This document shows, piece after piece, positions 1 through 64,000 of a stretch of 64,000 bases of DNA. The DNA comes from Candidatus Eiseniibacteriota bacterium (GTDB taxonomy: Bacteria > Eisenbacteria > RBG-16-71-46 > JABDJR01), in assembly GCA_963762255.1 (NCBI GenBank), contig CAVXKA010000003.1:384001-448000 (forward strand). Direction: 5' to 3'. Position numbers and translations under genes: made by a program. The notes under the pieces were generated by a model. It did no database searches and was not told the DNA's origin. It was given only the letters and a program-made list of their open reading frames with translations. Each line of letters begins with the position of its first letter. Position 1 is the stretch's first letter.

Positions 1-340
1 CCACGCTGGAGAGCCCGAGCAGGTAGAGGAGCACGATGGCGTCGCCGGCGAAGCTGAAGGGCGCGTGGCCGGCCACGGGAAGGAGCAGCCCCGCCGCCAC
101 CGCGGAGCCAAGCGCCAGGTAGGGCGCCATCGACGCCAGATGGTTCGCTCCGGCGCTCACTTCGTGCTTGCAGGCCAGCTTGGCCATGTCGATGTAGCCC
201 TGCCGCAACGGGGGTCCTGCGCGCGATTCGAGCCGGGCCCGAATCTGCCGACTCACGCCGTCGAAGAGAGGCGCCGCACCCAACAACACGATCGGCCCCA
301 CCAGGGCCCACACCAGCGCGGTCCAGCCGGGGCTCAACAT
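1..340 (-). CDS. Hydrogenase-3/4 membrane subunit (HycD/HyfC, NuoH-like); runs off the window and has a frameshift near 215
   Basis: Manual translation from ATG at 340 gives MLSPGWTALVWALVGPIVLLGAAPLFDGVSRQIRARLESRAGP; after a 1-nt shift it continues LRQGYIDMAKL, matching the NuoH/HycD N-terminal GPP...D..KL motif. Start overlaps the large-subunit stop. Confidence 0.75.
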   Translation of the reverse strand, partial: MLSPGWTALVWALVGPIVLLGAAPLFDGVSRQIRARLESRAGPPLRQGYIDMAKLACKHEVSAGANHLASMAPYLALGSAVAAGLLLPVAGHAPFSFAGDAIVLLYLLGLSSV

Positions 341-2085
341 GCGCCCTCCTCGGGCCGTCCGGCCTTCTCGCGGCGCCTCGCCATGTCCTCGCGCGAGAGC
401 GCCTCCAGCTCGGTGCGCTTCCACACCCGCCGCGTGCCGCTGCCGCGGTCGACGATCTCCATGCGCTCGGTGCACGAGAAGCAGGGATCCACGCTCCCCA
501 GCGTGATCGGCACGTCCGCCACCTGGGTGCCCGGCTTGAACATGAGCGGCACCGCCTGAATGTTCTGATAGCTCGGCGCGCGCACCCGCCAGCGGTCGGG
601 GCCGTTGCGCTCGCCGGTGCGCACGTAGTGGAACACCTCGCCTCGCGGCGCCTCCACCGCGCTCATCCCGTCGCGCCCGGCCGGGAGACGCTCGGGCACG
701 TCGGCCATGATGCCCCCCTCGGGAAGCTCATCGAGATGCTTCACGCACTGGCGGAAAATCTTCACCGATTCGAAGATCTCCAGCGCTCGCACGAGCGTAC
801 GCCCGAGCACGTCCCCCCCGGGATGGGTCACCACATCGAAGGTCATGAGATCGTAGGCGGCATAGGGATGATCGCGCCGAGCGTCCAGCGGGACGCCGCT
901 CCCTCGTGCCGTCGGTCCCACCGCACCCATCGACCGCACTTCGGCGGCGGTGAGCACCCCGACGCCCTTCAGCCGCCCGATCAGCGCGTCGTCCGACTGG
1001 ATCGCTTTGACCAGGGTGAGGGTCTCGCGCTCCACCGTGCTCAACGCGTCGAGAATGCGCGCGTGTTTCTCGCGCGGGATATCGAAGGAAGTTCCCCCCA
1101 CCAGGTTGCTGGCGAAATGCTTCCGGCTTCCGGTCAAGTGCTCGGCCAACGCCATGAGCGGCTCGCGCAGTCGCCACGACTGCATGAACACGAAATCGAA
1201 GCCGACGATGTGGCAGGCGAGACCTAGCCAGAGAAGGTGGCTCTGCAGTCGCTCCAGCTCGAGGATGGCGGTGCGGATCACGCGCGCGCGGAGCGGCACC
1301 TCGAGGCCCACCGCCTCCTCCACCGCCTGGCAGTAGGTGGTGGAGTGGACGCAGCCGCAGATGCCGCAGATGCGCTCGGCCAGTGAGATGACCTGGTTAT
1401 AGTTGAGCACGCTGTCGGCAAGCTTCTCGATCGCGCGGTGGCAGTAGAAACCGCGGTAATCGGAGCCGACCACCGTCTCGCCGTCCACGAAGAGCCGCCA
1501 CTGCGAGGGCTCTTCGAGCACGGGGAAGAACGGCCCCATCTGCACGACCGTGGTCCCCTCGGGGGGCTTGCGATACGGAAAGGGCTTGCCGCTCCCCTCG
1601 GGGGGTTGAACGTTGTAGGGGACGTCCTTGCGAAGCGGGTGCAGGTCATCGGGAAACTCGTCGGGAAGGATGAGCCGCCGCGGCTCGGGGTGACGTTCGG
1701 GTTGGATGCCGAGCAAGTCGCGCATCTCGAGTTCCGCCCACGAGGCGCCGGGCACGATCGAGGTGATGGACGGAATCGACGGGCGCTCGGCATCGAGGCG
1801 CGCCCGCAGCGCCAGGCGCAGATGCGGCGCGTCGAGGGCGAAACAGTGCAGCACTTCGAAGCCTTCGCCGTCGGCCCGCCGGTCGAGGCCCACGCTGATC
1901 ACGTAGCGCGCGCCGAGATCGTCGTAGAGCGTGCGCACCGCGGTGCGAATCGCCCCCGGAGCTACGGTCATGTAGAGCCGTTCCGGCGTCGGTGTCGCGA
2001 TCTCGGTCAGGTGCCGGCCGAGGAGCCCGCGCACGCGAGCGGTCACCTCTTCGATGCGCGTGTCGCCGGTTTCAATTGTGGTCAT
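334..2085 (-). CDS. hycE: Group 4 [NiFe]-hydrogenase large subunit (HycE/HyfG-like, NuoC+NuoD-type)
   Basis: L1 motif ERICGICGCVH, L2 motif DPCFSCTER followed by a C-terminal extension, EAPRGE, and an N-terminal 30-kDa-subunit domain (WAELEMRDLLGI, HPLRKD). Confidence 0.93.
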   Translation of the reverse strand: MTTIETGDTRIEEVTARVRGLLGRHLTEIATPTPERLYMTVAPGAIRTAVRTLYDDLGARYVISVGLDRRADGEGFEVLHCFALDAPHLRLALRARLDAERPSIPSITSIVPGASWAELEMRDLLGIQPERHPEPRRLILPDEFPDDLHPLRKDVPYNVQPPEGSGKPFPYRKPPEGTTVVQMGPFFPVLEEPSQWRLFVDGETVVGSDYRGFYCHRAIEKLADSVLNYNQVISLAERICGICGCVHSTTYCQAVEEAVGLEVPLRARVIRTAILELERLQSHLLWLGLACHIVGFDFVFMQSWRLREPLMALAEHLTGSRKHFASNLVGGTSFDIPREKHARILDALSTVERETLTLVKAIQSDDALIGRLKGVGVLTAAEVRSMGAVGPTARGSGVPLDARRDHPYAAYDLMTFDVVTHPGGDVLGRTLVRALEIFESVKIFRQCVKHLDELPEGGIMADVPERLPAGRDGMSAVEAPRGEVFHYVRTGERNGPDRWRVRAPSYQNIQAVPLMFKPGTQVADVPITLGSVDPCFSCTERMEIVDRGSGTRRVWKRTELEALSREDMARRREKAGRPEEGAC

Positions 2086-2094
2086 GGTCGCACC

Positions 2095-3908
2095 TCACCG
2101 ATGCAGGAGCACGAAGAGAAGGAAGACCAGCCCCGCGGCGCCCGCGACCTGCCAGGCCAGATAGACCTGGGGAAGGCCGGTATGGGCGCGGCGCAGCACG
2201 TGGCCCATGCGCCGCCCGACGTTGAGGGTCGGGTGATAGACCCAGCGGTCCGGGTCGACTGCGTGCGGCACCCAGGTCGGCCGCCACGTGAACGGCCAGT
2301 GCAGCCGCGGATAGGCGCGGCGCATCGCCTCGCGCAGCGGCGAGTAGAACCCGAGAGGGTGCGGCGTCGGGCCTCCCCCGCCGCCGGTGACGCCCCCCGT
2401 CCAGACCTCGCGGCGGACGGTCTTGGGGCCGGTGCCGAGTGCGGAGCGGGCAAGCACGAAGACCCACACGCCCAGGAAGATGAGCGGCGCCGGGGAGAAC
2501 GCTCCGGTAAGGGGCCAGACAGCGATCAGGCTCCCCTCTGGAATCGGTGACGAGGCCAGCGTAGGGAGATCCGCCAGCAGCCTGGCGATCCCCAGAAGTA
2601 CCGGGCCGGGGGCCAAGCTCATTGCCACCACAATCAACCCCAGCGCCGCTTCGGCCGCCCACATCGTCGCCGGCACCTCGAGGCGCCCTGACCGCATGGG
2701 CCGATTGGCGAACGATGCGGCAAAGAATTTCACCGAGTACAGAATGGAAAACAGGCTTGCCATGAGCAGCGCCAGGCCGGCCACGCTCACCGCGGGGACG
2801 CCGGAGAGCACGGTGGCCTGCAACATCAACCACTTCGCGGTGAACGCGGTGAGCGGCGGGAACCCGGCGATGGCCAGCGAGGCGAGGAGCGCAGTCCAGC
2901 CCGTCACCGGCATCGCGGTGAAGAGCCCGCCCAGATCGATGAGGCGGCGGCTTCCGGTGCGCCATTGCAGAGCGCCCGCGTTGAGAAAGAGGAGCGCCTT
3001 CACCACCGCGTCCCCCACCACGTGGAACGAGGCGCCGAGCAAGCGCGAGCGCGGCCAGCGGCGGGTTCACCGGGGCCAGCACCAGCGACACGCCGAACCC
3101 CAGCGCGATGAGCCCGCTCTGCGCGATCGACGAGTAGGCCAAGCAGCACCTTGATGTCGTTCGCTGCGCTCGCGGCGAATCCCCCGACCAGGGCGGAGAG
3201 AAGGCCGAAGACCGCGAGGATCCCCCCCCACACCACCGCGTCGCCGGGGCTGGCCGCGGCGAGGGCGGCCACGAAGAAGCGCAGGAAGCCGTAGAGCCCG
3301 AGCTTGACCATCGCTCCGGAGAGCACGGCCGAGACCGGAGCGGGCGCCGCGGGGTGCGCGTCGGGAAGCCAGTCCCCGAAGGGATAGAGCCCCGCCTTCG
3401 TGGCGAAGCCGAGGAAGAGGAGCGCGAGGATGACGTGGAGACGAACCGGGTGGCTCTCGGCGAGTGAGGCGAAGGCCGAGGTGAGTCCGTCCAAGGACCA
3501 CGAGCCCCCGGAGTCGCGCAAGAGCACCACCGCCAGGAGCAGGCAGGCGCTCCCCACGTGGGTCATGAAGAAGTACTTGAACGCGGCGCGGACGCACTCG
3601 CGCTCGCGTGTCTCGTAGGCCACCAAGACGTAGGAGGCCAGCGTCATGATCTCCCAGCAGACCAGGAAGAGGATCAGGTTCGCCGCGAGGAGCGTCCCCG
3701 TCATCCCCGCCACGAAGAGGGCGAAGAAGAGCCCGAAGCGGAGCCCGCTCTCCTCACGATAGCGCTCCTGGGCGAGGTAGCGCGGCGCGTAGAGGGCGGC
3801 GGCGGCGGACACGACGAGCGTCGGGATCAGGAACATGAGCGAGAGCCCGTCGAGGCGCCACTCCAGGAACGAGAACGGCGCGGTCCAGACGGCCGGGAAG
3901 GGTGTCAT
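2095..3908 (-). CDS. Antiporter-like hydrogenase membrane subunit (HyfB/HycC, NuoL/MrpA family), split by two frameshifts near 3140 and 3045
   Basis: Pieces in three frames join into one protein: WLPDAHPAAPAPVSAVLSG..DIKVLL | AYSSIAQSG.. | FHVVGDAVVKALLFL..GFPPLTAFTAKW. Confidence 0.85.
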
Positions 3909-3912
3909 CGCG

Positions 3913-5449
3913 TCATCCTCCGATCCCTGCCGGCGCCACAGCCTGAGCCAGCGGGAGCGCTACCAGGGTAATGGCGAGGCAGAGCACCATGAGGATGACG
4001 AGCGCGATCTCCATGACGGGGGCGCGCGCACTCATGGCCGCCACCGCAGGGGACGGGTTTCCCAGGAACGCGCGCTGACCCACCCAGAGGAACCATGCGA
4101 ACGCCACCACGCTCTCGAGCACGACCACCGCCGCGGCGGCGATCCCGATGCCGCCCAGTTGCACCGCTCCGGTCACGATGAAGAGCTTGCTCCAGAACCC
4201 GGCAAAGGGAGGCACGCCGGTCACGGTCAAGGCCCCGATCAAGAACCCCATCGACGCGATGGGCGCGGAGCGCAGCACACCGGAGAGGTTGCGCAGGCGT
4301 CGCGTACCCATGGTGTAGCTCAGCGCGCCGACGGAGAGGAAGAGCAGCGCCTTCCCCACGCCATGCGCGAGGATGTGAAGGGTCGCTCCCTGCGCGGCCC
4401 GCAGCGATCCAGCCATACCCAGCGCCGCTCCGAGAAGAATGAGCGCGAGATGGCTGATGGTGGAGAGCGCGAGCAACCGCTTGAGATCGTCCTGATAGAA
4501 GAACTGCGCCACCGCGACCACCAGTGTGAGCACCGCCATCCCGCCGACGACGGGAGCGATCCCGCCGGGGAGCGCGGAGGGCATCGCGCCGGTCTCCGAC
4601 ACCCGGCCCGCGTTGGCCAGCGTGATTCGGAGAACCAGGTAGACCCCCGCGTTCACCATCGAGGCCGCATGCAGATACGCGCTCACCGGACTCGGGGCGA
4701 CCATCGCCGAGGGGAGCCACGTGTGGAAGGGCACCTGCGCCGATTTCGCCCACGCGCCCACGCAGATCAGCATCACCAGGAGCGTGGCCCCGCCCATGGA
4801 GACCACGGCGGGAAGGCGGCCGAGCGCGGCAAAGTCCGCCGAACCGGTCAGGGAGAGGACGGCCAGGAGCGCGGCGAAAAGACAGAGCCCGCCCCCCGCA
4901 GTCATGAGGAACGCCTTCTGCGCCGCCCGCTGCGCGTCGGGTTCCTCGTCGTAGAAGCCGATGAGCGCCCACGAACACACCGTGGTGATCTCCCAGAACA
5001 CGAACATCTGGAAGAGCGTCGTCGAGGTGGCCAACCCCGACATGGCGGCGATGAAGAGGAGCATCCAGAACGAGTACACGCGCCGGTCGTCGGGTACCGG
5101 CGCCTCGCGGTTTCGCGGCCCCACGTAGGCGATGGAGTAGAGCACGCACACGAAGCCGATGATCGTGGAGCCGAGCACGACCGTGCTCGATAGCGGATCG
5201 AGCGTGAACCCGAAGAGCGGTACCGGCCGGCCGGCGATGCGGTCGAAGATGGGTATCCCGCCGAGGCGCACTGTCACTCCGGTCAGGCCGTGGGCCGCGA
5301 CCATCGCGCCCGCGACGAGCGCTCCCGCGCCGGAAGCGACGACAGCGACCCGGTCGCTCCAGCGCCCGCGCAGAAGACCGGCGGCGATCGCGCCGACCAG
5401 GGGAACGCCGAGCAAGAAGGAGGAATCCCACGGGCGACGGCTCAGACAT
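3913..5449 (-). CDS. Antiporter-like hydrogenase membrane subunit (HyfD-like)
   Basis: Motifs KSAQVPFHTWLPSAMVAPSPVSAYLHAASMV, DLKRLLALSTISHL and GVPPFAGFWSK. The ORF is open from 5415; the likely true ATG at 5449 needs a 1-nt shift. Confidence 0.85.
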
Positions 5450-5927
5450 GGGCGCTCTCCATCGGCGCAAGCGCCTCGGCGAGGATCACCTCGAGCGCGT
5501 CGGCCGCCTCGCGCACCGCGTCACTGAGCGGCGCGGCGATCTCGATGGCCTGGGGTTGGATCCCCAGGAGCCACACTTCCTTCCCGCGCCCCTCCAGCAT
5601 GCGGGCGAGGAGAAGCAGAGACGGCGCGTGGGTCGAGGAGCATCGCTCGGCCAGGATGCGGGCCGGCCCGAGGCAGCACGCGCCCGGGGCCTCACCGTGG
5701 TCCACGGCGTCCACGAAGAGGACGAGATCTGAGGGAGCGTCGAGCAGCAAGCCCAGGTAGTTTTCGGGCACCGTCTCGGCATCGATGGCGGCGAGGCCGC
5801 GCTTCGCCAGGCGCCCGGCCAGCAGGGATCCGACGGCATCGTCGCCGCGCAGGGGATTGCCAACCCCCACCAGCACGGTACACCGCCCGCGCAGGAGATC
5901 CCCGATCCGCTCCACGACCTCTCTCAT
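5442..5927 (-). CDS. hycI: Hydrogenase maturation protease
   Basis: Motifs GVGNPLRGDDAVG, ETVPEN, FVDAVD and STH; lies inside the hydrogenase operon. Confidence 0.9.
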   Translation of the reverse strand: MREVVERIGDLLRGRCTVLVGVGNPLRGDDAVGSLLAGRLAKRGLAAIDAETVPENYLGLLLDAPSDLVLFVDAVDHGEAPGACCLGPARILAERCSSTHAPSLLLLARMLEGRGKEVWLLGIQPQAIEIAAPLSDAVREAADALEVILAEALAPMESAHV

Positions 5928-5936
5928 GTCCCCTTC

Positions 5937-6833
5937 CTACCAGGGCGGCTCGATGCGATCGAGCGCCAGGAGTTCGTCGTATCGAAACACCGGTCCGTCC
6001 ATGCACACGTAACGATCCACTACAACGCAGTGACCGCACTTGCCGACGCCGCACTTCATGTGGCGTTCGAGAGTCGCCACCAGCCGCGACGGCGCGTACC
6101 CGTAGTTCTTCACGAGGTCTTCGCACGCCACGCGGATCATGATCGGCGGACCGCAGAGGAACGACACCGTGCGGGCGGGATCGAGGGTGAGGCGCGGGAA
6201 GAGGCTCGGAATGAATCCCACCTGCCGCGGCGGGTCGGTGCCCTTCTCCCACTCCCCGTCGCCCCGGTCGGCCGCGAGGACCACTTCGATGTCCGCCGCC
6301 TTCCACTCCGCGTACTGCCAGGGATAGAGCAGGTCGTGCGGCGTGCGCGCTCCGTGCAGGACGACGATGCGCCCGTACATGGAACGCCGTAGCTGCATCT
6401 CCCACAGGAGCCCGCGAAGCGGAGCCAGGCCGATCCCGCCGGCCACGAAAAGGGCGTCGCGCCCGTAGTGCTCCTCCACGGGGAAGCTGTTCCCCGCCGG
6501 ACCGCGCAGGCTCACGATGTCGCCCGGGCGCATCCGCGTGAGCAGGTTCGACACCACGCCCGCGGAGCGCACCGTGATGCAGATGCGGTCGGCGAGTCCC
6601 GGCGCCGAGGAGACCGAGATGGGTACCTCCCCCGCTCCGAACACGCCGACTTCGAAGAACTGCCCGGGGCGGAAATCGATCCCATCGCGTTCGAGCTCCA
6701 GCGTCACCACCGGGCGCGAGCTCTTCGTGGGCGCGATCTCCTCGCGCACGTTCATCACGCGGACGAGCCGGGGCCGGTAGGGATCCTCGCTGGGCCGCAC
6801 GGACGGGGTGTGGGGCATGGTGATCCCGGCCAT
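5937..6833 (-). CDS. FAD/NAD(P)-binding subunit with [2Fe-2S] motif (sulfhydrogenase gamma / AsrB-like)
   Basis: Motifs FRPGQF, GEVPISVSS, GPAGNSF, VAGGIGLAPLR, CGPPIM and LERHMKCGVGKCGHC..CMDGPVF. ATG at 6833 overlaps the upstream stop. Confidence 0.9.
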   Translation of the reverse strand: MAGITMPHTPSVRPSEDPYRPRLVRVMNVREEIAPTKSSRPVVTLELERDGIDFRPGQFFEVGVFGAGEVPISVSSAPGLADRICITVRSAGVVSNLLTRMRPGDIVSLRGPAGNSFPVEEHYGRDALFVAGGIGLAPLRGLLWEMQLRRSMYGRIVVLHGARTPHDLLYPWQYAEWKAADIEVVLAADRGDGEWEKGTDPPRQVGFIPSLFPRLTLDPARTVSFLCGPPIMIRVACEDLVKNYGYAPSRLVATLERHMKCGVGKCGHCVVVDRYVCMDGPVFRYDELLALDRIEPPW

Positions 6834-8014
6834 CAGTGTTCGGCCTTTCTCCGGGAGGGTGAGCCGGTCATCGCTTCGACCATCAACTCGCTCACCCGGT
6901 CGATGCCGCGATCGCCGAGGCAGGTCACGAGGCAGCGACCGCAGCCCGTGCATCCCGGCGCGTCCATGCGGACGCTGAACTGCTGCGAGAGCTTGTGGAA
7001 GAAGCGCGTAACGCACCGCTCGCCGCAGCTCTCGCGTGGATATCCGCCCCCCGCCTGGCGTATGAAGCCGGGGAGAATGCAGCAGTCGCGAAGACGCACA
7101 CGATCCCAGGTGCCGTCGCGCACGGATCCCGTCACCCCACCGGGAACCGCGGGCGAAAATTCTCCGTCGGGCGCGTCGAACCCCGCCGCACCCGGGGCGT
7201 TCAGATCGGCGACGTTGAAGCACGAGCAGGTCGGACAGACGAACGCGCATCCGCCGCATTCGAAGCATCGCTCGCCGAGCGCTTCCCAGAACGCGTGGTC
7301 GAGCTTGCCGGTGGAGACCATGCGGCCGGCCACCATCGTGCGCACCCGGTGCCCGCTGGTTTCGGTCAGCCGCTGCACCGCGTCCCGGACGCGCGCGTCT
7401 TTCTGTGCGAGTGCATCGGCCGGCGCGTCGACAAGCGCGGGGGCGCAGCGCGCGGCCAACCGCTCTCCACGCGCGCTACCGATTTCCACGAGCCAGCCCT
7501 CGGCAAGCTCGGTGAGCTGCCAGTCGTAGCCCTTGGTGAGTGCGGGGCCCCCCTGGCAGCAGACGCACATGCAAGTCTCGCCCGGCTCCGAACAGACGAC
7601 GGAGATGAGCGTAGCCGCCTCGCGCCGCCGGAAGAAGGGACGGTCGGCGGTGTCGGGACGTTCGAAGATTTCGCCGGAGAGGAACCGCTCGAGATAGGCC
7701 AGACCCGCCACGTCGCAGCTTCGGATGCCGAAGATCACCGTGTCGGGCAGCGGTCCATCGGCGTCTTCGAGAAGCTCGGGCACGCCGTCCTTCACGCGGT
7801 AGGACGCCAGCCGCTCGGGCGAGGGCAGGAAGTGTTCCTTGGGGGGAACCAGCGAATTCACGTAGTTGCGGGCGATCTGCTCGGCGCTCGCCACGTGGCG
7901 AAAGAGGATTTCGCCCTCGATGCGCACCGGAGCCACCAGCGCGCCCTCACGAGCGAAACGATCGAGCAGGTCGTCAAGCGAAGCGCGGGTCAGCCACCGA
8001 TGCGCACTACCCAT
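6833..8014 (-). CDS. 4Fe-4S dicluster protein (sulfhydrogenase beta / AsrA-like)
   Basis: Motifs PKEHFLP, FGIRSCD, CFECGGCAFVCPTCSCF and CTGCGRCLVTC. Start MGSAHRW follows a GGAGGGG RBS. Confidence 0.88.
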   Translation of the reverse strand: MGSAHRWLTRASLDDLLDRFAREGALVAPVRIEGEILFRHVASAEQIARNYVNSLVPPKEHFLPSPERLASYRVKDGVPELLEDADGPLPDTVIFGIRSCDVAGLAYLERFLSGEIFERPDTADRPFFRRREAATLISVVCSEPGETCMCVCCQGGPALTKGYDWQLTELAEGWLVEIGSARGERLAARCAPALVDAPADALAQKDARVRDAVQRLTETSGHRVRTMVAGRMVSTGKLDHAFWEALGERCFECGGCAFVCPTCSCFNVADLNAPGAAGFDAPDGEFSPAVPGGVTGSVRDGTWDRVRLRDCCILPGFIRQAGGGYPRESCGERCVTRFFHKLSQQFSVRMDAPGCTGCGRCLVTCLGDRGIDRVSELMVEAMTGSPSRRKAEH

Positions 8015-8025
8015 CACCCCTCCCC

Positions 8026-9609
8026 TCAGCTCCCTTCGGCGCGTGACACGCGCACCGCACGAGGACGGAACACCGGAATTCGCAGACCGGGATCGAAGTC
8101 GAGCGCCCCCAGTGCGGACCCGGCGCGCTCCCAGCACGACATGGGGATCCATACCGCTCCGCGCTGCGCACGCACGTCGTACCGCACGGGCAGGGCGATC
8201 GAACCATCCGCGCTCTCGATCCTGACTCGCGCCCCCTGAGAGACGCGCAGCTCCCGGGCGTCCTCGCGATGGAGGCTCACGTATCCCTCGGGGAAGTCGG
8301 CGGCGAGGTTCCGCTCTTCGCGCCAGGCGCTCACCGTGGCCGCAGCCAACGCGTGGCCGCCCCAGAACGAGGCCGCGTCCAGCGCGGCGATGAACGGCCG
8401 GTCCTCGGTGGGGCGCTCCGCCTCGGCTCCCGCCGCACCGAGGCTCCGCGGACCCGCAAAGCCCATCTCATCGTCCGAGGCTGCGCGATCCAGGAGGAAC
8501 GTGGCGATCGCGCCCTCCGTCCACACGTCGCGCCGGTCGGCGATCGGTGCGATCTCCTGCGCGCGCCCTTCCATGTTCACCACCGTGCCGTGCTTCTCGG
8601 CGAGCAGCCCTCCGGGGAGCACAACGTCGGCATGGCGGCCGCTCGCGGTCTTGATCGCATCGACGACGACGGTGAACTCGGCGCCGGCGAACGCGCGGGC
8701 GGCGAGATCGGGGAAGAACTCGAAGGGGTCGTCGGAGAAGACGAGGAGCGCCTTCAGGCGGCCTTCGGCGGCAGCCCCGAGCATCTCCCACGCGGACAAA
8801 CCGTCCGGCGACGGATAGAGTCCTGCCTCCACCGCGCCTCGCTGGTTCACGTAATCGGAGAGGTAGATCGTCCGCCTGCCGGCTAGCCGCGCCGCCGCGG
8901 CTCTCCCCTGGCCAGCCAGGGCGAGTTCCGAAGAGACGAGAGTCAGTTCGTTCGCTTCCGCGCCCTCCAGCGCATCCAACTCGTGACCGGGAAGCACGGC
9001 GCGGTGAAGCGCTCCCGCGCCCACCGGCGGTACCCGGCGCGCATGCACAACCCGCACGTCCGAACCGCGATCCATCGCGCGCAGCACACGCCGCCCCACT
9101 TGCGGATGGCGCTCGTGGAGGTTCGCGCCGAGCACGGTCAGCCGGGGCGCGCTCTCGATATCGCGCAGATCGACGGGAGGGAAGGACACGTAGCCGAGGC
9201 GCTGCAGGGAATCCAGGTGGGGCGTGCCGAGGGCCCGCGCCAGGCGGCGCAGCAAGAGGACTTCCTCAACGGTGATGCGGGCGGAGCCGAGGATGCCGAT
9301 GCTCGCCCCGCCGTAGGCGTCACGAATGCCCAGGAGTCGATCCGCGGCGGCGGCAAGCGCTTCCTCGACGCGTCCCGGACGCAACGGCTCGCCGCGGCGG
9401 CGCTGGTAGGCCGTTTCCACCCGGAGCGGAGAGCCTCCGAGTTCGCCGGTGCTCCATCCGCGCAGGCAGAGCGCGCCCTGGGTGACGGGGTGGTGGAGTC
9501 GGGGGTAGGCCGTGGAATCGACAAGTAGCATCGAGCAACCCGTCCCGCAGAACGGGCAAACCGTGGTCGCGGCGCGGTCTTGTGCGGATCCCAAACTCAC
9601 GTCCAGCAT
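8026..9609 (-). CDS. Formate dehydrogenase alpha-like molybdopterin oxidoreductase-family protein, shortened and probably non-catalytic
   Basis: N-terminal CPFCGTGC..LCLRG Fe-S motif, SARITVEE, HADVVLP..EKHGTVVNMEGR and a C-terminal molybdopterin-dinucleotide-binding domain. The expected active-site segment reads DSLQRLGY. Confidence 0.8.
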   Translation of the reverse strand: MLDVSLGSAQDRAATTVCPFCGTGCSMLLVDSTAYPRLHHPVTQGALCLRGWSTGELGGSPLRVETAYQRRRGEPLRPGRVEEALAAAADRLLGIRDAYGGASIGILGSARITVEEVLLLRRLARALGTPHLDSLQRLGYVSFPPVDLRDIESAPRLTVLGANLHERHPQVGRRVLRAMDRGSDVRVVHARRVPPVGAGALHRAVLPGHELDALEGAEANELTLVSSELALAGQGRAAAARLAGRRTIYLSDYVNQRGAVEAGLYPSPDGLSAWEMLGAAAEGRLKALLVFSDDPFEFFPDLAARAFAGAEFTVVVDAIKTASGRHADVVLPGGLLAEKHGTVVNMEGRAQEIAPIADRRDVWTEGAIATFLLDRAASDDEMGFAGPRSLGAAGAEAERPTEDRPFIAALDAASFWGGHALAAATVSAWREERNLAADFPEGYVSLHREDARELRVSQGARVRIESADGSIALPVRYDVRAQRGAVWIPMSCWERAGSALGALDFDPGLRIPVFRPRAVRVSRAEGS

Positions 9610-9629
9610 CCAAGAACCCCCAAGGCATG

Positions 9630-9700
9630 CTATCCGTCTCAATCATATTGATCAATTTCTTTCTCATAATTTCTCAATGTTTTTTTTACGTCATAGTCAG
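9630..9700 (-). promoter_or_regulatory. AT-rich probable promoter region of the fdh-like/hydrogenase operon
   Basis: Strongly AT-rich stretch in high-GC DNA directly upstream of the first operon gene. Contains a short TCAAT-CAT-ATTGA inverted repeat and repeated AATTTCT. Confidence 0.4.
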
Positions 9701-9835
9701 TGTGCGACGTGCCGCATCTCATGCGTGCCGCGAATCTCGCCCGAAGGGGCGTCGTACTGCATAATCACGACGACGGGGATGAACTTTGCTGCTCATCCCC
9801 GCCGATCCGACCGATCTCTTGAATTTGACTAGTCG

Positions 9836-11578
9836 CTAATCGTCCTCGAGCGTGGAGAGGTCCCCGGTCTCCTCGCCCCATTCCAGCGCGCGCAGGTAGC
9901 GGCGCAGGATCTTGCCGGAGCGGGTCTTCGGGAGCTTCGCCTGGAACTCGATTTCCTGGGGCATGGCCAGCGGCGAGAGCTTCTTGCGGATGAAGTTCAT
10001 GATGGCCAGCTCGAGGTCCTCGGAGGGCTCGTACCCGGGGTTGAGGGTCACGAACGCCTTCACCACCTCCATGTTGACCTCGTCGGGCTTGCCGACCACG
10101 GCTGCTTCCGCCACCGCCTCGTGCTCGATCAGCGCCGACTCGATCTCGAACGGGCCGACCAGATGGCCGCCGGTATTGATGACGTCGTCGTCGCGCCCCA
10201 CGAACCAGTAGTAGCCGTCGCGGTCGATGCTGGCGCGATCGCCAGAGACGTACCAGAGGTCGGGATTGGCGCGAAGCTCGTCGGGCGTGGCCTTGGCAGG
10301 CGCGCCCACGAACTTGCTCCGGTAGGTGTCCACCATCTTCCAGTAGGTGCGGAACATGGACGGCCACCCCGGCCGGAACGCGATGAGGCCGACCTTGCCG
10401 GGATCGACGATCGGCTCGCGGCTCTTGAGATCCAGCACGGAGGCGGTGATACCGGGAAACGGTTTCCCCATCGAGCCCGGCTTGATCTTCATGCCGGGGA
10501 AGTTCGCGATCATGATGGAGCCGGTCTCGGTCTGCCAGAACGTGTCGTGGAACGGTATGCCGAACACCTTCTCGCTCCAGATCACCGCTTCCGCGTTGAG
10601 CGGTTCGCCCACCGAGGCCAGGTGGCGCAACGACGAGAGGTCGTGCTGCTTCACCACCGCGTCCCCTTCACGCATGAGCGAACGGATGGCGGTGGGCGCC
10701 GAGTACCACACGGTCACCTTGTTGTCTTGAATGAAACGGTACCAGCGGGCGGCCGTGAACCCGGAGTCGAGCACGCACTGGGTGATCCCCAGCACCCACG
10801 GGCCGATGATGCCGTAGCTCGTGCCGGTCACCCAACCCGGGTCGGCGGTGCACCAGTAGATGTCGTCGGGCTTCAAGTCCAGCACCCAGGAAGTCGTGAG
10901 CGCCTGCGACCAGATCGAGCCGTGCACGTGGACCGCGCCCTTGGGCTGGCCGGTGGTGCCGGAGGTGTAGTGGAGCACCGACGGCGTCTCGGGCCCGGTG
11001 CGCGCGGCATCGAAGCTCTCCACCGGCGACGACTCCATGTCGAAGTAGATCTCGTCGTCGCCCACCTTCGCCGGCTCGCCGTCCACCACGATCACGTGTT
11101 TGAGCGCGGGGAGCTTCTCGCGAAGCCGCCGCACCTTCTTCACGTGCTTCTGCGTGGTGAGAATCGCCGAGGTCTCGGCGTCCTTCAGCCGCACCTCCAG
11201 CGACTCCTCGCCGAACGCGGAGAACAGCGGCTGAACGACCGCGCCGAACTTGAGCACCCCGAGGAACGAGATGTAGAGGCTCGGGATGCGGTCCATGAAG
11301 ATGCAGACGCGCTCGCCGGGCTTGAGGCCCAGATCCGCGAGCAGCTTCGCGAACCCGTTCGAGTAGCGACGCAGGTCGTCGAAGGTGTAGACCTTGCGAA
11401 CGTCGCCGAACCCCTCCCAGACAAGCGCGGTCTTCTCGGCCAGCCCCCGCGCACATTGCCGGTCGGTGCACATGGCGCCGATGTTGAGGAGTTCGCCCTC
11501 CTTCCAATCCAGCACCTCGCGGGCGATCTCCCAGTTGAATCCCTTCAGCCGCTCTTCGTAGGATCTGATGTTGCTCAT
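9836..11578 (-). CDS. acsA: Acetate--CoA ligase (AMP-forming)
   Basis: Motifs HYTSGTTGQPKG, WCTADPGWVTG, SVGEPLN, DTFWQTETG, GRDDDVI and PKTRSGKILRR. Confidence 0.92.
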   Translation of the reverse strand: MSNIRSYEERLKGFNWEIAREVLDWKEGELLNIGAMCTDRQCARGLAEKTALVWEGFGDVRKVYTFDDLRRYSNGFAKLLADLGLKPGERVCIFMDRIPSLYISFLGVLKFGAVVQPLFSAFGEESLEVRLKDAETSAILTTQKHVKKVRRLREKLPALKHVIVVDGEPAKVGDDEIYFDMESSPVESFDAARTGPETPSVLHYTSGTTGQPKGAVHVHGSIWSQALTTSWVLDLKPDDIYWCTADPGWVTGTSYGIIGPWVLGITQCVLDSGFTAARWYRFIQDNKVTVWYSAPTAIRSLMREGDAVVKQHDLSSLRHLASVGEPLNAEAVIWSEKVFGIPFHDTFWQTETGSIMIANFPGMKIKPGSMGKPFPGITASVLDLKSREPIVDPGKVGLIAFRPGWPSMFRTYWKMVDTYRSKFVGAPAKATPDELRANPDLWYVSGDRASIDRDGYYWFVGRDDDVINTGGHLVGPFEIESALIEHEAVAEAAVVGKPDEVNMEVVKAFVTLNPGYEPSEDLELAIMNFIRKKLSPLAMPQEIEFQAKLPKTRSGKILRRYLRALEWGEETGDLSTLEDD

Positions 11579-11611
11579 GTCGATTTTCTCCCAGCGCGCC
11601 GAGCCTTCACC

Positions 11612-13903
11612 TCACCACCGCGACGGAGGCACGTCGGCGCGCTTCACGCCAGCTCCCCGTCCAATCACGTCCAGAATAGGAACGCCCTGCGCCGCGGGAA
11701 GGCCGGTCCGTTCCGGCCTTCCGTCGCGCAGCACCAGCCACTGCCCGAACACGGGCGCGGCCACCGCGGTCTCCGCCGCCGGGTACCATCCGGTCCAACT
11801 GTGCGAAGGGTCGAACACACCGATCAAGTCGTTGAGCACGGCGGTGGCCACCGGAAGGTCCCCCGCGCCCGTGCCCAGATACACCATCTCCCCGCCGTCC
11901 GGGGTATGGATCACCACCACGTTGTTATCGCCGCGCACGAGTCCCAAGTGGGCGTCGCGCGGCACCGCGACCGGACGGACGGTCGCGGTCATCGATCCCG
12001 GCGCTCGCGACGCCAGCGCCACGAGCTTCACGCGCAAGTCCAGAACGAGAGCGGCGCGCACGAGCCGCGGATCGAGGCCATCGATCCCCACGGTCTCGAT
12101 GTGCTGCCCGCCGTAGCGGCGCCCGGTGGCCCGCGCGAGGAGGATCGTGAGCTTCTGCGCGCTGTCCCACCCGGAGAGATCGAGTTCCGGGTCGGGTTCG
12201 GTCAGGTCGCGCGCGACGGCCTCGGCGAGCGCGTCCGCCAGGGTCGCCCCCTCCTCCATGTGCTCCAGCATCACGTTGCACGCGCTCGAGAGCATCGCGT
12301 GCAGATCCGAGACACCGCTCTGCGCCCGCGGCCGATCCAGCGCGTGGATGAGCGGCCAGCCGGCAGCGATGGAATCATGGTACGCGAGACGGGCCCCGTG
12401 GTCATAGGCCACGCGGTCGAGCGTTTCGCCGTAGTCGCGGAGCATGACCTTGTTCGGCGTGACGACATGCCTGCCGAGGCTCAGTGCCTTCTCCACCAGG
12501 GACCGTGCTCCGGAGCCCCGCGTGAGATCCACCAGGACGTCCAAGTCGGAGCGCGTCACGAGCGCGTCCGGATCGCCAGTCACCATCGTCCGCGCGAAGG
12601 CGGGATCGAGAGACTTCTCACGGTCGATCTCGGCTACGGCCACGATGTCGAGCTTGAGGCCGTTGCGCGCCGCGACCTGCGCTCTCCGCTCGTCCACCAA
12701 CTTGACGAACGACGCCGCCACGCGGCCCGCGCCCAGGATGCCGATCCGCACCGGGCGCGTCTCCCGGTCGAGCGGCGTCGGCACGGAGGGCGCTGCCTCC
12801 ATGGCCATGTCGCGCAGAATGACGTCGATCTGATCGGTGTCGATGAGGAACGCGTCGTGGCCGTTGGGCGAGCGCACCTCGGCATAGCCGACGTCGCGAC
12901 CCAGGTGGTTCAGAATGTCGGCACCCTGATGCACCTCGGCGGGCGGATAGAGATAGTCCGAGCTGATCCCGATCACGCGCACCGAACAGGTGGCGCGATT
13001 CAGAGCGCTCACCAGATCCCCGCGGCCCCGGCTCACGTCGTGCAGATCCATGGCGCGGCTTAAGAGGATGTAGGTGAAGGGATCGAAGCGCGTCGTGATG
13101 CGCTTGCCGTGCATGCGCAGCCACGACTCGACGTTGAACATGCCGCGGTCGCGGAGCAGCGGGCCGGGTTCCTGGAACCACTCGCGCCCGAACTTCTCCT
13201 CCAACCCCACCGGCGAGCGATAGCTCAGCATGCCCACGCCGCGCGCGACCATCTGCCCCACCGCGGCCACCACTTCGTTCCCGGTGATGTCGAGTTCGAT
13301 GCCGCGCCGCTGGAGCCAGTTCAATCCGATCTGGTGGGGCGTGGTGCGCAACGGCGCCGCCACGACCACCGCCCGGCCGACCATCTCCGGGGCCTCGATC
13401 GCCCACTCCCAGACGATCATGCCGCCCAGGCTCGGTCCGATCACCATCGCGAGGCGGCGGATGCCGAGCGCTTCCACGAAGAGCCGCTGCGCCCGCATCA
13501 AGTCGCGCGGCGTGAGGAGCGGGAAGCGATCCAGGTACGGCTCTCCATCGGGAGCGGGGAACCGAGGCCCCGTCGTGCCGTAGCAGCCGCCCAGCAAGTT
13601 GGGGCAGACGACGTAGTGCGTGTCGGTATCGATGGCGCGGCCGGGGCCGACGAGCTTCTCCCACCATCCCCGCGGCTGCCCGGCGAACTCGCCGGTGACA
13701 TGGCAGTCGGCGGTAAGGGGATGCACGATCAGCACGGCGTTGTCGCGCGCCGCGTTCAGCGTGCCCCATGCCTCGTAGCTCACCTGGATTTCCGGCAGCA
13801 TGCCGCCGTAGGCCGCGGTGAAAGGCTGGGGGAGCTGTACATGGAGGACCTCGCCCAGTTCGACCGTGGGCGAGGCCCACCACAGATCACGGTGATCGTT
13901 CAT
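11612..13903 (-). CDS. metX: Homoserine O-acetyltransferase fused to homoserine dehydrogenase
   Basis: N half is MetX-like (YEAWGTLN, GWWEKLVGPG, GPSLGG nucleophile elbow, GISSD, GHDAFL). C half is Hom-like (GILGAGRV, HVVTPNK, EPDPELDLSGWDSAQKLTILL, GAGDLPVATAVLNDL). Confidence 0.9.
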   Translation of the reverse strand: MNDHRDLWWASPTVELGEVLHVQLPQPFTAAYGGMLPEIQVSYEAWGTLNAARDNAVLIVHPLTADCHVTGEFAGQPRGWWEKLVGPGRAIDTDTHYVVCPNLLGGCYGTTGPRFPAPDGEPYLDRFPLLTPRDLMRAQRLFVEALGIRRLAMVIGPSLGGMIVWEWAIEAPEMVGRAVVVAAPLRTTPHQIGLNWLQRRGIELDITGNEVVAAVGQMVARGVGMLSYRSPVGLEEKFGREWFQEPGPLLRDRGMFNVESWLRMHGKRITTRFDPFTYILLSRAMDLHDVSRGRGDLVSALNRATCSVRVIGISSDYLYPPAEVHQGADILNHLGRDVGYAEVRSPNGHDAFLIDTDQIDVILRDMAMEAAPSVPTPLDRETRPVRIGILGAGRVAASFVKLVDERRAQVAARNGLKLDIVAVAEIDREKSLDPAFARTMVTGDPDALVTRSDLDVLVDLTRGSGARSLVEKALSLGRHVVTPNKVMLRDYGETLDRVAYDHGARLAYHDSIAAGWPLIHALDRPRAQSGVSDLHAMLSSACNVMLEHMEEGATLADALAEAVARDLTEPDPELDLSGWDSAQKLTILLARATGRRYGGQHIETVGIDGLDPRLVRAALVLDLRVKLVALASRAPGSMTATVRPVAVPRDAHLGLVRGDNNVVVIHTPDGGEMVYLGTGAGDLPVATAVLNDLIGVFDPSHSWTGWYPAAETAVAAPVFGQWLVLRDGRPERTGLPAAQGVPILDVIGRGAGVKRADVPPSRW

Positions 13904-13921
13904 GCGGTACCGCGGGACGCG

Positions 13922-15169
13922 CTACGTCCCGAACTTCTCGATGATCCCCTTCTTGTCCAGACCCAGGATGCCGTGCTTGGCCCCCACCTTCTTGAACGCC
14001 TCGAGGGCGGTCTTGAGGATGGGGATGTCATGGCCGGCGGAGAGCTGGGTGCGGATACGCGCCTGTCCCTGGGGGACGACCGGGAAGAAGAAGCCGACGG
14101 CGTAGACCCCTTCCGCGTAGAGATCGCGGGAGACGTCCTGGCTCAACTTCGCGTTGAAGAGCATGACCGGCACGATGGGGGTCTCCCCTTCGCGGATCAC
14201 GAAGCCGGCCTCGGTGAGGCCCTTGCGCCAGAACTGCGTGTTCTCTTCCAGGCGGTCGCGCCGTTCCGTGCTCGCCGAAAGGATCTCCAACACCTTCAGG
14301 GTGCCGGCGACGATGGGCGGCGCGATGCTGTTGCTGAAGAGGTAGGGACGGCCGCGCTGGCGGCAAAGCTCGACGATCTCCTTACGGCCGGAGACGCAGC
14401 CGCCGGATGCCCCGCCGAGGCCCTTGCCGAAGGTCGTCGTGATGACGTCCACCTTGCCCATGACCCCGAAGTGCTCGGCGGTGCCGCGGCCGGTCTTGCC
14501 GATGAAGCCGCTGGAGTGCGCTTCGTCGACGAGAACCATGGCGTTGTATTTCTCGCCCAGCGCGACAATTTCATCCATGGGCGAGAGATCGCCGTCCATG
14601 CTGAAGACGCCGTCCGTGACGATGAGCCGCGCCCGCTTGTCCTGATGCTCTTCGAGCTTCTGCTCCAGGTGGGCCATGTCGAGGTGCTTGTACGTGTCGG
14701 TCATCGCCTTGCAGAGGCGGATGCCGTCGACCAAGCTCGCGTGTACGAGGCGGTCGGAAATGATCACGTCCTCAGGGCTCAGGATGGCTTCGAAGACGCC
14801 GCCGTTGGCGTCGAAGCAGCTCGGGAAGAGGATGGTGTCTTCCGTGCCGAGGAACTTGGTGACCGCGTGCTCGAGTTCGCGGTGGATGTCCTGGGTGCCG
14901 CAGATGAAGCGGACGCTGGAGAGGCCGTAGCCGCGGGCGTCGAGGGCGGCGTGGGCGGCCTTGATGACCTCGGGGTGGCTCGAGAGCCCGAGGTAGTTGT
15001 TGGCGCAGAGGTTGATGACCGGCTTGACGCTGGCGCCGGCCGGGTACTCAACCTCGATGTGCGCCGCCTGCGGCGAGTGGATGTAGCGCTCTTCTTTGAG
15101 AAGGCCCTTCTCCTTCATGCCGGCTAGATCGGCCCGGTAGGCCTCCTTGATGTTGGTCGGGTAGGCCAT
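13922..15169 (-). CDS. kbl: Glycine C-acetyltransferase (2-amino-3-ketobutyrate CoA ligase), PLP alpha-oxoamine synthase
   Basis: Motifs NLCANNYLGL, SVRFICGTQDIH, SCFDANGG, DGVFSMDGD, TFGKGLGGASGG, RPYLFSN and ARIRTQLSA. Confidence 0.93.
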   Translation of the reverse strand: MAYPTNIKEAYRADLAGMKEKGLLKEERYIHSPQAAHIEVEYPAGASVKPVINLCANNYLGLSSHPEVIKAAHAALDARGYGLSSVRFICGTQDIHRELEHAVTKFLGTEDTILFPSCFDANGGVFEAILSPEDVIISDRLVHASLVDGIRLCKAMTDTYKHLDMAHLEQKLEEHQDKRARLIVTDGVFSMDGDLSPMDEIVALGEKYNAMVLVDEAHSSGFIGKTGRGTAEHFGVMGKVDVITTTFGKGLGGASGGCVSGRKEIVELCRQRGRPYLFSNSIAPPIVAGTLKVLEILSASTERRDRLEENTQFWRKGLTEAGFVIREGETPIVPVMLFNAKLSQDVSRDLYAEGVYAVGFFFPVVPQGQARIRTQLSAGHDIPILKTALEAFKKVGAKHGILGLDKKGIIEKFGT

Positions 15170-15170
15170 C

Positions 15171-15416
15171 TCACTTCCCCCCCTGGATCCTCTTCACGAG
15201 GGTCACGATCTTGGTCACGGTGTCGAAGGCCTCCGGGGAGGCATCCGCGTCGGGGATGGAGATGGAGTACTTCTTCTCGAGAAAGCGCTTCAGGCTCACC
15301 ATGCTGAAGCTGTCCACAATCCCGCTCGAGATGAGCGGGGTGTCCACGTCGAGCTCGATGTCGTCATCCTCATCCAGATACTCGTTGCGCACGTACGCAA
15401 GAACCACCTCTTCCAT
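15171..15416 (-). CDS. Acyl carrier protein (81 aa)
   Basis: Acidic protein MEEVVLAYVRNEYL..DTPLISSGIVDSFSMV with the DS phosphopantetheine site; AAGGAG RBS upstream. Confidence 0.88.
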   Translation of the reverse strand: MEEVVLAYVRNEYLDEDDDIELDVDTPLISSGIVDSFSMVSLKRFLEKKYSISIPDADASPEAFDTVTKIVTLVKRIQGGK

Positions 15417-15531
15417 CGACTCGCTCCTTGTGATGATGTGCGGAAAGGCAAGGGGGCGGGAAAGCCGAGGGAGTATAGCGCATCCCTGCCGAGGCCTGTG
15501 CTTGGGCAGACGGGGGTCACCCGCGGATGGG

Positions 15532-15858
15532 CTATCCCGATTCCAGGGGCCAGGTCCGGTCATTGGTCGCGTCCGGTGATGGCGATTCGGACGATGTCGG
15601 GGAGTCAAGATACGCCTTGTAGGCGGTCAGGACATGCGCCTGGACACACGACCAGAACTCAGGCGTCACCGGATGAGCCGGATCGATAAAGCGGCCATCG
15701 GGAGGGGGAGGGCGCAATCGCGGGACGAAGAGCACACCGTCCGGTTTCTCGACGATCTTCACATTCCTAACCACGAAGACACCGTCGAACACCAGGGTCG
15801 CCAGGGCCCGCACCGGACCCATCGTGACAGGCGTGAACTTGGTTTCGGTAATCTCCAC
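15532..15858 (-). CDS. spoVG: SpoVG-family nucleic-acid-binding protein
   Basis: MEITE..VRALATLVFDGVFVVRNVKIVE..LFV.P..DGRFIDPAHPVT matches the SpoVG pattern; AGGGAG RBS. Confidence 0.8.
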   Translation of the reverse strand: MEITETKFTPVTMGPVRALATLVFDGVFVVRNVKIVEKPDGVLFVPRLRPPPPDGRFIDPAHPVTPEFWSCVQAHVLTAYKAYLDSPTSSESPSPDATNDRTWPLESG

Positions 15859-16002
15859 GGGCTTCTCCCTATTGGATCTTCGCTTCGAACAACTCAGGTG
15901 GACAGAACCCTGAGGATCTCCATGACTCGAGCGAGGTCATGGTCATCATGATTTGCAGCAACGCCGGCACGAGGTCCACCGGAATATGGGGACACGATGA
16001 GA

Positions 16003-16293
16003 CTATCGGGTTTCATGGGTCTGGGTTCCATCTTCGGTCGTTACCCGCAACTGCGAATCAGACGAAGCTCGGGAGTCCACGAACGCATTGTACGCGGCCA
16101 GTACACGGGCCGTCATGATCTCCCCGAATCCAGGCGCCATGGGATACTCGGGCAAGCGCACCTCGAACTCACCGTCTGCATGCTCCAGAATCTTAACGCC
16201 CCGCCACACAAGAACGTCATCGAAAACCACGGTGGCCAAAGCTTTGAGCGGGCCATTCGCTGCGGGAATGATCTTGACGACTGTTGTCTCCAC
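16003..16293 (-). CDS. spoVG: Second SpoVG-family protein, diverged and shortened
   Basis: LKALATVVFDDVLVWRGVKILE..FEVRLP..VLAAY aligns by eye with the 15532 paralog but lacks the DxAHP segment; GGAGG RBS. Confidence 0.7.
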   Translation of the reverse strand: METTVVKIIPAANGPLKALATVVFDDVLVWRGVKILEHADGEFEVRLPEYPMAPGFGEIMTARVLAAYNAFVDSRASSDSQLRVTTEDGTQTHETR

Positions 16294-16352
16294 ACTTCCC
16301 TCCGATGAACATCACCAGGGATCCAGGAGCCGCGGCTTTGTGCCGCCAGGAT

Positions 16353-16595
16353 CTACGTGATGCGCGCCAGGTGATGGTCGTCGTGTTCGGCGACGAAGAA
16401 GGCCAGGTCCACCGCGGACATCGGTTGTTGAAGGCGCGGATGGAGCGTATTGGTCGCGAGCTGGCCCGGCGTGAAGCGCTCCGGCTTGGTGACGATACCC
16501 ATGCGCGCGGCGCGCAAGTCGGCGAGGATGGCCGGGAAGGCTTCGGCCGGGATGCCCAATTCGAACTGCCGACCGAACCGGTGGCGACGCAACAT
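16353..16595 (-). pseudogene. DinB-family remnant, internally deleted
   Basis: The C-terminal motif LHPRLQQPMSAVDLAFFVAEHDDHHLARI is joined directly to an N-terminal-like FGRQFELGIPAEAFPAIL; only 80 aa. Confidence 0.55.
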
Positions 16596-16680
16596 CGTTT
16601 CCCAACCTCCTCGCTAGCCGTTGCCGGAGGGTGCCCCTTACGGCACACGATTAGATGGAGACATCGACACGATCGACGCG

Positions 16681-18798
16681 TCACCCTGGATACTGCACCG
16701 GCACGAACTTCATGAGCATCAACCAGTCCTGCGTCTCCCCCAGCATCATCTCCTCCGCTTCGGTCAGTATTCGGCGGATCTCAGCAATACTCTCGGCATC
16801 ACCCAGTCGCTCCTGGAGCTTGCGGAGTTCGATGGCCATGTTGCGGCTCCGCTTGCCGAGCCGGGAGTACTCACGGTGACTGCGGAACCCACCGAGCGCC
16901 GCGCCGACCGCAGGCAGGATGATGGCGGCAAGCGTCAGGGCGCTGCTGAGCAGGGTTTCATGGTGCCCCTGGCGAGACACGGCCACATGAGCGGCCGCCG
17001 CCACCATCGCGAGAAGGAACACCGCGGTCCCCCATCGCTCAAGGCGCATCCCCATCCGCTCGCAATCTCTGGCCTTGCCCTCGTGATACTTGATCTGGTC
17101 GCCCACCCAGGCCTTCCCGGCGAAGTCGCGGATGGTCTCGCACGAGCCGCCGATGTGGGTTTGCCGCCGTGAAAGTCGGGTCCAGATCTCGTTGAAGGCG
17201 AGCACCATCCATTGATCGCGCTGCTCGACATCCCCCATGTACGGCGGCACGCGGAGCGTCGACACTTCGCATCCGCAGGCGGCCAGGAAGGCAGCGCACC
17301 TTATGCGCTCGGTCAGGAATCGGGTCTCGATCCAGCTCCGAAGGCTGCGACGCCGATCCGCATGGATCACGACGCCGGCGATGATCGTCAAGAGCAGGAA
17401 CTCGATCCCGAACGCCGCCATCGACAACGAGGGCATGTGGATTCCGACGGCGACCGCGGCGATCGCGAGCGGGAACAGCAGCCAGACGAGGCTGCCCGCC
17501 CTGCGGTACAGTCGCTGGCTCTTCTTGGCGAGGTACGAGGCCTTAGCGTAGTAAGGGAGGAGGTCCTTGCGGACGAGTTCCCTGTTCTCTTCCGGGAGCG
17601 TGTTCCCCTCCGCCGAGCTGAAGATATCTTTGCGGACATTCTCGACGTAGCTTTCCACCTGCTTCCGTCCCGGCGAGTATCCGTTGAAGGTGTCGAGGCG
17701 GGTGATGGACTTGGCGTTCAGGCCGTTGCCGCGCGTCACCCGGATCAGGGAGGGCGATCCGGGTTGAATGTGGATGATGGGCCGCTGCTTGCGCTCCGCG
17801 AAGGCGCGGACTGAGTCGGCGGCCATGCCGAGTGTGCCCGGAGGTTCGACGAGAACGAGCACGTCGCAGTGGTTCACGATGAAGCGACCGGCGCGTCCCG
17901 GCGGTTCTTGCGGGATCTCGCTCTCGACCTTGGCGCCAAGGACCTGATGGAGCCCATCGGCAAGCTTACGTTCCACCTCGGCGTCCGGCCTCGCGAGGAC
18001 GCTGTATACGATCGGCGTGTAGCGAGCTTCAGCGAGCTGCTTTCTCGATGGGGGGTCGAAAAGGCCCAGGATCGCGCCGGGCAGGAACGAGTCTAGCGTT
18101 TCACGCATGCCGTCCGTGGATTCGACGCCTCCTGCGGCCACGACTCCGATCCGAATCCGATAAGGCAAGGCAGGCATGAGATCCGAGTCCGGCGCGTCCG
18201 ATTTGGCGGCGAGTGCGTCCCCACCGAGAACCTCGAAGTTCTCGAAGGTCACCTTCCCCTGCTTCTCGCCGAGAGAAGTAGGCTCGTTGGTGTGGGGATT
18301 TCGATTCCCGGCATGGACCCACGCGATCGGAACGCCTCGCTCGCGCGCGAGTCGGACGATCGCTGCCGTTCCGCCTCGCCCCTGCCCCTTCTTTCCGTCC
18401 CAAACCGCAATGAGGATGTCGGATTGATCGAGGACCGCTGCGCCGGCGGCTTTGTAGGACTCCCCGCGTGTCGGCGCAGTTGGGAGCTCGATGCAGCAGG
18501 TGGCGCGGCCCAAGAGCTGCTCGAACTCCGCCCTTGATTGTGGAGAGGCGAAGTCCTTGGCGTATACGTCAGCGGGCATCGGGAGGATGGCGAGAAGCCG
18601 CGCTTCGGGGTGACGGTCGAGCACATGGGCGGCGACGACGCGATCCGCGCCTTCGGCGAGGGGCGAGACCACGACAACGGAGCTGCCGGGGGACGCGGCC
18701 TCGATACGGCGGAGAGCTTCCTCGATCCCGGCCTTGATCCTGCTCGCGTCCGCAAGAACACGGTGTCCGGTGACGCCGATGCGGACGAGGGACGCCAT
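16681..18798 (-). CDS. SLOG-like domain(s) plus C-terminal SLATT/DUF4231-like transmembrane effector
   Basis: SLOG-like motifs RIGVTGHR, SPLAEGAD and SDILIAVWDG..GRGGT, then a second degenerate copy (RIGVV..NHCDVLVLV), then two 2-TM hairpins with W..TRFLTERIR and WVGDQIKYH..ETQDW. Confidence 0.75.
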   Translation of the reverse strand: MASLVRIGVTGHRVLADASRIKAGIEEALRRIEAASPGSSVVVVSPLAEGADRVVAAHVLDRHPEARLLAILPMPADVYAKDFASPQSRAEFEQLLGRATCCIELPTAPTRGESYKAAGAAVLDQSDILIAVWDGKKGQGRGGTAAIVRLARERGVPIAWVHAGNRNPHTNEPTSLGEKQGKVTFENFEVLGGDALAAKSDAPDSDLMPALPYRIRIGVVAAGGVESTDGMRETLDSFLPGAILGLFDPPSRKQLAEARYTPIVYSVLARPDAEVERKLADGLHQVLGAKVESEIPQEPPGRAGRFIVNHCDVLVLVEPPGTLGMAADSVRAFAERKQRPIIHIQPGSPSLIRVTRGNGLNAKSITRLDTFNGYSPGRKQVESYVENVRKDIFSSAEGNTLPEENRELVRKDLLPYYAKASYLAKKSQRLYRRAGSLVWLLFPLAIAAVAVGIHMPSLSMAAFGIEFLLLTIIAGVVIHADRRRSLRSWIETRFLTERIRCAAFLAACGCEVSTLRVPPYMGDVEQRDQWMVLAFNEIWTRLSRRQTHIGGSCETIRDFAGKAWVGDQIKYHEGKARDCERMGMRLERWGTAVFLLAMVAAAAHVAVSRQGHHETLLSSALTLAAIILPAVGAALGGFRSHREYSRLGKRSRNMAIELRKLQERLGDAESIAEIRRILTEAEEMMLGETQDWLMLMKFVPVQYPG

Positions 18799-18947
18799 TA
18801 CGCCCACGTGATCCGGTAGCCGGCCCGCTTGACCATGTCTGGGAAGTGCACTACGGAGTTTCGGTCCTTCTTCTGGTCTGTTTCGGACAGCTCTGCGTAG
18901 GGCACCAGCGCCGGATGCAACTTGTTCGCATCATCGCGTTCGTCCAC
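18798..18947 (-). CDS. 49-aa RyR-repeat mini-ORF or gene remnant, not in the ORF track
   Basis: GGAGG, then GTG, gives MDERDDANKLHPALVPYAELSETDQKKDRNSVVHFPDMVKRAGYRITWA*. It is paralogous to the C-terminus of the 23303-26203 protein, and its TAA overlaps the next ATG (TAATG). Confidence 0.7.
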   Translation of the reverse strand: MDERDDANKLHPALVPYAELSETDQKKDRNSVVHFPDMVKRAGYRITWA

Positions 18948-18973
18948 CCAACTGTCCTCCTTTTCCACGTGAT

Positions 18974-21900
18974 CTACGTGCCCTGATCATCGGTACCGAC
19001 GCCATCGGTCGGCGGTTCAGACCCAGCAAGGACTTCGATCGCGAACGGATTCAGTCGGACCGCCTTCGTGCAATGGGGGCAACATCCAAGGAGCCGGGCA
19101 TCCGAGAAAGCGGAATCCGGCAGGTCCAAGCATGGTGATTGACCCGGTCGGAGGGCGTCCATGTTGGATACGATGAGGGCCACCGCGGGGCTGGAGATTG
19201 CGGATTCTTGGTTACACCAGGGACAGTGGATGGAGAGTGAGCCCGTGCGCGCCGAGACCCGGGAAGCGGTGCAGATTCCGGGGCCAAGGGGGACACCCAC
19301 AAGGTCGTAAGTCGACACCTCACCGACTCTAGTCCCGCCAACTGCGCGGTTGAGACGGGCAGAGAAGGCAAGGGCCTCCCACGGCGCAGTCCCCTTCACA
19401 ACGGTCCGGGGCTGTCCGCTCTCCACGTCCCACACTCGCAGAGTCTCGTCGTCACTCCCCGACACCGCGCGGCGACCGTCCGGCGTCACGCTCACGCTCC
19501 TGACCCCCGAGCTGTGGCCTTCCAGCGTGCGCAGGCAGCGTCCGCTCTCCAGATCCCACACCCGCAGCGTCTCGTCGTCACTCCCCGACACCGCGCGCCG
19601 ACCGTCCGGCGTCACGCTCACGCTCCCGACCCCGAGCTGTGGCCTTCCAGCGTGCGCAGGCAGCGTCCGCTCTCCAGATCCCACACCCGCAGCGTCTTGT
19701 CCCAACTCCCCGATACCGCGCGCCGACCGTCCGGCGTCACGCTCACGCTCCCGACCCCGACGCTGTGGCCTTCCAGCGTGCGCAGACACCGCCCGCTCTC
19801 CAGATCCCACACCCGCAGAGTCCGTCGTCACTCCCCGACACCGCGCGGCGACCGTCCGGCGTCACGCTCACGCTCCAGACCGTCGACGCTGTGGCCTTCC
19901 AGCGTGCGCAGGCAGCGCCCGCTCTCCAGATCCCACACCCGCAGCGTCCCGTCGATCACTCCCCGACACCGCGCGGCGACCGTCCGGCGTCACGCTCACG
20001 CTCCCGACCCGCCAGCTGTGGCCTTCCAGCGTGCGCAGGCACGCGCCGCTCTCCAGGTCCCACACCCGCAGCGTCTTGTCCCAACTCCCCGACACCGCGC
20101 GGCGACCGTCCGGCGTCACGCTCACGCTCTCGACCCGCCGAGCTGTGGCCTTCCAGCGTGCGCAGGCACGCGCCCGCTCTCCAGATCCCACACCCGCAGC
20201 GTCTTGTCCCAACTCCCCGACACCGCGCGCCGACCGTCCGGCGTCACGCTCACGCTCCAGACCGTCGACGCTGTGGCCTTCCAGCGTGCGCAGGCACGCG
20301 TCCGCTCTCCAGATCCCACACCCGCAGCGTCTTGTCCCCACTCCCCGACACCGCGCGGCGACCGTCCGGCGTCACGCTCACGCTCCTGACCCCCGAGCTG
20401 TGGCCTTCCAGCGTGCGCAGGCAGCGCCCGCTCTCCAGATCCCACACCCGCAGCGTCCCGTCGTCACTCCCCGACACCGCGCGGCGACCGTCCGGCGTCA
20501 CGCTCACGCTCCCGACCCCCGAGCTGTGGCCTTCCAGCGTGCGCAGGCAGCGCCCGCTCTCCAGATCCCACACCCGCAGCGTCTTGTCCCAACTCCCCGA
20601 TACCGCGCGGCGACCGTCCGGCGTCACGCTCACGCTCCCGACCCGACCGAGCTGTGGCCTTCCAGCGTGCGCAGGCAGCGTCCGCTCTCCAGATCCCACA
20701 CCCGCAGAGTCCCGTCGTCACTCCCCGACACCGCGCGGCGACCGTCCGGCGTCACGCTCACGCTCCAGACCGTCGACGCTGTGGCCTTCCAGCGTGCGCA
20801 GGCAGCGTCCGCTCTCCAGGTCCCACACCCGCAGCGTCCCGTCGATACTCCCCGACACCGCGCGGCGACCGTCCGGCGTCACGCTCACGCTCCTGACCCG
20901 CCGAGCTGTGGCCTTCCAGCGTGCGCAGGCAGCGTCCGCTCTCCAGATCCCACACCCGCAGCGTCCCCTCGTCACTCCCCGACACCACGCGGCGACCGTC
21001 CGGCGTCACGCTCACGCTCCCGACCGTCGAGCTGTGGCCTTCCAGCGTGCGCAGCAACGCGGGCTTCGGGTTGTAGTGGATCTCAGAGGACCAGTGCTGC
21101 AGGAGCATGGGCACACCTAGGGAATAAATGGACTCAGCGACCACCGACCTCACGGGATCGCCAGGTGGACGGTTGAAGGCGTGCTGGGCCACGAACCCCG
21201 GCCACCCGCCGAACTCCAGTAGGGGGTAGCACTCCGATTCGACGAAGGACCCGAAGGCTCGCAATCGGTCGAGTCGCGTCGGGTTCTCGACGATCCGCCG
21301 GCACTCTTCCTCCAGCCGTTCATCGCTCCACGGCTCGACCGAAGGGATGATCTCCGGAAGCGGAGGCGTCTCCTCGCCCCCGTTCCACTTGCGAGCGTAG
21401 TCCACAATCTCTTGCGTCCATCGCGCTGCCCGCGCCTCATGGCGCTCCAGCTCCAGCACCTCCGCTTGCGCCTCGGGCAATGCGGCCAGGACTTGGTGAT
21501 AGTCGCGAATCAGATCGAAGATCTGGCCCGTCCGGATTCGGTCTTCGATGTAGCTCAGATCGGTCAGGAGCGTCTCCAGCTTGTCCCACTGGTGAGTCGC
21601 GATCAGGTGGGCCGGCAAGTGGGCCAGTGTGTAGGCGGATAAGTGCCTTGGCTGCGCCTCGAATTCCCGCCAGCATTGCCTGGCGAGCCGGTTCTGCCCC
21701 TCTTCCATCGACGTGGCGAAGTCGGCGCTGGCCTCGGGATCGGTCAGCCAATCGGCCAGGCTCTGGTGAAACAAGCGCCTCCCCCCGGCGTCGCCGCCCA
21801 AGAACTGCGATAGCGCGGTGAGGCCACGTTTCGTCGGGTGAGGGGCCATACCTGACGCCGCACGCAAGAAGTCGTCCGGCAGTGGCCCCGATGCCGCGAC

Positions 21901-23259
21901 CAGGCAATCCAGCAGCGGTAGCACCTCACTGTCGTAGGCGACACGGTCCTTGAATCGTTTGCGAAACATCGCATGATAGAGGCCGCCTAGTTTTCGGGGT
22001 AAGGCCCCTAGGTCGTCCAGGTCCATCCGCGTCCATGGGTCGCCTTCACCGAGTGCGTCAAGCGTCAGCCTGGCGAACAGGAAGTTGCCGTCCGCCAGTT
22101 CGGCCAACTTCGACGTCGTGCCCGCCTGGCGGGGAACCCTGCCGGACTCATAGAGTCCATCGAGCCGCCGTTTGATGTAGGCAGAAACATCGCGACGGTT
22201 CGGCTCGCCGCCGGCATCGAGATGGCGGCATTGAATGCCGTCCACTTCGAATCTCGCGAGGATGCTCCGGTCGGGCCGGCTTGTGACCACGATGCGCAAG
22301 AAGTCCGGCACGCGGGCCGCCGAATCGGCCAATAGATCCGCCAAGCCGAAGCCAATTTCGGCGACTGATTCATCCAGACCATCCACGATGAAGGTCCAGG
22401 GCTGATCCACCTGGAGCCGGTCGCGGATCTTGCGGAGCGGATCGGCAACCAATGTCCGGAAGAGCGACTCGGGGGGATCCGCCCAGTCGGGAGAGACGGG
22501 CAAGGCCTCCATCACCTCACGATAGGCCGAGAACTGGGCAGCCAGTTGATAGACCAGACCGCGAAGCCAAGAGTCAGGTCGACAAGACTCGATGATCGAG
22601 CGCGAGCAGAAATGGACGCCGCGCACATTGAGCCGCACGCTCATCTGCGCCGCCGCCGCGCTCTTGCCGAACCCTGGTTCAGCGGTAACCAGCAGCAAGC
22701 GAGAACCCGGGGCCTCCACCCACTCCTGAACTTGCTCGAAAAGCCATTCGCGGCCCGTGAAGCTGCCCCCGTGACGGGCGAGTTCTTCTTCGAAGTACCG
22801 TTGCTGCAGGTCGGCCCACCACACCTTGGATGGCCGCGCTGATCCCCAGTCTCGAAAGCCCATGCCTTTGCCGGCCGCAACTTGATCGATGGCGGCCGGA
22901 AGCTCTTTGAACGCCGTGTCGGGATCCGTGGCGGCGTCGATGTAGTTAAGGGACACCACCTGGATGGGAGGAGTCACGTCCGCGATGCGTACGGGGATGA
23001 TCAGCTTCTTGTAGGACTGCGCGAACAGGATCTCGTTTCGACAGAACCCTTCGGGGCGAAGGCTCCAGGGCGACAGTACGGCGATCAGCGCGTCGCTGTC
23101 CGTGATGCCCATCTCGATGCGGAGGTCAAACGGAGCACCGACGGGAATACCGTTCTCGACGTCGAGCCACGGTTCGTGGTTCTGCTGCCGCAGCCACTTA
23201 GCAAGCTGTCCTGCAAACGCCGTTGCGTCGTTGCGGCCGTAGCTGATGAAGATGCGCAT
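18974..23259 (-). CDS. TIR - NACHT-like NTPase - WD40 repeat NLR-like protein with C-terminal Zn-ribbon; frameshifted within the repeats
   Basis: TIR (IFISYGR..FCRNEI), FTGREWL, Walker A AEPGFGKS, Walker B FIVDGLDE, VVTSRP, LFHQSLADWL, 13 near-identical WD40 units, and a CPWC...CPHC tail. Confidence 0.88.
19413..21056 (-). repeat. Tandem array of 13 near-identical units of about 126 nt encoding WD40 repeats
   Basis: The motif gtggccttccagcgtgcgcag recurs 13 times at 125-128 nt spacing. Unit consensus: LRTLEGHSxxVxSVSVTPDGRRAVSGSxDxTLRVWDLESGRC. Confidence 0.95.
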
Positions 23260-23302
23260 CGCAGAGAGCCTCGCTTCGTGGGTCCTTCAGTCAGGCAATC
23301 TA

Positions 23303-26203
23303 CTACGACCTTGCGGAATGGGTACTGAGAGACGAACTCATGCGCGCCCACGTGATCCGGTAGCCGGCGAGCCCGACCACGTCCGGGAAGTGCAATACGG
23401 AGTCCCTGTCCTTGTCCTGGTCGGCGTCGGGCAACTCGGCGTAGGGGACAAGCGCCGGATGCCGCCTCGCGGGGTCATCGCGCTTCTTCCCGTGGCGCCA
23501 GCCGCTCCGGAGCCGCTGATCCATCCAACCGTCGTGCTCGGCCTCGGCCAGGCGCTCCAAGTGGTACTCGAGATGCTTGCGGATGGCGGCAACCGACTCA
23601 CTCGATGCCTCCTCACTAGATGCCTCGCCCCCCTCCAGACGCAGTCCCGCAAGCGCGAGGGCCGCTGGAATGCGCCGAGCAGCCGCGCGGTTGTCTTCTT
23701 TGTCTACAGAGTCGAGATCCGCGTACGGCTTGTCAAAACGGCGTGCGACCTTCTGCTGCTTGTCTCCGGACAAGATGAGGTAGTTCTTGTGGATCGCCGC
23801 CGCGAGAGCTTCTATGACATCGTCCTGGCCGAAAGGCGCGTGCTCGTCAAGGATCTTGTCGAAAGGCGGCAGGTTGACGTGCATCCCGAGCTGTGGCCGA
23901 GGCGGCAGGGATGAGCGCCGGATGGCCTGCCCTTCGTATGAAGGCTTGAGCGACTGCACAAGCTTCTCGACGGACCGTGCGCCGTGAGTGTACTTGGGCA
24001 CTCGCAGAAGCGCCGCGAGCAGCTCGGGGTCGAAATCGAGCCGAGCATCCTTCGGGACACCCAAGTGCGCTCGAATCAGCAGCGCACGACGAAGGGGCGC
24101 ACAAACGTCGTTCTTTTCGGACATCGGGTCGTCACTACCATCCACGTCAGCAAGACCTTCGCTTCTTGGGTTGGGACCGAGTACGTTGAGATAGGCATCC
24201 AGGCGACTGTGGAAGTCAGGACCCTTCTTGAGTTCGAACTTTCGCCACGCGTCCATGTCGAATCGGGTTGTACCGGGCTTTGGCGGTCCAAACTCCTCGA
24301 ATGTGTGGCTTGTGGCGCCGGCGAAAATGAAGACGCACTTCCCGACGGCGTGACTGATCTGCCCTTCCTGGAAACGCCCGTCCTGCATAGGGGCGAGGAG
24401 AAACTGCAGCCAGTCATACTCACGCGAATCGAATTCGTCCCAGAATACGACCGGAGTGGCTCCACCCAACACAGCGTCGCGGACTTGGTGGAATGCCCCA
24501 ATCAGGTCTCCCACATCCTTGAACTGCGACAGATTGAACTCCCGCCACGCTTCCTTGCCGAAGACGCTGTTGGCGAGTTGGTGCACCCCAAAGGACTTCC
24601 CCGCACCTGGCGGGCCAAAAACACCGATAGAGAGCGGCCTCTTCGCCCCACTGTCCTTCTGGTACTGAATCATCAGCCGTTCGATGCTGCGAAGCGCCTC
24701 GATCTCGAATCGGTCGGCGGTAAGGAGTTTCCCGAACCGTGCATGCGGCAATCGCGCGATGGCGGCTTCACCCCAGAGCACCGTCTGAGTTGCCAATCCC
24801 AGCAAGGACGGCAAATCAGTGGAGCCGAACCGTGATTGAGACATCTCGACGATCTGCCAGACTCTCCTCTGGTCGGGGTCCTTCGGACTCCCGGCATACG
24901 GAGCCCGTTCTTTGTCAGTCCACGGCACCGGTGTCTCCGCGAACTCGTTGCTGCCGGCCACAATGACCTCGGCCAGGCGCTTCGCTGGAAACCCCACCGG
25001 CAATTCCTCGGCAATGGGATGCGGATGCTCTGAAACGAGACCGTGACCCAGTTTCCGAAGATCTCTCATGCCACAGAGTCCGGCCTTGACGGCCGCGCTG
25101 ATCTTGGGCTTCTCCGGCCCGCGCATGATGGCTCGGACCAAGGCCGCGACCATGCAGGACATGTAGCCAAAGGCTTCACCGGGGATCGAACGAGCCCACG
25201 CACCCTCCGCGCCATCGGCATCGAAGACCAAAGTCGCATGTGGCTCCGGTCCGGTGTTGTCAAGCCAGAGAGCGCCATCAGCAGAGAATGTGACAATGAG
25301 GTGCTGGGGCCTTGATGCCATCTCCCGCAAGTTGCGGTCGGATCCCAGCGCCTTATGCAACTCCATGACCGTCCGTTCCCAGGAAAGCCCCGAACCCAAC
25401 TGAGCATGCTCCTGCCTCAGCTCATGCGCGGAGAGGACGACAATCAACTTCTTCGAGTGTTCTTCCTTCAATCGGTGCCACAGATCTCCCTGGCACACCG
25501 GGGCGCTCATCTTCAGGATAATCCACTCGGGCTGCTTCCCCGCTCCCGGGGGAAGCAACCAGCACTCCTCGGCGGCCTGATGACGAAACATGAAGCCTGC
25601 ATCGTCCAGCACAAGCACCCTTGGAGTCGCGGGTGACGGGTCATCAAGCTCCGGCGTGCAATCGGTACAGGGGCCAGTTCCGTCATCGGGGGAGGATTCG
25701 TCATGACCGTAGCCCATCAGGAGGTCCGCACGCCAGACCTGCTTCGGATTCCGGGGACTTGTCGGATCCAGAGGAAACGGCTTCCAGACCGCAAGTGCGT
25801 GATGGCCGCAGGGAGTCTTGTCCGCAGGGGGCATCTTGAGCGGGCACTCCACTTCCCACTGAGCCTCCGGTGCCGGTTTGTGGTTTGCCAGTTCGCCTCT
25901 CGCCTTTACCAGCGCCGTCTCTGCCTCGCTAATCTCCAGTTCCACTCCTCCGTTGCACCGGAGTTCCTCGAGCTTCGCCTCGGCATCCTGGACGGCCTTC
26001 TCTCTTTCCTCCTTCTCATTCCCCGCCACTTTCTTCGCACGTGCAATCGCGGCGTCGATGAGACGAGTCAGCGCCATCGCGCCCCCGGGCTCTCGGACTA
26101 CCCTCACCCCCTGCCGTTCAACGGCAGAAGCAGTGTGGCGCTTGCCTTCATAGATATGGTGATCCACTACCACGTCGCCAGTGACGAGAATCTTGTCTGT
26201 CAT
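23303..26203 (-). CDS. Ribokinase/PfkB-like N-domain + P-loop ATPase + RyR repeats
   Basis: PfkB/HldE-like start KILVTGDVVVD and PGGA; Walker motifs GPPGAGKS and VVFWDEFD; RyR motifs AEAEHDGW..GWRHG..RDD..RHPALVPYAEL..KDR. GGAGG RBS before MTDKIL. Confidence 0.8.
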   Translation of the reverse strand: MTDKILVTGDVVVDHHIYEGKRHTASAVERQGVRVVREPGGAMALTRLIDAAIARAKKVAGNEKEEREKAVQDAEAKLEELRCNGGVELEISEAETALVKARGELANHKPAPEAQWEVECPLKMPPADKTPCGHHALAVWKPFPLDPTSPRNPKQVWRADLLMGYGHDESSPDDGTGPCTDCTPELDDPSPATPRVLVLDDAGFMFRHQAAEECWLLPPGAGKQPEWIILKMSAPVCQGDLWHRLKEEHSKKLIVVLSAHELRQEHAQLGSGLSWERTVMELHKALGSDRNLREMASRPQHLIVTFSADGALWLDNTGPEPHATLVFDADGAEGAWARSIPGEAFGYMSCMVAALVRAIMRGPEKPKISAAVKAGLCGMRDLRKLGHGLVSEHPHPIAEELPVGFPAKRLAEVIVAGSNEFAETPVPWTDKERAPYAGSPKDPDQRRVWQIVEMSQSRFGSTDLPSLLGLATQTVLWGEAAIARLPHARFGKLLTADRFEIEALRSIERLMIQYQKDSGAKRPLSIGVFGPPGAGKSFGVHQLANSVFGKEAWREFNLSQFKDVGDLIGAFHQVRDAVLGGATPVVFWDEFDSREYDWLQFLLAPMQDGRFQEGQISHAVGKCVFIFAGATSHTFEEFGPPKPGTTRFDMDAWRKFELKKGPDFHSRLDAYLNVLGPNPRSEGLADVDGSDDPMSEKNDVCAPLRRALLIRAHLGVPKDARLDFDPELLAALLRVPKYTHGARSVEKLVQSLKPSYEGQAIRRSSLPPRPQLGMHVNLPPFDKILDEHAPFGQDDVIEALAAAIHKNYLILSGDKQQKVARRFDKPYADLDSVDKEDNRAAARRIPAALALAGLRLEGGEASSEEASSESVAAIRKHLEYHLERLAEAEHDGWMDQRLRSGWRHGKKRDDPARRHPALVPYAELPDADQDKDRDSVLHFPDVVGLAGYRITWARMSSSLSTHSARS

Positions 26204-26290
26204 GCGGTCACCTCCGGGGGGAATGATACCAACGCCCACCCAGCCTGTCGTGAGTCGGATTTTGAGGAATGCCGGGGCCGGAGAATCGGC

Positions 26291-26977
26291 TTACTTGGTA
26301 CCGGGCCCGGTGGAGCCCCCACCCACCACCATCCCCACCCTCTCCCCCACATCCATCATCACCATCTCGGGAAAGTCAGCATCCCGTAGGTACGCCATGA
26401 CCGATGCGACGCCAATAGACACCCCCGCCATCGCCACATGCGGGTCGGGCGAATCCGCACAGGTTCCTCCCCAGGACTCGTCATCGCCGTAGAGGGTCGA
26501 CAAGTACTCCTTCAATCCCTCCCGTCCCCGCACCGTGTGACAGCGCACCACGGTCCCCCCGATCCGAACGTCCACCAGCAGACCCAGACTGCGATCCTGC
26601 AATAGCGCCTCGGCAGCCCGCCGCCGCGATTCCATCGTATCCATCCCGAACAGCACGATCGGTCCTGAAGGCCCAACCGCGCCGTCGGGGTACTTCGCGG
26701 GGATCCCCTCGATGGCCACGCCGGGGCACACCTCGTGGATCAACCGCGGCAGCGCCTCCACCTTCAACCGCCGGCGACGCACGTCCGCAGCGCGATAGAA
26801 CTGCACCCCAAGATTTCGCGCGGGATCCAGACGGTCATGGTCGTAGACGCGAATCGACCGGATGCCGGCCATGGCAAGCGCAAGGCACGCGAATGAACCG
26901 GTGCGCCCCGCCCCGATCACACTGACACGCGCCATTTCGAGCCTGCGCTCGAACTGCGACGGTCGCTGGCGGCTCAT
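26291..26977 (-). CDS. ThiF/E1-family ubiquitin-like activating enzyme
   Basis: Motifs VSVIGAGRTGS, VYDHD, NLGVQFY, KVEAL, MDTMESR, VDVRIG and YLSTLY..ESWGGTC; no Zn-binding CxxC pairs. ATG overlaps the upstream TGA. Confidence 0.88.
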   Translation of the reverse strand: MSRQRPSQFERRLEMARVSVIGAGRTGSFACLALAMAGIRSIRVYDHDRLDPARNLGVQFYRAADVRRRRLKVEALPRLIHEVCPGVAIEGIPAKYPDGAVGPSGPIVLFGMDTMESRRRAAEALLQDRSLGLLVDVRIGGTVVRCHTVRGREGLKEYLSTLYGDDESWGGTCADSPDPHVAMAGVSIGVASVMAYLRDADFPEMVMMDVGERVGMVVGGGSTGPGTK

Positions 26978-27711
26978 GTCCCACTCCCCTGTTTTTCGCA
27001 TGGCTCCTCCGGAATCGCCTGGTATCGCACAATGCGGATGTGTCGCCGCACATGCGGCGGGATCTCGCCGAGGCGTCGCCGCACGATCGTGCACCCCACC
27101 CGCTGCGCTGCGCGCAAGACGAGCGGATGACACGGCCATGTGCCGTCGTCTGAGAACGCCACGGCGGGGCGTCCCACCGCCGCAAGCACCGCCGCCAGTG
27201 CGATCCTCTCGTCGGGCATGATGTACTCGAGCTGCCGTCGCTCTCGTTGGGATAACGCGCCGTAGATTCCCCCACCGACGCCCAGTCCGAAGGATTCAAT
27301 GCGCATCGGGTGACCAGATGCCGTCAGGAACTCGGCTCGAGAGGCAATCTCCGTGAGGCGGGCAGGCGGTGCGAGGTACGCGCGCACGCAGACGCGCTGG
27401 ACGCGCACGCCCGGATACTGTCGCTCGCGATCTAGGATCTTGAGGCCGGTCACGAACCGCGCTGGGTTCGAGCCATCCACGTCGGGCCTCTCGCACCACG
27501 TTTCGTCACCCGGCGGTGATACGAGTCGGATGGCGGTTGGCACGAATTCTTCCCAGGCCGGCCGCGCGTTCGCGTGATCCTGCAACGCGAATGCTAAAGC
27601 CGCCGCATTCCCGCCATCGGACTCCGGCTCCACCCGCACCGACGCCGCCACGAACGCCAGAAACTGCCGAAGCGCGAATACGCCGCGGTCGCCGGGAAAG
27701 TCGTTGGCCAT
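26974..27711 (-). CDS. Hypothetical protein (245 aa) in the Ubl operon
   Basis: ORF MANDFPG.. overlaps its neighbours on both sides (TGATG and ATGA), with a GGAGG RBS; no recognised motif. Confidence 0.7.
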   Translation of the reverse strand: MANDFPGDRGVFALRQFLAFVAASVRVEPESDGGNAAALAFALQDHANARPAWEEFVPTAIRLVSPPGDETWCERPDVDGSNPARFVTGLKILDRERQYPGVRVQRVCVRAYLAPPARLTEIASRAEFLTASGHPMRIESFGLGVGGGIYGALSQRERRQLEYIMPDERIALAAVLAAVGRPAVAFSDDGTWPCHPLVLRAAQRVGCTIVRRRLGEIPPHVRRHIRIVRYQAIPEEPCEKQGSGT

Positions 27712-28313
27712 CAGAGATTCCTCCGAGCCCAGGCAAGGGCCACTAGAACAAGACCGCACAGGTCGAGACGCTCGACGGCAGTTTCGAGGAGAGGGGTGGC
27801 CTCGCCTCGGCATGCGCCGTGACGGCCCGGCTGGATGAACATCGACTCCTGCCCCGCCGCAGTGGACCTGCGAATGAAGACCGGGAAGTGAGGAGCCGGT
27901 GGAAGCGGAAGACAGATCTCGAAAGCGTTTCCAGGGGCTGAGGCGCCTTCGGCCACAAGCGGGCGCACGGTCGCGGTCACCGCGGCCTCGGCCACCACCA
28001 ACCGCTCGAACGGGACTCCATCAAGCAGGACCATCAACCGATTCAGCTCCCGCCTGGCGCGAGGGAGAGGAAACCGGCGCGCGCGCTCGACGCGGCGCAT
28101 CGCGAGCGTCACATCCGCCATGTCGAGATCCCATACCTCGGGCTTCGGACCTATCTCACCGAGCAGAGGCTTGCAGCACGTGAGGAACTCGCGTTGCGCC
28201 TGAAGACCGCGAGCCGCCGCGCCGCAGAACTCCTGCAGGAACGCCGCCAGAACCTCGCGCGCTTGCTCAATCGACTCCCGGGGAGACCCCGGTTGAAGAA
28301 CCACTTCTTCCAT
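27711..28313 (-). CDS. Hypothetical protein (200 aa), possible divergent E2-like conjugating enzyme
   Basis: ORF MEEVVLQPG.. has a helical N half and a C half FEICLPLP..PVFIR..GACRGEA..LLE..DLCGLV; it lies between the Ubl and E1 genes. Confidence 0.6.
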   Translation of the reverse strand: MEEVVLQPGSPRESIEQAREVLAAFLQEFCGAAARGLQAQREFLTCCKPLLGEIGPKPEVWDLDMADVTLAMRRVERARRFPLPRARRELNRLMVLLDGVPFERLVVAEAAVTATVRPLVAEGASAPGNAFEICLPLPPAPHFPVFIRRSTAAGQESMFIQPGRHGACRGEATPLLETAVERLDLCGLVLVALAWARRNL

Positions 28314-28407
28314 GGCGTGTCGTGCGCTGGATGGACCGGCGCCGGCGGCAGCGGAAACCGCCACCGGCGCCGGTGCGCATTCCTCCCTTGTTTGTTGTGC
28401 TCGCCGA

Positions 28408-28659
28408 TCAGCCGCCGCGGATCCGCGGGACGTAGGCGAGCGTGACGTCGTGGGTGTGGTCCACCGGCTTGTCGAGCTCGGTGGGCGCACCATCCAGGAA
28501 CAGATCCCAACCCTTGTCGCGCGGCGTCGTACCGGCTGCGCGGATCAGGTCGGCCGCGGTGACCCCTTCGAGCAGATCAACGCTGGCCTCGACACCTTCA
28601 CCGAGCACCCGGACCGTCGCACGATGCGGTCGGGCACCTCGTTCGGGAAACGTCCCCAT
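28408..28659 (-). CDS. Ubiquitin-like (beta-grasp) protein ending in Gly-Gly
   Basis: 83 aa with the pattern VRVLG..VTAADLI..WDLFLDG..VTLAYVPRIRGG*; strong AGGAGG/GGAG RBS. Confidence 0.85.
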   Translation of the reverse strand: MGTFPERGARPHRATVRVLGEGVEASVDLLEGVTAADLIRAAGTTPRDKGWDLFLDGAPTELDKPVDHTHDVTLAYVPRIRGG

Positions 28660-28747
28660 ACTCCACTCCTTCCTCCTGAACGATCGGGCTCCGCGCCTTC
28701 GCGGGCGCGAAGGGCTACGGCAATGCCCGCTTGCGAGGTATGGATCC

Positions 28748-28762
28748 GCAAGAGCGATGCCA
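28748..28762 (-). promoter_or_regulatory. Sigma-54 (RpoN) -24/-12 promoter of the Ubl operon
   Basis: Minus strand reads TGGCATCGCTCTTGC, i.e. GG-N10-GC matching TGGCACG-N4-TTGC, about 90 nt upstream of the Ubl start and next to a sigma-54 activator gene. Confidence 0.75.
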
Positions 28763-28892
28763 TCGGTCGGCCGAGCGCGTGATGTGTGCGCAACACGATG
28801 CTGCGCACGTGACTCAGGCGGAGGGTGGAGGGACGGTCAGAGCTGCCGGGTTGCCTTGATCTACCCGATCTTCGGGTGAACAAGGCCGACGA

Positions 28893-29942
28893 TCAGGCGG
28901 GCTGCTTGGGGGGGCGCTTGAGTCCCGCGCGACGCATGCGGTCGCGCACGGTGTCCGGCTTGACCTTGAGCAGGCGCGCGGTTTCGGAGACGTTCCAGTG
29001 GCAGAGTCGCAGGACGGATTCCAGATAGCAGCTCTCGAATCTCTCGGCCGAGAGATCGTGTCCCCCGCCGTCGATTCGCGAGTCGGACGCGGCGCGGGGC
29101 CTTCCGAACGCCGCCGGAGGCAGATCGCCGATCTGGATTACTTCGCGCCGGCCGGCATGGTAGAAGGCCCAGATGACGACCTTCTCCAGCTCCCGGATAT
29201 TGCCCGGCCAATCGTACGCGAGAAGAGATTTCAACGCCGCCCGCGAGAAACGTCGAGCGCGATACGTCTTTCCTGCCTCGCAGGCGAGGCGGGAGAGGAA
29301 CGTCTCTGCGAGGCCGGGGATGTCCTCCCGCCGTTCGTTCAGGCCCGGCATCTCGATCGTGAACGTGCTGATCCGGAAGAAGAGGTCATCGCGGAACTCG
29401 CCGCGATCGACCCGTTCGGTAAGGTCGCGGTTCGTCGCCACAAGCACGCGCACGTCGCTCTTCACTTCGCGGTTCCCGCCGAGGCGCCGAAACCGCCGGT
29501 CCTGGAGAAAGCGCAACAACATCACTTGAGTTAGCGGATGGATGTCGCCGATCTCATCCAGAAAGACGGTGCCGCCGTCGCTTCCCTCGATGAGCCCGAC
29601 GCGACGCTGCCGGCCGGCATCGGTGAAGGCATGGGCCTCGTGCCCGAAAAGCTCGCTGTGGACGAGGGTCTGGGAAAGCCCTGCGACCGGGATGACGCAA
29701 AACGGCGCGTCCTTGCGTCGGCTGAGCCGATGGATCACTTCGGCCAGGAAGGACTTGCCTGTACCGCTGCTGCCGGTGATCAGGACGGTCTCTTCCGTCG
29801 GAGCCATCCATGCCACCGCGCGTAGCACCTTGCGCGCCGCTTCGCTCTTCCATACCGGTGGTAAGAGGCTAAGGTCCGCGCAGGCGAGTGCCTCCACGGT
29901 GCGGGTGACGATCTCGGACTTGGGTTCGAGGTTGGGGGCCAT
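28893..29942 (-). CDS. Sigma-54-dependent enhancer-binding protein with no N-terminal sensory domain
   Basis: Motifs GSSGTGKS, SELFGHEAHAFTDA (GAFTGA variant), GGTVFLDEIGD, ATNRDL, FRDDLFFRI and WPGNIREL, plus a C-terminal Fis-type HTH (NVSETARLL). Only about 25 aa precede the AAA+ region. Confidence 0.92.
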   Translation of the reverse strand: MAPNLEPKSEIVTRTVEALACADLSLLPPVWKSEAARKVLRAVAWMAPTEETVLITGSSGTGKSFLAEVIHRLSRRKDAPFCVIPVAGLSQTLVHSELFGHEAHAFTDAGRQRRVGLIEGSDGGTVFLDEIGDIHPLTQVMLLRFLQDRRFRRLGGNREVKSDVRVLVATNRDLTERVDRGEFRDDLFFRISTFTIEMPGLNERREDIPGLAETFLSRLACEAGKTYRARRFSRAALKSLLAYDWPGNIRELEKVVIWAFYHAGRREVIQIGDLPPAAFGRPRAASDSRIDGGGHDLSAERFESCYLESVLRLCHWNVSETARLLKVKPDTVRDRMRRAGLKRPPKQPA

Positions 29943-30017
29943 GGTGAGGGGGATGTTCCATGTTTCGGGGATGAGGTGTCAACCTGAGGGGGGACTGCGC
30001 AGTGCCGCCTGTCTGGC

Positions 30018-32883
30018 TCAGAGTCCTCCTGTCGATTGACGGAAGATCGAGACGACCTCAGGGCCGAGTTCCTGAAGCCTATCGAGGATTTCGGAGCGCG
30101 ACATGTCCATTTGCCTCAAGAGCGCCGCGTAGTTCATGACGGCTGCCTGCAGGTTCGGGTGCGGATGACCCGTGGCACGGGTGAACTGGAGAAGGATGCT
30201 CACGTGGCGACGACTCAGCGGTTCGGCCTCCACCAGCCGGTTCGTGTCCTGGAGCAACTGAGCTAGGTTGTTGAGGGCGCTCGCGACATTCGGGTGATCC
30301 CGTCCGAGCCTGTTCTCAAAGATCGCCAGTGCGCGGCGCACGAGGGGTTCGGCCTCTCCCTGACGCCTTGCGCCCTTGAGCAAGCCCACCAGGTTGTTAA
30401 GGCGGATGGCGACCTTGGGGTGGTCGTTCCCGTACCTCTGTTCGTCGATCACCAGCGCGCGGCGCATGAGGTCTTCAGCCTCCGCCGGCCGGTTCGTGAC
30501 TTGGAGCAAGAGAGCCAAGTTGCTGAGAGCGGTCGCGACGTTTGGATGGTCCCGTCCACGGATTCTCTCAAAGATTGCAAGCGAGCGGCGGTAGAGAGGC
30601 TCAGCCTCTCCCAGCCGGCCCGTGGCCTTGAGCAATTGGGCCAGGCTGTTGAGAGCCATCGCGACCTGGTGTTGATCACCGCCACAGCCCTGCTCGCGAA
30701 TCGCCAGCGCGCGGCGCATGAGCGGTTCGGCCTCCGCCAATCGGTTTGTGGCGTAGAGCAAGCCCGCCAAGTTATTGAGGCGGATGGCGACACTTGGGTG
30801 GTCGCTCCCGGAGCTCCGCTCGTCGATCGCCAGCGCGCGGCGCATGAGCGGTTCGGCCTCCGCCAGCCGGTTCGTCGCCTGGAGCAATTGAGCCAGGTTG
30901 CTGATAGCTGTCGCGACCACTGGTTGATCCTCTCCGAGGTCGCTCTCCGAGATTGCCAACGCACGGCGCAAGAGCGGTTCGGCCCGTGTCCACTCAGCTA
31001 GGGTGTACCACCATAGCCCCACTTGACTGAGCAGCCATGCCGCCCATGGATAGGCCCCCTCTGCCCATGCCTCGGCCAAGGCATCCAGCGGCTCCAACTC
31101 CCAGCGCGCCTCCTGCCACCGCGTCGTCGTCTCGAGAACGACGACCCGGTCGCGCACGAAATTGAGTACGCGCTCTCGCCTGGCGGCCAGATGATCAGCC
31201 GACAGGCTCTGCTGCATCAAATCCTGCACCAACCGATGCACGCGCACGACGCGCGCCTCGCCTTCTTCGCCCTCTCCGCGGGTGATGAGCGCCAGCCGCC
31301 AGAGCATGCGGCAGATCCGATCCCACGGCTCCTCGTACCCGGGGGACACGGACACGCCGATCTCGGGGAAGTCACTCGCCACCAACTCCCGCAGCCACGG
31401 CAGCGGCACCGCATCAGGGGCCAGAAGTGCCGCGTACTCCATCGCCCGGCGCCCCGCCGGTTCCAGTCCCTCAATGGAAGGCCCGAGGACGGCGTCCAAC
31501 CGGCGCTCATGATCGTGCTGGCGAAGGGTTACCTCGCGATCCGCGGCCAAATCATCCAGCGCTTCGAGGTCTTCCAGCCCGAGCCGCTCCAGGAAGGCCG
31601 GGTACGTCACGCCGGCATGCACCTCCAGCCACGCCGCCACCAACTCCACCGCCAATACGAACCCGCCCAGCCGTCTCACGATGCGGTGCGCCGCATCACG
31701 TTCGGCGTCGTCCGCGAATGGTCGGTGCTTCTCCAGCAGATCCACCGCGTCCACTTCCGGAAGCTCGCCCAATGTGACCCAGTTGCCATGCGCCCCGGCG
31801 GGAGGCGCGAGGCGCGTGGTCGCCAGCAGGTGAAGGCTTGGCCCCAAACTGGTGAGGGCATCTGTCTGCCTGGGGGACAGCAGGTCGAGGCCGGTCACGT
31901 TGTCCAGCACTAGGAGGATGCGTCCATGGCTATCAAGTCGTTGGCGGAGACAGTCGTAGATCGCCGCGAAGTGCCGATCTGGGCTCTTGCGCTCCTCATC
32001 GCTGATCCGGTCCCGAAACCGATTGCCCAGGATCAACGCCGCATCGCGTAGGCTCGTCTTGCCCTCGCAATGCACCAGAAACCGCCCCCCCGGATACGCT
32101 CCTGCGAAAGCGTGGGCATAGGTGAACGCGAGCTCGGTCTTGCCGATGCCGCCCAGACCGTGCACGCCGGTGATGACCCCTGCCCGGTCGTCCTTGAGTC
32201 GCTCGCGCAGGTCGAGTAGCTCGTCCAGGCGCCCGGAGAAGCGCCTGTTGTAGGCGGGTACATCGCTTTCGCTCTCGGCCGCAAGATGAACCTGCGTGGC
32301 GCGCTCATCGAGGTCGCGGGCCAGTGCGGCCAGAACGCAGCGCAAGTCGTCCTGACGCAACGCCTCCAACCCAGTGCGGTAGAACGGTTGCACGGCATTG
32401 AACTGCCGCCGGCGCAGCTGCTTCACCACCGGCGCGGCGGTCTCGATGAACGCCTCGTGCGGTAGCGGCCGCCCGCACAGCTTCGCTACCTCGCGCGCAA
32501 CCTCGTGCTCGTCGATCGCGCTGTCGAGCCCCGGTACCTCGACGATGTAGATGGGCGCCGCACCGGCGGAGAGGATGTGCTTAGCGATCTCCAGGTCGAT
32601 CCAGGTGCGCCACTCGCGCCGGCACCACTCGCTGGCGAAGTAGTTCGGCGAGAGGAAGGCAACGAACAGCCGCGAATGCGCCAGTCCGTCGTGGATGCGG
32701 AGCCGCCAGTCGTCCAGGCCGTGGATGTCGATCCTTGTCGAAGAAGCAGGTCAGCGAGCGTCCACCGGTGAACTTCCGGTGCTCCGCGAGCAGTTCCTCG
32801 ACAAAACCGCTGATCCATCCCTCGCGGTTGTCAGCGCGGGCGTAGGAGACGAAGAGATCGTAGCGATCGTGGTCAAGCGGCAT
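30018..32883 (-). CDS. TIR - NB-ARC-like STAND NTPase - TPR protein; one frameshift near 32730
   Basis: TIR YDLFVSYARAD..FFDK | DIHGLDDW..SPNYFASEWCRREW continues in frame into the 803-aa ORF. Motifs GLGGIGKT and LLVLDNV, then about six 42-aa TPR units (VA..LNNLA.LL..TNRL.EAEPLMRRALAI). Confidence 0.88.
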
Positions 32884-32974
32884 GGGCGACGGCCTCCAAC
32901 GTTAACGACCTGCGCTTCTTGGACTACACGCACCGCCCTGGCAAGCGCGTCCACTGGCGTCGCATGTTCACAGG

Positions 32975-33847
32975 TCACAGGAATGCCAGCAGCGTCGCGA
33001 CCCCTTGACTCTGGAAGTACTGCAGGATCGTCCTGGTGCCCGGACTGTACCCGTCCCATAACAGGATCGCCAGATCCGACTTCACGCAGAACAGAGCGTC
33101 TCGTTCGCTCGGCCCCTTCATGCCCCTTGGAATCTGTTCCAGGGAGGCATCAAGAAACCCGAGCTTGCCTCCCCTGACAAGCTCTCGAAGTTCTGGCGCA
33201 CAGTCAAAACGATGGTAACCGACGGTAGTGACCCGCTGACTCTGCTCGACCAGGAAGCGCGCCGCGGCAATGTCTATGGTTCCAACCGCCCCGACGAGCC
33301 ACTTAGTCGTCTCCGAGAGATACGGTGTCAGAACGCGTTCCACCCTCCGACGCGTGACCACTTCGTCTGCGGTCATCGTGCCGGTCACAGAGATCGTCCG
33401 CTGCTCCGCAGCCTTCACCGACGCCAGTTCTGTCGCGCCCGACCCCTTCAGTGCATAGCGGGAGAGAGTTTGCCGAACGGCTTCAGCCAGTCTCTCCGCA
33501 AGCCGGGCCTCGCTTCCGATCGAGTACTTCAGGACACGGTGGGACTTCAGATCGAAGGGGAGTTCGTCTATGTCTTGCCCGATGAGGATCGTCGGCTTGC
33601 CCAGGGCCATTGCATAGCCTGTCTCCCACATCACGTTCGGGGTGTGGCCGCTGACGTTGGCTATGCAGAACGCGGCTTCATGGAGACCGATGAGGATATC
33701 ATCGGTGATGCGTCCCGCCGACTTCACGTCCTTCAGCCAGTAACACTCGAAGACCGCCCCCGGAACCGCCGAAGTCGCCACCTTCTTGACAACGTCGAAC
33801 ACGGGATCAAAAGCCGTTGCGAAAGGCATGATGACAAAGCACTTCAT
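32975..33847 (-). CDS. Nucleoside 2-deoxyribosyltransferase/TIR-like domain fused to a SLOG-like domain
   Basis: NDT-like CFVIMPF, PNVMWETGYAMALGK and LPFDL; SLOG-like ISVTG..VGAVGTID..ERD..SDLAILLWDGYSPGT. Confidence 0.75.
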   Translation of the reverse strand: MKCFVIMPFATAFDPVFDVVKKVATSAVPGAVFECYWLKDVKSAGRITDDILIGLHEAAFCIANVSGHTPNVMWETGYAMALGKPTILIGQDIDELPFDLKSHRVLKYSIGSEARLAERLAEAVRQTLSRYALKGSGATELASVKAAEQRTISVTGTMTADEVVTRRRVERVLTPYLSETTKWLVGAVGTIDIAAARFLVEQSQRVTTVGYHRFDCAPELRELVRGGKLGFLDASLEQIPRGMKGPSERDALFCVKSDLAILLWDGYSPGTRTILQYFQSQGVATLLAFL

Positions 33848-33978
33848 GTTAGCTCCCGCGAAGAGCCGATTCGGTGGTCGACTACTTCATCAATGCACAC
33901 CGAGGACCCCGCCTGTGATCTTCCCCAGAATAGCCATCCGTGCAGCATCGTTCGTGACCACCTGCGCATGCGCCTCCC

Positions 33979-37313
<3,335 letters not shown>

Positions 37314-37316
37314 GGC

Positions 37317-40228
37317 TTATTCCTCGGTCTCCCCGAACAGTGCCGCCCTGCTCGGCTCTCGGCTTGCCGCCCTCGCGGGCGAGCCGCGCGATCTCCGGCC
37401 AGCTCTGGACGAGGCCGTTGTAGGCGAGCGCCTCGGCCGCGCGCTTCTTGCGCTCGCAGAGGGTGTAGAGGCGGTAGGCCAGCTCGCGGGCGATCTCGGC
37501 CTTGGCGCCGAGCTTGGCGACGAGCTCCGCCGCCGCGCCTTCGCCGCCGCTTCGAGCACGCGGATCAGGTGGTGGACGATCTCCCACGCGGTGAGGCGCG
37601 GGTCGGTCGCCGGGTCCCAGTCGGCGGGCAGCTCGTCGGGCTCGCAGCAGCCGCACCTTGCCGCGGCTTCGATTCGAGGATGCCGGCCTCGACCATGCCG
37701 GCGACGCTCGTGTTCTTGGCCTTGGAGAGCTGTTCGGCCACGCCGTACTCGCCCTCGGCGAAGCCCGACTGCTCGAACCAGGCCAGCGCCCAGCGGCTGT
37801 CGGCGTCGAAGTCGCCCTCCTGCTCGGCCAGCGCCTCGTCGAGGGTCTGGTTGATGAGCGCCAGCGCCTCGCGCACGGTGAGCGGCTTGCCCTCGGCGTC
37901 GAGCACCTTGGCGTAGCGGGTGTAGACCGCCATGCCCGGGCCGATGGCCGCCTGCGCCAGGTCCACCGGCGCGATGTTGCCGCGCTGCAGGTGGGCGAGC
38001 GCCGCGGGCAGCTCGGCCTTGAGCGCGGTGACGAACTCGCGGCGCGTGGCGGTGGGCGCGTCGGCGGCGCGCGGGCGGCAGACGAGGACGATGCTGGAGG
38101 CGAGGGCGTTGGTGTCCGATGCCGCTCATGCGGTCTGCCAGTCTCCGTCCGCATCGGCCAGGTGCCGCTGATGGCGAAGCCGGCGCGGATCACCGCGTCG
38201 AGGAAGGTCTCCCAGCCGGTGCTCGCGGTGCCGTCGTCGCCGTCGCTCTCCGCCTGCTTGAAGGCGTAGTAGATGGTGACCGGGAAGGCCGGGTGCGCCT
38301 GCTCGGCGAGGCGGTGCATCGCCTGCGTCATGCCGTCGAGGAAGAACGCCTCCGCCTTCTCCTTGCTGCCGTGGCGGTAGGGCGTGGCGACCAGCTCCTC
38401 GGCCTTGGGCACGGCGAGCGTGGCGAAGAGGTCGGGGAAGACGGGCCTCAGCGAGCGGCGCAGCCAGACGTAGAAGAAGTCCGACAGGTCGGCGTAGCCG
38501 ATGTTGTCGTAGTAGGGCGGATCGGTGGAGACGACCTTGTCCGCGACTGATCGTCTGGTGCTGCGCATCGGCTTGCTGACGCGATGCCCGGCGACGTGCG
38601 CCGGCAAGCGCTTCGAAGCACCTTCGCGATCCACTCGACATGCTGCCACGAAGTTCCCGCTCGAGCTCTGCAGAACGGATTCGCCTCCGCGAAGTCCCAG
38701 GTCATCGGAATCGCCTGCCGGCCGAAACGTGCTGCGACGATGCTCGTCCTGTCTGGCATCCAACGTGCAGAGCGACGTGTCCGTAGTCGCAGCCTTGCTC
38801 AACGCGCGAACGCCAGATACACCGCCACCGCATCGGCGTAGGCGGTGGCGCCGGTGCCGCCGTCGCGCAGGGGCTTGCCGTCGTCGGGCAGGCCGGCGGC
38901 GAGCGCGTCGCGCTTCACCCGCTCGCGCGCTTCCTGCACCAGGTCGGAGAAGGTCGTCAGCGCCACGAGCTGGCGGGGGGTGAAGAGGTCGCCGCACGTC
39001 GTCATCCCGTAGTGGCTTCACGCCGAGATACTGCGTGCTGCCGGAGATCGTCGACCTCCGGCTTCCACGTCCGGCTTCGCCTTGCGCGCAACCGCCTCCA
39101 TGCTCCGGCGTCGGCGCGAGATAGACCCGCCCGCGCTCGCCCTCGGCGACGATCGCCATCAGCCGCGCGCCCATGCGCCCGGCCTTGCCCTCGGCCTTGA
39201 TGTAGTCGCCCGCGATCGGCGCGCCCGACATCAGGCACCGGAAGTTCGCGCCGCGCGCCAGCTTGGTGCCGCTCTTCGCCGCCTCCGCATCCTTCGGCTT
39301 CCCCACCTTCACCGTGAAGCGGTAGCCGCCGTCCTCGATCACCGGCTCGACGTACGCCTCCTTGCCCGCCTTGGTGGAGAGCATGAAGGTCGAGGCGAGC
39401 GGCACGTCCACCTGCGCGAAGGCCGGGTTCGGGCTCTTCACCGTGCGCGCCCAGAGCCAGGCGATCACGGTGAGCTTCTGGCCGACGTACGGCTTCAGGT
39501 CCGGCCGCTCCTTCGCCATCTCGGCCGTGACCTCGACCTTCGGGTAGAGGTGGCCGATGCGCTTCTCGGCCTCGTCGCGCATCCACTGGCCGTAGTAGCG
39601 CACGTCCTCGGCGAGCCCCTGCGCGCCCTTCCACTCCCGCGCGATGAGCGTCTTGTCCTCGCGCGCCTCGGGGTTCACCGGCGGCTTGCCCGCGAACTTC
39701 GGCGGGATCTCGATCATCGCCTTGTTGATCAGCACCGCCACCGGGTTCAGGTCGCTGGCGTAGCTCTCGAGCCCCAGCCGCTGCGCCTCCAGCGGCAGCG
39801 CCCCGCCGCCGGCGAAGGGGTCGTGGAAGGCGGGCAGCTTGTGCCGGTCGAACAGCTCCTTCGCCCGCGGATGGTCGGCGTTCTCGGCGCAGGCGCGCCG
39901 CCAGCTCTGCCAGATCTCGTCGCGCGCCTGCCTGCAGCACCGTCTCGTTGGTGGTGTTCTCCCACAGCACCAGGTCTTCGATGATGCGGAAGAGCCGCTG
40001 CCGCTCCTTCTCCTGCTTCTTCTCGGTCGGGAAGAGGTCCGGGTGCGCCGACGGGTCGTCCACCATCTGCGCGAAGATCACCGCCCGCGCCGCCGCCAGC
40101 GGCCGCCGCGCCCACCACAGGTGCAGCGTGCTCGGGTGCCCGTGGCGGATCGACTTCTCCCGCGCCGAGGCCTTGTTGATGGCCTCGAGCGGCAGGGCGA
40201 CTTCGATGAGCTTCTTCTTCGGGGTCAC
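37317..40228 (-). CDS. DUF1156-family adenine DNA methyltransferase; several frameshifts
   Basis: Motifs [54 protein letters not shown] and YNGLVQSW, spread over shifting frames. Confidence 0.88.
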
Positions 40229-41952
40229 GCGTTCTCGTCCCGACGCGGCCGAGCCTGGGTGGCGGCAGTGACGATGCGATCAAGCTTCTCGCCGACCTCG
40301 GGATCCAAATCCTCCACCGCGACGAACCGCGCCAGGGTGTGGTAGTCCGTCTTACGCATGAGGTTTGGCAGTTTCAGCTCTTCGTAGAATCTCTTGAAGA
40401 GCGGATCCAGAAACTCGTCGCTGATCTTCGTGTTCAACCACCACTCGTGTGCTGGGTCGCGAAGCGCGATCGGGGGGACGAGGTCCATGATGGTCCGATC
40501 CATCGTCGCGCGCCAAGATGCTGCGAACAGATCCCCGGCCTGCTCTCGCCCCTGAGCCTCGGCCCAGCTGAGGAGTGTCGCCCGCTGACATAGGTAGTTC
40601 TCGACTTCCCGTCGTCGCCAAGCGTGCTGCTGAAGATTGGGGTCCGCGGGAGGGGGCTGATCGAGGCGGTCGTAGACAGCGATCCCGACCAGTTCTGGCA
40701 TCGCCTCCCGCAGCGCATAGAAGTGATCCTGGGCCTTCTTGGGCTGGTTGGAGACGTAATGGACGAAAGGCCTTTCGAGAATGGCCTTGGCCGAATGCCC
40801 AAGCGTTGCAGCGAAAGCCCGCAAGATGGCCAGATCGGTGGATCCCTCCAGGTAAAGTACCCAACCCGTCTCCTCGGCCTGGACGTAATCCTCGAACCCG
40901 ATGTCCTTCAGGGCCTTGAGCACCTGGCTGCCCCGGTCATCGATGCGATGCGGCTTGCCGACGAACGCAACCACAGTGTCTCGATCCGCCGCTTCGTTGA
41001 GGATGACCTCGGAATGGCTAGCGGCGATGATCTGGCTACCGGTCTCGGCCGCGGTCTCGGTGAGCACTTGGTAGATCTGACGTTGGCGCAGAACCTCGAG
41101 GTGAGCGTCCGGCTCATCCAACAGCAGCACGGCGCCAGGGTTCGCGACCATGTGCGCGAGGAGGAGCAGGGTCTGTTGCTGCCCGCGCCCGCTAGCTGAC
41201 AGGTCGAGCCTCACGCCATCGGCCGTACGGAAGGACATCACGATCTCCCCACGCTCCTTGACGTACTCGGGCCGGTCAATCTGAACGCCAAAAAACGTCT
41301 CCATTCGCCGCGCGATCCCATCCCACGCCGACTCGCCCTCGCTTTGCTGTGCCACCTGCCAGCACAGATTGCGCAGAACTTCGGCTGTCCGGCCCTCACC
41401 AAGCCGCACGTTGATCGCACCCTCGTCGAGGCGCGTCTCGGTGGCTGCGAGACCCGACATGGGGGGTAAGTAGGCCAAGTGCAGCCGGCTCGCCTGCTCC
41501 GGCACCTCCATCCGCCCGCCGCCATCAAGGCGTGGTGGTCGGCAGTAGAACGACTCCTCGTTCGCGTAGTCGAACTCCAGCGCGCAGCGCCAAGACTTGC
41601 CATCGTCAACGCCTTCAACCTGGACTTCGATGAGAACATTCTGTGTCTTGGTCTTGCCCGCGTCGCGGAAGCCCTTGCGCACGTGGAGGCCGCGCCAGAG
41701 GAGGTTCGCCGCCGGCACCGGCACTGCCAGTAGATCCCGGCGATTGATGGTGATCCCAGGGCGTGTCTCGGGGACGTCACCTGAGCCTCGTTTCTCGACC
41801 CAACGCTTGGCTCCGATGTCCCACAGGGCGAGTGCCTGAAGCGCAGAGGTCTTTCCTGAATTGTTGGGCCCCACGAAGACCACGCGGTCAGCTAGTTCGA
41901 TCTCGACCTCGTTGAAGAGCTTGAAGTTCCGAATGATTAGTTTGGTCAACAT
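40225..41952 (-). CDS. ABC/SMC-type ATPase with C-terminal Toprim-like region (OLD-like)
   Basis: Motifs [20 protein letters not shown] signature, [10 protein letters not shown] and SHS, then YLEGSTD and REVENYL. Confidence 0.8.
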
Positions 41953-42016
41953 CAGCGGTTCCTCCGGGTTGCCGGATCTCTGGCTGGCCCAGTTGCAGGC
42001 CTATCTTGCACGTCTC

Positions 42017-43258
42017 TCACAGCACCCTCCACCACGGCACGGCCAACACGTCGGGCGTGAGCCACTCGACCGTGCTCCCGGTGTGGAGCAGGAGGCCAGC
42101 GCGGGCCTTCTTGCCGTACTCGCTCCGGAAGGTGCGTAGGTGCGCAGCATCGTTTAGACGCGGTCGCGCCGCGCCCTTGACCTCGATGGGCAAGAGCCGC
42201 CCGCCGGCCTCGATCACGAAGTCCACCTCCTCACCGATCGCCGTACGCCAGTAGAACACGTCCGCGCGATCGAGGCGTGCGTCGCGCCAAGCCAGCAGAT
42301 CGTTGAGCACGAGGTTCTCGAAATCTGCGCCGCCGGGCTCGTCGCCTTCCCCGAGATGCAGAGCCACCCCCGTGTCGCCCCAGTAGAGCTTCGGCGACTT
42401 GATCAGCCGCTTGGTCCGGTTCACCGCATAGGCAGGAAGCCGCACAAGCAGGTACGAGGTCTCAAGCAGATTGAGGTACCGGTGCACGGTGGGTTGCGCC
42501 AGTGCCACGTCACGGCCCAGCTCCGTCTGATTGACGAGTTGGCCGATTCGCAGGCAGGCTGCGCGCATCAGACGACGGAAGTCGGGTAGCGCCGCGATAG
42601 AGGAAAGCTCCTGCAGGTCACGCTCGAGGTAGGTGCGCACGTAGCCGTCGAACCAGATCGCTCGCTCGCGGGCCGTTCGCATGTGGACCGCCGGGGTCGG
42701 GAAACCGCCTCGGCGAGCAAGAACGCGCCAGTCTTCGGGTTTGTCCGGCTCCGCTGAGAGCAGGTCCAGCCAGTCCTCGTCGCGGGCCGCGAGTAACTCC
42801 TCCCAGAGGCCGCAACGTCCGAGTCCCATCTGCTCGCGGCGCGTCATCGGCCAGAGGGTGAGATAGCTCGCGCGGCCGGCCAGCGACTCTGAGACCTGGC
42901 GCATGAGAAGCAGGTTAGCGGAACCGGTGAGCAGGAACCGCCCGGGTCGTCGGTCCCGGTCAATCGCCCGCTTCACAGCACGCAGCAGATCAGGCTCGCG
43001 CTGCACCTCGTCCAACGTGACCGGCTGGGCGCCACCCACCAGCGCTTCCGGATCGCGGCGCGCGGCGTCGACCACGTCGAGATCATCCAGCGAGAAGTAG
43101 CGGCGGTCACCCGGCGCGAGATTCTGAGCCAAGGTGCTCTTGCCCGTCTGCCGCGCGCCCGTCACCACCACCGCGGGCATGACGCGGAGACGGTCTTCCA
43201 GGCTACTTGCGACCAGACGGGGAAGAGTGGCGGCATCCATGGCGTGCATGATAATCAT
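42017..43258 (-). CDS. AAA_14 ATP-binding protein with DUF4143 domain
   Basis: Motifs GARQTGKST, LDEVQ, LTGSA, ESLAGR, GGFP, YLERD, KSPKLY and EVDFV..IEVK. Confidence 0.88.
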   Translation of the reverse strand: MIIMHAMDAATLPRLVASSLEDRLRVMPAVVVTGARQTGKSTLAQNLAPGDRRYFSLDDLDVVDAARRDPEALVGGAQPVTLDEVQREPDLLRAVKRAIDRDRRPGRFLLTGSANLLLMRQVSESLAGRASYLTLWPMTRREQMGLGRCGLWEELLAARDEDWLDLLSAEPDKPEDWRVLARRGGFPTPAVHMRTARERAIWFDGYVRTYLERDLQELSSIAALPDFRRLMRAACLRIGQLVNQTELGRDVALAQPTVHRYLNLLETSYLLVRLPAYAVNRTKRLIKSPKLYWGDTGVALHLGEGDEPGGADFENLVLNDLLAWRDARLDRADVFYWRTAIGEEVDFVIEAGGRLLPIEVKGAARPRLNDAAHLRTFRSEYGKKARAGLLLHTGSTVEWLTPDVLAVPWWRVL

Positions 43259-43432
43259 TCACGTAAAGAATGGTCAACCGAGAAGAGTCGTCGTTGGGAA
43301 TTGTCATTCTGGCGAGGACAGAATCCGGTGAATTTGTCCTTCCTGGAAGGACAATTGGCTGGGCCGCCCGTCCGAGGAATCGGATGATTCCAGCGGAGCG
43401 TCGGTCGATTATCGGATGATTAGGGGCCGCCG

Positions 43433-47021
<3,589 letters not shown>

Positions 47022-47251
47022 GGGGGGCAGGTTCCTATGGGTGAGGGGCGCACGTGCAGCCCGGTCAGCTCAAGTTGAGGCTATATCGACTCACGTCAGT
47101 TTGTGCTTGGCACCCGCCAGCACCCGAACATTGGACGGCGTGACGAAAGAGCACTGCCTCTTCCTGTCCTTGTCGCGGTCGCCGGCAGGTGCCGCGCGGC
47201 ATGGCCTCCGCGCAAGTGGCCATCCTCGGCAAGGCGCTTGGGCGGCGCATC

Positions 47252-50200
47252 TCACGCTTCTGTTCTAGCCGGGAGACGATCGAGGACTTCTCGGAATCCG
47301 TCCTTCACGATCTCCTCAAAGCCCCGCTTCATGACAATGTCCTTGAGAGCTCCCAGCATGGCCGGAAGGCGTGGGCACATCTCTTCCATCAGGTCCACAA
47401 ACACCCAGAGGTCGGTCGACTTCCTAGTCGGGTCAACATCCTGCAACTCTGCGCGGAACTTCTCAAGCCGCCCTTGCCATACCTTCGTGAGCGCGACAAT
47501 GGCGTGATTGTCATTCAGCAAGGGCGTTGCGTCGTCCATCACGAGTGCTATGACCTTCTCCTGAAACTCCGCCCGGTGGTAGGCACAGCGGCGGAACGCT
47601 TGGAACAACTCGTGCGCCATGCAGAATTCCGAGTGCAGCGACTTCTCACTGATCACTGCTACAATCCGCTTGGCTCTTGCTACTTCTTGCGCGAAATGCT
47701 CAATCGAGTCACCGCCACGCATCCGCTCCTTGTCACGACCGATGACGCGACCACTCTTCTCCACAGCGGCACAAAGGCGGTCGACAATCTCCTCGCGCTG
47801 ACGACCAGACGCACTCGAATCCTCGCCCCAGGCGTAGGACACATATATTTCGGGTGCTGTCGTTCGGGCGACCGGCGCTGGGGGAAGATCACTGACCGTG
47901 ATCAGGCCGGGTTGAAATGGTAGGACAGGCGCAGCGAATGGAAATCGACGAACGTCTTGCTTGAGCCCAGTCAGGGAAGCGGGGATGATTGGGAAGTGGA
48001 AACACAGCCGGCCGTCTTCACGGCTGGTTTCTTGTTGGTCCCATAGCCGTAGGAGATAGGTCTCACTAAGTTCCTGCCGTTCATCTGCGGGCCGGCCCAG
48101 ATACGCCGCCAAGGCATCGCAGGCTTCAGAGCGGGCGCCGCGTCGCAGGTGGATGAAGGCCGCCAGCCAACCGCTAGTCTCGCCCCTGCCGAAGGCGGCG
48201 TGTGGGAACTCGGATAGAGCGCGATGAGCGCCCTCGGAATCGCGACTTGCGAGCCGGGAGAGTGCTTCTTGCGCTGCCAGCGCGAAATAGCGGGGAAATT
48301 CCACACGAGCGGACTTGGCGAGCTCTGCGGCACCGGCCCAATCGCCACGGTCCTGGCACTCCAGTACTCTTCCCAAGGTCACTTGGGAACGCGAAAGCGC
48401 AGCAGGACCAGACTCGGCAAGAAGGTTTGCCAACTGGGTGCTTTCTCCTGCGCCAACACAGAGCAATAGAGCGCCCTCGACTACCTGCTGCCTCCCAAAC
48501 TGCTCAGGAATTCGCTTCAGCCCTTCGATCTGAACGGCGATGGCTTCACTTGGTTTGCCCGCACGGCAGAAGACCTCACCCAAGCTCTGGTAGAGCGAGA
48601 AAAGGTTCTTGTCCGCCGGAATGACCCTCAAGCCTTCCTTGAGCAGCACCACCGCCTCGTCCGTCTTGCCCGCACGCCCCAGTATCTCCGCGCAACTCTG
48701 GTAGAGCGAGGAAAGGCTCGTCATCCCCGGAACCTTGATGCCTTCCTTGAGCAGCGCCACCGCCTCGTCCGTCTTCCCCGCGCGCCCCAGCATCTCCGCG
48801 CAACTCTGGTAGAGCGAGAACAGGTTCTTGCCCGCCGGAATGACCCTCAAGCCTTCCTTGAGCAGCACCACCGCCTCGTCCGTCTTGCCCGCGCGCCCCA
48901 GTATCTCCGCGCAACTCTGGTAGAGCGAGGAATGGCTCGTCATCCCCGGAACCTCGATGCCTTCCTTGAGCAGCGCCACCGCCTCGTCCGTCTTGCCCGC
49001 ACGCCCCAGCATCTCCGCGCAACTCTGGTAGAGCGAGAAAAGGCTCGTCATCCCCGGAACCTTGATGCCCTCCTTGAGCAGCACCACCGCCTCGTCCGTC
49101 TTGCCCTCCAGCCCCAGCATCTCCGCGCAACTCTGGTAGAGCGAGAACAGGTTCTTGCCCGCCGGAATGACCCTCAAGCCTTCCTTGAGCAGCGCCACCG
49201 CCTCGTCCGTCTTGCCCGCACGCCCCAGCATCTCCGCGCAACTCTGGTAGAGCGAGGAAAGGCTCGTCATCCCCGGAACCTTGATGCCCTCCTTGAGCAG
49301 CACCACCGCCTCGTCCGTCTTGCCCTCCAGCCCCAGCATCTCCGCGCAACTCTGGTAGAGCGAGAACAGGTTCTTGTCCGCCGGAATGACCCTCAAGCCT
49401 TCCTTGAGCAGCACCACCGCCTCGTCCATCTTGCCCGCGCGCCCCAGCATCTCCGCACAACTCTGGTAGAGCGAGAATAGGTTCTTGTCCGCCGGGATGA
49501 CCCTCAAGCCTTCCTTGAGCAGCACCACCGCCTCGTCCGTCTTGCCCGCGCGCCCCAGCATCTCCGCGCAACTCTGGTAGAGCGAGAAAAGGCTCGTCAT
49601 CCCCGGAACCTTGATGCCCTCCTTGAGCAGCACCACCGCCTCGTCCGTCTTGCCCTCCAGCCCCAGCATCTCCGCGCAACTCTGGTAGAGCGAGAACAGG
49701 TTCTTGTCCGCCGGAATGACCCTCAAGCCTTCCTTGAGCAGCACCACCGCCTCGCCCGTCTTGCCCGCACGCCCCAGCATCTCCGCGCAACTCTGGTAGA
49801 GCGAGAAAAGGTTCTTGTTCGCCGGGATGACCCTCAAGCCTTCCTTGAGCAGCACCACCGCCTCGTCCGTCTTGCCCGCTCCAGAAAGCAACTCAGCTCC
49901 GAGACGGTAAAGCGGCGCTGCATCGGTGCGATGATGTCTCGTTCGCAACGCGTTCCGAATTGTCCGCATTGCCGCATCTACGCCCACCGCCTGGTGCTGC
50001 AGCTTCACCAGCAGCGTCCAGCTGACTTCCGGCCCCCCCCCACTTGCCGCACGCTCTGCGTGAATGATCGCGCGCTCAATATCTCCGACTCGGCCGCGTG
50101 TCTGCAGACATCGTGCGAGATGGTACTCGAGTCCCTTCGCTCCACCGCCTTCCAGTAGGACGGAGAGAACACCGATTCGCTCGTCCAATTCCTCAGGATG

Positions 50201-51466
50201 CCTAGGGACAGGAGAGACAGCCCTGATTTCGTGCTTTAGGTGGTCGGTGAAACGATGCCCGATCTCGCGGATCTCGGCCTCACGCCCGGCTTGGACCAAG
50301 TGATAACGGACTTCCGCGAACGATTCCCCTAGCGTAGCTTGACTGCCAACAATGTGCTTCGCCTTGAAATGGCGCAGATGGTAATCGGCCGCCCCCGAAT
50401 GAGCCTGCTTGTATTCCGCAGGCTCCTCCTTCAGGTGACTGAGGGAGATTTCCCGAACGATCGGATTCAGGGATAGCACACCACTTCGGAAGTTGATGAG
50501 GTAGCGAGTGATCAGAATCGTCCGCAGTCGCGCCGCCTCGTCTTTGCTGCCGCAAGTCCTTTCAAGCGCCTCGCGCTTGAAACTTCGCCGGTGGACCGCG
50601 AGACGCCAGAGTTTCTTCTGGTGAGCCATATCCAGGTGCTTCAGTGTCCGCTCCAACAAGTCGCGCTCAAGAGTATCGAGAAACTCCCGTGACACTACCC
50701 GGTCTTTGGTTTCCCAGAGGCCTGGTTTGCTGCCCATAATCTCGTCCAGAGAATCGTAGGCAAGCGCGCCGACCAATGCCTCGATTGCCCTCGGGTTGTA
50801 GTCCAATGCCTTTACCAAGTCCTGTTTGCGCTCCGGCAGCTCATCCAACACCACATCGGAGTCCTCGAGTTTGCTCTCGAGTGCTTCGATTGCTTCCTCC
50901 GGCTCGAGCTTTGTCAGAGTCCGTTTCGGAATCCATTCTGACCATCTTGCATTCTCCACGAGACGGTCACTGAGCAGTAGTAGGCGACCTGGTAAGTTCT
51001 GGCGATTGCGGAGGAAGGAAACAACGTTGTTCAGCTCAGGCAAGGGGCTCCCTGAGTCTGGCATGAAGAACCTCTGGGCTTCATCCAAGATGATGACGAC
51101 CGGGCGGCTAAGCGCCTCCTCCAGTGCAAAGGCAAGGTTCGGACTCGTCTCTTCGAAGAGCACACGTTCCATCTCGGGTAGTCCTTGACGGCTTAGGCTT
51201 GCTGATAACTCCATCAAGCCCTCAATCACCGATGGCGTCGGCCGGTCGGAGATCTCATTGATGACGGTATGCTCCCAGCATTCCCTCTTCTGTGCCGCGT
51301 CGCGCAGGTCTCGAGCAAGATCAGTCTTCCCCACACCTGAGAAACCCTGGAGAAAACACACGGGCGGCCCGGTCGTGAGCCACACGTTCACCAACCAGTC
51401 GAGATTCTCGGCGCGATTACGACCGATGTACTTCTTCAGCATGAAAGTCACACCCATCTGGATCAT
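47252..51466 (-). CDS. STAND-like NTPase - TPR-like repeats - C-terminal TIR protein
   Basis: Motifs YIGR, GFSGVGKT, IILDEAQ and YNPRAI; 12 helical repeats; C-terminal TIR IYVSYAWG..RD..GDSI..VISEKSLHSEFCMAHEL. Confidence 0.85.
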   Translation of the reverse strand: MIQMGVTFMLKKYIGRNRAENLDWLVNVWLTTGPPVCFLQGFSGVGKTDLARDLRDAAQKRECWEHTVINEISDRPTPSVIEGLMELSASLSRQGLPEMERVLFEETSPNLAFALEEALSRPVVIILDEAQRFFMPDSGSPLPELNNVVSFLRNRQNLPGRLLLLSDRLVENARWSEWIPKRTLTKLEPEEAIEALESKLEDSDVVLDELPERKQDLVKALDYNPRAIEALVGALAYDSLDEIMGSKPGLWETKDRVVSREFLDTLERDLLERTLKHLDMAHQKKLWRLAVHRRSFKREALERTCGSKDEAARLRTILITRYLINFRSGVLSLNPIVREISLSHLKEEPAEYKQAHSGAADYHLRHFKAKHIVGSQATLGESFAEVRYHLVQAGREAEIREIGHRFTDHLKHEIRAVSPVPRHPEELDERIGVLSVLLEGGGAKGLEYHLARCLQTRGRVGDIERAIIHAERAASGGGPEVSWTLLVKLQHQAVGVDAAMRTIRNALRTRHHRTDAAPLYRLGAELLSGAGKTDEAVVLLKEGLRVIPANKNLFSLYQSCAEMLGRAGKTGEAVVLLKEGLRVIPADKNLFSLYQSCAEMLGLEGKTDEAVVLLKEGIKVPGMTSLFSLYQSCAEMLGRAGKTDEAVVLLKEGLRVIPADKNLFSLYQSCAEMLGRAGKMDEAVVLLKEGLRVIPADKNLFSLYQSCAEMLGLEGKTDEAVVLLKEGIKVPGMTSLSSLYQSCAEMLGRAGKTDEAVALLKEGLRVIPAGKNLFSLYQSCAEMLGLEGKTDEAVVLLKEGIKVPGMTSLFSLYQSCAEMLGRAGKTDEAVALLKEGIEVPGMTSHSSLYQSCAEILGRAGKTDEAVVLLKEGLRVIPAGKNLFSLYQSCAEMLGRAGKTDEAVALLKEGIKVPGMTSLSSLYQSCAEILGRAGKTDEAVVLLKEGLRVIPADKNLFSLYQSLGEVFCRAGKPSEAIAVQIEGLKRIPEQFGRQQVVEGALLLCVGAGESTQLANLLAESGPAALSRSQVTLGRVLECQDRGDWAGAAELAKSARVEFPRYFALAAQEALSRLASRDSEGAHRALSEFPHAAFGRGETSGWLAAFIHLRRGARSEACDALAAYLGRPADERQELSETYLLRLWDQQETSREDGRLCFHFPIIPASLTGLKQDVRRFPFAAPVLPFQPGLITVSDLPPAPVARTTAPEIYVSYAWGEDSSASGRQREEIVDRLCAAVEKSGRVIGRDKERMRGGDSIEHFAQEVARAKRIVAVISEKSLHSEFCMAHELFQAFRRCAYHRAEFQEKVIALVMDDATPLLNDNHAIVALTKVWQGRLEKFRAELQDVDPTRKSTDLWVFVDLMEEMCPRLPAMLGALKDIVMKRGFEEIVKDGFREVLDRLPARTEA
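48580..49880 (-). repeat. 12 near-identical coding repeats of two lengths (111 nt and 108 nt)
   Basis: Unit SLYQSCAE(M/I)LG(RA/LE)GKTDEAV(V/A)LLKEG followed by LRVIPAxKN (type A) or IKVPGMTS (type B); order AABAABABBABA. Confidence 0.95.
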
Positions 51467-51651
51467 GTCCTATGCGCGATGTCCGTGCTCATGCATCTTA
51501 CTGGCCCCCCTCGCCGGCGGGCACTACCCTGGAGCCTGTTGTCTGAGGCAGCATAAGCTCTGCCGAATGGCGCCGTCCTCCCCAAATGCACGCACCGCCG
51601 GTACAAGTCCAACGTTTACTAACGCTTGCCTTGCTGGCTGAGCTGCGACCG

Positions 51652-53376
51652 TCAGTGAAGCAACCAGACAAAGACAACAGAACCCCACCAAACCCCCACC
51701 ACCCCCACCCCCACCACCGCCCTCCTCAACTTCTCGTGCCTATCGAACAACCGCACGAACTCCGACTCGTGCCTTCCGCCCTTGGCCTTCACCACCACCG
51801 CCAGCGCCCGCCGCTCGGCAGAAGACCACCCCTCAACCCCCTCCAGCGCCATGACCAAGGGACTCCACCGCTCCCACGCCTGCCGCTCCCCCGCATCGAA
51901 GCCGCGCAGCGACTTCAGACCCAGCAGCTTCATGGCCTCGCGGGAGCAGACGCGCAGACCTTCCTCGCGCGAGGAGCCAAACCGCCCAGCCAGATACCGC
52001 GACACCCCCACCCCGATCTCCCCCAGCGGCAACCGCCCCATCACATCGGCCCGCGGTCGCCCCGTGTAGTAGAAGACGCTCTTCGCCGAGAGCCGCTGTA
52101 ACGTTCGCGTATCGGACCGGTGCCGCGGGTCATGCTTCATGGCGCGAAGCTCCCCCTCCAGCACCCGCAGCACCTCGGCATCATGCGGCCGGAATCCCAA
52201 CTTGTAGTAGAACCACCACGCACCGGACTTGAGCCCCTCGGCGTTGTCATGCCCGAGCTGATACGGATCGATGGTGAACGCTTCCGCGCCAAAGACGTGC
52301 CGCGCCGCCGCAAGCACCCGCCCGTAGACGTACCCGCTCTCCCCGCCGCGAAACGTCTCGAATACGTTGTACGCGATCTCCGACGAGTTGAAGAGCGAGC
52401 TCACCAGCACGTAGCCCAGCGGCACCCCGTTCTTGAGCATGAGAAACGCGTACACCGCCTCCAGCATCAACCGCCGCTCGGGCATGAGCCCGATACATGC
52501 GAACTGGAGTCCGTCGCCGCACTCGATCATGCGGACGTCGCGCGGGTCGGGGTACTTGAACGAGTAGAGGTCGCGCGCTCGGGTCACCATCGACTCGCGA
52601 GCGAGATCGATCAACGCCTCCGCCTCGCGGGGTTCCACGTCCACCACCGCCAGGGGCGTGCGACGCAACTCTCGACGCAGATCCGGCCGCTCTAACCGCA
52701 ACGCGCGCCGCTGAAACGAGACTCGCGATCCCGCGAACCGCGCATGCGTGCGGTTGGGTGTGCCCGGCCCGGGCCTGAGCCGGTACGGCACGTCGAAGTC
52801 CTCGTAGTGCTTTTCGCGGGTGAACGCGTCGCCGGGCTCGGTCTCGAACCGCTTCACAAGGAACGCGCCGTCCGTCGCCTGGGGCCCCCGCAGCAACTCA
52901 ATCCACTTGCGCGGCCCAGCGGAGTAGTTGTCCAAAGCAACCGTCTCCGTGAACGGCATGATCAACGACAGGTACTCGGTCAGCCCATCCGACTTCGTGA
53001 ATGCCGGCCAGTCGATGCGCAGGCTCTCCGGCCATCGATGCGCGAGCCATCGCGCGGTCGGCCAGTAGAACGAGTAGTTGATGACCGTCCCCGCGACACC
53101 GGTGTCAGCGAGCTCGCCGCGCAGCCGACGCAGGTCGCGCCGCTTCTCGAACTCGGCCAGAAGGCGCTCCGCCTCGGCAAGCACCTTCGGCCCGTCCGGA
53201 TACGCGCGCAGGAAGCAGAGCAGTTCGTGGAATCGCAGGAGCGCGCTCGCCCGCGCGAAGCTCGCCCGATCGAGCGCGCGCAACAGCGCGACCTTCTGCG
53301 CTGCCGCATCCCCACCATAGGCGAACTTCAGGGCCTCGAGGTCCTTGAGCAGCGCGATCGGCGATTTCACGGCCAT
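51652..53376 (-). CDS. Hypothetical protein (574 aa)
   Basis: Long ORF with GC-rich codon bias, directly downstream of the M20 peptidase gene. Conserved-looking motifs KNGVPLGY, FETFRGGES and SGAWWFYYKLGFRP. Confidence 0.75.
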   Translation of the reverse strand: MAVKSPIALLKDLEALKFAYGGDAAAQKVALLRALDRASFARASALLRFHELLCFLRAYPDGPKVLAEAERLLAEFEKRRDLRRLRGELADTGVAGTVINYSFYWPTARWLAHRWPESLRIDWPAFTKSDGLTEYLSLIMPFTETVALDNYSAGPRKWIELLRGPQATDGAFLVKRFETEPGDAFTREKHYEDFDVPYRLRPGPGTPNRTHARFAGSRVSFQRRALRLERPDLRRELRRTPLAVVDVEPREAEALIDLARESMVTRARDLYSFKYPDPRDVRMIECGDGLQFACIGLMPERRLMLEAVYAFLMLKNGVPLGYVLVSSLFNSSEIAYNVFETFRGGESGYVYGRVLAAARHVFGAEAFTIDPYQLGHDNAEGLKSGAWWFYYKLGFRPHDAEVLRVLEGELRAMKHDPRHRSDTRTLQRLSAKSVFYYTGRPRADVMGRLPLGEIGVGVSRYLAGRFGSSREEGLRVCSREAMKLLGLKSLRGFDAGERQAWERWSPLVMALEGVEGWSSAERRALAVVVKAKGGRHESEFVRLFDRHEKLRRAVVGVGVVGVWWGSVVFVWLLH

Positions 53377-53410
53377 CCCGAGCCCCTCCCCTGGGTAGGA
53401 TGGCTGGACT

Positions 53411-54820
53411 TTACTTCAAGTTCACCGCTTTTGACAGAACGTGCGCCGTGCAGCAGGTCAGCTTCTTTGCCGCCGGGATGTGCAGGAACTCGTTCGGTCC
53501 GTGCGCGTTCGACTGCGGCCCCAGCACGCCGGTGATGAGGAACTGCGCCTTGGGGAACTTCTCCCCCAGCATGGCCATGAAGGGGATCGAGCCTCCCTCG
53601 CCCATGAAGCACGCGGGCTTGCCGAAGTACGTCTTGGACGACTCGTCGAGCGCCTTATCCAACCACGGGGCCAGCGGCGGCGCGTCCCACCCGCTTCCCG
53701 GTCCCTCGGGATCGAACCGCACGGCGGCGCCGTACGGAGGATCGCTCTCCAGGACCTGCTTCACCTTCGCCAGCGCCCGCACCGGATCCGCGCGCGGCGG
53801 AAGCCTGAGCGACAGCTTGAGCGTGGTGAAGGCGCGCAGCACGTTCCCCGCGCCGGCGGAGGCCGGCAGACCGTCCCCGCCCACCACTGCGAGGTTCGGA
53901 CGCCACGTGTTGTTGAGAATAAGCTCGGCGAGGTCATCGCCCATCGGCTTCATCCCCGGCATCATCGGCCAGTCGCTGTAGACGGTATCGCCGAGGACCT
54001 TCGCCACCTCCGTGATTTCCTTCCTGCGCGCGGCAGGGATGTCCACGTGGAACTCGGGCAGGAGGATCTCACCGGTGTGCTCGTCTTCGATGCGGCTCAG
54101 AAGCGCGCGCGCGATGCGGAAGCTGGAAGGGACCACGCCCCCCGCGCCCCCCGAGTGCGCGCCCTCGCGCAGCACCTGCACGGTGAGCCTTCCGGCGACG
54201 AGACCCCGTAGCGAGGTCGTGGACCAGAGCTGATCGTAGTTGCCGGCACCGGAGTCGAGGCAAACGATGAGGCTCGGCACGCCGATCCGCGCCTTCAGGT
54301 GCTCGATGTAATCGGGAAGATCGGGGCTGCCGCTCTCCTCCGACGCCTCGATCAGGACTACGCAGCGCGCGTGCGGGAGACCCTGCGCTTGCACCGCCTC
54401 GATCGCCGCCAACGCCGTGTAAGCGGCGTATCCGTCGTCGGCGCCCCCGCGCCCGTAGAGCTTCCCGTCTTCGATGACCGGCGTCCACGGCCCGAGGCCT
54501 TCGCGCCAACCGGTGACCGGCGGCTGCTTGTCCATGTGCCCGTACAGCATGACCGTCTCCGCGGTCTTGCCCGGGATCTCCATGAAGAGGAGCGGTGAGC
54601 GGCCGGGGAGTTTGACGATCTCTAGCTTCATGCCCGGGATCTCGCGGGCGCCGCACCATTCGGCGATGAGGCGCATGGCCCGATCGATGTGGCCGGTCTT
54701 CTCCCACTCCTTGTCGAAGTCGGGGGAGAGCGCGGGGATGGTGATGTACTCCTTGAGCGAGGGAAGGATGTCCCGATCCCACATCGCCTCCACGAAACCC
54801 TGCGTCTTCTTCACGTCCAT
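53411..54820 (-). CDS. M20 family metallopeptidase/dipeptidase
   Basis: Motifs YGHMDKQP, GRGGADDG, EESGS, GEGGSIPF and NAHGPNE. Confidence 0.92.
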   Translation of the reverse strand: MDVKKTQGFVEAMWDRDILPSLKEYITIPALSPDFDKEWEKTGHIDRAMRLIAEWCGAREIPGMKLEIVKLPGRSPLLFMEIPGKTAETVMLYGHMDKQPPVTGWREGLGPWTPVIEDGKLYGRGGADDGYAAYTALAAIEAVQAQGLPHARCVVLIEASEESGSPDLPDYIEHLKARIGVPSLIVCLDSGAGNYDQLWSTTSLRGLVAGRLTVQVLREGAHSGGAGGVVPSSFRIARALLSRIEDEHTGEILLPEFHVDIPAARRKEITEVAKVLGDTVYSDWPMMPGMKPMGDDLAELILNNTWRPNLAVVGGDGLPASAGAGNVLRAFTTLKLSLRLPPRADPVRALAKVKQVLESDPPYGAAVRFDPEGPGSGWDAPPLAPWLDKALDESSKTYFGKPACFMGEGGSIPFMAMLGEKFPKAQFLITGVLGPQSNAHGPNEFLHIPAAKKLTCCTAHVLSKAVNLK

Positions 54821-55036
54821 CGTCGCACCCCTTCCCTTGGAGAAACCGGCCGGCCGGGCCCGATCCCCGGGTCTTTCGGGGGCTCGGCCGTAGGAGGCAG
54901 CATAGCCTGGGGGCTATCCCCCCGGGCAAGCGGATCGTGCTACAGTATTGCGCTTGTTGAGCCGCCAGTTCATTCGGTTCTCGTTCATTGGATTATCCAC
55001 GGCGGCGCTTTGTCCCCAGCAAAGGATTGTCACCGG

Positions 55037-56695
55037 ATGCGGATTTCAGGCCGACTTTGCTTTGTCGTTGTATTTTCTCTAGCGCTCGGCGTCGGGCTGG
55101 CTGCCGCGCCGGGTCAGGTCGCCGCGCAGGCTCAGGCTGCCGCGCCGCCCGACGCGCAGACTCAGGCGCCGGGTGACGCTCAGCCCCAGGCCCTCTCCTC
55201 CGGCGCCAACCCGGACAGCGCCCTTGCGGTGACGCTGGCCGGGATCGCCGGCGCTCCCCTCACGCTCGCCGACGCGTTCCGCTCGGCGGAGGAGAACGCC
55301 ACCTCGCTGCGGGACGCGGAGGCCGTTCTTGAAGGAGCGCGCGCATCCGTGCGCCGCGAGCGCGGCGGTTTCGACCCCGAACTCTTCGCGCGCGGCACGA
55401 TCGCGAGCGACGACAGCCCCACCGCGTCGTTCTTCTCCGGGGCCGACGTGCTGAAGACCGAGGAGACCTCGATCGAGGGGGGCGCGCGCATGCGGCTTCC
55501 CCTGGGCACCGAGCTCGAAGCGTCCCTCAACACGACGCGCGCGAAGACGAATTCGTCGTTTGCCTCGCTCGATCCGCAGGTCAACACGCACGGAGAACTC
55601 TCGCTTCGCCAGCCGCTGTTGGCCGGGTTCGGGCCGGCCGCGCGGCAGGCTCTCTCCGCGGCCGAGCGCGCGCTGGCTGCCGCCGAAGCACGCGAGCGCG
55701 ATGCGCGGCTGGCCATCGAGTCCGACGTGACCGCGGCCTACTGGGAGGTGTACGCGGCCGAGCGCGATCTGGCGGTCCGGCTCCTTCTGCGCGATCAGGC
55801 ACGCGCGCTCCTGAGCGACGCGGAGACGCGCGCACGGGCCGGCCTCGTGGGTCCGAACCAGCCGGCCAATGCGCGGGTCTTCCTCGCGGAGCAGGAGATC
55901 GGCGCGCTGGATGCGGAAGAGCGTCTCGACCGCTTCTCCGACACGCTGGCGTCGTTGATCGGCGAGCGCCCCGCCGAGGGCTCGGCGCGCTTCCGCCCCA
56001 TCGACGAACCGCCCGCCGACTACCCGGCCCCGCCGGTCGATGAGGCGGTCGCGGAGGCGGTACGCCGTAACTACGAGCTCCAGGCCCAGCGCGCGACGGT
56101 GGAGCAGGTGCGAGGCCTGGCCGGCGCCGCGCGATGGAACGCGCTTCCCACGCTGGACCTGGTCGGCGCCCTGGGCGGTAACGGTCTCTCCGGCACCGGG
56201 CGCGACGTGATCTTCGGCGCCGACACGCTGCGCACCGACGTGCGCGGCGGCTTCAGCGACACCTGGGCGCAGGTCCGCGAGCGCAAGTACCCGACCTGGA
56301 GCGTGGGGCTCGAGCTCACCTTCCCTATCGGGCTCCGCGAGGGGCGCGGCGAGCGCGATCGCTTGCGGAGCGAGGTGGCGCGCGCCGAGCAGCAGGTGAC
56401 GGCGAGCGAGCGCTACCTCGAGGAGCGCGTCCGCGAGTCGCACCGAGAACTCGTGCACGGCGCCCGACGCCTCGCCGCGGCCCGCGAAGGAGTGGCCGCC
56501 TCGCAGGATCAGGTCCGCATCGGCCTCGTTCAGTACCGCCACGGCCAGACCACCGCCTTCGAGCTGGTGCGGTTGGGGGCCGACCTCGCTTCCGCCCAAC
56601 AGCGCTACTCGCAGGCCCTGGTGAGCACCGCCAAGGCCGCCGCTTCGCTTCGTTATCTGACCTCGGGCGCCGACTTCGCCGCCCAAGAACCATAG
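55037..56695 (+). CDS. TolC-family outer membrane efflux protein
   Basis: Signal peptide MRISGRLCFVVVFSLAL and OEP-repeat motifs (LRQPLL.GFG, LPTLDL, WSVGLELTFPI); first gene of the RND operon. Confidence 0.88.
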   Translation: MRISGRLCFVVVFSLALGVGLAAAPGQVAAQAQAAAPPDAQTQAPGDAQPQALSSGANPDSALAVTLAGIAGAPLTLADAFRSAEENATSLRDAEAVLEGARASVRRERGGFDPELFARGTIASDDSPTASFFSGADVLKTEETSIEGGARMRLPLGTELEASLNTTRAKTNSSFASLDPQVNTHGELSLRQPLLAGFGPAARQALSAAERALAAAEARERDARLAIESDVTAAYWEVYAAERDLAVRLLLRDQARALLSDAETRARAGLVGPNQPANARVFLAEQEIGALDAEERLDRFSDTLASLIGERPAEGSARFRPIDEPPADYPAPPVDEAVAEAVRRNYELQAQRATVEQVRGLAGAARWNALPTLDLVGALGGNGLSGTGRDVIFGADTLRTDVRGGFSDTWAQVRERKYPTWSVGLELTFPIGLREGRGERDRLRSEVARAEQQVTASERYLEERVRESHRELVHGARRLAAAREGVAASQDQVRIGLVQYRHGQTTAFELVRLGADLASAQQRYSQALVSTAKAAASLRYLTSGADFAAQEP

Positions 56696-56705
56696 GAAGA
56701 AAACA

Positions 56706-57836
56706 ATGGTCGCGATCCTGAAACAGCACATTGCACTGCGTACTGCATCGTCGGCTCTCGCCGCCGGTGCTCTCGTTCTGACCCTCGCCCTCGTGCCCGG
56801 ATGCGCGAAGAAGGCCGGAGGCGCCGGCGGCGGGTTCGCCATGCCGCCCACCCCGGTGGAGACGGCGACCGTCTCACCGCGCTCGGTGATCGACCGCTTC
56901 GAGACGGTGGGCACCATCGAGGCCGGCGAGGCGGTCACCATCGTGGCCGAGATCGACGGCACGGTGGAGAGCATCCCCTTCCATGAAGGGGATACCATCG
57001 CCCGCGGCGGCTTGATCGCGCGGATGGACGACCGGCAGCTTGCCGCCGACCGCGACCGCGCCGAGGCGATCCGCGACCAGGGCCGCTCGACCTTCGCGCG
57101 CGTGAAGGCGGTCGTGGATCAGGGCGCGGGAGCCCCGCAGGATCTCGACGACGCCGCCGCGAACCTGAAGGTGGCGGAAGCGAACCTCGCGCTGGCCGAG
57201 GCGCGCCTCGACAAGGCACGCGTGACCGCGCCGTTCTCGGGCATCATCGGCGCCCGGCGCATCAGCCCCGGCGCGTATCTCCGCACCGGCGACGCGATCA
57301 CCGATCTCGCCCAGATCGAGGAGATCCGCGTCACCTTCTCCGCACCGGAGCGCTACCTGGGCAAGCTGCAGCAGGGCTCCACGGTGCAGGTCAGCACCAC
57401 CGCCTATCCGGGGTACGCGCTGGAAGGCGTCATCAACGTCATCGATCCCGTCCTCGACCCCGGCACGCGCAGCGCGCGGGTCGTCGCCCGCGCGAAGAAC
57501 CCGGAAGGCAAGTTCCGCCCCGGCATGTCGGCCAACATCACGACCGTGCTCGCGCAGCGTGAGGGCGCGCTCACCGTGCCGAGCGAAGCCGTGGTGGTGG
57601 AGGGCAACCAGGCCTTCGTCTACGTGGTCAACGCCGACAGCTCGGTGGTGCGTACGCCGCTCACTCTCGGGACACGCATGTCCGACGCGGTCGAGGTCGT
57701 GGACGGAGTGACCGCCGGAACCGTGGTGGTGCGCGCCGGCCATCAGAAGCTCTACCCCGGCGCCAAGGTCATGCCGGTCCAGAGCGGTGCCGCGCCTTCG
57801 GGAGGCGCGCCCGCGGCGGAGGGGGCCCGCCCATGA
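56706..57836 (+). CDS. RND efflux periplasmic adaptor (MFP)
   Basis: Lipobox-like LVPGC, VTAPFSGIIG, FRPGM and VPSEAV. Confidence 0.92.
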   Translation: MVAILKQHIALRTASSALAAGALVLTLALVPGCAKKAGGAGGGFAMPPTPVETATVSPRSVIDRFETVGTIEAGEAVTIVAEIDGTVESIPFHEGDTIARGGLIARMDDRQLAADRDRAEAIRDQGRSTFARVKAVVDQGAGAPQDLDDAAANLKVAEANLALAEARLDKARVTAPFSGIIGARRISPGAYLRTGDAITDLAQIEEIRVTFSAPERYLGKLQQGSTVQVSTTAYPGYALEGVINVIDPVLDPGTRSARVVARAKNPEGKFRPGMSANITTVLAQREGALTVPSEAVVVEGNQAFVYVVNADSSVVRTPLTLGTRMSDAVEVVDGVTAGTVVVRAGHQKLYPGAKVMPVQSGAAPSGGAPAAEGARP

Positions 57837-60800
57837 AGCTGACCGAAACGTCTATCCAGCGCCCCGTTCTCGCGACGGTCTTCAGCCTCGCCATCATTCT
57901 TCTGGGGGTGATCGGGTTCACGCGGCTCCCCGTGCGCGAGTACCCGGACATCGATCCCCCGGTCGTCTCGGTGACTACCTTCTATCGCGGCGCGAGCCCG
58001 AGCGTGGTGGAGACCGAGGTCACCAATATCCTCGAGGAGCAGCTCGCTACCCTCGCTGCGGTCAAGACGCTCACCTCCTCCAGTCTCGAGCAGGGCTCGA
58101 GCATCACCATCGAGTTCGAGCTGAACCAGGACGTGGACGAGGCCGCCAACGAGGTGCGCGACAAGGTCGCGCGCGTTCGCGGCCGGCTCCCCCGCGAGGC
58201 GGAGGACCCCATCGTCGCCAAGGTGGACGTGAACGCGCAGCCCATCATGTGGCTCGCCCTTCACGGCACCCAGCACTCCGACCTGGAGATGTCCGACGTC
58301 GCCGACCGCGTGCTCAAGGAGCGACTCCAGCGGCTGGACGGCGTGGGCTCGGTGTTCATCGGCGGCGAGCGCCGTTACGCCATGCGCGTCTGGCTCGATC
58401 CGCTGCGCATGGCGGCGCGCGGCCTCACCACTCAGGACATCGAGAGCGCGATCCGCGCCGAGAACGTGGAGATCCCGGGCGGGCGCGTCGAGGGCGATCA
58501 ACGCGAGTTCGCGGTACGCACCCGCGGCGATCTCTCCAGCGCCGAGGAGTTCGCCTCCATCATCGTTTCCCGCAGCGCGGACGACGTCGTACATCTCGGC
58601 GACGTCGCCGAGGTCGAACTGGGGGCGGAGGACTACCGGACGCTGGCCCGCTTCAACGGCGAGCCGGCGGTGGGTCTCGGCGTGGTCAAGCAGTCCAAGG
58701 CCAGCACGCTGGACGTGGCCGCACAGGTACGCAAGGCGCTCCCCGACTTGCTTGCGGCCGTCCCCCCCGGCATGGTGCTCGACGTGGCCTACGACTCCTC
58801 GCTCTTCATCCAGGAGTCGATCCACGAAGTCGGCATCACGCTCCTCATCGCCATGGTGCTGGTGGTGCTTGTCGTGCTTGCCTTCCTCAAGAGCTTCCGC
58901 GCAACCCTCATCCCGGTGGTGGCCATTCCGATCTCCATCGTGGGGACCTTCGCCGTCTCCTACTTCGCCGGCTACACGATCAACATCCTCACGCTGCTGG
59001 GGCTCGTGCTGGCCATCGGCCTTGTGGTGGACGACGCCATCGTCATGCTCGAAAACATCGTCCGCCACATGGAGATGGGCAAGTCGCGGTGGCGGGCATC
59101 CATCGACGGCGCCCGCGAGATCGGCTTCGCGGTGCTCGCCACAACGATTTCTCTGGTGGCCGTGTTCATCCCGGTGGCGTTCCTGACCGGCACCGTGGGC
59201 CGACTCTTCAACGAGTTCGGCATCACGCTGGCGGTGGCGGTGGCGATCTCCGGGTTCGTCGCGCTCACCCTGTCGCCGATGCTCTGCTCCAAGGTCCTCG
59301 GCCGCATCCATGGCGGCAACGACCGCTGGACGACGCGGTCCTTCGACGCGTTCTTCGCGTGGCTCGATCGCACCTACGAGCGCAGCGTGCGCTACGCCAT
59401 CCGGCATCGGGGACTGGTGATCGGGGCCGCGCTCGGGCTCGTAGCGGTGTCCGTCGTGGTGTTCCGCATGCTCCCTCGCGAGTTGGTCCCCGTCGAAGAC
59501 CGCGGCGTGGCGTTCGGCATCGTGATCGCCCCCGAGGGCTCCACGCTCGACTACACCGACCGCTACATGCGTGAGGTCGAGGCAAAGCTCCTCCCGCTGC
59601 CCGAGCGGAACGCGCTCTTCACCGCCACCGGTCTCGGCTTTGGCGGTCCCGGCCGCGTCACCGACGGGTTCGTATTCCTCAACTTGAAACCGCGGGGCGA
59701 GCGCGATCGGTCGCAACAGGAGATCGTCCAGTCTCTCTTCCCGCAGCTCCTCTCGATCCCCGGCGTGCTGGCGTTCGTCATCAACCCGCCCAGCCTCGGC
59801 GGGCGGTTCTCATCCAGCCCGGTGGAGTACGTGCTGGAGGCGGAGAGCTACGAGGAACTGGCCGCCGCCACCGGCATCATGATGCAGAAGGCGTCCGAGC
59901 TGGGGTACCTGATCAACCTCGACACCGACCTGCGCCTCAACAAGCCGCAGCTCGACGTGCGCATCGATCGCGAGCGCGCGTCCGGGCTCGGAGTGTCGGT
60001 GGACGACATCGGCTCGGCCCTGGAGATGTACCTCGGCGGGCGCGTGGTCGGCGAGTTCAAGCGCGGGGCCAAGCAGTACGACGTCATCGCCCAGGTGCGC
60101 CCGACGGACCGCGCCACGCCGGACGTGATCGGCGATCTCTACCTGCGCGGGACGGGAGGCCTGGTGCAGCTCGCGAACGTGGTGCAGGTGGAGGAGACGG
60201 TGGCGCCGAAGGAACTCAACCACTACAACCGCGTGCGCTCGGCGACCCTGACCGCGAACCTCGCGCCGGGGGTGGACCTCGGCACCGCGCTCGACGACAT
60301 GGACCGGATCGCGGGCGAGAGCCTCCCGGCCGGGGTCAAGCGCGAGCTTGGCGGTCAATCCCGGGAGTTCCGCTCGTCCAGCTCGAGCCTCTACTTCCTC
60401 TTCGCGCTCTCCGTCGTGTTCATCTTCCTGGTGCTGGCGGCGCAGTTCGAGAGCTTCGTCCACCCGTTCACGATCCTGCTTTCCGTGCCGCTGGCGGTGG
60501 TGGGGGCGCTGGTCTCGCTCTTCGTCTTCCGGCAGAGCCTCAACGTCTACTCGCAGATCGGGCTCATCATGCTGATCGGGCTCGTGACCAAGAACGCGAT
60601 CCTCATCATCGAATACTCGAACCAGCTCCGCGCGCGCGGGCTGGAGGTCATCGAGGCCACGGTGGAGGCGTCGCGCATCCGGCTGCGCCCGATCCTCATG
60701 ACCTCGTTCACCACGATCTTCGGCACGTTGCCGATCGCGCTCGGGCTGGGCGCCGGCGCGGAATCGCGCCGACCGCTCGGGATCGCGGTCGTGGGCGGGC

Positions 60801-60919
60801 TCTTCTTCTCGACGTTTCTTACCCTGATGCTGGTGCCGGTGGTCTACACGCTGGTGGCACGGTACACCAAGGTGCGCGCGGCCAAGGTGGACGAAGAGGA
60901 GATGCCGGCGGCGGCGTAG
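57833..60919 (+). CDS. RND efflux permease (AcrB/AcrD/AcrF family)
   Basis: Motifs RPVLA, LPVREYP, GLVVDDAIVMLENI, KNAILI and RLRPILMT; 1028 aa. Confidence 0.95.
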   Translation: MKLTETSIQRPVLATVFSLAIILLGVIGFTRLPVREYPDIDPPVVSVTTFYRGASPSVVETEVTNILEEQLATLAAVKTLTSSSLEQGSSITIEFELNQDVDEAANEVRDKVARVRGRLPREAEDPIVAKVDVNAQPIMWLALHGTQHSDLEMSDVADRVLKERLQRLDGVGSVFIGGERRYAMRVWLDPLRMAARGLTTQDIESAIRAENVEIPGGRVEGDQREFAVRTRGDLSSAEEFASIIVSRSADDVVHLGDVAEVELGAEDYRTLARFNGEPAVGLGVVKQSKASTLDVAAQVRKALPDLLAAVPPGMVLDVAYDSSLFIQESIHEVGITLLIAMVLVVLVVLAFLKSFRATLIPVVAIPISIVGTFAVSYFAGYTINILTLLGLVLAIGLVVDDAIVMLENIVRHMEMGKSRWRASIDGAREIGFAVLATTISLVAVFIPVAFLTGTVGRLFNEFGITLAVAVAISGFVALTLSPMLCSKVLGRIHGGNDRWTTRSFDAFFAWLDRTYERSVRYAIRHRGLVIGAALGLVAVSVVVFRMLPRELVPVEDRGVAFGIVIAPEGSTLDYTDRYMREVEAKLLPLPERNALFTATGLGFGGPGRVTDGFVFLNLKPRGERDRSQQEIVQSLFPQLLSIPGVLAFVINPPSLGGRFSSSPVEYVLEAESYEELAAATGIMMQKASELGYLINLDTDLRLNKPQLDVRIDRERASGLGVSVDDIGSALEMYLGGRVVGEFKRGAKQYDVIAQVRPTDRATPDVIGDLYLRGTGGLVQLANVVQVEETVAPKELNHYNRVRSATLTANLAPGVDLGTALDDMDRIAGESLPAGVKRELGGQSREFRSSSSSLYFLFALSVVFIFLVLAAQFESFVHPFTILLSVPLAVVGALVSLFVFRQSLNVYSQIGLIMLIGLVTKNAILIIEYSNQLRARGLEVIEATVEASRIRLRPILMTSFTTIFGTLPIALGLGAGAESRRPLGIAVVGGLFFSTFLTLMLVPVVYTLVARYTKVRAAKVDEEEMPAAA

Positions 60920-60946
60920 CGTTGGTTCGGCTCGGGGCGGCGCGGC

Positions 60947-62080
60947 TCAAACCGGTCGCGTCGCCCCCAGCACCGCCTTCAGCGCACGCATGCACAGCGC
61001 GATGTTCTCGGGGCGCGACGAGTGCCCCATGAGTCCGATGCGCCAGATCTTGCCGACCAGCTCGCCGAACGCCCCGCCGATCTCGAGGTTGAACTCGTTG
61101 AGGATGCGCGTGCGCACCTGCGCCTCGTCCACGCCCTCCGGCACCAGAACCGGGTTGAGCTGCGGCAGCCGATAGGCCGGCGGCACCATGAGCGTGAGCC
61201 CCATCGCCTCGATCTCTTCGCACAGCACGAGATGGTTGCGGCGATGCCGTTCCCACGAGGCCTCGATGCCCTCCTCGTGCAGCATGACCAGCGCCTCGTG
61301 CAAACCGTAGAGCGCGTTCGACGGCGCGGTGTGATGGTAAGCGCGCTTCACCCCGCCGCTCCAGTAGCCGCGGATGAGGCTCATGTCGAAGAACCAGCTC
61401 TGCATCGGCGCGCGGCGGCGGTCCATGACTTCGAGCGCGCGCGGGCCGAAGGTGATGGGGGCTAGGCCGGGAGGCGCCCCGAGGCACTTCTGGCTCGCGG
61501 CGAAGGCGACATCGATCCCCCACTCGTCCACGAGCAGCGGCACCCCGCCCAGCGACGTCACCGCGTCCACCACGACGATCGCGCCGTGGCGATGCGCGAT
61601 CTCGGTGAGGGCCTTCGCGTCGGAAAGCACCCCGGTCGATGTCTCCGCGTGGACAAACGCCAGGACCTTCGTCCCCGGGTTGTCGCGAAGGGTGGCCTCC
61701 ACCCGAGCCGGATCCACCGGGCGACCCCACGGCTCGTCGAGGCGAACGACCTTGGCCCCCTGCCGGACGGCCATCTCGTGCATCCGCCCGCCGAAGTAGC
61801 CGTTCACGGCCACGATCACTTTGTCGCCCGGCTCGATCACGTTGGCCAGCGCCGCTTCCATCCCTGCGGAGCCGGGACCGGAGATAGGCAGCGTCAGCGC
61901 ATTTGACGTCTGGAAAGCGTATTGCAGAAGTTCCTTCACCTCGTTCATGAAGCCCACGAAGGCGGGATCGAGGTGCCCGAGGGTGGGTTTGGAGAGCGCG
62001 GCGAGGACGCGCGGGTGGACGTCGGAGGGCCCGGGGCCCATCAGGGTGCGGTGGGGCGCATTGAACGAAGTCGGGGTCAT
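60947..62080 (-). CDS. Alanine--glyoxylate aminotransferase family (class V PLP)
   Basis: Motifs LMGPGPS, HAETSTG, DAVTSLGG, SQKCLGAPPG, YHHTAP and WRIGLMG; AAGGAG RBS before MTPTSF. Confidence 0.92.
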   Translation of the reverse strand: MTPTSFNAPHRTLMGPGPSDVHPRVLAALSKPTLGHLDPAFVGFMNEVKELLQYAFQTSNALTLPISGPGSAGMEAALANVIEPGDKVIVAVNGYFGGRMHEMAVRQGAKVVRLDEPWGRPVDPARVEATLRDNPGTKVLAFVHAETSTGVLSDAKALTEIAHRHGAIVVVDAVTSLGGVPLLVDEWGIDVAFAASQKCLGAPPGLAPITFGPRALEVMDRRRAPMQSWFFDMSLIRGYWSGGVKRAYHHTAPSNALYGLHEALVMLHEEGIEASWERHRRNHLVLCEEIEAMGLTLMVPPAYRLPQLNPVLVPEGVDEAQVRTRILNEFNLEIGGAFGELVGKIWRIGLMGHSSRPENIALCMRALKAVLGATRPV

Positions 62081-62241
62081 GGATTCTCTCCTTGGATGTG
62101 CTGCGACACGCCGGGGAGCGTAGCGCACCCGACCCCCCTGTGTCTTGGGGGGGGACTGCGCGCCTCCCACTCCCTGGTCCCCCCGGCGCCGTGCCATAAT
62201 TCCGTCACCCTCACCCTTATCCCCTTGAGGAGGAACCACTC

Positions 62242-62712
62242 ATGATCGCTCATCAGCTCGCAGAAGAACTGCGCCGTAGCAAGCAGTACTTCGATCGCTC
62301 CACGTCGGCTCTCCAGGAAGAGGATGCGGGTTACGCTCCCGCGGACGGTCTCATGCACACGGCCGGGATGATGGCCCACGTCGCGCAGACGGTGGACTGG
62401 TTCGCGGACGCCGCCTTCACCGACAAGGGATTCGTCATGGACTTCGAGGGCATGGGGGCGCAGGCCATGGCGGTGACGTCGCTGGCCGATGCTCGCAAGT
62501 GGGTGGACACGTCCTTCGCGCGCCTGATCGAGGCGGTGGACAAGTGCTCCGACGCCGAGATCATGACGCCGTTCGCGCCCAACGAGATCATGGGGCCGAT
62601 TCCGAAGGCAGGGTTGGTCTCGGCGGTCACCGACCACACCGCGCATCATCGCGGCGTGCTGGCCACCTACGCTCGGCTCTGCGGCCGCGTGCCGCCGATG
62701 CCGTACATGTGA
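62242..62712 (+). CDS. DinB family protein
   Basis: Motifs MAHVA and DHTAHHRG..YARL.G.VPPMPY; GAGGAGG RBS. Confidence 0.88.
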   Translation: MIAHQLAEELRRSKQYFDRSTSALQEEDAGYAPADGLMHTAGMMAHVAQTVDWFADAAFTDKGFVMDFEGMGAQAMAVTSLADARKWVDTSFARLIEAVDKCSDAEIMTPFAPNEIMGPIPKAGLVSAVTDHTAHHRGVLATYARLCGRVPPMPYM

Positions 62713-62772
62713 TCGACTGATCGGTGTCGGTCAGGTACGGCAGCGCGTAGCGGATCGCGGGTCGACCGCAGT

Positions 62773-62803
62773 CCGAAGGGCCGCGAAGCGGGGGCCCCTT
62801 CGG
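62773..62803. terminator. GC-rich hairpin between convergent genes
   Basis: CCGAAGGG..CCCTTCGG arms enclose CCGC-GAA-GCGG; no clear U-tract. Confidence 0.4.
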
Positions 62804-62854
62804 CGAGGACGACCCGCGATCTGCGAAGCGCTTACGCTCCCTCGTCGCGCGGCG

Positions 62855-64000
62855 TCACCGCAACGCCAGCATGATCTCCTGCGGCGATTCGATCGGTAGC
62901 CGCATCGGCGCGCCGTAGCCGAGCCAGTAGGACTCCGCCCGCTGATACACCTGGACTCCGACGCGGCGCCCCATCGCCCGGGCGTTCAGATCGGCGTCCC
63001 TGAAGTGGATGCCGCCCAGACGTCGCGAGACTCCAGCAGCATCGGCCGCCTCGGTGAACGTGGCGTAGGTGAATGCGACGTCGGAGTGCGGGGAGATCCC
63101 CGGCTCCGCCTTGAGCGATCCCGCCGGAACCACGTGCGAGAAGCCGAAGGCGTCGCTGCCGGTGAAGCGCTTCAGCACCTCGGCAGCCGCCGCGCTGAAG
63201 GTGCTGTGACCGGACGGGTACTCGGGGAACGGTGGGGTCGGGAACCACGTCGGCTGGTAAGGCTTCCAGGCCGCGCCGTCGATGAGCGCGTTGTCCTGCC
63301 CGGGGCCTGCCCAGGAGTGGATCGGCTGGCCGTTGTACAGGTACCGGATGGCGGTCACCGGACGCGCGTAATCGTAGAACCGCTTGGCATCCCAGCACGC
63401 GATGCCGCCATCGAACACGGCGTTGGCCACCGCGAAGAACATCTTCGCGTCCTGGTCCAGGGTGTTGTGATCGCGGCGCGAGACGACTTGCGCGAAGAGG
63501 CACCAGTGGCCGGGAGGAAGCTCCGAGGCGGGACCGTCCGCCCAGTACTCGGCGATGCACTTCTCCCGATCGGTCAGGTTCGCGCTCAATGAAACCAACT
63601 CATCGCACTGCGTGGCGAACGCGGGCGTGCCCAGCACGGCTGGGGGGACCGGCCGGAACTGGCTCGTCGAGGTCAATGCGAACGGGATCACGTTCCCCCA
63701 CTGGGGCGCGATGAAGTTCGGTGTGACCGTTTGCCCGGCGAGGTTCACGAAGGTGAGCGGTTGCCAGCGATCGGGGTATGGGATCTGAGCGAGCGTGCTC
63801 GGAGTCTCGACCGCGATCGGCGGGTTCATGGCCACATACCCGGTATAGTCCGCGTACGCGCCCGGCATGAGATCGCCCAACTGATTGGATCCGTCCGCGT
63901 GGCGCAACGCAAGCACCGCTGCCGCGCAGCGGTTCCCGATGCCGGCGGGGGTCTCGGGATCGAGCGAGTCGTCTGCCGGATCGTAGCCCAGCTCGATCAT
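62855..64000 (-). CDS. Vanadium-dependent haloperoxidase / PAP2-superfamily protein; 5' end lies outside the window
   Basis: The three vanadate/phosphate-binding motifs KRFYDYARP, YPSGH and SRRLGGIH, plus YWADGP..PPGHW. Confidence 0.85.
   Translation of the reverse strand: MIELGYDPADDSLDPETPAGIGNRCAAAVLALRHADGSNQLGDLMPGAYADYTGYVAMNPPIAVETPSTLAQIPYPDRWQPLTFVNLAGQTVTPNFIAPQWGNVIPFALTSTSQFRPVPPAVLGTPAFATQCDELVSLSANLTDREKCIAEYWADGPASELPPGHWCLFAQVVSRRDHNTLDQDAKMFFAVANAVFDGGIACWDAKRFYDYARPVTAIRYLYNGQPIHSWAGPGQDNALIDGAAWKPYQPTWFPTPPFPEYPSGHSTFSAAAAEVLKRFTGSDAFGFSHVVPAGSLKAEPGISPHSDVAFTYATFTEAADAAGVSRRLGGIHFRDADLNARAMGRRVGVQVYQRAESYWLGYGAPMRLPIESPQEIMLALR

Follow-up and report, generated by a model that had tools for sequence, protein, structure and literature searches.

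In a 64-kb window of DNA from a Candidatus Eiseniibacteriota bacterium (the whole stretch analysed), a sigma-54 activator gene, a promoter-like motif, a gene for a ubiquitin-like protein (Ubl), the ORF2–ORF3 gene pair and an E1 gene lie in this order on the minus strand. Our preferred reading, held with modest confidence on the basis of sequence comparison and structure prediction, is that this cassette is a previously undescribed variant among bacterial defence systems based on Ubl conjugation, laid out like BilABCD. Protein tagging with a Ubl encoded in its mature form, lacking a JAB peptidase and linked to RpoN, is favoured by every computational test that we ran on the sequences and predicted models. 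From these features we infer conjugation, induction and defence. In line with the initial annotation, family-library and literature searches returned no earlier description of the combination.

Operon layout and putative sigma-54 control

The activator, the motif, the Ubl gene, two ORFs and a ThiF/E1 gene that the initial annotation listed are all present and co-oriented on the minus strand, and the last three genes overlap at their stop and start codons as it had claimed. Read from the sequence, the overlap is 1 nt between ORF2 and ORF3 (TGATG) and 4 nt between ORF3 and E1 (ATGA); a 94-nt gap with no overlap separates the Ubl gene from ORF2.

The activator (28893..29942, minus strand), an enhancer-binding protein of 349 aa, combines an AAA+ domain with a Fis-type HTH (Pfam Sigma54_activat, E 6.9e-56, plus AAA_lid_14 and HTH_8). 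Because just ~31 residues stand N-terminal to the AAA+ domain, it has no receiver or sensor domain. By sequence it is PspF-like, the PADLOC model RtcR_PspF2 matching its AAA-HTH part only (E 7.9e-85). Its sigma-54 contact motif is HAFTDA, a variant of GAFTGA in which F and T are retained; D occupies position 5 in 5 of the 19 other activators read in this genome, and H occupies position 1 in none of the 19.

Between the activator and Ubl genes lies the −24/−12 promoter-like motif TGGCAT-N5-TTGC (TGGCATcgctcTTGC; 28748..28762, minus strand), the sole match in the window to TGGCAC-N5-TTGC with at most one mismatch. The motif alone is not rare across the window, since shuffled sequence gives 3.79 matches per window; arithmetic from that rate predicts ~0.007 matches on this strand of the 233-nt activator–Ubl intergenic stretch. 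An inverted repeat with 10-nt arms and a 3-nt gap (28786..28808, 90% complementary) sits 24–46 nt upstream of the −24 element and is a candidate binding site for the activator. The same kind of repeat search found a perfect 8-bp hairpin (28696..28713, minus strand) within the 5′ leader predicted for the Ubl gene. The genome contains one copy of rpoN, and the features of a sigma-54 operon, namely a GG-N10-GC promoter (here putative), a cognate activator and rpoN, are thus all found.

The Ubl and E1 proteins

The Ubl gene (28408..28659, minus strand) is preceded by a strong Shine-Dalgarno sequence and encodes 83 aa ending in PRIRGG, directly followed by the stop codon. The protein matches Pfam SAMP2 at E 1e-4 with 23.1 bits, below the cut-off of 27, its four weak PDB matches (E 0.046–0.23) are all to SAMP2/PF1061, and ThiS is among its weak NCBIfam matches. 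These weak matches, the only ones, are all of the SAMP2/ThiS beta-grasp type, which makes the Ubl a putative beta-grasp protein. Relative to the copy on metagenome contig L001, the Ubl is 67% identical while the ORF2 copies share just 42%; dN/dS is 0.27, the GG end is kept in both copies, and the L001 Ubl has zero lysines.

The E1 (26291..26977, minus strand; 228 aa) is a single ThiF-type adenylation domain (Pfam ThiF, E 3.8e-15). It contains four cysteines in all and no CxxC, and all 12 sequences compared keep C173, including two that are just 25–28% identical. Once distant relatives are counted, C173 is the sole invariant cysteine, which bears out the proposal of one candidate catalytic Cys. 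Y163 is invariant in just the nine close sequences and is replaced by F in two distant ones. In this family V or A replaces the Arg of the NxxRQ stretch found in MoeB, UBA3 and PaaA, so competence for adenylation is not certain. PADLOC E1-E2 models cover just the first ~90 residues of the protein (E 1.9e-8 or weaker).

Profile matches of the E1 in the PDB include MoeB, UBA3, ThiF and BubCD (E 2e-7), with MccB at E 2.6e-9. The best match, at E 1.7e-14, is PaaA, which modifies peptides rather than serving as a Ubl E1. Modification of the C terminus of the 83-aa protein by a PaaA/MccB-type enzyme, yielding a modified product in place of a protein tag and with ORF2 and ORF3 as accessory or immunity proteins, would account for this ranking. 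We consider it very improbable, since the PaaA and MccB matches are confined to the common nucleotide-binding half (profile positions 10–108 and 14–116), the substrate would be a conserved, SAMP2-like 83-aa protein with a GG end rather than a short precursor peptide, and the cassette carries neither an exporter nor a protease.

ORF2 and its predicted docking on E1

ORF2 (27711..28313, minus strand; 200 aa) has no family in Pfam, NCBIfam, PHROGs or PADLOC. We chose its start by agreement with homologues; the open frame extends upstream to 260 aa. The AF2 model (pLDDT 83.4, pTM 0.80) opens with a helical hairpin at the N terminus, followed by a beta-meander, a flexible loop and two C-terminal helices. 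The loop, with pLDDT below 50 around Cys168, carries H165-G-A-C168-R-G, and all six sequences compared (alignment A1) retain H165, C168 and the WARRNL at the C terminus. The model aligns to two chains of the TSG101 UEV domain (Z 6.1 and 6.0, rmsd 3.6–3.7 Å over 110–112 residues), which among the 50 matches listed are the only ones to cover the whole model at low rmsd; helical-hairpin matches outrank them, and the tool counts Z 6 among common values. Foldseek returned nothing at E 0.001 or better, with four E2 chains among its weak matches. The predicted structure therefore makes ORF2 a candidate E2 with UBC/UEV-like similarity, the fold match being modest.

Complex prediction, one of the checks proposed at the outset, docks the helical hairpin of ORF2 onto the E1 with a score of 0.72, against 0.01 for the best of three controls. 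In the calibration, 58 of 80 solved complexes reach this mark, as do 2 of 110 mismatched pairs; it is only a rough guide here, because the alignments were our own and the run contained three chains. At least 75% of contacts recur between runs, with a partner pLDDT of 82 or more. Neither C168 nor C173 is among the residues named at the predicted E1–ORF2 interface of the three-chain run, which lists no contact with the Ubl.

These features bear on a second alternative, in which the system would be a sulfur carrier: after adenylation by the E1 the Ubl would form a C-terminal thiocarboxylate, Cys30 and Cys168 of ORF2 a persulfide relay, and ORF3 would insert the sulfur into a metabolite or RNA. 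As in the ThiS-ThiF, MoaD-MoeB and SAMP-UbaA pairs, a ThiF-type adenylation domain accompanies a small protein ending in GG. ThiF and MoeB are the nearest named families of the E1, JGI labels its homologues molybdopterin or thiamine adenylyltransferases, ThiS appears among the Ubl matches, and Cys30 of ORF2 is invariant like Cys168. Against this, the E1 falls far under every NCBIfam cut-off (49 bits at best against 159 for the ThiF/MoeB equivalogs) and lacks their Zn CxxC, and we rejected its assignment as a ThiF/MoeB sulfur-carrier adenylyltransferase. As had been claimed, no ThiG, MoaE, cysteine synthase (CysM) or rhodanese, nor any desulfurase or other partner for sulfur transfer or insertion, is found among the scanned neighbours, which were chosen long ORFs. 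A 403-aa ThiF-family gene elsewhere in the genome makes the cassette E1 an extra copy. The cassette further differs from sulfur-carrier pairs in having two additional conserved proteins, among them the UBC/UEV-like ORF2 predicted to dock on the E1, in its extremely sporadic distribution and in its defence-island location. A sulfur relay is accordingly an improbable account, and we retain conjugation as the preferred reading.

ORF3 has a predicted fold of its own

ORF3 (26974..27711, minus strand; 245 aa) belongs to no known family and is represented by 29 clusters among 1.84 billion representatives. Ser187 is invariant, D79, R125, W192, R211, R229 and Y230 are nearly so, and there is no invariant His or Cys (alignment A3). 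The predicted fold (AF2 model, pLDDT 87.1, pTM 0.85) matches no solved structure: the best PDB comparison is to an unrelated domain at Z 3.4, and Foldseek finds no match at E 0.001 or better in the PDB or BFVD. None of the five cassette proteins matches a JAB family in Pfam or PADLOC, and hhalign of ORF3 against a phage protein with a JAB-like motif (see below) gives E 0.44; in these searches no JAB is recognisable, as had been claimed, and ORF3 is probably not a JAB protein. Pfam likewise gives no match of any cassette protein to DUF6527 (BubE) at E up to 1.

Comparison with known Ubl systems

The cassette resembles BilABCD in gene order, which in the available part of the BilABCD description (10.1101/2023.09.26.559546) is Ubl, E2, a third protein (JAB in Bil) and E1. 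Both have a Ubl with a C-terminal Gly and a single beta-grasp-type domain (putative here), and an E2 (here a candidate) with an invariant Cys and an invariant His close by; both also lie in defence islands. The differences, to the extent that this part covers them, begin with BilD, a multidomain E1 (IAD-AAD-CYS) that carries a Zn site, whereas the present E1 is one domain without CxxC. BilC is a JAB peptidase, whereas ORF3 in the matching slot probably is not, and in BilB H151 is C-terminal to C138, whereas in ORF2 H165 comes before C168. Unlike BilABCD, the cassette has a helical hairpin in ORF2 as the predicted means of docking to the E1, and no E2 or JAB model of Pfam or PADLOC gives a match. 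Some Bil operons are regulated by CapH/CapP, in contrast to the putative sigma-54 control here.

With Bub (6E/DUF6527), as far as the accessible portion of its description goes, the cassette shares a homodimer-type E1 with a single adenylation domain, a diverged E2 (here a candidate), an extra protein that is not a JAB (BubE; probably also ORF3) and a suspected role in defence. In that portion, Bub components occur fused to one another (Ubl-E2, JAB-E1 or E2-E1), BubE adopts a Zn-binding beta-sandwich fold and has a Ser-His dyad, unlike ORF3 with its lack of invariant His or Cys, and the E1 crossover loop lacks Cys, with Tyr and Ser oxyesters formed instead. We rejected Bub membership on the invariance of C173 and C168, which departs from a catalytic Tyr/Ser and a Cys-less loop. 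Membership in type II CBASS was also rejected: there Cap2/Cap3 comprise an E1-E2 fusion and a JAB alongside a CD-NTase, whereas here E1 and ORF2 are separate genes and no CD-NTase family matches among the scanned neighbours.

The nearest relatives of the E1 found outside its family, 27–30% identical over nearly the full length, belong to phage-contig cassettes (IMG/VR L004–L006) that encode a Ubl, a large Cys-bearing protein, a JAB-motif protein and a 221-aa E1. In both groups the E1 is ~220 aa with a Cys at the corresponding place, a small protein with a near-C-terminal Gly comes first and a Cys-bearing protein second. The phage cassettes differ in having a JAB-like HSH...S..D protein (motif read by eye; Pfam finds no family) and a second protein of 352–414 aa without significant similarity to ORF2 (hhalign against two of them, E 0.41 and 0.62, not significant). 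Their Ubl ends in KGA and would therefore need trimming. No sigma-54 activator was seen in the part of their flanks that was read.

Defence neighbourhood and distribution

The defence-gene neighbours noted initially are confirmed and include TIR-NACHT-WD40, NB-ARC-TPR, SLATT and TIR-like effector genes, together with HmaC (E 3.5e-203) and HmaB (E 5.3e-221). This 35-kb island setting suggests, from the neighbours alone, an anti-phage or other conflict role. Of 206 genomes from the phylum, one contains ORF2 and ORF3, and the cassette is very rare. The proposed synteny search shows linkage kept on six metagenome contigs: L001 carries Ubl-ORF2-ORF3 in unchanged order, and in five further cases homologues come from contigs of equal size (276865, 45865, 7772, 2298 and 3251). 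A related strain shares 23345–29984, comprising the five genes and the downstream AAA-RyR gene; the NB-ARC gene upstream of the cassette is absent from this shared stretch.

Ubl conjugation could instead serve a non-immune purpose, as a sigma-54-switched stress or regulatory tagging akin to SAMP or Pup. Sigma-54 regulons mostly serve stress and metabolism, and with 23 strong activator matches in the genome the organism uses sigma-54 widely. ORF2 and ORF3 match no PADLOC model, literature searches returned no report in which antiphage systems are tied to sigma-54 activators, and a neighbourhood by itself speaks weakly to function. However, presence in a single phylum genome and a different upstream neighbour in the related strain are typical of accessory, mobile genes rather than of a core regulatory pathway, and the cassette sits among Hma, TIR, STAND and SLATT genes. 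We therefore regard a non-immune role as unlikely and continue to favour a defence system.

Proposed mechanism

For a Ubl-conjugation defence system, we propose that the PspF-like, sensor-less activator drives the sigma-54 promoter upstream of the Ubl gene, so that the operon would stay off until release or synthesis of the activator. The E1, which like other E1s of one domain probably forms a homodimer, would adenylate Gly83 of the already mature Ubl and take it onto Cys173, in the region corresponding to the crossover loop. ORF2, docked on the E1 by its helical hairpin, would then accept the Ubl on Cys168 and pass it to a target, alone or with ORF3. Translationally coupled to both neighbours and placed in the slot of the Bil JAB isopeptidase, ORF3 is most likely a specificity (E3-like) factor or a new kind of deconjugase. 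The outcome may be an anti-phage or other conflict role, possibly with the neighbouring AAA-RyR protein as a partner. A bolder version, which we offer as doubtful speculation, is a previously unrecognised class of Ubl immunity in which a single-domain E1 feeds the Ubl from its crossover-loop Cys to a hairpin-docking E2, a new-fold E3 or deconjugase replaces JAB, the sensor-less activator and sigma-54 keep the operon silent until infection, and AAA-RyR acts as sensor or effector.

The AAA-RyR gene (23303..26203, minus strand; 966 aa) is a possible sixth member of the cassette. It starts at an ATG after the Shine-Dalgarno sequence GGAGGTG, 87 nt past the E1 stop, and encodes a 480-aa N-terminal region of no known family, an AAA ATPase domain (weak match) and a RyR domain (Pfam RyR, E 1e-15). 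Its homologues elsewhere in the phylum lack a Ubl cassette beside them. In the related strain the gene is collinear with the cassette, yet more diverged. This co-travel of AAA-RyR, the gene order equal to that of BilABCD and the ORF3 model without a known fold are observations additional to the initial annotation.

Gene organization of the cassette

The locus carries five consecutive genes on the minus strand: a sigma-54 enhancer-binding protein of 349 aa (28893–29942; Sigma54_activat E 6.9e-56, AAA_lid_14 and HTH_8), a ubiquitin-like protein (Ubl) of 83 aa (28408–28659), ORF2, a candidate E2 of 200 aa (27711–28313), ORF3 of 245 aa (26974–27711) and an E1-like ThiF-domain protein of 228 aa (26291–26977; ThiF E 3.8e-15). 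All of the elements named in the initial annotation were found, including the -24/-12 motif between the activator and Ubl genes, and the presence of the cassette is confirmed. A 233-nt intergenic region separates activator and Ubl. The Ubl gene follows a strong Shine–Dalgarno sequence and, as reported, ends in PRIRGG directly before the stop codon, whereas the start of ORF2, 94 nt further on, was set by agreement with homologues. The described stop/start overlaps of the last three genes measure 1 nt for ORF2/ORF3 (TGATG) and 4 nt for ORF3/E1 (ATGA).

We interpret the locus as a new member of the bacterial Ubl-conjugation systems that differs from those described. It shares the gene order of Bil and combines a minimal E1 that bears a Cys with an E2-like protein predicted to dock by means of a helical hairpin; the JAB slot holds a conserved protein for which no structural relative could be detected, and a predicted sigma-54 promoter is paired with a sensor-less activator. 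Within the reach of computation, the evidence supports the interpretation as a protein-tagging system, and we lean slightly towards a conjugation mechanism and a conflict-related role taken together. Bacterial ubiquitin-like conjugation, exemplified by CBASS Cap2, Bil and Bub, is a young field, and to our knowledge every new bacterial Ubl family so far has differed from the others in its chemistry and in its route towards the eukaryotic system. If the cassette conjugates, it would be among the smallest complete E1/E2/Ubl sets, its E1 and E2 would dock via a helical hairpin instead of a ubiquitin-fold domain, and ORF3 would be an added conserved component and a candidate new deconjugase or ligase fold. 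Its sigma-54 control would also be relevant to the silencing of toxic or costly immune systems.

The Ubl and the E1

The Ubl has a Pfam match to SAMP2 (E 1e-4, 23.1 bits) under the 27-bit cut-off, weak SAMP2 and ThiS matches in NCBIfam, and four weak PDB matches, all to SAMP2 or the related PF1061 protein. One other copy could be read, on metagenome contig L001; it is 67% identical, also 83 aa long and also ends in RGG-stop, and the ORF2 copies beside these two Ubls are just 42% identical. Comparison of the window with L001 gives dN/dS values of 0.27 (Ubl) and 0.48 (ORF2). Lysine is absent from the L001 Ubl, and neither of the two lysines in the window Ubl is conserved.

The E1 is a member of the E1-like superfamily that stands outside any named family. 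Its NCBIfam scores fall far under the cut-offs (top, ThiF, 49 bits versus 159), and the family profile matches PaaA, MoeB, UBA3, ThiF, UBA7, UBA6 and MccB in the PDB, as well as UBA5, TcdA, Uba4, BubCD, Cap2 and Atg7, with these matches mostly confined to the nucleotide-binding half. In agreement with the initial annotation, no CxxC occurs among its four Cys and a single candidate catalytic Cys stands out, C173, which is invariant in 12 of 12 aligned sequences, two of them at 25–28% identity. The alignment with MoeB stops 7 residues short of C173, and the reactive crossover-loop Cys of ThiF, MoeB and UBA5 lies just beyond this end, which by position makes C173 its putative counterpart. A PDB search with the C-terminal half alone gave no useful match. 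The family has V or A in place of the Arg of the NxxRQ stretch seen in MoeB, UBA3 and PaaA, and adenylation by this E1 should therefore be viewed with caution. A 403-aa ThiF-family gene is present elsewhere in the genome, making the cassette E1 an extra copy.

ORF2 is predicted to dock on the E1

No family in Pfam, NCBIfam, PHROGs or PADLOC matches ORF2, and its profile returned only chance-level PDB matches. Alignment of six ORF2 sequences reveals a common C30, an H165-G-x-C168-R-G motif and a C-terminal WARRNL. The AlphaFold model, which is confident (pLDDT 83.4, pTM 0.80), places three N-terminal helices before five strands, a flexible loop that holds H165 and C168 (pLDDT below 50) and two C-terminal helices. 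Foldseek searches of structural models, a check put forward with the initial annotation, were run for ORF2 and ORF3, and neither gave anything at E 0.001 or better in the PDB; four E2 chains were among the weak matches to ORF2. A second look at the Foldseek list showed that two TSG101 UEV chains (Z 6.1 and 6.0, rmsd 3.6–3.7 Å over 110–112 residues) are the only whole-model, low-rmsd matches among the 50 listed. The model thus gives support, though not decisive support, to a UBC/UEV-like core. Helical hairpins filled a wide VIA structure search, so that the C-terminal domain was barely tested. The ESM Atlas (scores 0.87–0.91 for ORF2 and ORF3, with low recognition) proposed an integrase SAM-like protein for ORF2, which we set aside because it is based on few shared features.

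In a prediction of E1, Ubl and ORF2 together, ORF2, the scored partner, reached 0.72, and the best of three controls reached 0.01. Of 80 solved complexes, 58 attain this mark, as do 2 of 110 mismatched pairs; the calibration applies only roughly here, given that the prediction involved three chains and our own alignments. The runs share at least 75% of their contacts, with a partner pLDDT of at least 82. The predicted interface joins the tip of the ORF2 helical hairpin (residues 36–64), together with residues 162, 173–174 and 177, to E1 residues 5–17, 40–41, 88, 102–106, 129–132, 197 and 199. C168 of ORF2 and C173 of the E1 are both absent from the confident contacts, and no Ubl contact is listed.

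ORF3 is conserved in the position of a JAB peptidase

ORF3, too, lacks a family match in Pfam, NCBIfam, PHROGs or PADLOC. HMMER, run in full against 1.84 billion representatives, collected 29 clusters. Among 28 aligned sequences L153, A171, S187, P193 and P218 are invariant and D79, P115, R125, W192, R211, R229 and Y230 are nearly so, whereas the alignment contains no conserved His or Cys. With a pLDDT of 87.1 and a pTM of 0.85 the model is confident, and its best Z against 48,161 solved chains is only 3.4. As in the PDB, Foldseek had no match at E 0.001 or better in BFVD, and the ORF3 profile matched no PDB sequence; an absent match in such fold searches does not by itself establish a new fold. 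An AcrVA2-like assignment from the ESM Atlas was set aside for the same reason as that of ORF2.

A predicted sigma-54 promoter and a sensor-less activator

Only about 31 residues precede the AAA+ domain of the activator, which consequently lacks a receiver or sensor domain and resembles PspF in layout. The putative promoter, TGGCATcgctcTTGC (28762–28748, −), is the sole match in the window to TGGCAC-N5-TTGC with at most one mismatch. Shuffled sequence yields 3.79 of these per window, which makes the motif by itself unremarkable. Its weight would derive from its position, immediately downstream of the activator gene and with the Ubl start about 90 nt further on, where the shuffle rate predicts about 0.007 occurrences on the coding strand of the intergenic stretch. 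A repeat search also located an inverted repeat with 10-nt arms (28786–28808), 24–46 nt upstream of the motif, and a perfect 8-bp hairpin in the predicted leader of the Ubl gene.

The 4.1-Mb genome holds one rpoN copy and 23 strong matches to the sigma-54 activator domain. The sigma-54 contact motif of the cassette activator reads HAFTDA. Among the 19 other readable activators of the genome, five have D at the fifth position and none has H at the first; counting the cassette activator, D replaces the second G of GAFTGA in 6 of 20 readable motifs. A literature search found no report of sigma-54 activators tied to antiphage systems or defence operons.

The downstream AAA-RyR gene

Directly downstream of the E1, 87 nt after its stop, an ATG behind a good Shine–Dalgarno sequence opens a 966-aa gene (23303–26203, −). 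Its product consists of an N-terminal 480 aa of no known family, an AAA ATPase domain and a C-terminal RyR domain, and has no PADLOC model. The gap to the E1 contains a sigma-70-like motif, and no intrinsic terminator was found in 26000–30200, a span that includes this gap. Some match occurs in 14 of 206 genomes of the phylum. Near-full-length homologues (43% and 38% identity) stand beside unrelated genes in two other phylum genomes, and for this reason we do not regard the gene as a required cassette component. It may cooperate with the cassette without being tied to it, or may be a stand-alone conflict gene.

Rarity and linkage of the cassette

ORF2 and ORF3 each occur in one of the 206 genomes of the phylum, namely this one (1 of 121 among good-quality genomes). 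Alignment scans of 185,579 species genomes with ORF2 and E1 gave no true relative, one match (L003) covering 16 residues only, and tblastn with E1, ORF2 and ORF3 found no match in 72,556 plasmids and 50,697 phage records. A metagenome scan returned L001 as its sole match. Word-based searches of 5.8 billion clusters found five relatives for ORF2, nine close and two distant ones for the E1, and four matches for ORF3, the top one (P0001) being the window's own protein; every match came from metagenome sources.

The proposed synteny holds on L001 for Ubl, ORF2 and ORF3, which stand in the window order. In five further cases, homologues of different cassette proteins lie on contigs of equal size (276865, 45865, 7772, 2298 and 3251), from which we infer one shared contig per case.

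Contigs from four metagenome runs cover 23345–29984 at 80% likeness or more and represent a related strain. The cover takes in the Ubl, ORF2, ORF3 and E1 genes as well as the activator and the promoter region; over the AAA-RyR gene it is patchier. Three of the contigs continue for about 1.9 kb past 29984 in sequence unlike the window, so the NB-ARC-TPR gene is not the upstream neighbour in that strain. The four runs give little or no cover in parts of 20500–23200 and 30000–34000, gaps that, except at places where contigs continue in sequence unlike the window, are no evidence of absence. The operon is also covered by contigs from two RNA libraries among the runs, which we do not count as expression because DNA carry-over is possible.

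Comparison with known systems

In Bil, the gene order is Ubl-E2-DUB-E1 (10.1101/2023.09.26.559546), the same as in the window cassette. The Bil E1 described there is multidomain with a Zn site, whereas the cassette E1 is a single ThiF domain without CxxC, and the third Bil gene is a JAB, in contrast to ORF3, for which no JAB similarity was found. Bub pairs a dimeric E1 of one domain with an additional protein that is not a JAB, but differs in its Tyr/Ser oxyesters, fused genes and Zn-binding BubE (PMC11601596). Operon classes 6a–6e of Iyer et al. 2006, as outlined in the portion available, include none with the make-up of the cassette.

The nearest E1 relatives outside the family lie on three IMG/VR phage contigs (L004–L006; 27–30% identity, about 221 aa, with a matching Cys). 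Their cassettes differ, encoding a Ubl, a Cys-bearing protein of 352–414 aa, and then a JAB-motif protein and the E1 in either order. The JAB-like HSH and HPH...C motifs were read by eye, and HPH...C belongs to the 352–414-aa protein. ORF3 has no similarity to the phage protein with the JAB motif. An hhalign comparison of ORF2 with the Cys-bearing phage proteins was not significant; the L004 alignment paired C168 with the Cys of that protein. Other than the E1, the phage-cassette proteins scanned belong to no Pfam or PHROGs family, and because these databases recognise only the E1, the phage cassette looks like an undescribed Ubl system. Single-protein scans for further phage relatives returned the queries themselves and one weak fragment. 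At L004 1–2800 and L006 5400–8298, the small protein ends in KGA.

The novelty claimed for the combination stood up to a literature search, which found no described sigma-54-controlled Ubl cassette; the supplementary tables of the Bil and Bub preprints, outside that search, could list related operons.

The surrounding defence island

The cassette lies within an island of about 35 kb, roughly 16.6–51.5 kb of the window, with metabolic genes on its flanks and a dip in G+C inside. Island genes encode SLATT, WD40, TIR-NACHT-WD40, NB-ARC-TPR and TIR-like effector proteins, HmaC/HmaB with DUF1156, AAA_15/21, AAA_14-DUF4143 and a 1404-aa AAA-TPR-TIR protein. Scans of the window for Rfam families and tRNA genes were negative.

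An Hma-type defence system (34188–40228, −) comprises HmaC (PADLOC E 3.5e-203, with a DUF499 match), the HmaB methylase (E 5.3e-221) and an ORF that begins with DUF1156; the overlaps between these ORFs may stem from frame problems or from the wrong ORFs having been chosen. The STAND-like AAA-TPR-TIR protein (47252–51466, −) adjoins a 1119-aa protein of no Pfam family (43662–47021, −). At the left island edge, a 708-aa protein (16681–18807, −), whose N-terminal 560 residues match no family, ends in SLATT_1 (E 8e-9). The TIR-NACHT ORF (20758–23259, −) contains a single WD40 repeat followed by Arg/Gly-rich, apparently out-of-frame translation, and a separate 285-aa WD40 ORF lies at 18974–19831 (−); within the stretch 18974–23259, a frameshift or a split may affect the WD40 sensor region. 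Just upstream of the NB-ARC-TPR ORF (30018–32429, −), in another frame, a 100-aa ORF of no Pfam family (32581–32883, −) has a TIR-like beginning as read by eye, and the two may form a split TIR-NB-ARC-TPR gene. A 290-aa protein (32975–33847, −) matches a TIR effector model of PADLOC (E 4.3e-11) and, weakly, nucleoside 2-deoxyribosyltransferase in Pfam (E 7e-5).

Follow-up and report, generated by a model that had tools for sequence, protein, structure and literature searches.

This locus raises the question of whether a small sigma-54 type activator (bEBP) and a -24/-12 promoter element lying just beyond its gene belong together, and what would then control the ubiquitin-like (Ubl) operon that the element faces. 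Throughout, the window denotes the whole 64-kb stretch of DNA that was analysed. A preliminary description of the sequence had proposed a sensor-less activator, made up of AAA+ and HTH domains only, with a promoter motif about 130 nt past its stop codon pointing into the Ubl gene. The motif was found where it had been placed, and the features concerned are as follows.

28762..28748, minus strand: sigma-54 type -24/-12 element TGGCATCGCTCTTGC (TGGCAT-N5-TTGC, GG and GC 10 nt apart)
28893..29942, minus strand: bEBP gene (P0001), 349 aa, with a 31-residue N-terminal tail, an AAA+ sigma-54 interaction domain, a lid and a Fis-type HTH
28929..29045, minus strand: HTH_8 DNA-binding domain of the bEBP (residues 300-338; Pfam 9.3e-08, 32.1 bits, cut-off 22)
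29616..29633, minus strand: L1 loop codons, HAFTDA in place of GAFTGA (bEBP residues 104-109)

The promoter element and the spacer

The sigma-54 consensus is TGGCAC-N5-TTGCW, which has the same distance between GG and GC; the -12 half of TGGCATCGCTCTTGC ends in TTGCG, not TTGCW. From the last base of the bEBP stop codon (28893) to the element is 130 nt, and a further 88 nt separate it from the Ubl ATG (28659). The pattern TGGCAY-N5-TTGC matches once in the window, against 0.19 expected, and 15 of 100 shuffled sequences contained at least one match. On both strands of the genome there are 21 matches, against 9.4 (Markov-1) to 13.1 (mononucleotide) expected; composition alone accounts for about half of them. 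For the 233-nt spacer between the bEBP and Ubl genes, in the right orientation, the expectation is 2.5e-4 to 3.5e-4 (about 3e-4). Within 800 bp of the 23 bEBP AAA+ stretches there are five of the 21 genomic matches, where 0.25 would be expected (P = 3.8e-6). No other acceptable -24/-12 element was found in the gene cluster, and the sole other minus-strand match there with at most two mismatches (27581..27596) is missing the GG. Position, orientation and these statistics support the proposed pairing of activator and target promoter, and the two are probably a genuine pair. Judged from the motif, the transcription start would fall near 28736, some 12 nt beyond the GC, leaving a leader of about 77 nt.

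Two palindromes in this region are candidate binding sites for the activator, without statistical support.

28786..28808, minus strand: candidate site for binding of the activator, palindrome GTGCGCA-N9-TGCGCAC, with its centre about 60 nt before the predicted start
28915..28949, minus strand: second, imperfect GC-rich palindrome in the 3' end of the bEBP gene, a possible distal site

The first occurs only once in the genome, and the rough chance of such a palindrome in 130 nt is about 0.2. The second is 74% complementary to 28786-28820 and is not significant by itself, there being 17 inverted pairs in 1.4 kb. No Rfam family was found in 28300-30100, and the predicted fold of the Ubl leader is unremarkable (z = 0.08). 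Contigs from RNA libraries of a relative bridge the entire spacer (28645-28922 and 28019-29984); such libraries may contain DNA, and contigs built from them cannot reveal a transcript start. If these contigs do represent RNA, some of the transcripts covering Ubl would continue from the bEBP gene instead of beginning at the sigma-54 start.

The activator protein

The Pfam Sigma54_activat domain (PF00158) covers residues 32-197 of the bEBP (6.9e-56; 189 bits against a cut-off of 20.2; profile positions 4-168 of 168) and AAA_lid_14 covers residues 203-285. Walker A, Walker B and the arginine fingers are intact, and residues 32-277 align to ZraR (3.4e-65) as well as to NifA, FleQ, NtrC1 and PspF. 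Pfam detects no domain in residues 1-31, so that a sensor domain is absent, and the open frame upstream of the AAA+ match amounts to at most 43 codons; the domain matches and this short open frame together confirm the sensor-less architecture. By that architecture the protein groups with activators that have no regulatory domain (PspF, HrpR/S). A quick tree nests its clade within ordinary receiver-bearing NtrC-type activators (SH-aLRT 92). The host genome has one complete rpoN, encoding the activator-interacting, core-binding and DNA-binding domains. This is the single bEBP gene in the window, and the 23 AAA+ stretches of the genome leave 22 other bEBPs. The reading that we favour, at a probability of roughly 0.6, is that the 349-residue protein is a working sigma-54 activator which has lost its receiver domain, and that the -24/-12 element is its dedicated target.

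The sigma-54 contact loop reads ELFGHEAHAFTDAG in context. Compared with GAFTGA it retains Ala, Phe, Thr and Ala, and the L1 insertion is full length. The His is present in all eight members of the clade, seven with HAFTDA and one with HAYTDA. Elsewhere, His at the first loop position occurs in none of 22, 113 and 162 other loops, including the 22 other bEBPs of the genome and the 113 nearest bEBPs, and outside the clade none of the bEBPs examined has any non-Gly residue there. Asp at the fifth position is found in 5 of the 22 and 11 of the 113. GAFTDA and GAYTDA are listed among the Desulfovibrio vulgaris variants judged compatible with activation (PMC4641369), and GAFTGA mutants are described as mostly unable to activate (PMC7175178). 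HAFTDA had been singled out as an odd loop: this holds for the His, but the Asp is ordinary. Across the loops compared, the His-for-Gly change is clade-specific, and no mention of HAFTDA, HAFTGA or HAYTDA as a protein motif was found in the literature searched.

The probable target operon and its neighbours

All the genes of the cluster are read from the minus strand.

32975..33847, minus strand: TIR-like protein, 290 aa (PADLOC TIR effector, 4.3e-11)
30018..32883, minus strand: TIR-NB-ARC-TPR gene, directly upstream of the bEBP gene, with a 75-nt gap
28408..28659, minus strand: Ubl gene, 83 aa, C-terminal RIRGG, strong Shine-Dalgarno AGGAGGAAGGAG upstream
27711..28313, minus strand: P3, 200 aa, helical hairpin and alpha/beta domain, no known family
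26974..27711, minus strand: P4, 245 aa, no known family, start overlapping the P3 stop (TGATG)
26291..26977, minus strand: short E1-like ThiF adenylyltransferase, 228 aa, start overlapping the P4 stop (ATGA)
23303..26203, minus strand: P6, about 966 aa, N-terminal half of no known kind, weak AAA match, C-terminal RyR domain
20758..23259, minus strand: TIR-NACHT(NPHP3_N)-WD40 protein, 833 aa, final co-directional gene

The target is a four-gene core of Ubl, P3, P4 and short E1, followed by the AAA/RyR and TIR-NACHT-WD40 genes, and no spacer between cluster genes contains a terminator-like site. Ubl matches SAMP2 in Pfam at 1e-4, below the cut-off, and its orthologues terminate in IRGG. In P3 one Cys is invariant (HGxCRG), and the C-terminus carries WARRNL; from its model it is possibly E2-like, the E2 rows of the fold search being weak (Cdc34, UBE2L6 and CdnG-E2, E about 1). 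The other rows are generic helical hairpins (Z about 8, including ESCRT-III/CHMP), which are not counted as support for a PspA-like fold. The AF2 model of P4 has a pLDDT of 35.9. Neither P3 nor P4 has a match in Pfam or PADLOC, PDB profile searches gave no useful result, and atlas searches returned weak, unrelated leads only; the 27 members of the P4 family likewise have no Pfam match. The whole is probably a previously undescribed ubiquitin-like tagging operon in an immune-gene island, and a probable defence module.

The upstream gene, which had been described as encoding a TIR-STAND-TPR protein, is indeed present, but it is read in two frames, with the change near 32725 in the TIR part. A consensus scan called no sigma-70 promoters or terminators around the bEBP gene. 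A perfect TTGACA stands at about 29973, upstream of the bEBP ATG.

Conservation of the activator and the operon

The eight bEBPs with the His loop are 72-94% identical and 320-353 aa long, and none has a sensor domain. Clade bEBPs and P3 homologues are recorded on contigs of equal size (276865, 45865, 8649 and 7772 nt), as is P4 in three cases; for the 7772-nt contig, P3 is down to 40% identity and the bEBP is still at 73%. The clade is also recorded on a contig of 18607 nt. A DNA contig of 3343 nt, about 93% identical to the window, is collinear across P3, Ubl, the spacer and the bEBP gene. The differences listed for it include six indels, all at 28210-28385 and none in the spacer (28660-28892). 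The loop and the linkage of the bEBP and P3 genes are conserved in the clade. In four distant copies of the Ubl-P3-P4-E1 core, no bEBP lies within about 9 kb and Ubl is not preceded by a -24/-12 element, so that activator and motif are present together or absent together.

Wider searches returned few relatives. A search of genome contigs with the bEBP gave generic bEBPs only, at most 53% identical, and a metagenome scan with a generic peptide pattern gave relatives of 38-50% identity, again generic bEBPs; nothing above 46% identity was found in 60 relatives. One match on a contig to back-translated HEAHAFTDAG was discarded, being antisense to a PilT-like gene and in a frame that does not code. 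Genes of the Ubl operon were found in none of 167 other loci, 166 of them retrieved via the bEBP. P3 was not found in GTDB representatives or IMG/VR, and neither P3 nor P4 was found in plasmids. One of the 206 phylum genomes searched contains P4, namely the genome of the window itself.

Comparison with known systems

The combination of AAA+ and HTH only, encoded beside the sigma-54 promoter that is served, is shared with PspF/PspA and HrpR/S. The preliminary description had cited these as regulatory-domain-less activators under control in trans, in agreement with the table in PMC7175178; the controlling factors are proteins (PMC7175178; PMC3791423). PspA, the first product of the PspF-activated operon, inhibits PspF in trans via a surface loop (PMC3791423; PMC7175178). 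The bEBP of the window is nonetheless no orthologue of PspF: it scores 221.6 bits against the NCBIfam TIGR02974 cut-off of 443.55, sits among receiver-bearing NtrC-type proteins and has the HAFTDA loop. Its target is a Ubl/E1 cassette, whereas psp comprises membrane-stress genes. The psp activator and operon are arranged divergently, in contrast to the tandem arrangement seen here.

A second likeness is to RtcR and the RtcR-like CARF-bEBPs, which also head co-directional arrays of defence genes. The latter are sigma-54 activators at the 5' end of such arrays in CoCoNuT type II/III superoperons (PMC10542128), and RtcA and RtcB, which are made from the activated operon, in turn bind its activator (PMC9650030). 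In PADLOC our bEBP matches RtcR_PspF2 best (7.9e-85), but it covers model positions 171-480 of 481, the AAA+ and HTH part common to all bEBPs, and begins past the CARF part. The window's protein, unlike RtcR, has no CARF domain and therefore no nucleotide or RNA-end sensing, and it reaches 262 bits against the NCBIfam NF038308 cut-off of 650.

Like the operons under CapW/BrxR, CapH+CapP or CapK/CapS, the Ubl operon has a dedicated regulator directly upstream of ubiquitin-like conjugation genes in a defence island. Among 544 Bub operons, CapW/BrxR occurs in 8% and CapH+CapP in 31% (PMC11601596). Those regulators are sigma-70 repressor or protease switches responsive to DNA damage, whereas control here would be positive, ATP-dependent and exerted via sigma-54. 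Apart from the RtcR-type cases, no link of sigma-54 to Ubl or anti-phage operons was found in the literature searched. The operon resembles Bil (BilABCD) and Bub (6E/DUF6527) in its defence-island setting and in combining a GG-ended Ubl with an E1-like adenylating enzyme. It differs in its E1 of only 228 aa and in the family-less P3 (with its invariant Cys) and P4 between Ubl and E1; neither the JAB peptidase of Bil and type I Bub, nor the DUF6527 of BubE, nor a recognisable E2 was found at Pfam E <= 0.01.

How the pair may work and be controlled

In the scheme that we propose, sigma-54 RNA polymerase would sit on TGGCAT-N5-TTGC as a closed complex. With its Fis-type HTH holding it on the DNA nearby, the activator would use ATP and the HAFTDA loop to open that complex. 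Transcription would then run from near 28736 through Ubl, P3, P4 and E1, and probably continue into the AAA/RyR and TIR-NACHT-WD40 genes. Promoter use, start site, binding site and transcript extent are all predictions from the DNA sequence. Since a sigma-54 promoter is silent without its activator, the conjugation and immune cassette would be under tight on/off control.

What would gate the activator itself is a separate matter. The preliminary description had looked to a product of the Ubl operon or to the upstream TIR-STAND-TPR protein as a partner acting in trans, which is an argument by analogy. Tentatively, by analogy with PspA and PspF, it may be gated in trans by a protein partner, with P4 or P3 the likeliest. 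Two distant Fibrobacteraceae-type genomes have a P4 homologue followed directly by a sigma-54-type AAA+ protein, in the company of a Pup ligase, a TIR protein and proteins with RyR domains; this may make P4 a lead for the partner. Those AAA+ proteins carry an N-terminal domain of 165 residues, lack an HTH, and have loops (GASTGA or GAATNV) without Phe. A specific kinship of the window's activator to them was rejected, as the tree puts them on a separate long branch. Gating by the amount of activator, whether it is supplied by a weak promoter of its own or by transcription continuing out of the upstream NLR-like gene, is conceivable but on the unlikely side. More doubtful still is a closed feedback switch of the PspF/PspA type, in which a family-less operon product would hold the activator off, or be needed for turn-on, until infection or conjugation titrates that product. 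P4 would be the likeliest such product, given its relatives beside sigma-54-type AAA+ proteins, and P3, with its long helical hairpin, the next; the His-for-Gly change would shield the pair against cross-talk with the other 22 activators and the promoters they serve.

The alternative that survives best keeps the pair and dispenses with the partner: the activator would be constitutively active, and control would lie in its amount or lifetime. It could be supplied by transcripts running on from the TIR-NB-ARC-TPR gene, across the 75-nt gap, or by a weak sigma-70-like promoter at the TTGACA. We consider this unlikely overall, while acknowledging that several observations are in its favour. There is no sensor domain; the genes are co-directional, with short gaps and no terminator-like sites between them; a TTGACA does precede the bEBP ATG; and loss of the receiver, in a clade that lies within receiver-bearing NtrC types, should leave an AAA+ core without regulation. 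Yet a constitutive activator would render the sigma-54 arrangement pointless unless its level were signal-dependent, the consensus scan called no sigma-70 promoter, and the known domain-less activators, PspF and HrpR/S, are under protein control in trans.

An improbable alternative holds that the His loop is uncoupled from sigma-54, the protein being a sigma-54-independent regulator or repressor and the motif a coincidence or the target of another of the 22 bEBPs. It draws on the absence of any other non-Gly first residue among the bEBPs examined and on the failure of most GAFTGA mutants to activate. There are also bEBP-family proteins that act at other promoters, such as PexR of Myxococcus, and the NtrC proteins of Rhodobacter and Caulobacter are described as lacking GAFTGA. 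Some 9 to 13 of the genomic motif matches are, moreover, expected by chance. Against this stand the full-length L1 insertion with its Phe and Thr kept and invariant, the placing of the motif in the one spacer and the one orientation that immediately follow the sole bEBP gene of the window (about 3e-4), and the rule in this genome that such motifs adjoin bEBP genes (5 of 21). Least probable of all is that the AAA+ protein is mainly part of a conflict system, where it would remodel or unfold P4, Ubl or their conjugates, with a secondary role in transcription or none: the Fibrobacteraceae-type loci do have P4, a sigma-54-type AAA+ protein, RyR and TIR in common with the window, and a Pup ligase besides, but their AAA+ proteins differ in domains, loops and branch as described above, while the window's bEBP falls inside the NtrC types, has an HTH above the Pfam cut-off and adjoins a promoter.

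Significance

If the favoured reading of a dedicated activator and promoter reduced to an ordinary activator beside an ordinary promoter, its value would be that of annotation only. Several features suggest a wider interest. Most known regulators of bacterial Ubl operons, and of other defence operons that are costly, are repressors of the sigma-70 kind relieved by DNA damage (CapW/BrxR, CapH+CapP, CapK/S). Activation via sigma-54 seems to be so far unreported for ubiquitin-like defence systems, and because a sigma-54 promoter needs its ATPase to fire, it would provide a positive switch of near-zero background for a Ubl cassette that carries TIR-NLR-type genes. The four genes Ubl, P3, P4 and E1 form a new family, whose middle proteins, P3 and P4, have no known fold. 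A natural activator with His at the first position of the GAFTGA loop, otherwise invariantly Gly, is directly testable, and the locus offers, from the uncultured phylum Eisenbacteria, a defined pair of activator and promoter suitable for reconstruction in a model host. Should the feedback switch prove true, enhancer-dependent transcription by sigma-54 would be the licensing step for a new defence system of ubiquitin-like and NLR type.

The activator and its probable promoter element

Every element named in the preliminary description is present where it was placed, and the observation is real. The features concerned are the following.

28893..29942, minus strand: P0001, gene of the sigma-54 activator (enhancer-binding protein, bEBP), 349 aa, from ORF translation
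P0001 residues 32-197: Sigma54_activat (Pfam, 6.9e-56)
P0001 residues 203-285: AAA_lid_14 (Pfam)
P0001 residues 300-338: HTH_8 (Pfam)
28762..28748, minus strand: sigma-54 type element TGGCATCGCTCTTGC, from the sequence

As had been claimed, the activator consists of AAA+ and HTH domains only: the Pfam domains lie within residues 32 to 338, no Pfam domain precedes residue 32, and at most 43 codons are open 5' of the AAA+ match. Residues 32-277 align with ZraR (3.4e-65) and also with NifA, FleQ, NtrC1 and PspF among solved structures, and this alignment shows intact Walker motifs and arginine fingers. By its predicted domain architecture P0001 is a group 4 bEBP. Orthology to PspF or RtcR was ruled out, as both curated cut-offs were missed. 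Two other bEBPs of the same genome with GSFTGA loops (C1:339082-339585 and C3:129051-129551) may also be sensor-less, since at most 78 and 49 codons, respectively, precede their AAA+ regions.

The motif had been described as lying about 130 nt past the activator stop and pointing toward the ubiquitin-like (Ubl) gene; TGGCATCGCTCTTGC is found 130 nt past the stop and 88 nt 5' of the Ubl ATG, within the 233-nt spacer between the two genes. The pattern TGGCAY-N5-TTGC has one match in the window (0.19 expected) and 21 on both strands of the genome (4.14 Mb, 67% G+C) versus 9.4 to 13.1 expected from composition, so the motif alone is weak evidence. Expected matches in the spacer, in the right orientation, number 2.5e-4 to 3.5e-4. 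Five of the 21 genomic matches are within 800 bp of a bEBP AAA+ stretch (n=23), where 0.25 are expected (P = 3.8e-6); an activator gene adjoining its own promoter is thus the usual layout in this genome. The single rpoN of the genome encodes domains for activator interaction, core binding and DNA binding, and its closest relatives (79-82% identical) are in Candidatus Eisenbacteria MAGs. The spacer expectation, the matches near bEBPs and the presence of rpoN support the proposal that the element is the probable target promoter of the activator, and we put the probability that the two form an activator-promoter pair at about 0.6. No further acceptable -24/-12 elements were found in the gene cluster. 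Elsewhere in the genome (C3 position 871400, plus strand) TGGCACCGCTCTTGC, one letter off the window element and with equal spacing, lies 782 bp from a different bEBP gene, in unrelated flanks.

The HAFTDA loop

The L1 loop of P0001 reads ELFGHEAHAFTDAG, which bears out the description of HAFTDA in place of GAFTGA. Position 1 is Gly in each of the 22 further bEBPs that the genome encodes and in 113/113 of the nearest database bEBPs; when 160 bEBP loci were scanned in six frames, all 162 loops began with Gly. Asp at position 5 recurs in 5 of the 22 (GAFTDA three times, GSFTDA and GAYTDA), and GAFTDA in 11 of the 113; GAFTDA, GAYTDA and GAFTHA are among the D. vulgaris variants judged compatible with activation in the regulome paper (PMC4641369). 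Only the His is therefore unusual. It is fixed in a clade of seven further clusters (six HAFTDA, one HAYTDA), 72-94% identical, 320-353 aa long and all without a sensor domain; below this clade identity falls to 45%. In a quick maximum-likelihood tree the clade sits on a long stem (SH-aLRT 92) among ordinary receiver-bearing NtrC-type activators, and it resembles a response regulator whose receiver has been lost. No mention of the HAFTDA motif was found in the papers searched.

Genes around the activator

The genes flanking P0001 are as follows.

30018-32883, minus strand: TIR-NB-ARC-TPR gene, read in two frames, frame change near 32725
28408..28659, minus strand: Ubl, 83 aa, ending RIRGG, 3' of a strong ribosome-binding site
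27711..28313, minus strand: P3
26974..27711, minus strand: P4, start overlapping the P3 stop
26291..26977, minus strand: ThiF-type E1, 228 aa, ATGA overlap
23303..26203, minus strand: ~966-aa protein, N-terminal half unknown, weak AAA match, C-terminal RyR domain
downstream of the latter, minus strand: TIR-NACHT-WD40 protein

No terminator-like sites were found in the spacers between the downstream genes. P3 and P4 match no family in Pfam, NCBIfam, PADLOC or PDB. The predicted fold of P3 (pLDDT 83.4) joins a long hairpin of helices to an alpha/beta domain, with the invariant HGxCRG on a low-confidence loop of the latter; fold searches returned weak E2 matches and generic hairpins, and nothing else. 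For P4, a search of 1.84 billion proteins yielded about 30 representative relatives, and structure prediction gave no usable model.

Upstream of the activator are the TIR-NB-ARC-TPR gene, a TIR-like gene and an Hma system, and the setting is a defence island. The TIR domain start (YDLFVSYARADN...) of the first gene is in one frame and the remainder in another; the gene is a pseudogene, or the assembly contains an error here. HmaB- and HmaC-like genes (34188-40077, minus strand; PADLOC E-values 5e-221 and 3.5e-203) appear to be split across several frames in a stretch of 70-73% G+C, which may point to assembly frameshifts or to an Hma system that is broken.

Conservation of the locus

Close orthologues were found in metagenomes only; there were none in the species-representative genomes, viral contigs, plasmids and 205 other genomes of the phylum searched. 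Homologues of P3 or P4 are recorded on contigs equal in size to those of clade bEBPs (276865, 45865, 8649 and 7772 nt). Reading equal-sized contigs as the same, we infer that the linkage persists despite divergence of P3 down to 40% identity. A contig ~93% identical in DNA is collinear from P3 through Ubl and the spacer to the bEBP; the indels listed all fall outside the spacer.

A P4 profile matched 6 of 151 genomes (a Fibrobacteraceae MAG and 150 relatives), and four of the six carry a core of Ubl, P3, P4 and E1.

Conserved core copies
window 26291-28659, minus strand
L259 8286-10953, plus strand
L260 4131-6812, plus strand
L261 8980-12012, minus strand
L262 9058-11714, minus strand

The core Ubl ends IRGG, P3 has a single invariant Cys and a C-terminal LA[WY]xRxN, and the ThiF E1 is short; no JAB, DUF6527 or recognisable E2 was found in the four genes. 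The core apparently represents a ubiquitin-like conjugation family that has yet to be described. As to conservation of the motif upstream of Ubl orthologs, which the preliminary description had proposed as a check, none of the four distant cores has a -24/-12 element upstream of Ubl, or a bEBP within ~9 kb. Activator and motif are therefore present together or both absent, which fits a paired acquisition, with one positive locus as basis. Upstream of Ubl, L259 (~8080-8210) and L262 (~11800-11930) have a common GTCCC-T-rich-GGGAC hairpin and also share repeated TCTGAG...TCTGAGAA, apparently a conserved regulatory site of another kind.

Control of the activator

Control in trans by a protein partner, as proposed previously, is suggested by analogy to PspF/PspA and HrpR/S (PMC7175178; PMC3791423); RtcR, bound by products of its own operon (PMC9650030), also fits. 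A lead toward P4 as a possible partner comes from two Fibrobacteraceae-type loci, each with a sigma-54-type AAA+ protein directly 3' of a P4 homologue.

L258 463-11285, plus strand: P4 homologue cluster without Ubl or E1
L250 310-2807, plus strand: P4 homologue cluster without Ubl or E1

The P4/AAA+ cluster also encodes a Pup ligase, a pair of RyR-domain proteins (RelA_SpoT+SLOG+RyR and TrkA_N+RyR) and one TIR protein (TIR+PEGA); RyR domains thus recur in L258 as in the ~966-aa protein of the window. These ATPases have an extra N-terminal domain, no HTH and loops without the Phe (GASTGA and GAATNV), and form a separate long branch in the tree. The recurrence of P4 beside AAA+ proteins may be independent and reflect a non-transcriptional role, and protein-conjugation conflict systems may have P4 in common as an adaptor. 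Given these differences, a protein partner is plausible but less likely than not, and gating by activator dosage instead is only slightly less likely.

Relation to known systems

At CoCoNuT loci an RtcR-like sigma-54 activator is likewise proposed to head a defence gene array, although theirs is CARF-bearing (PMC10542128). Ubl operons are reported to be regulated by CapW/BrxR and CapH+CapP (PMC11601596), and also by CapK/S. In the article texts and abstracts searched, nothing connected sigma-54 with a Ubl operon, though a supplementary table (e.g. Bub preprint Table S1) might hold an example. What is new here is the His that marks this clade in the sigma-54 contact loop, and the Ubl cassette itself; if the activator-promoter pairing is true, sigma-54 control of a Ubl cassette would be new as well.
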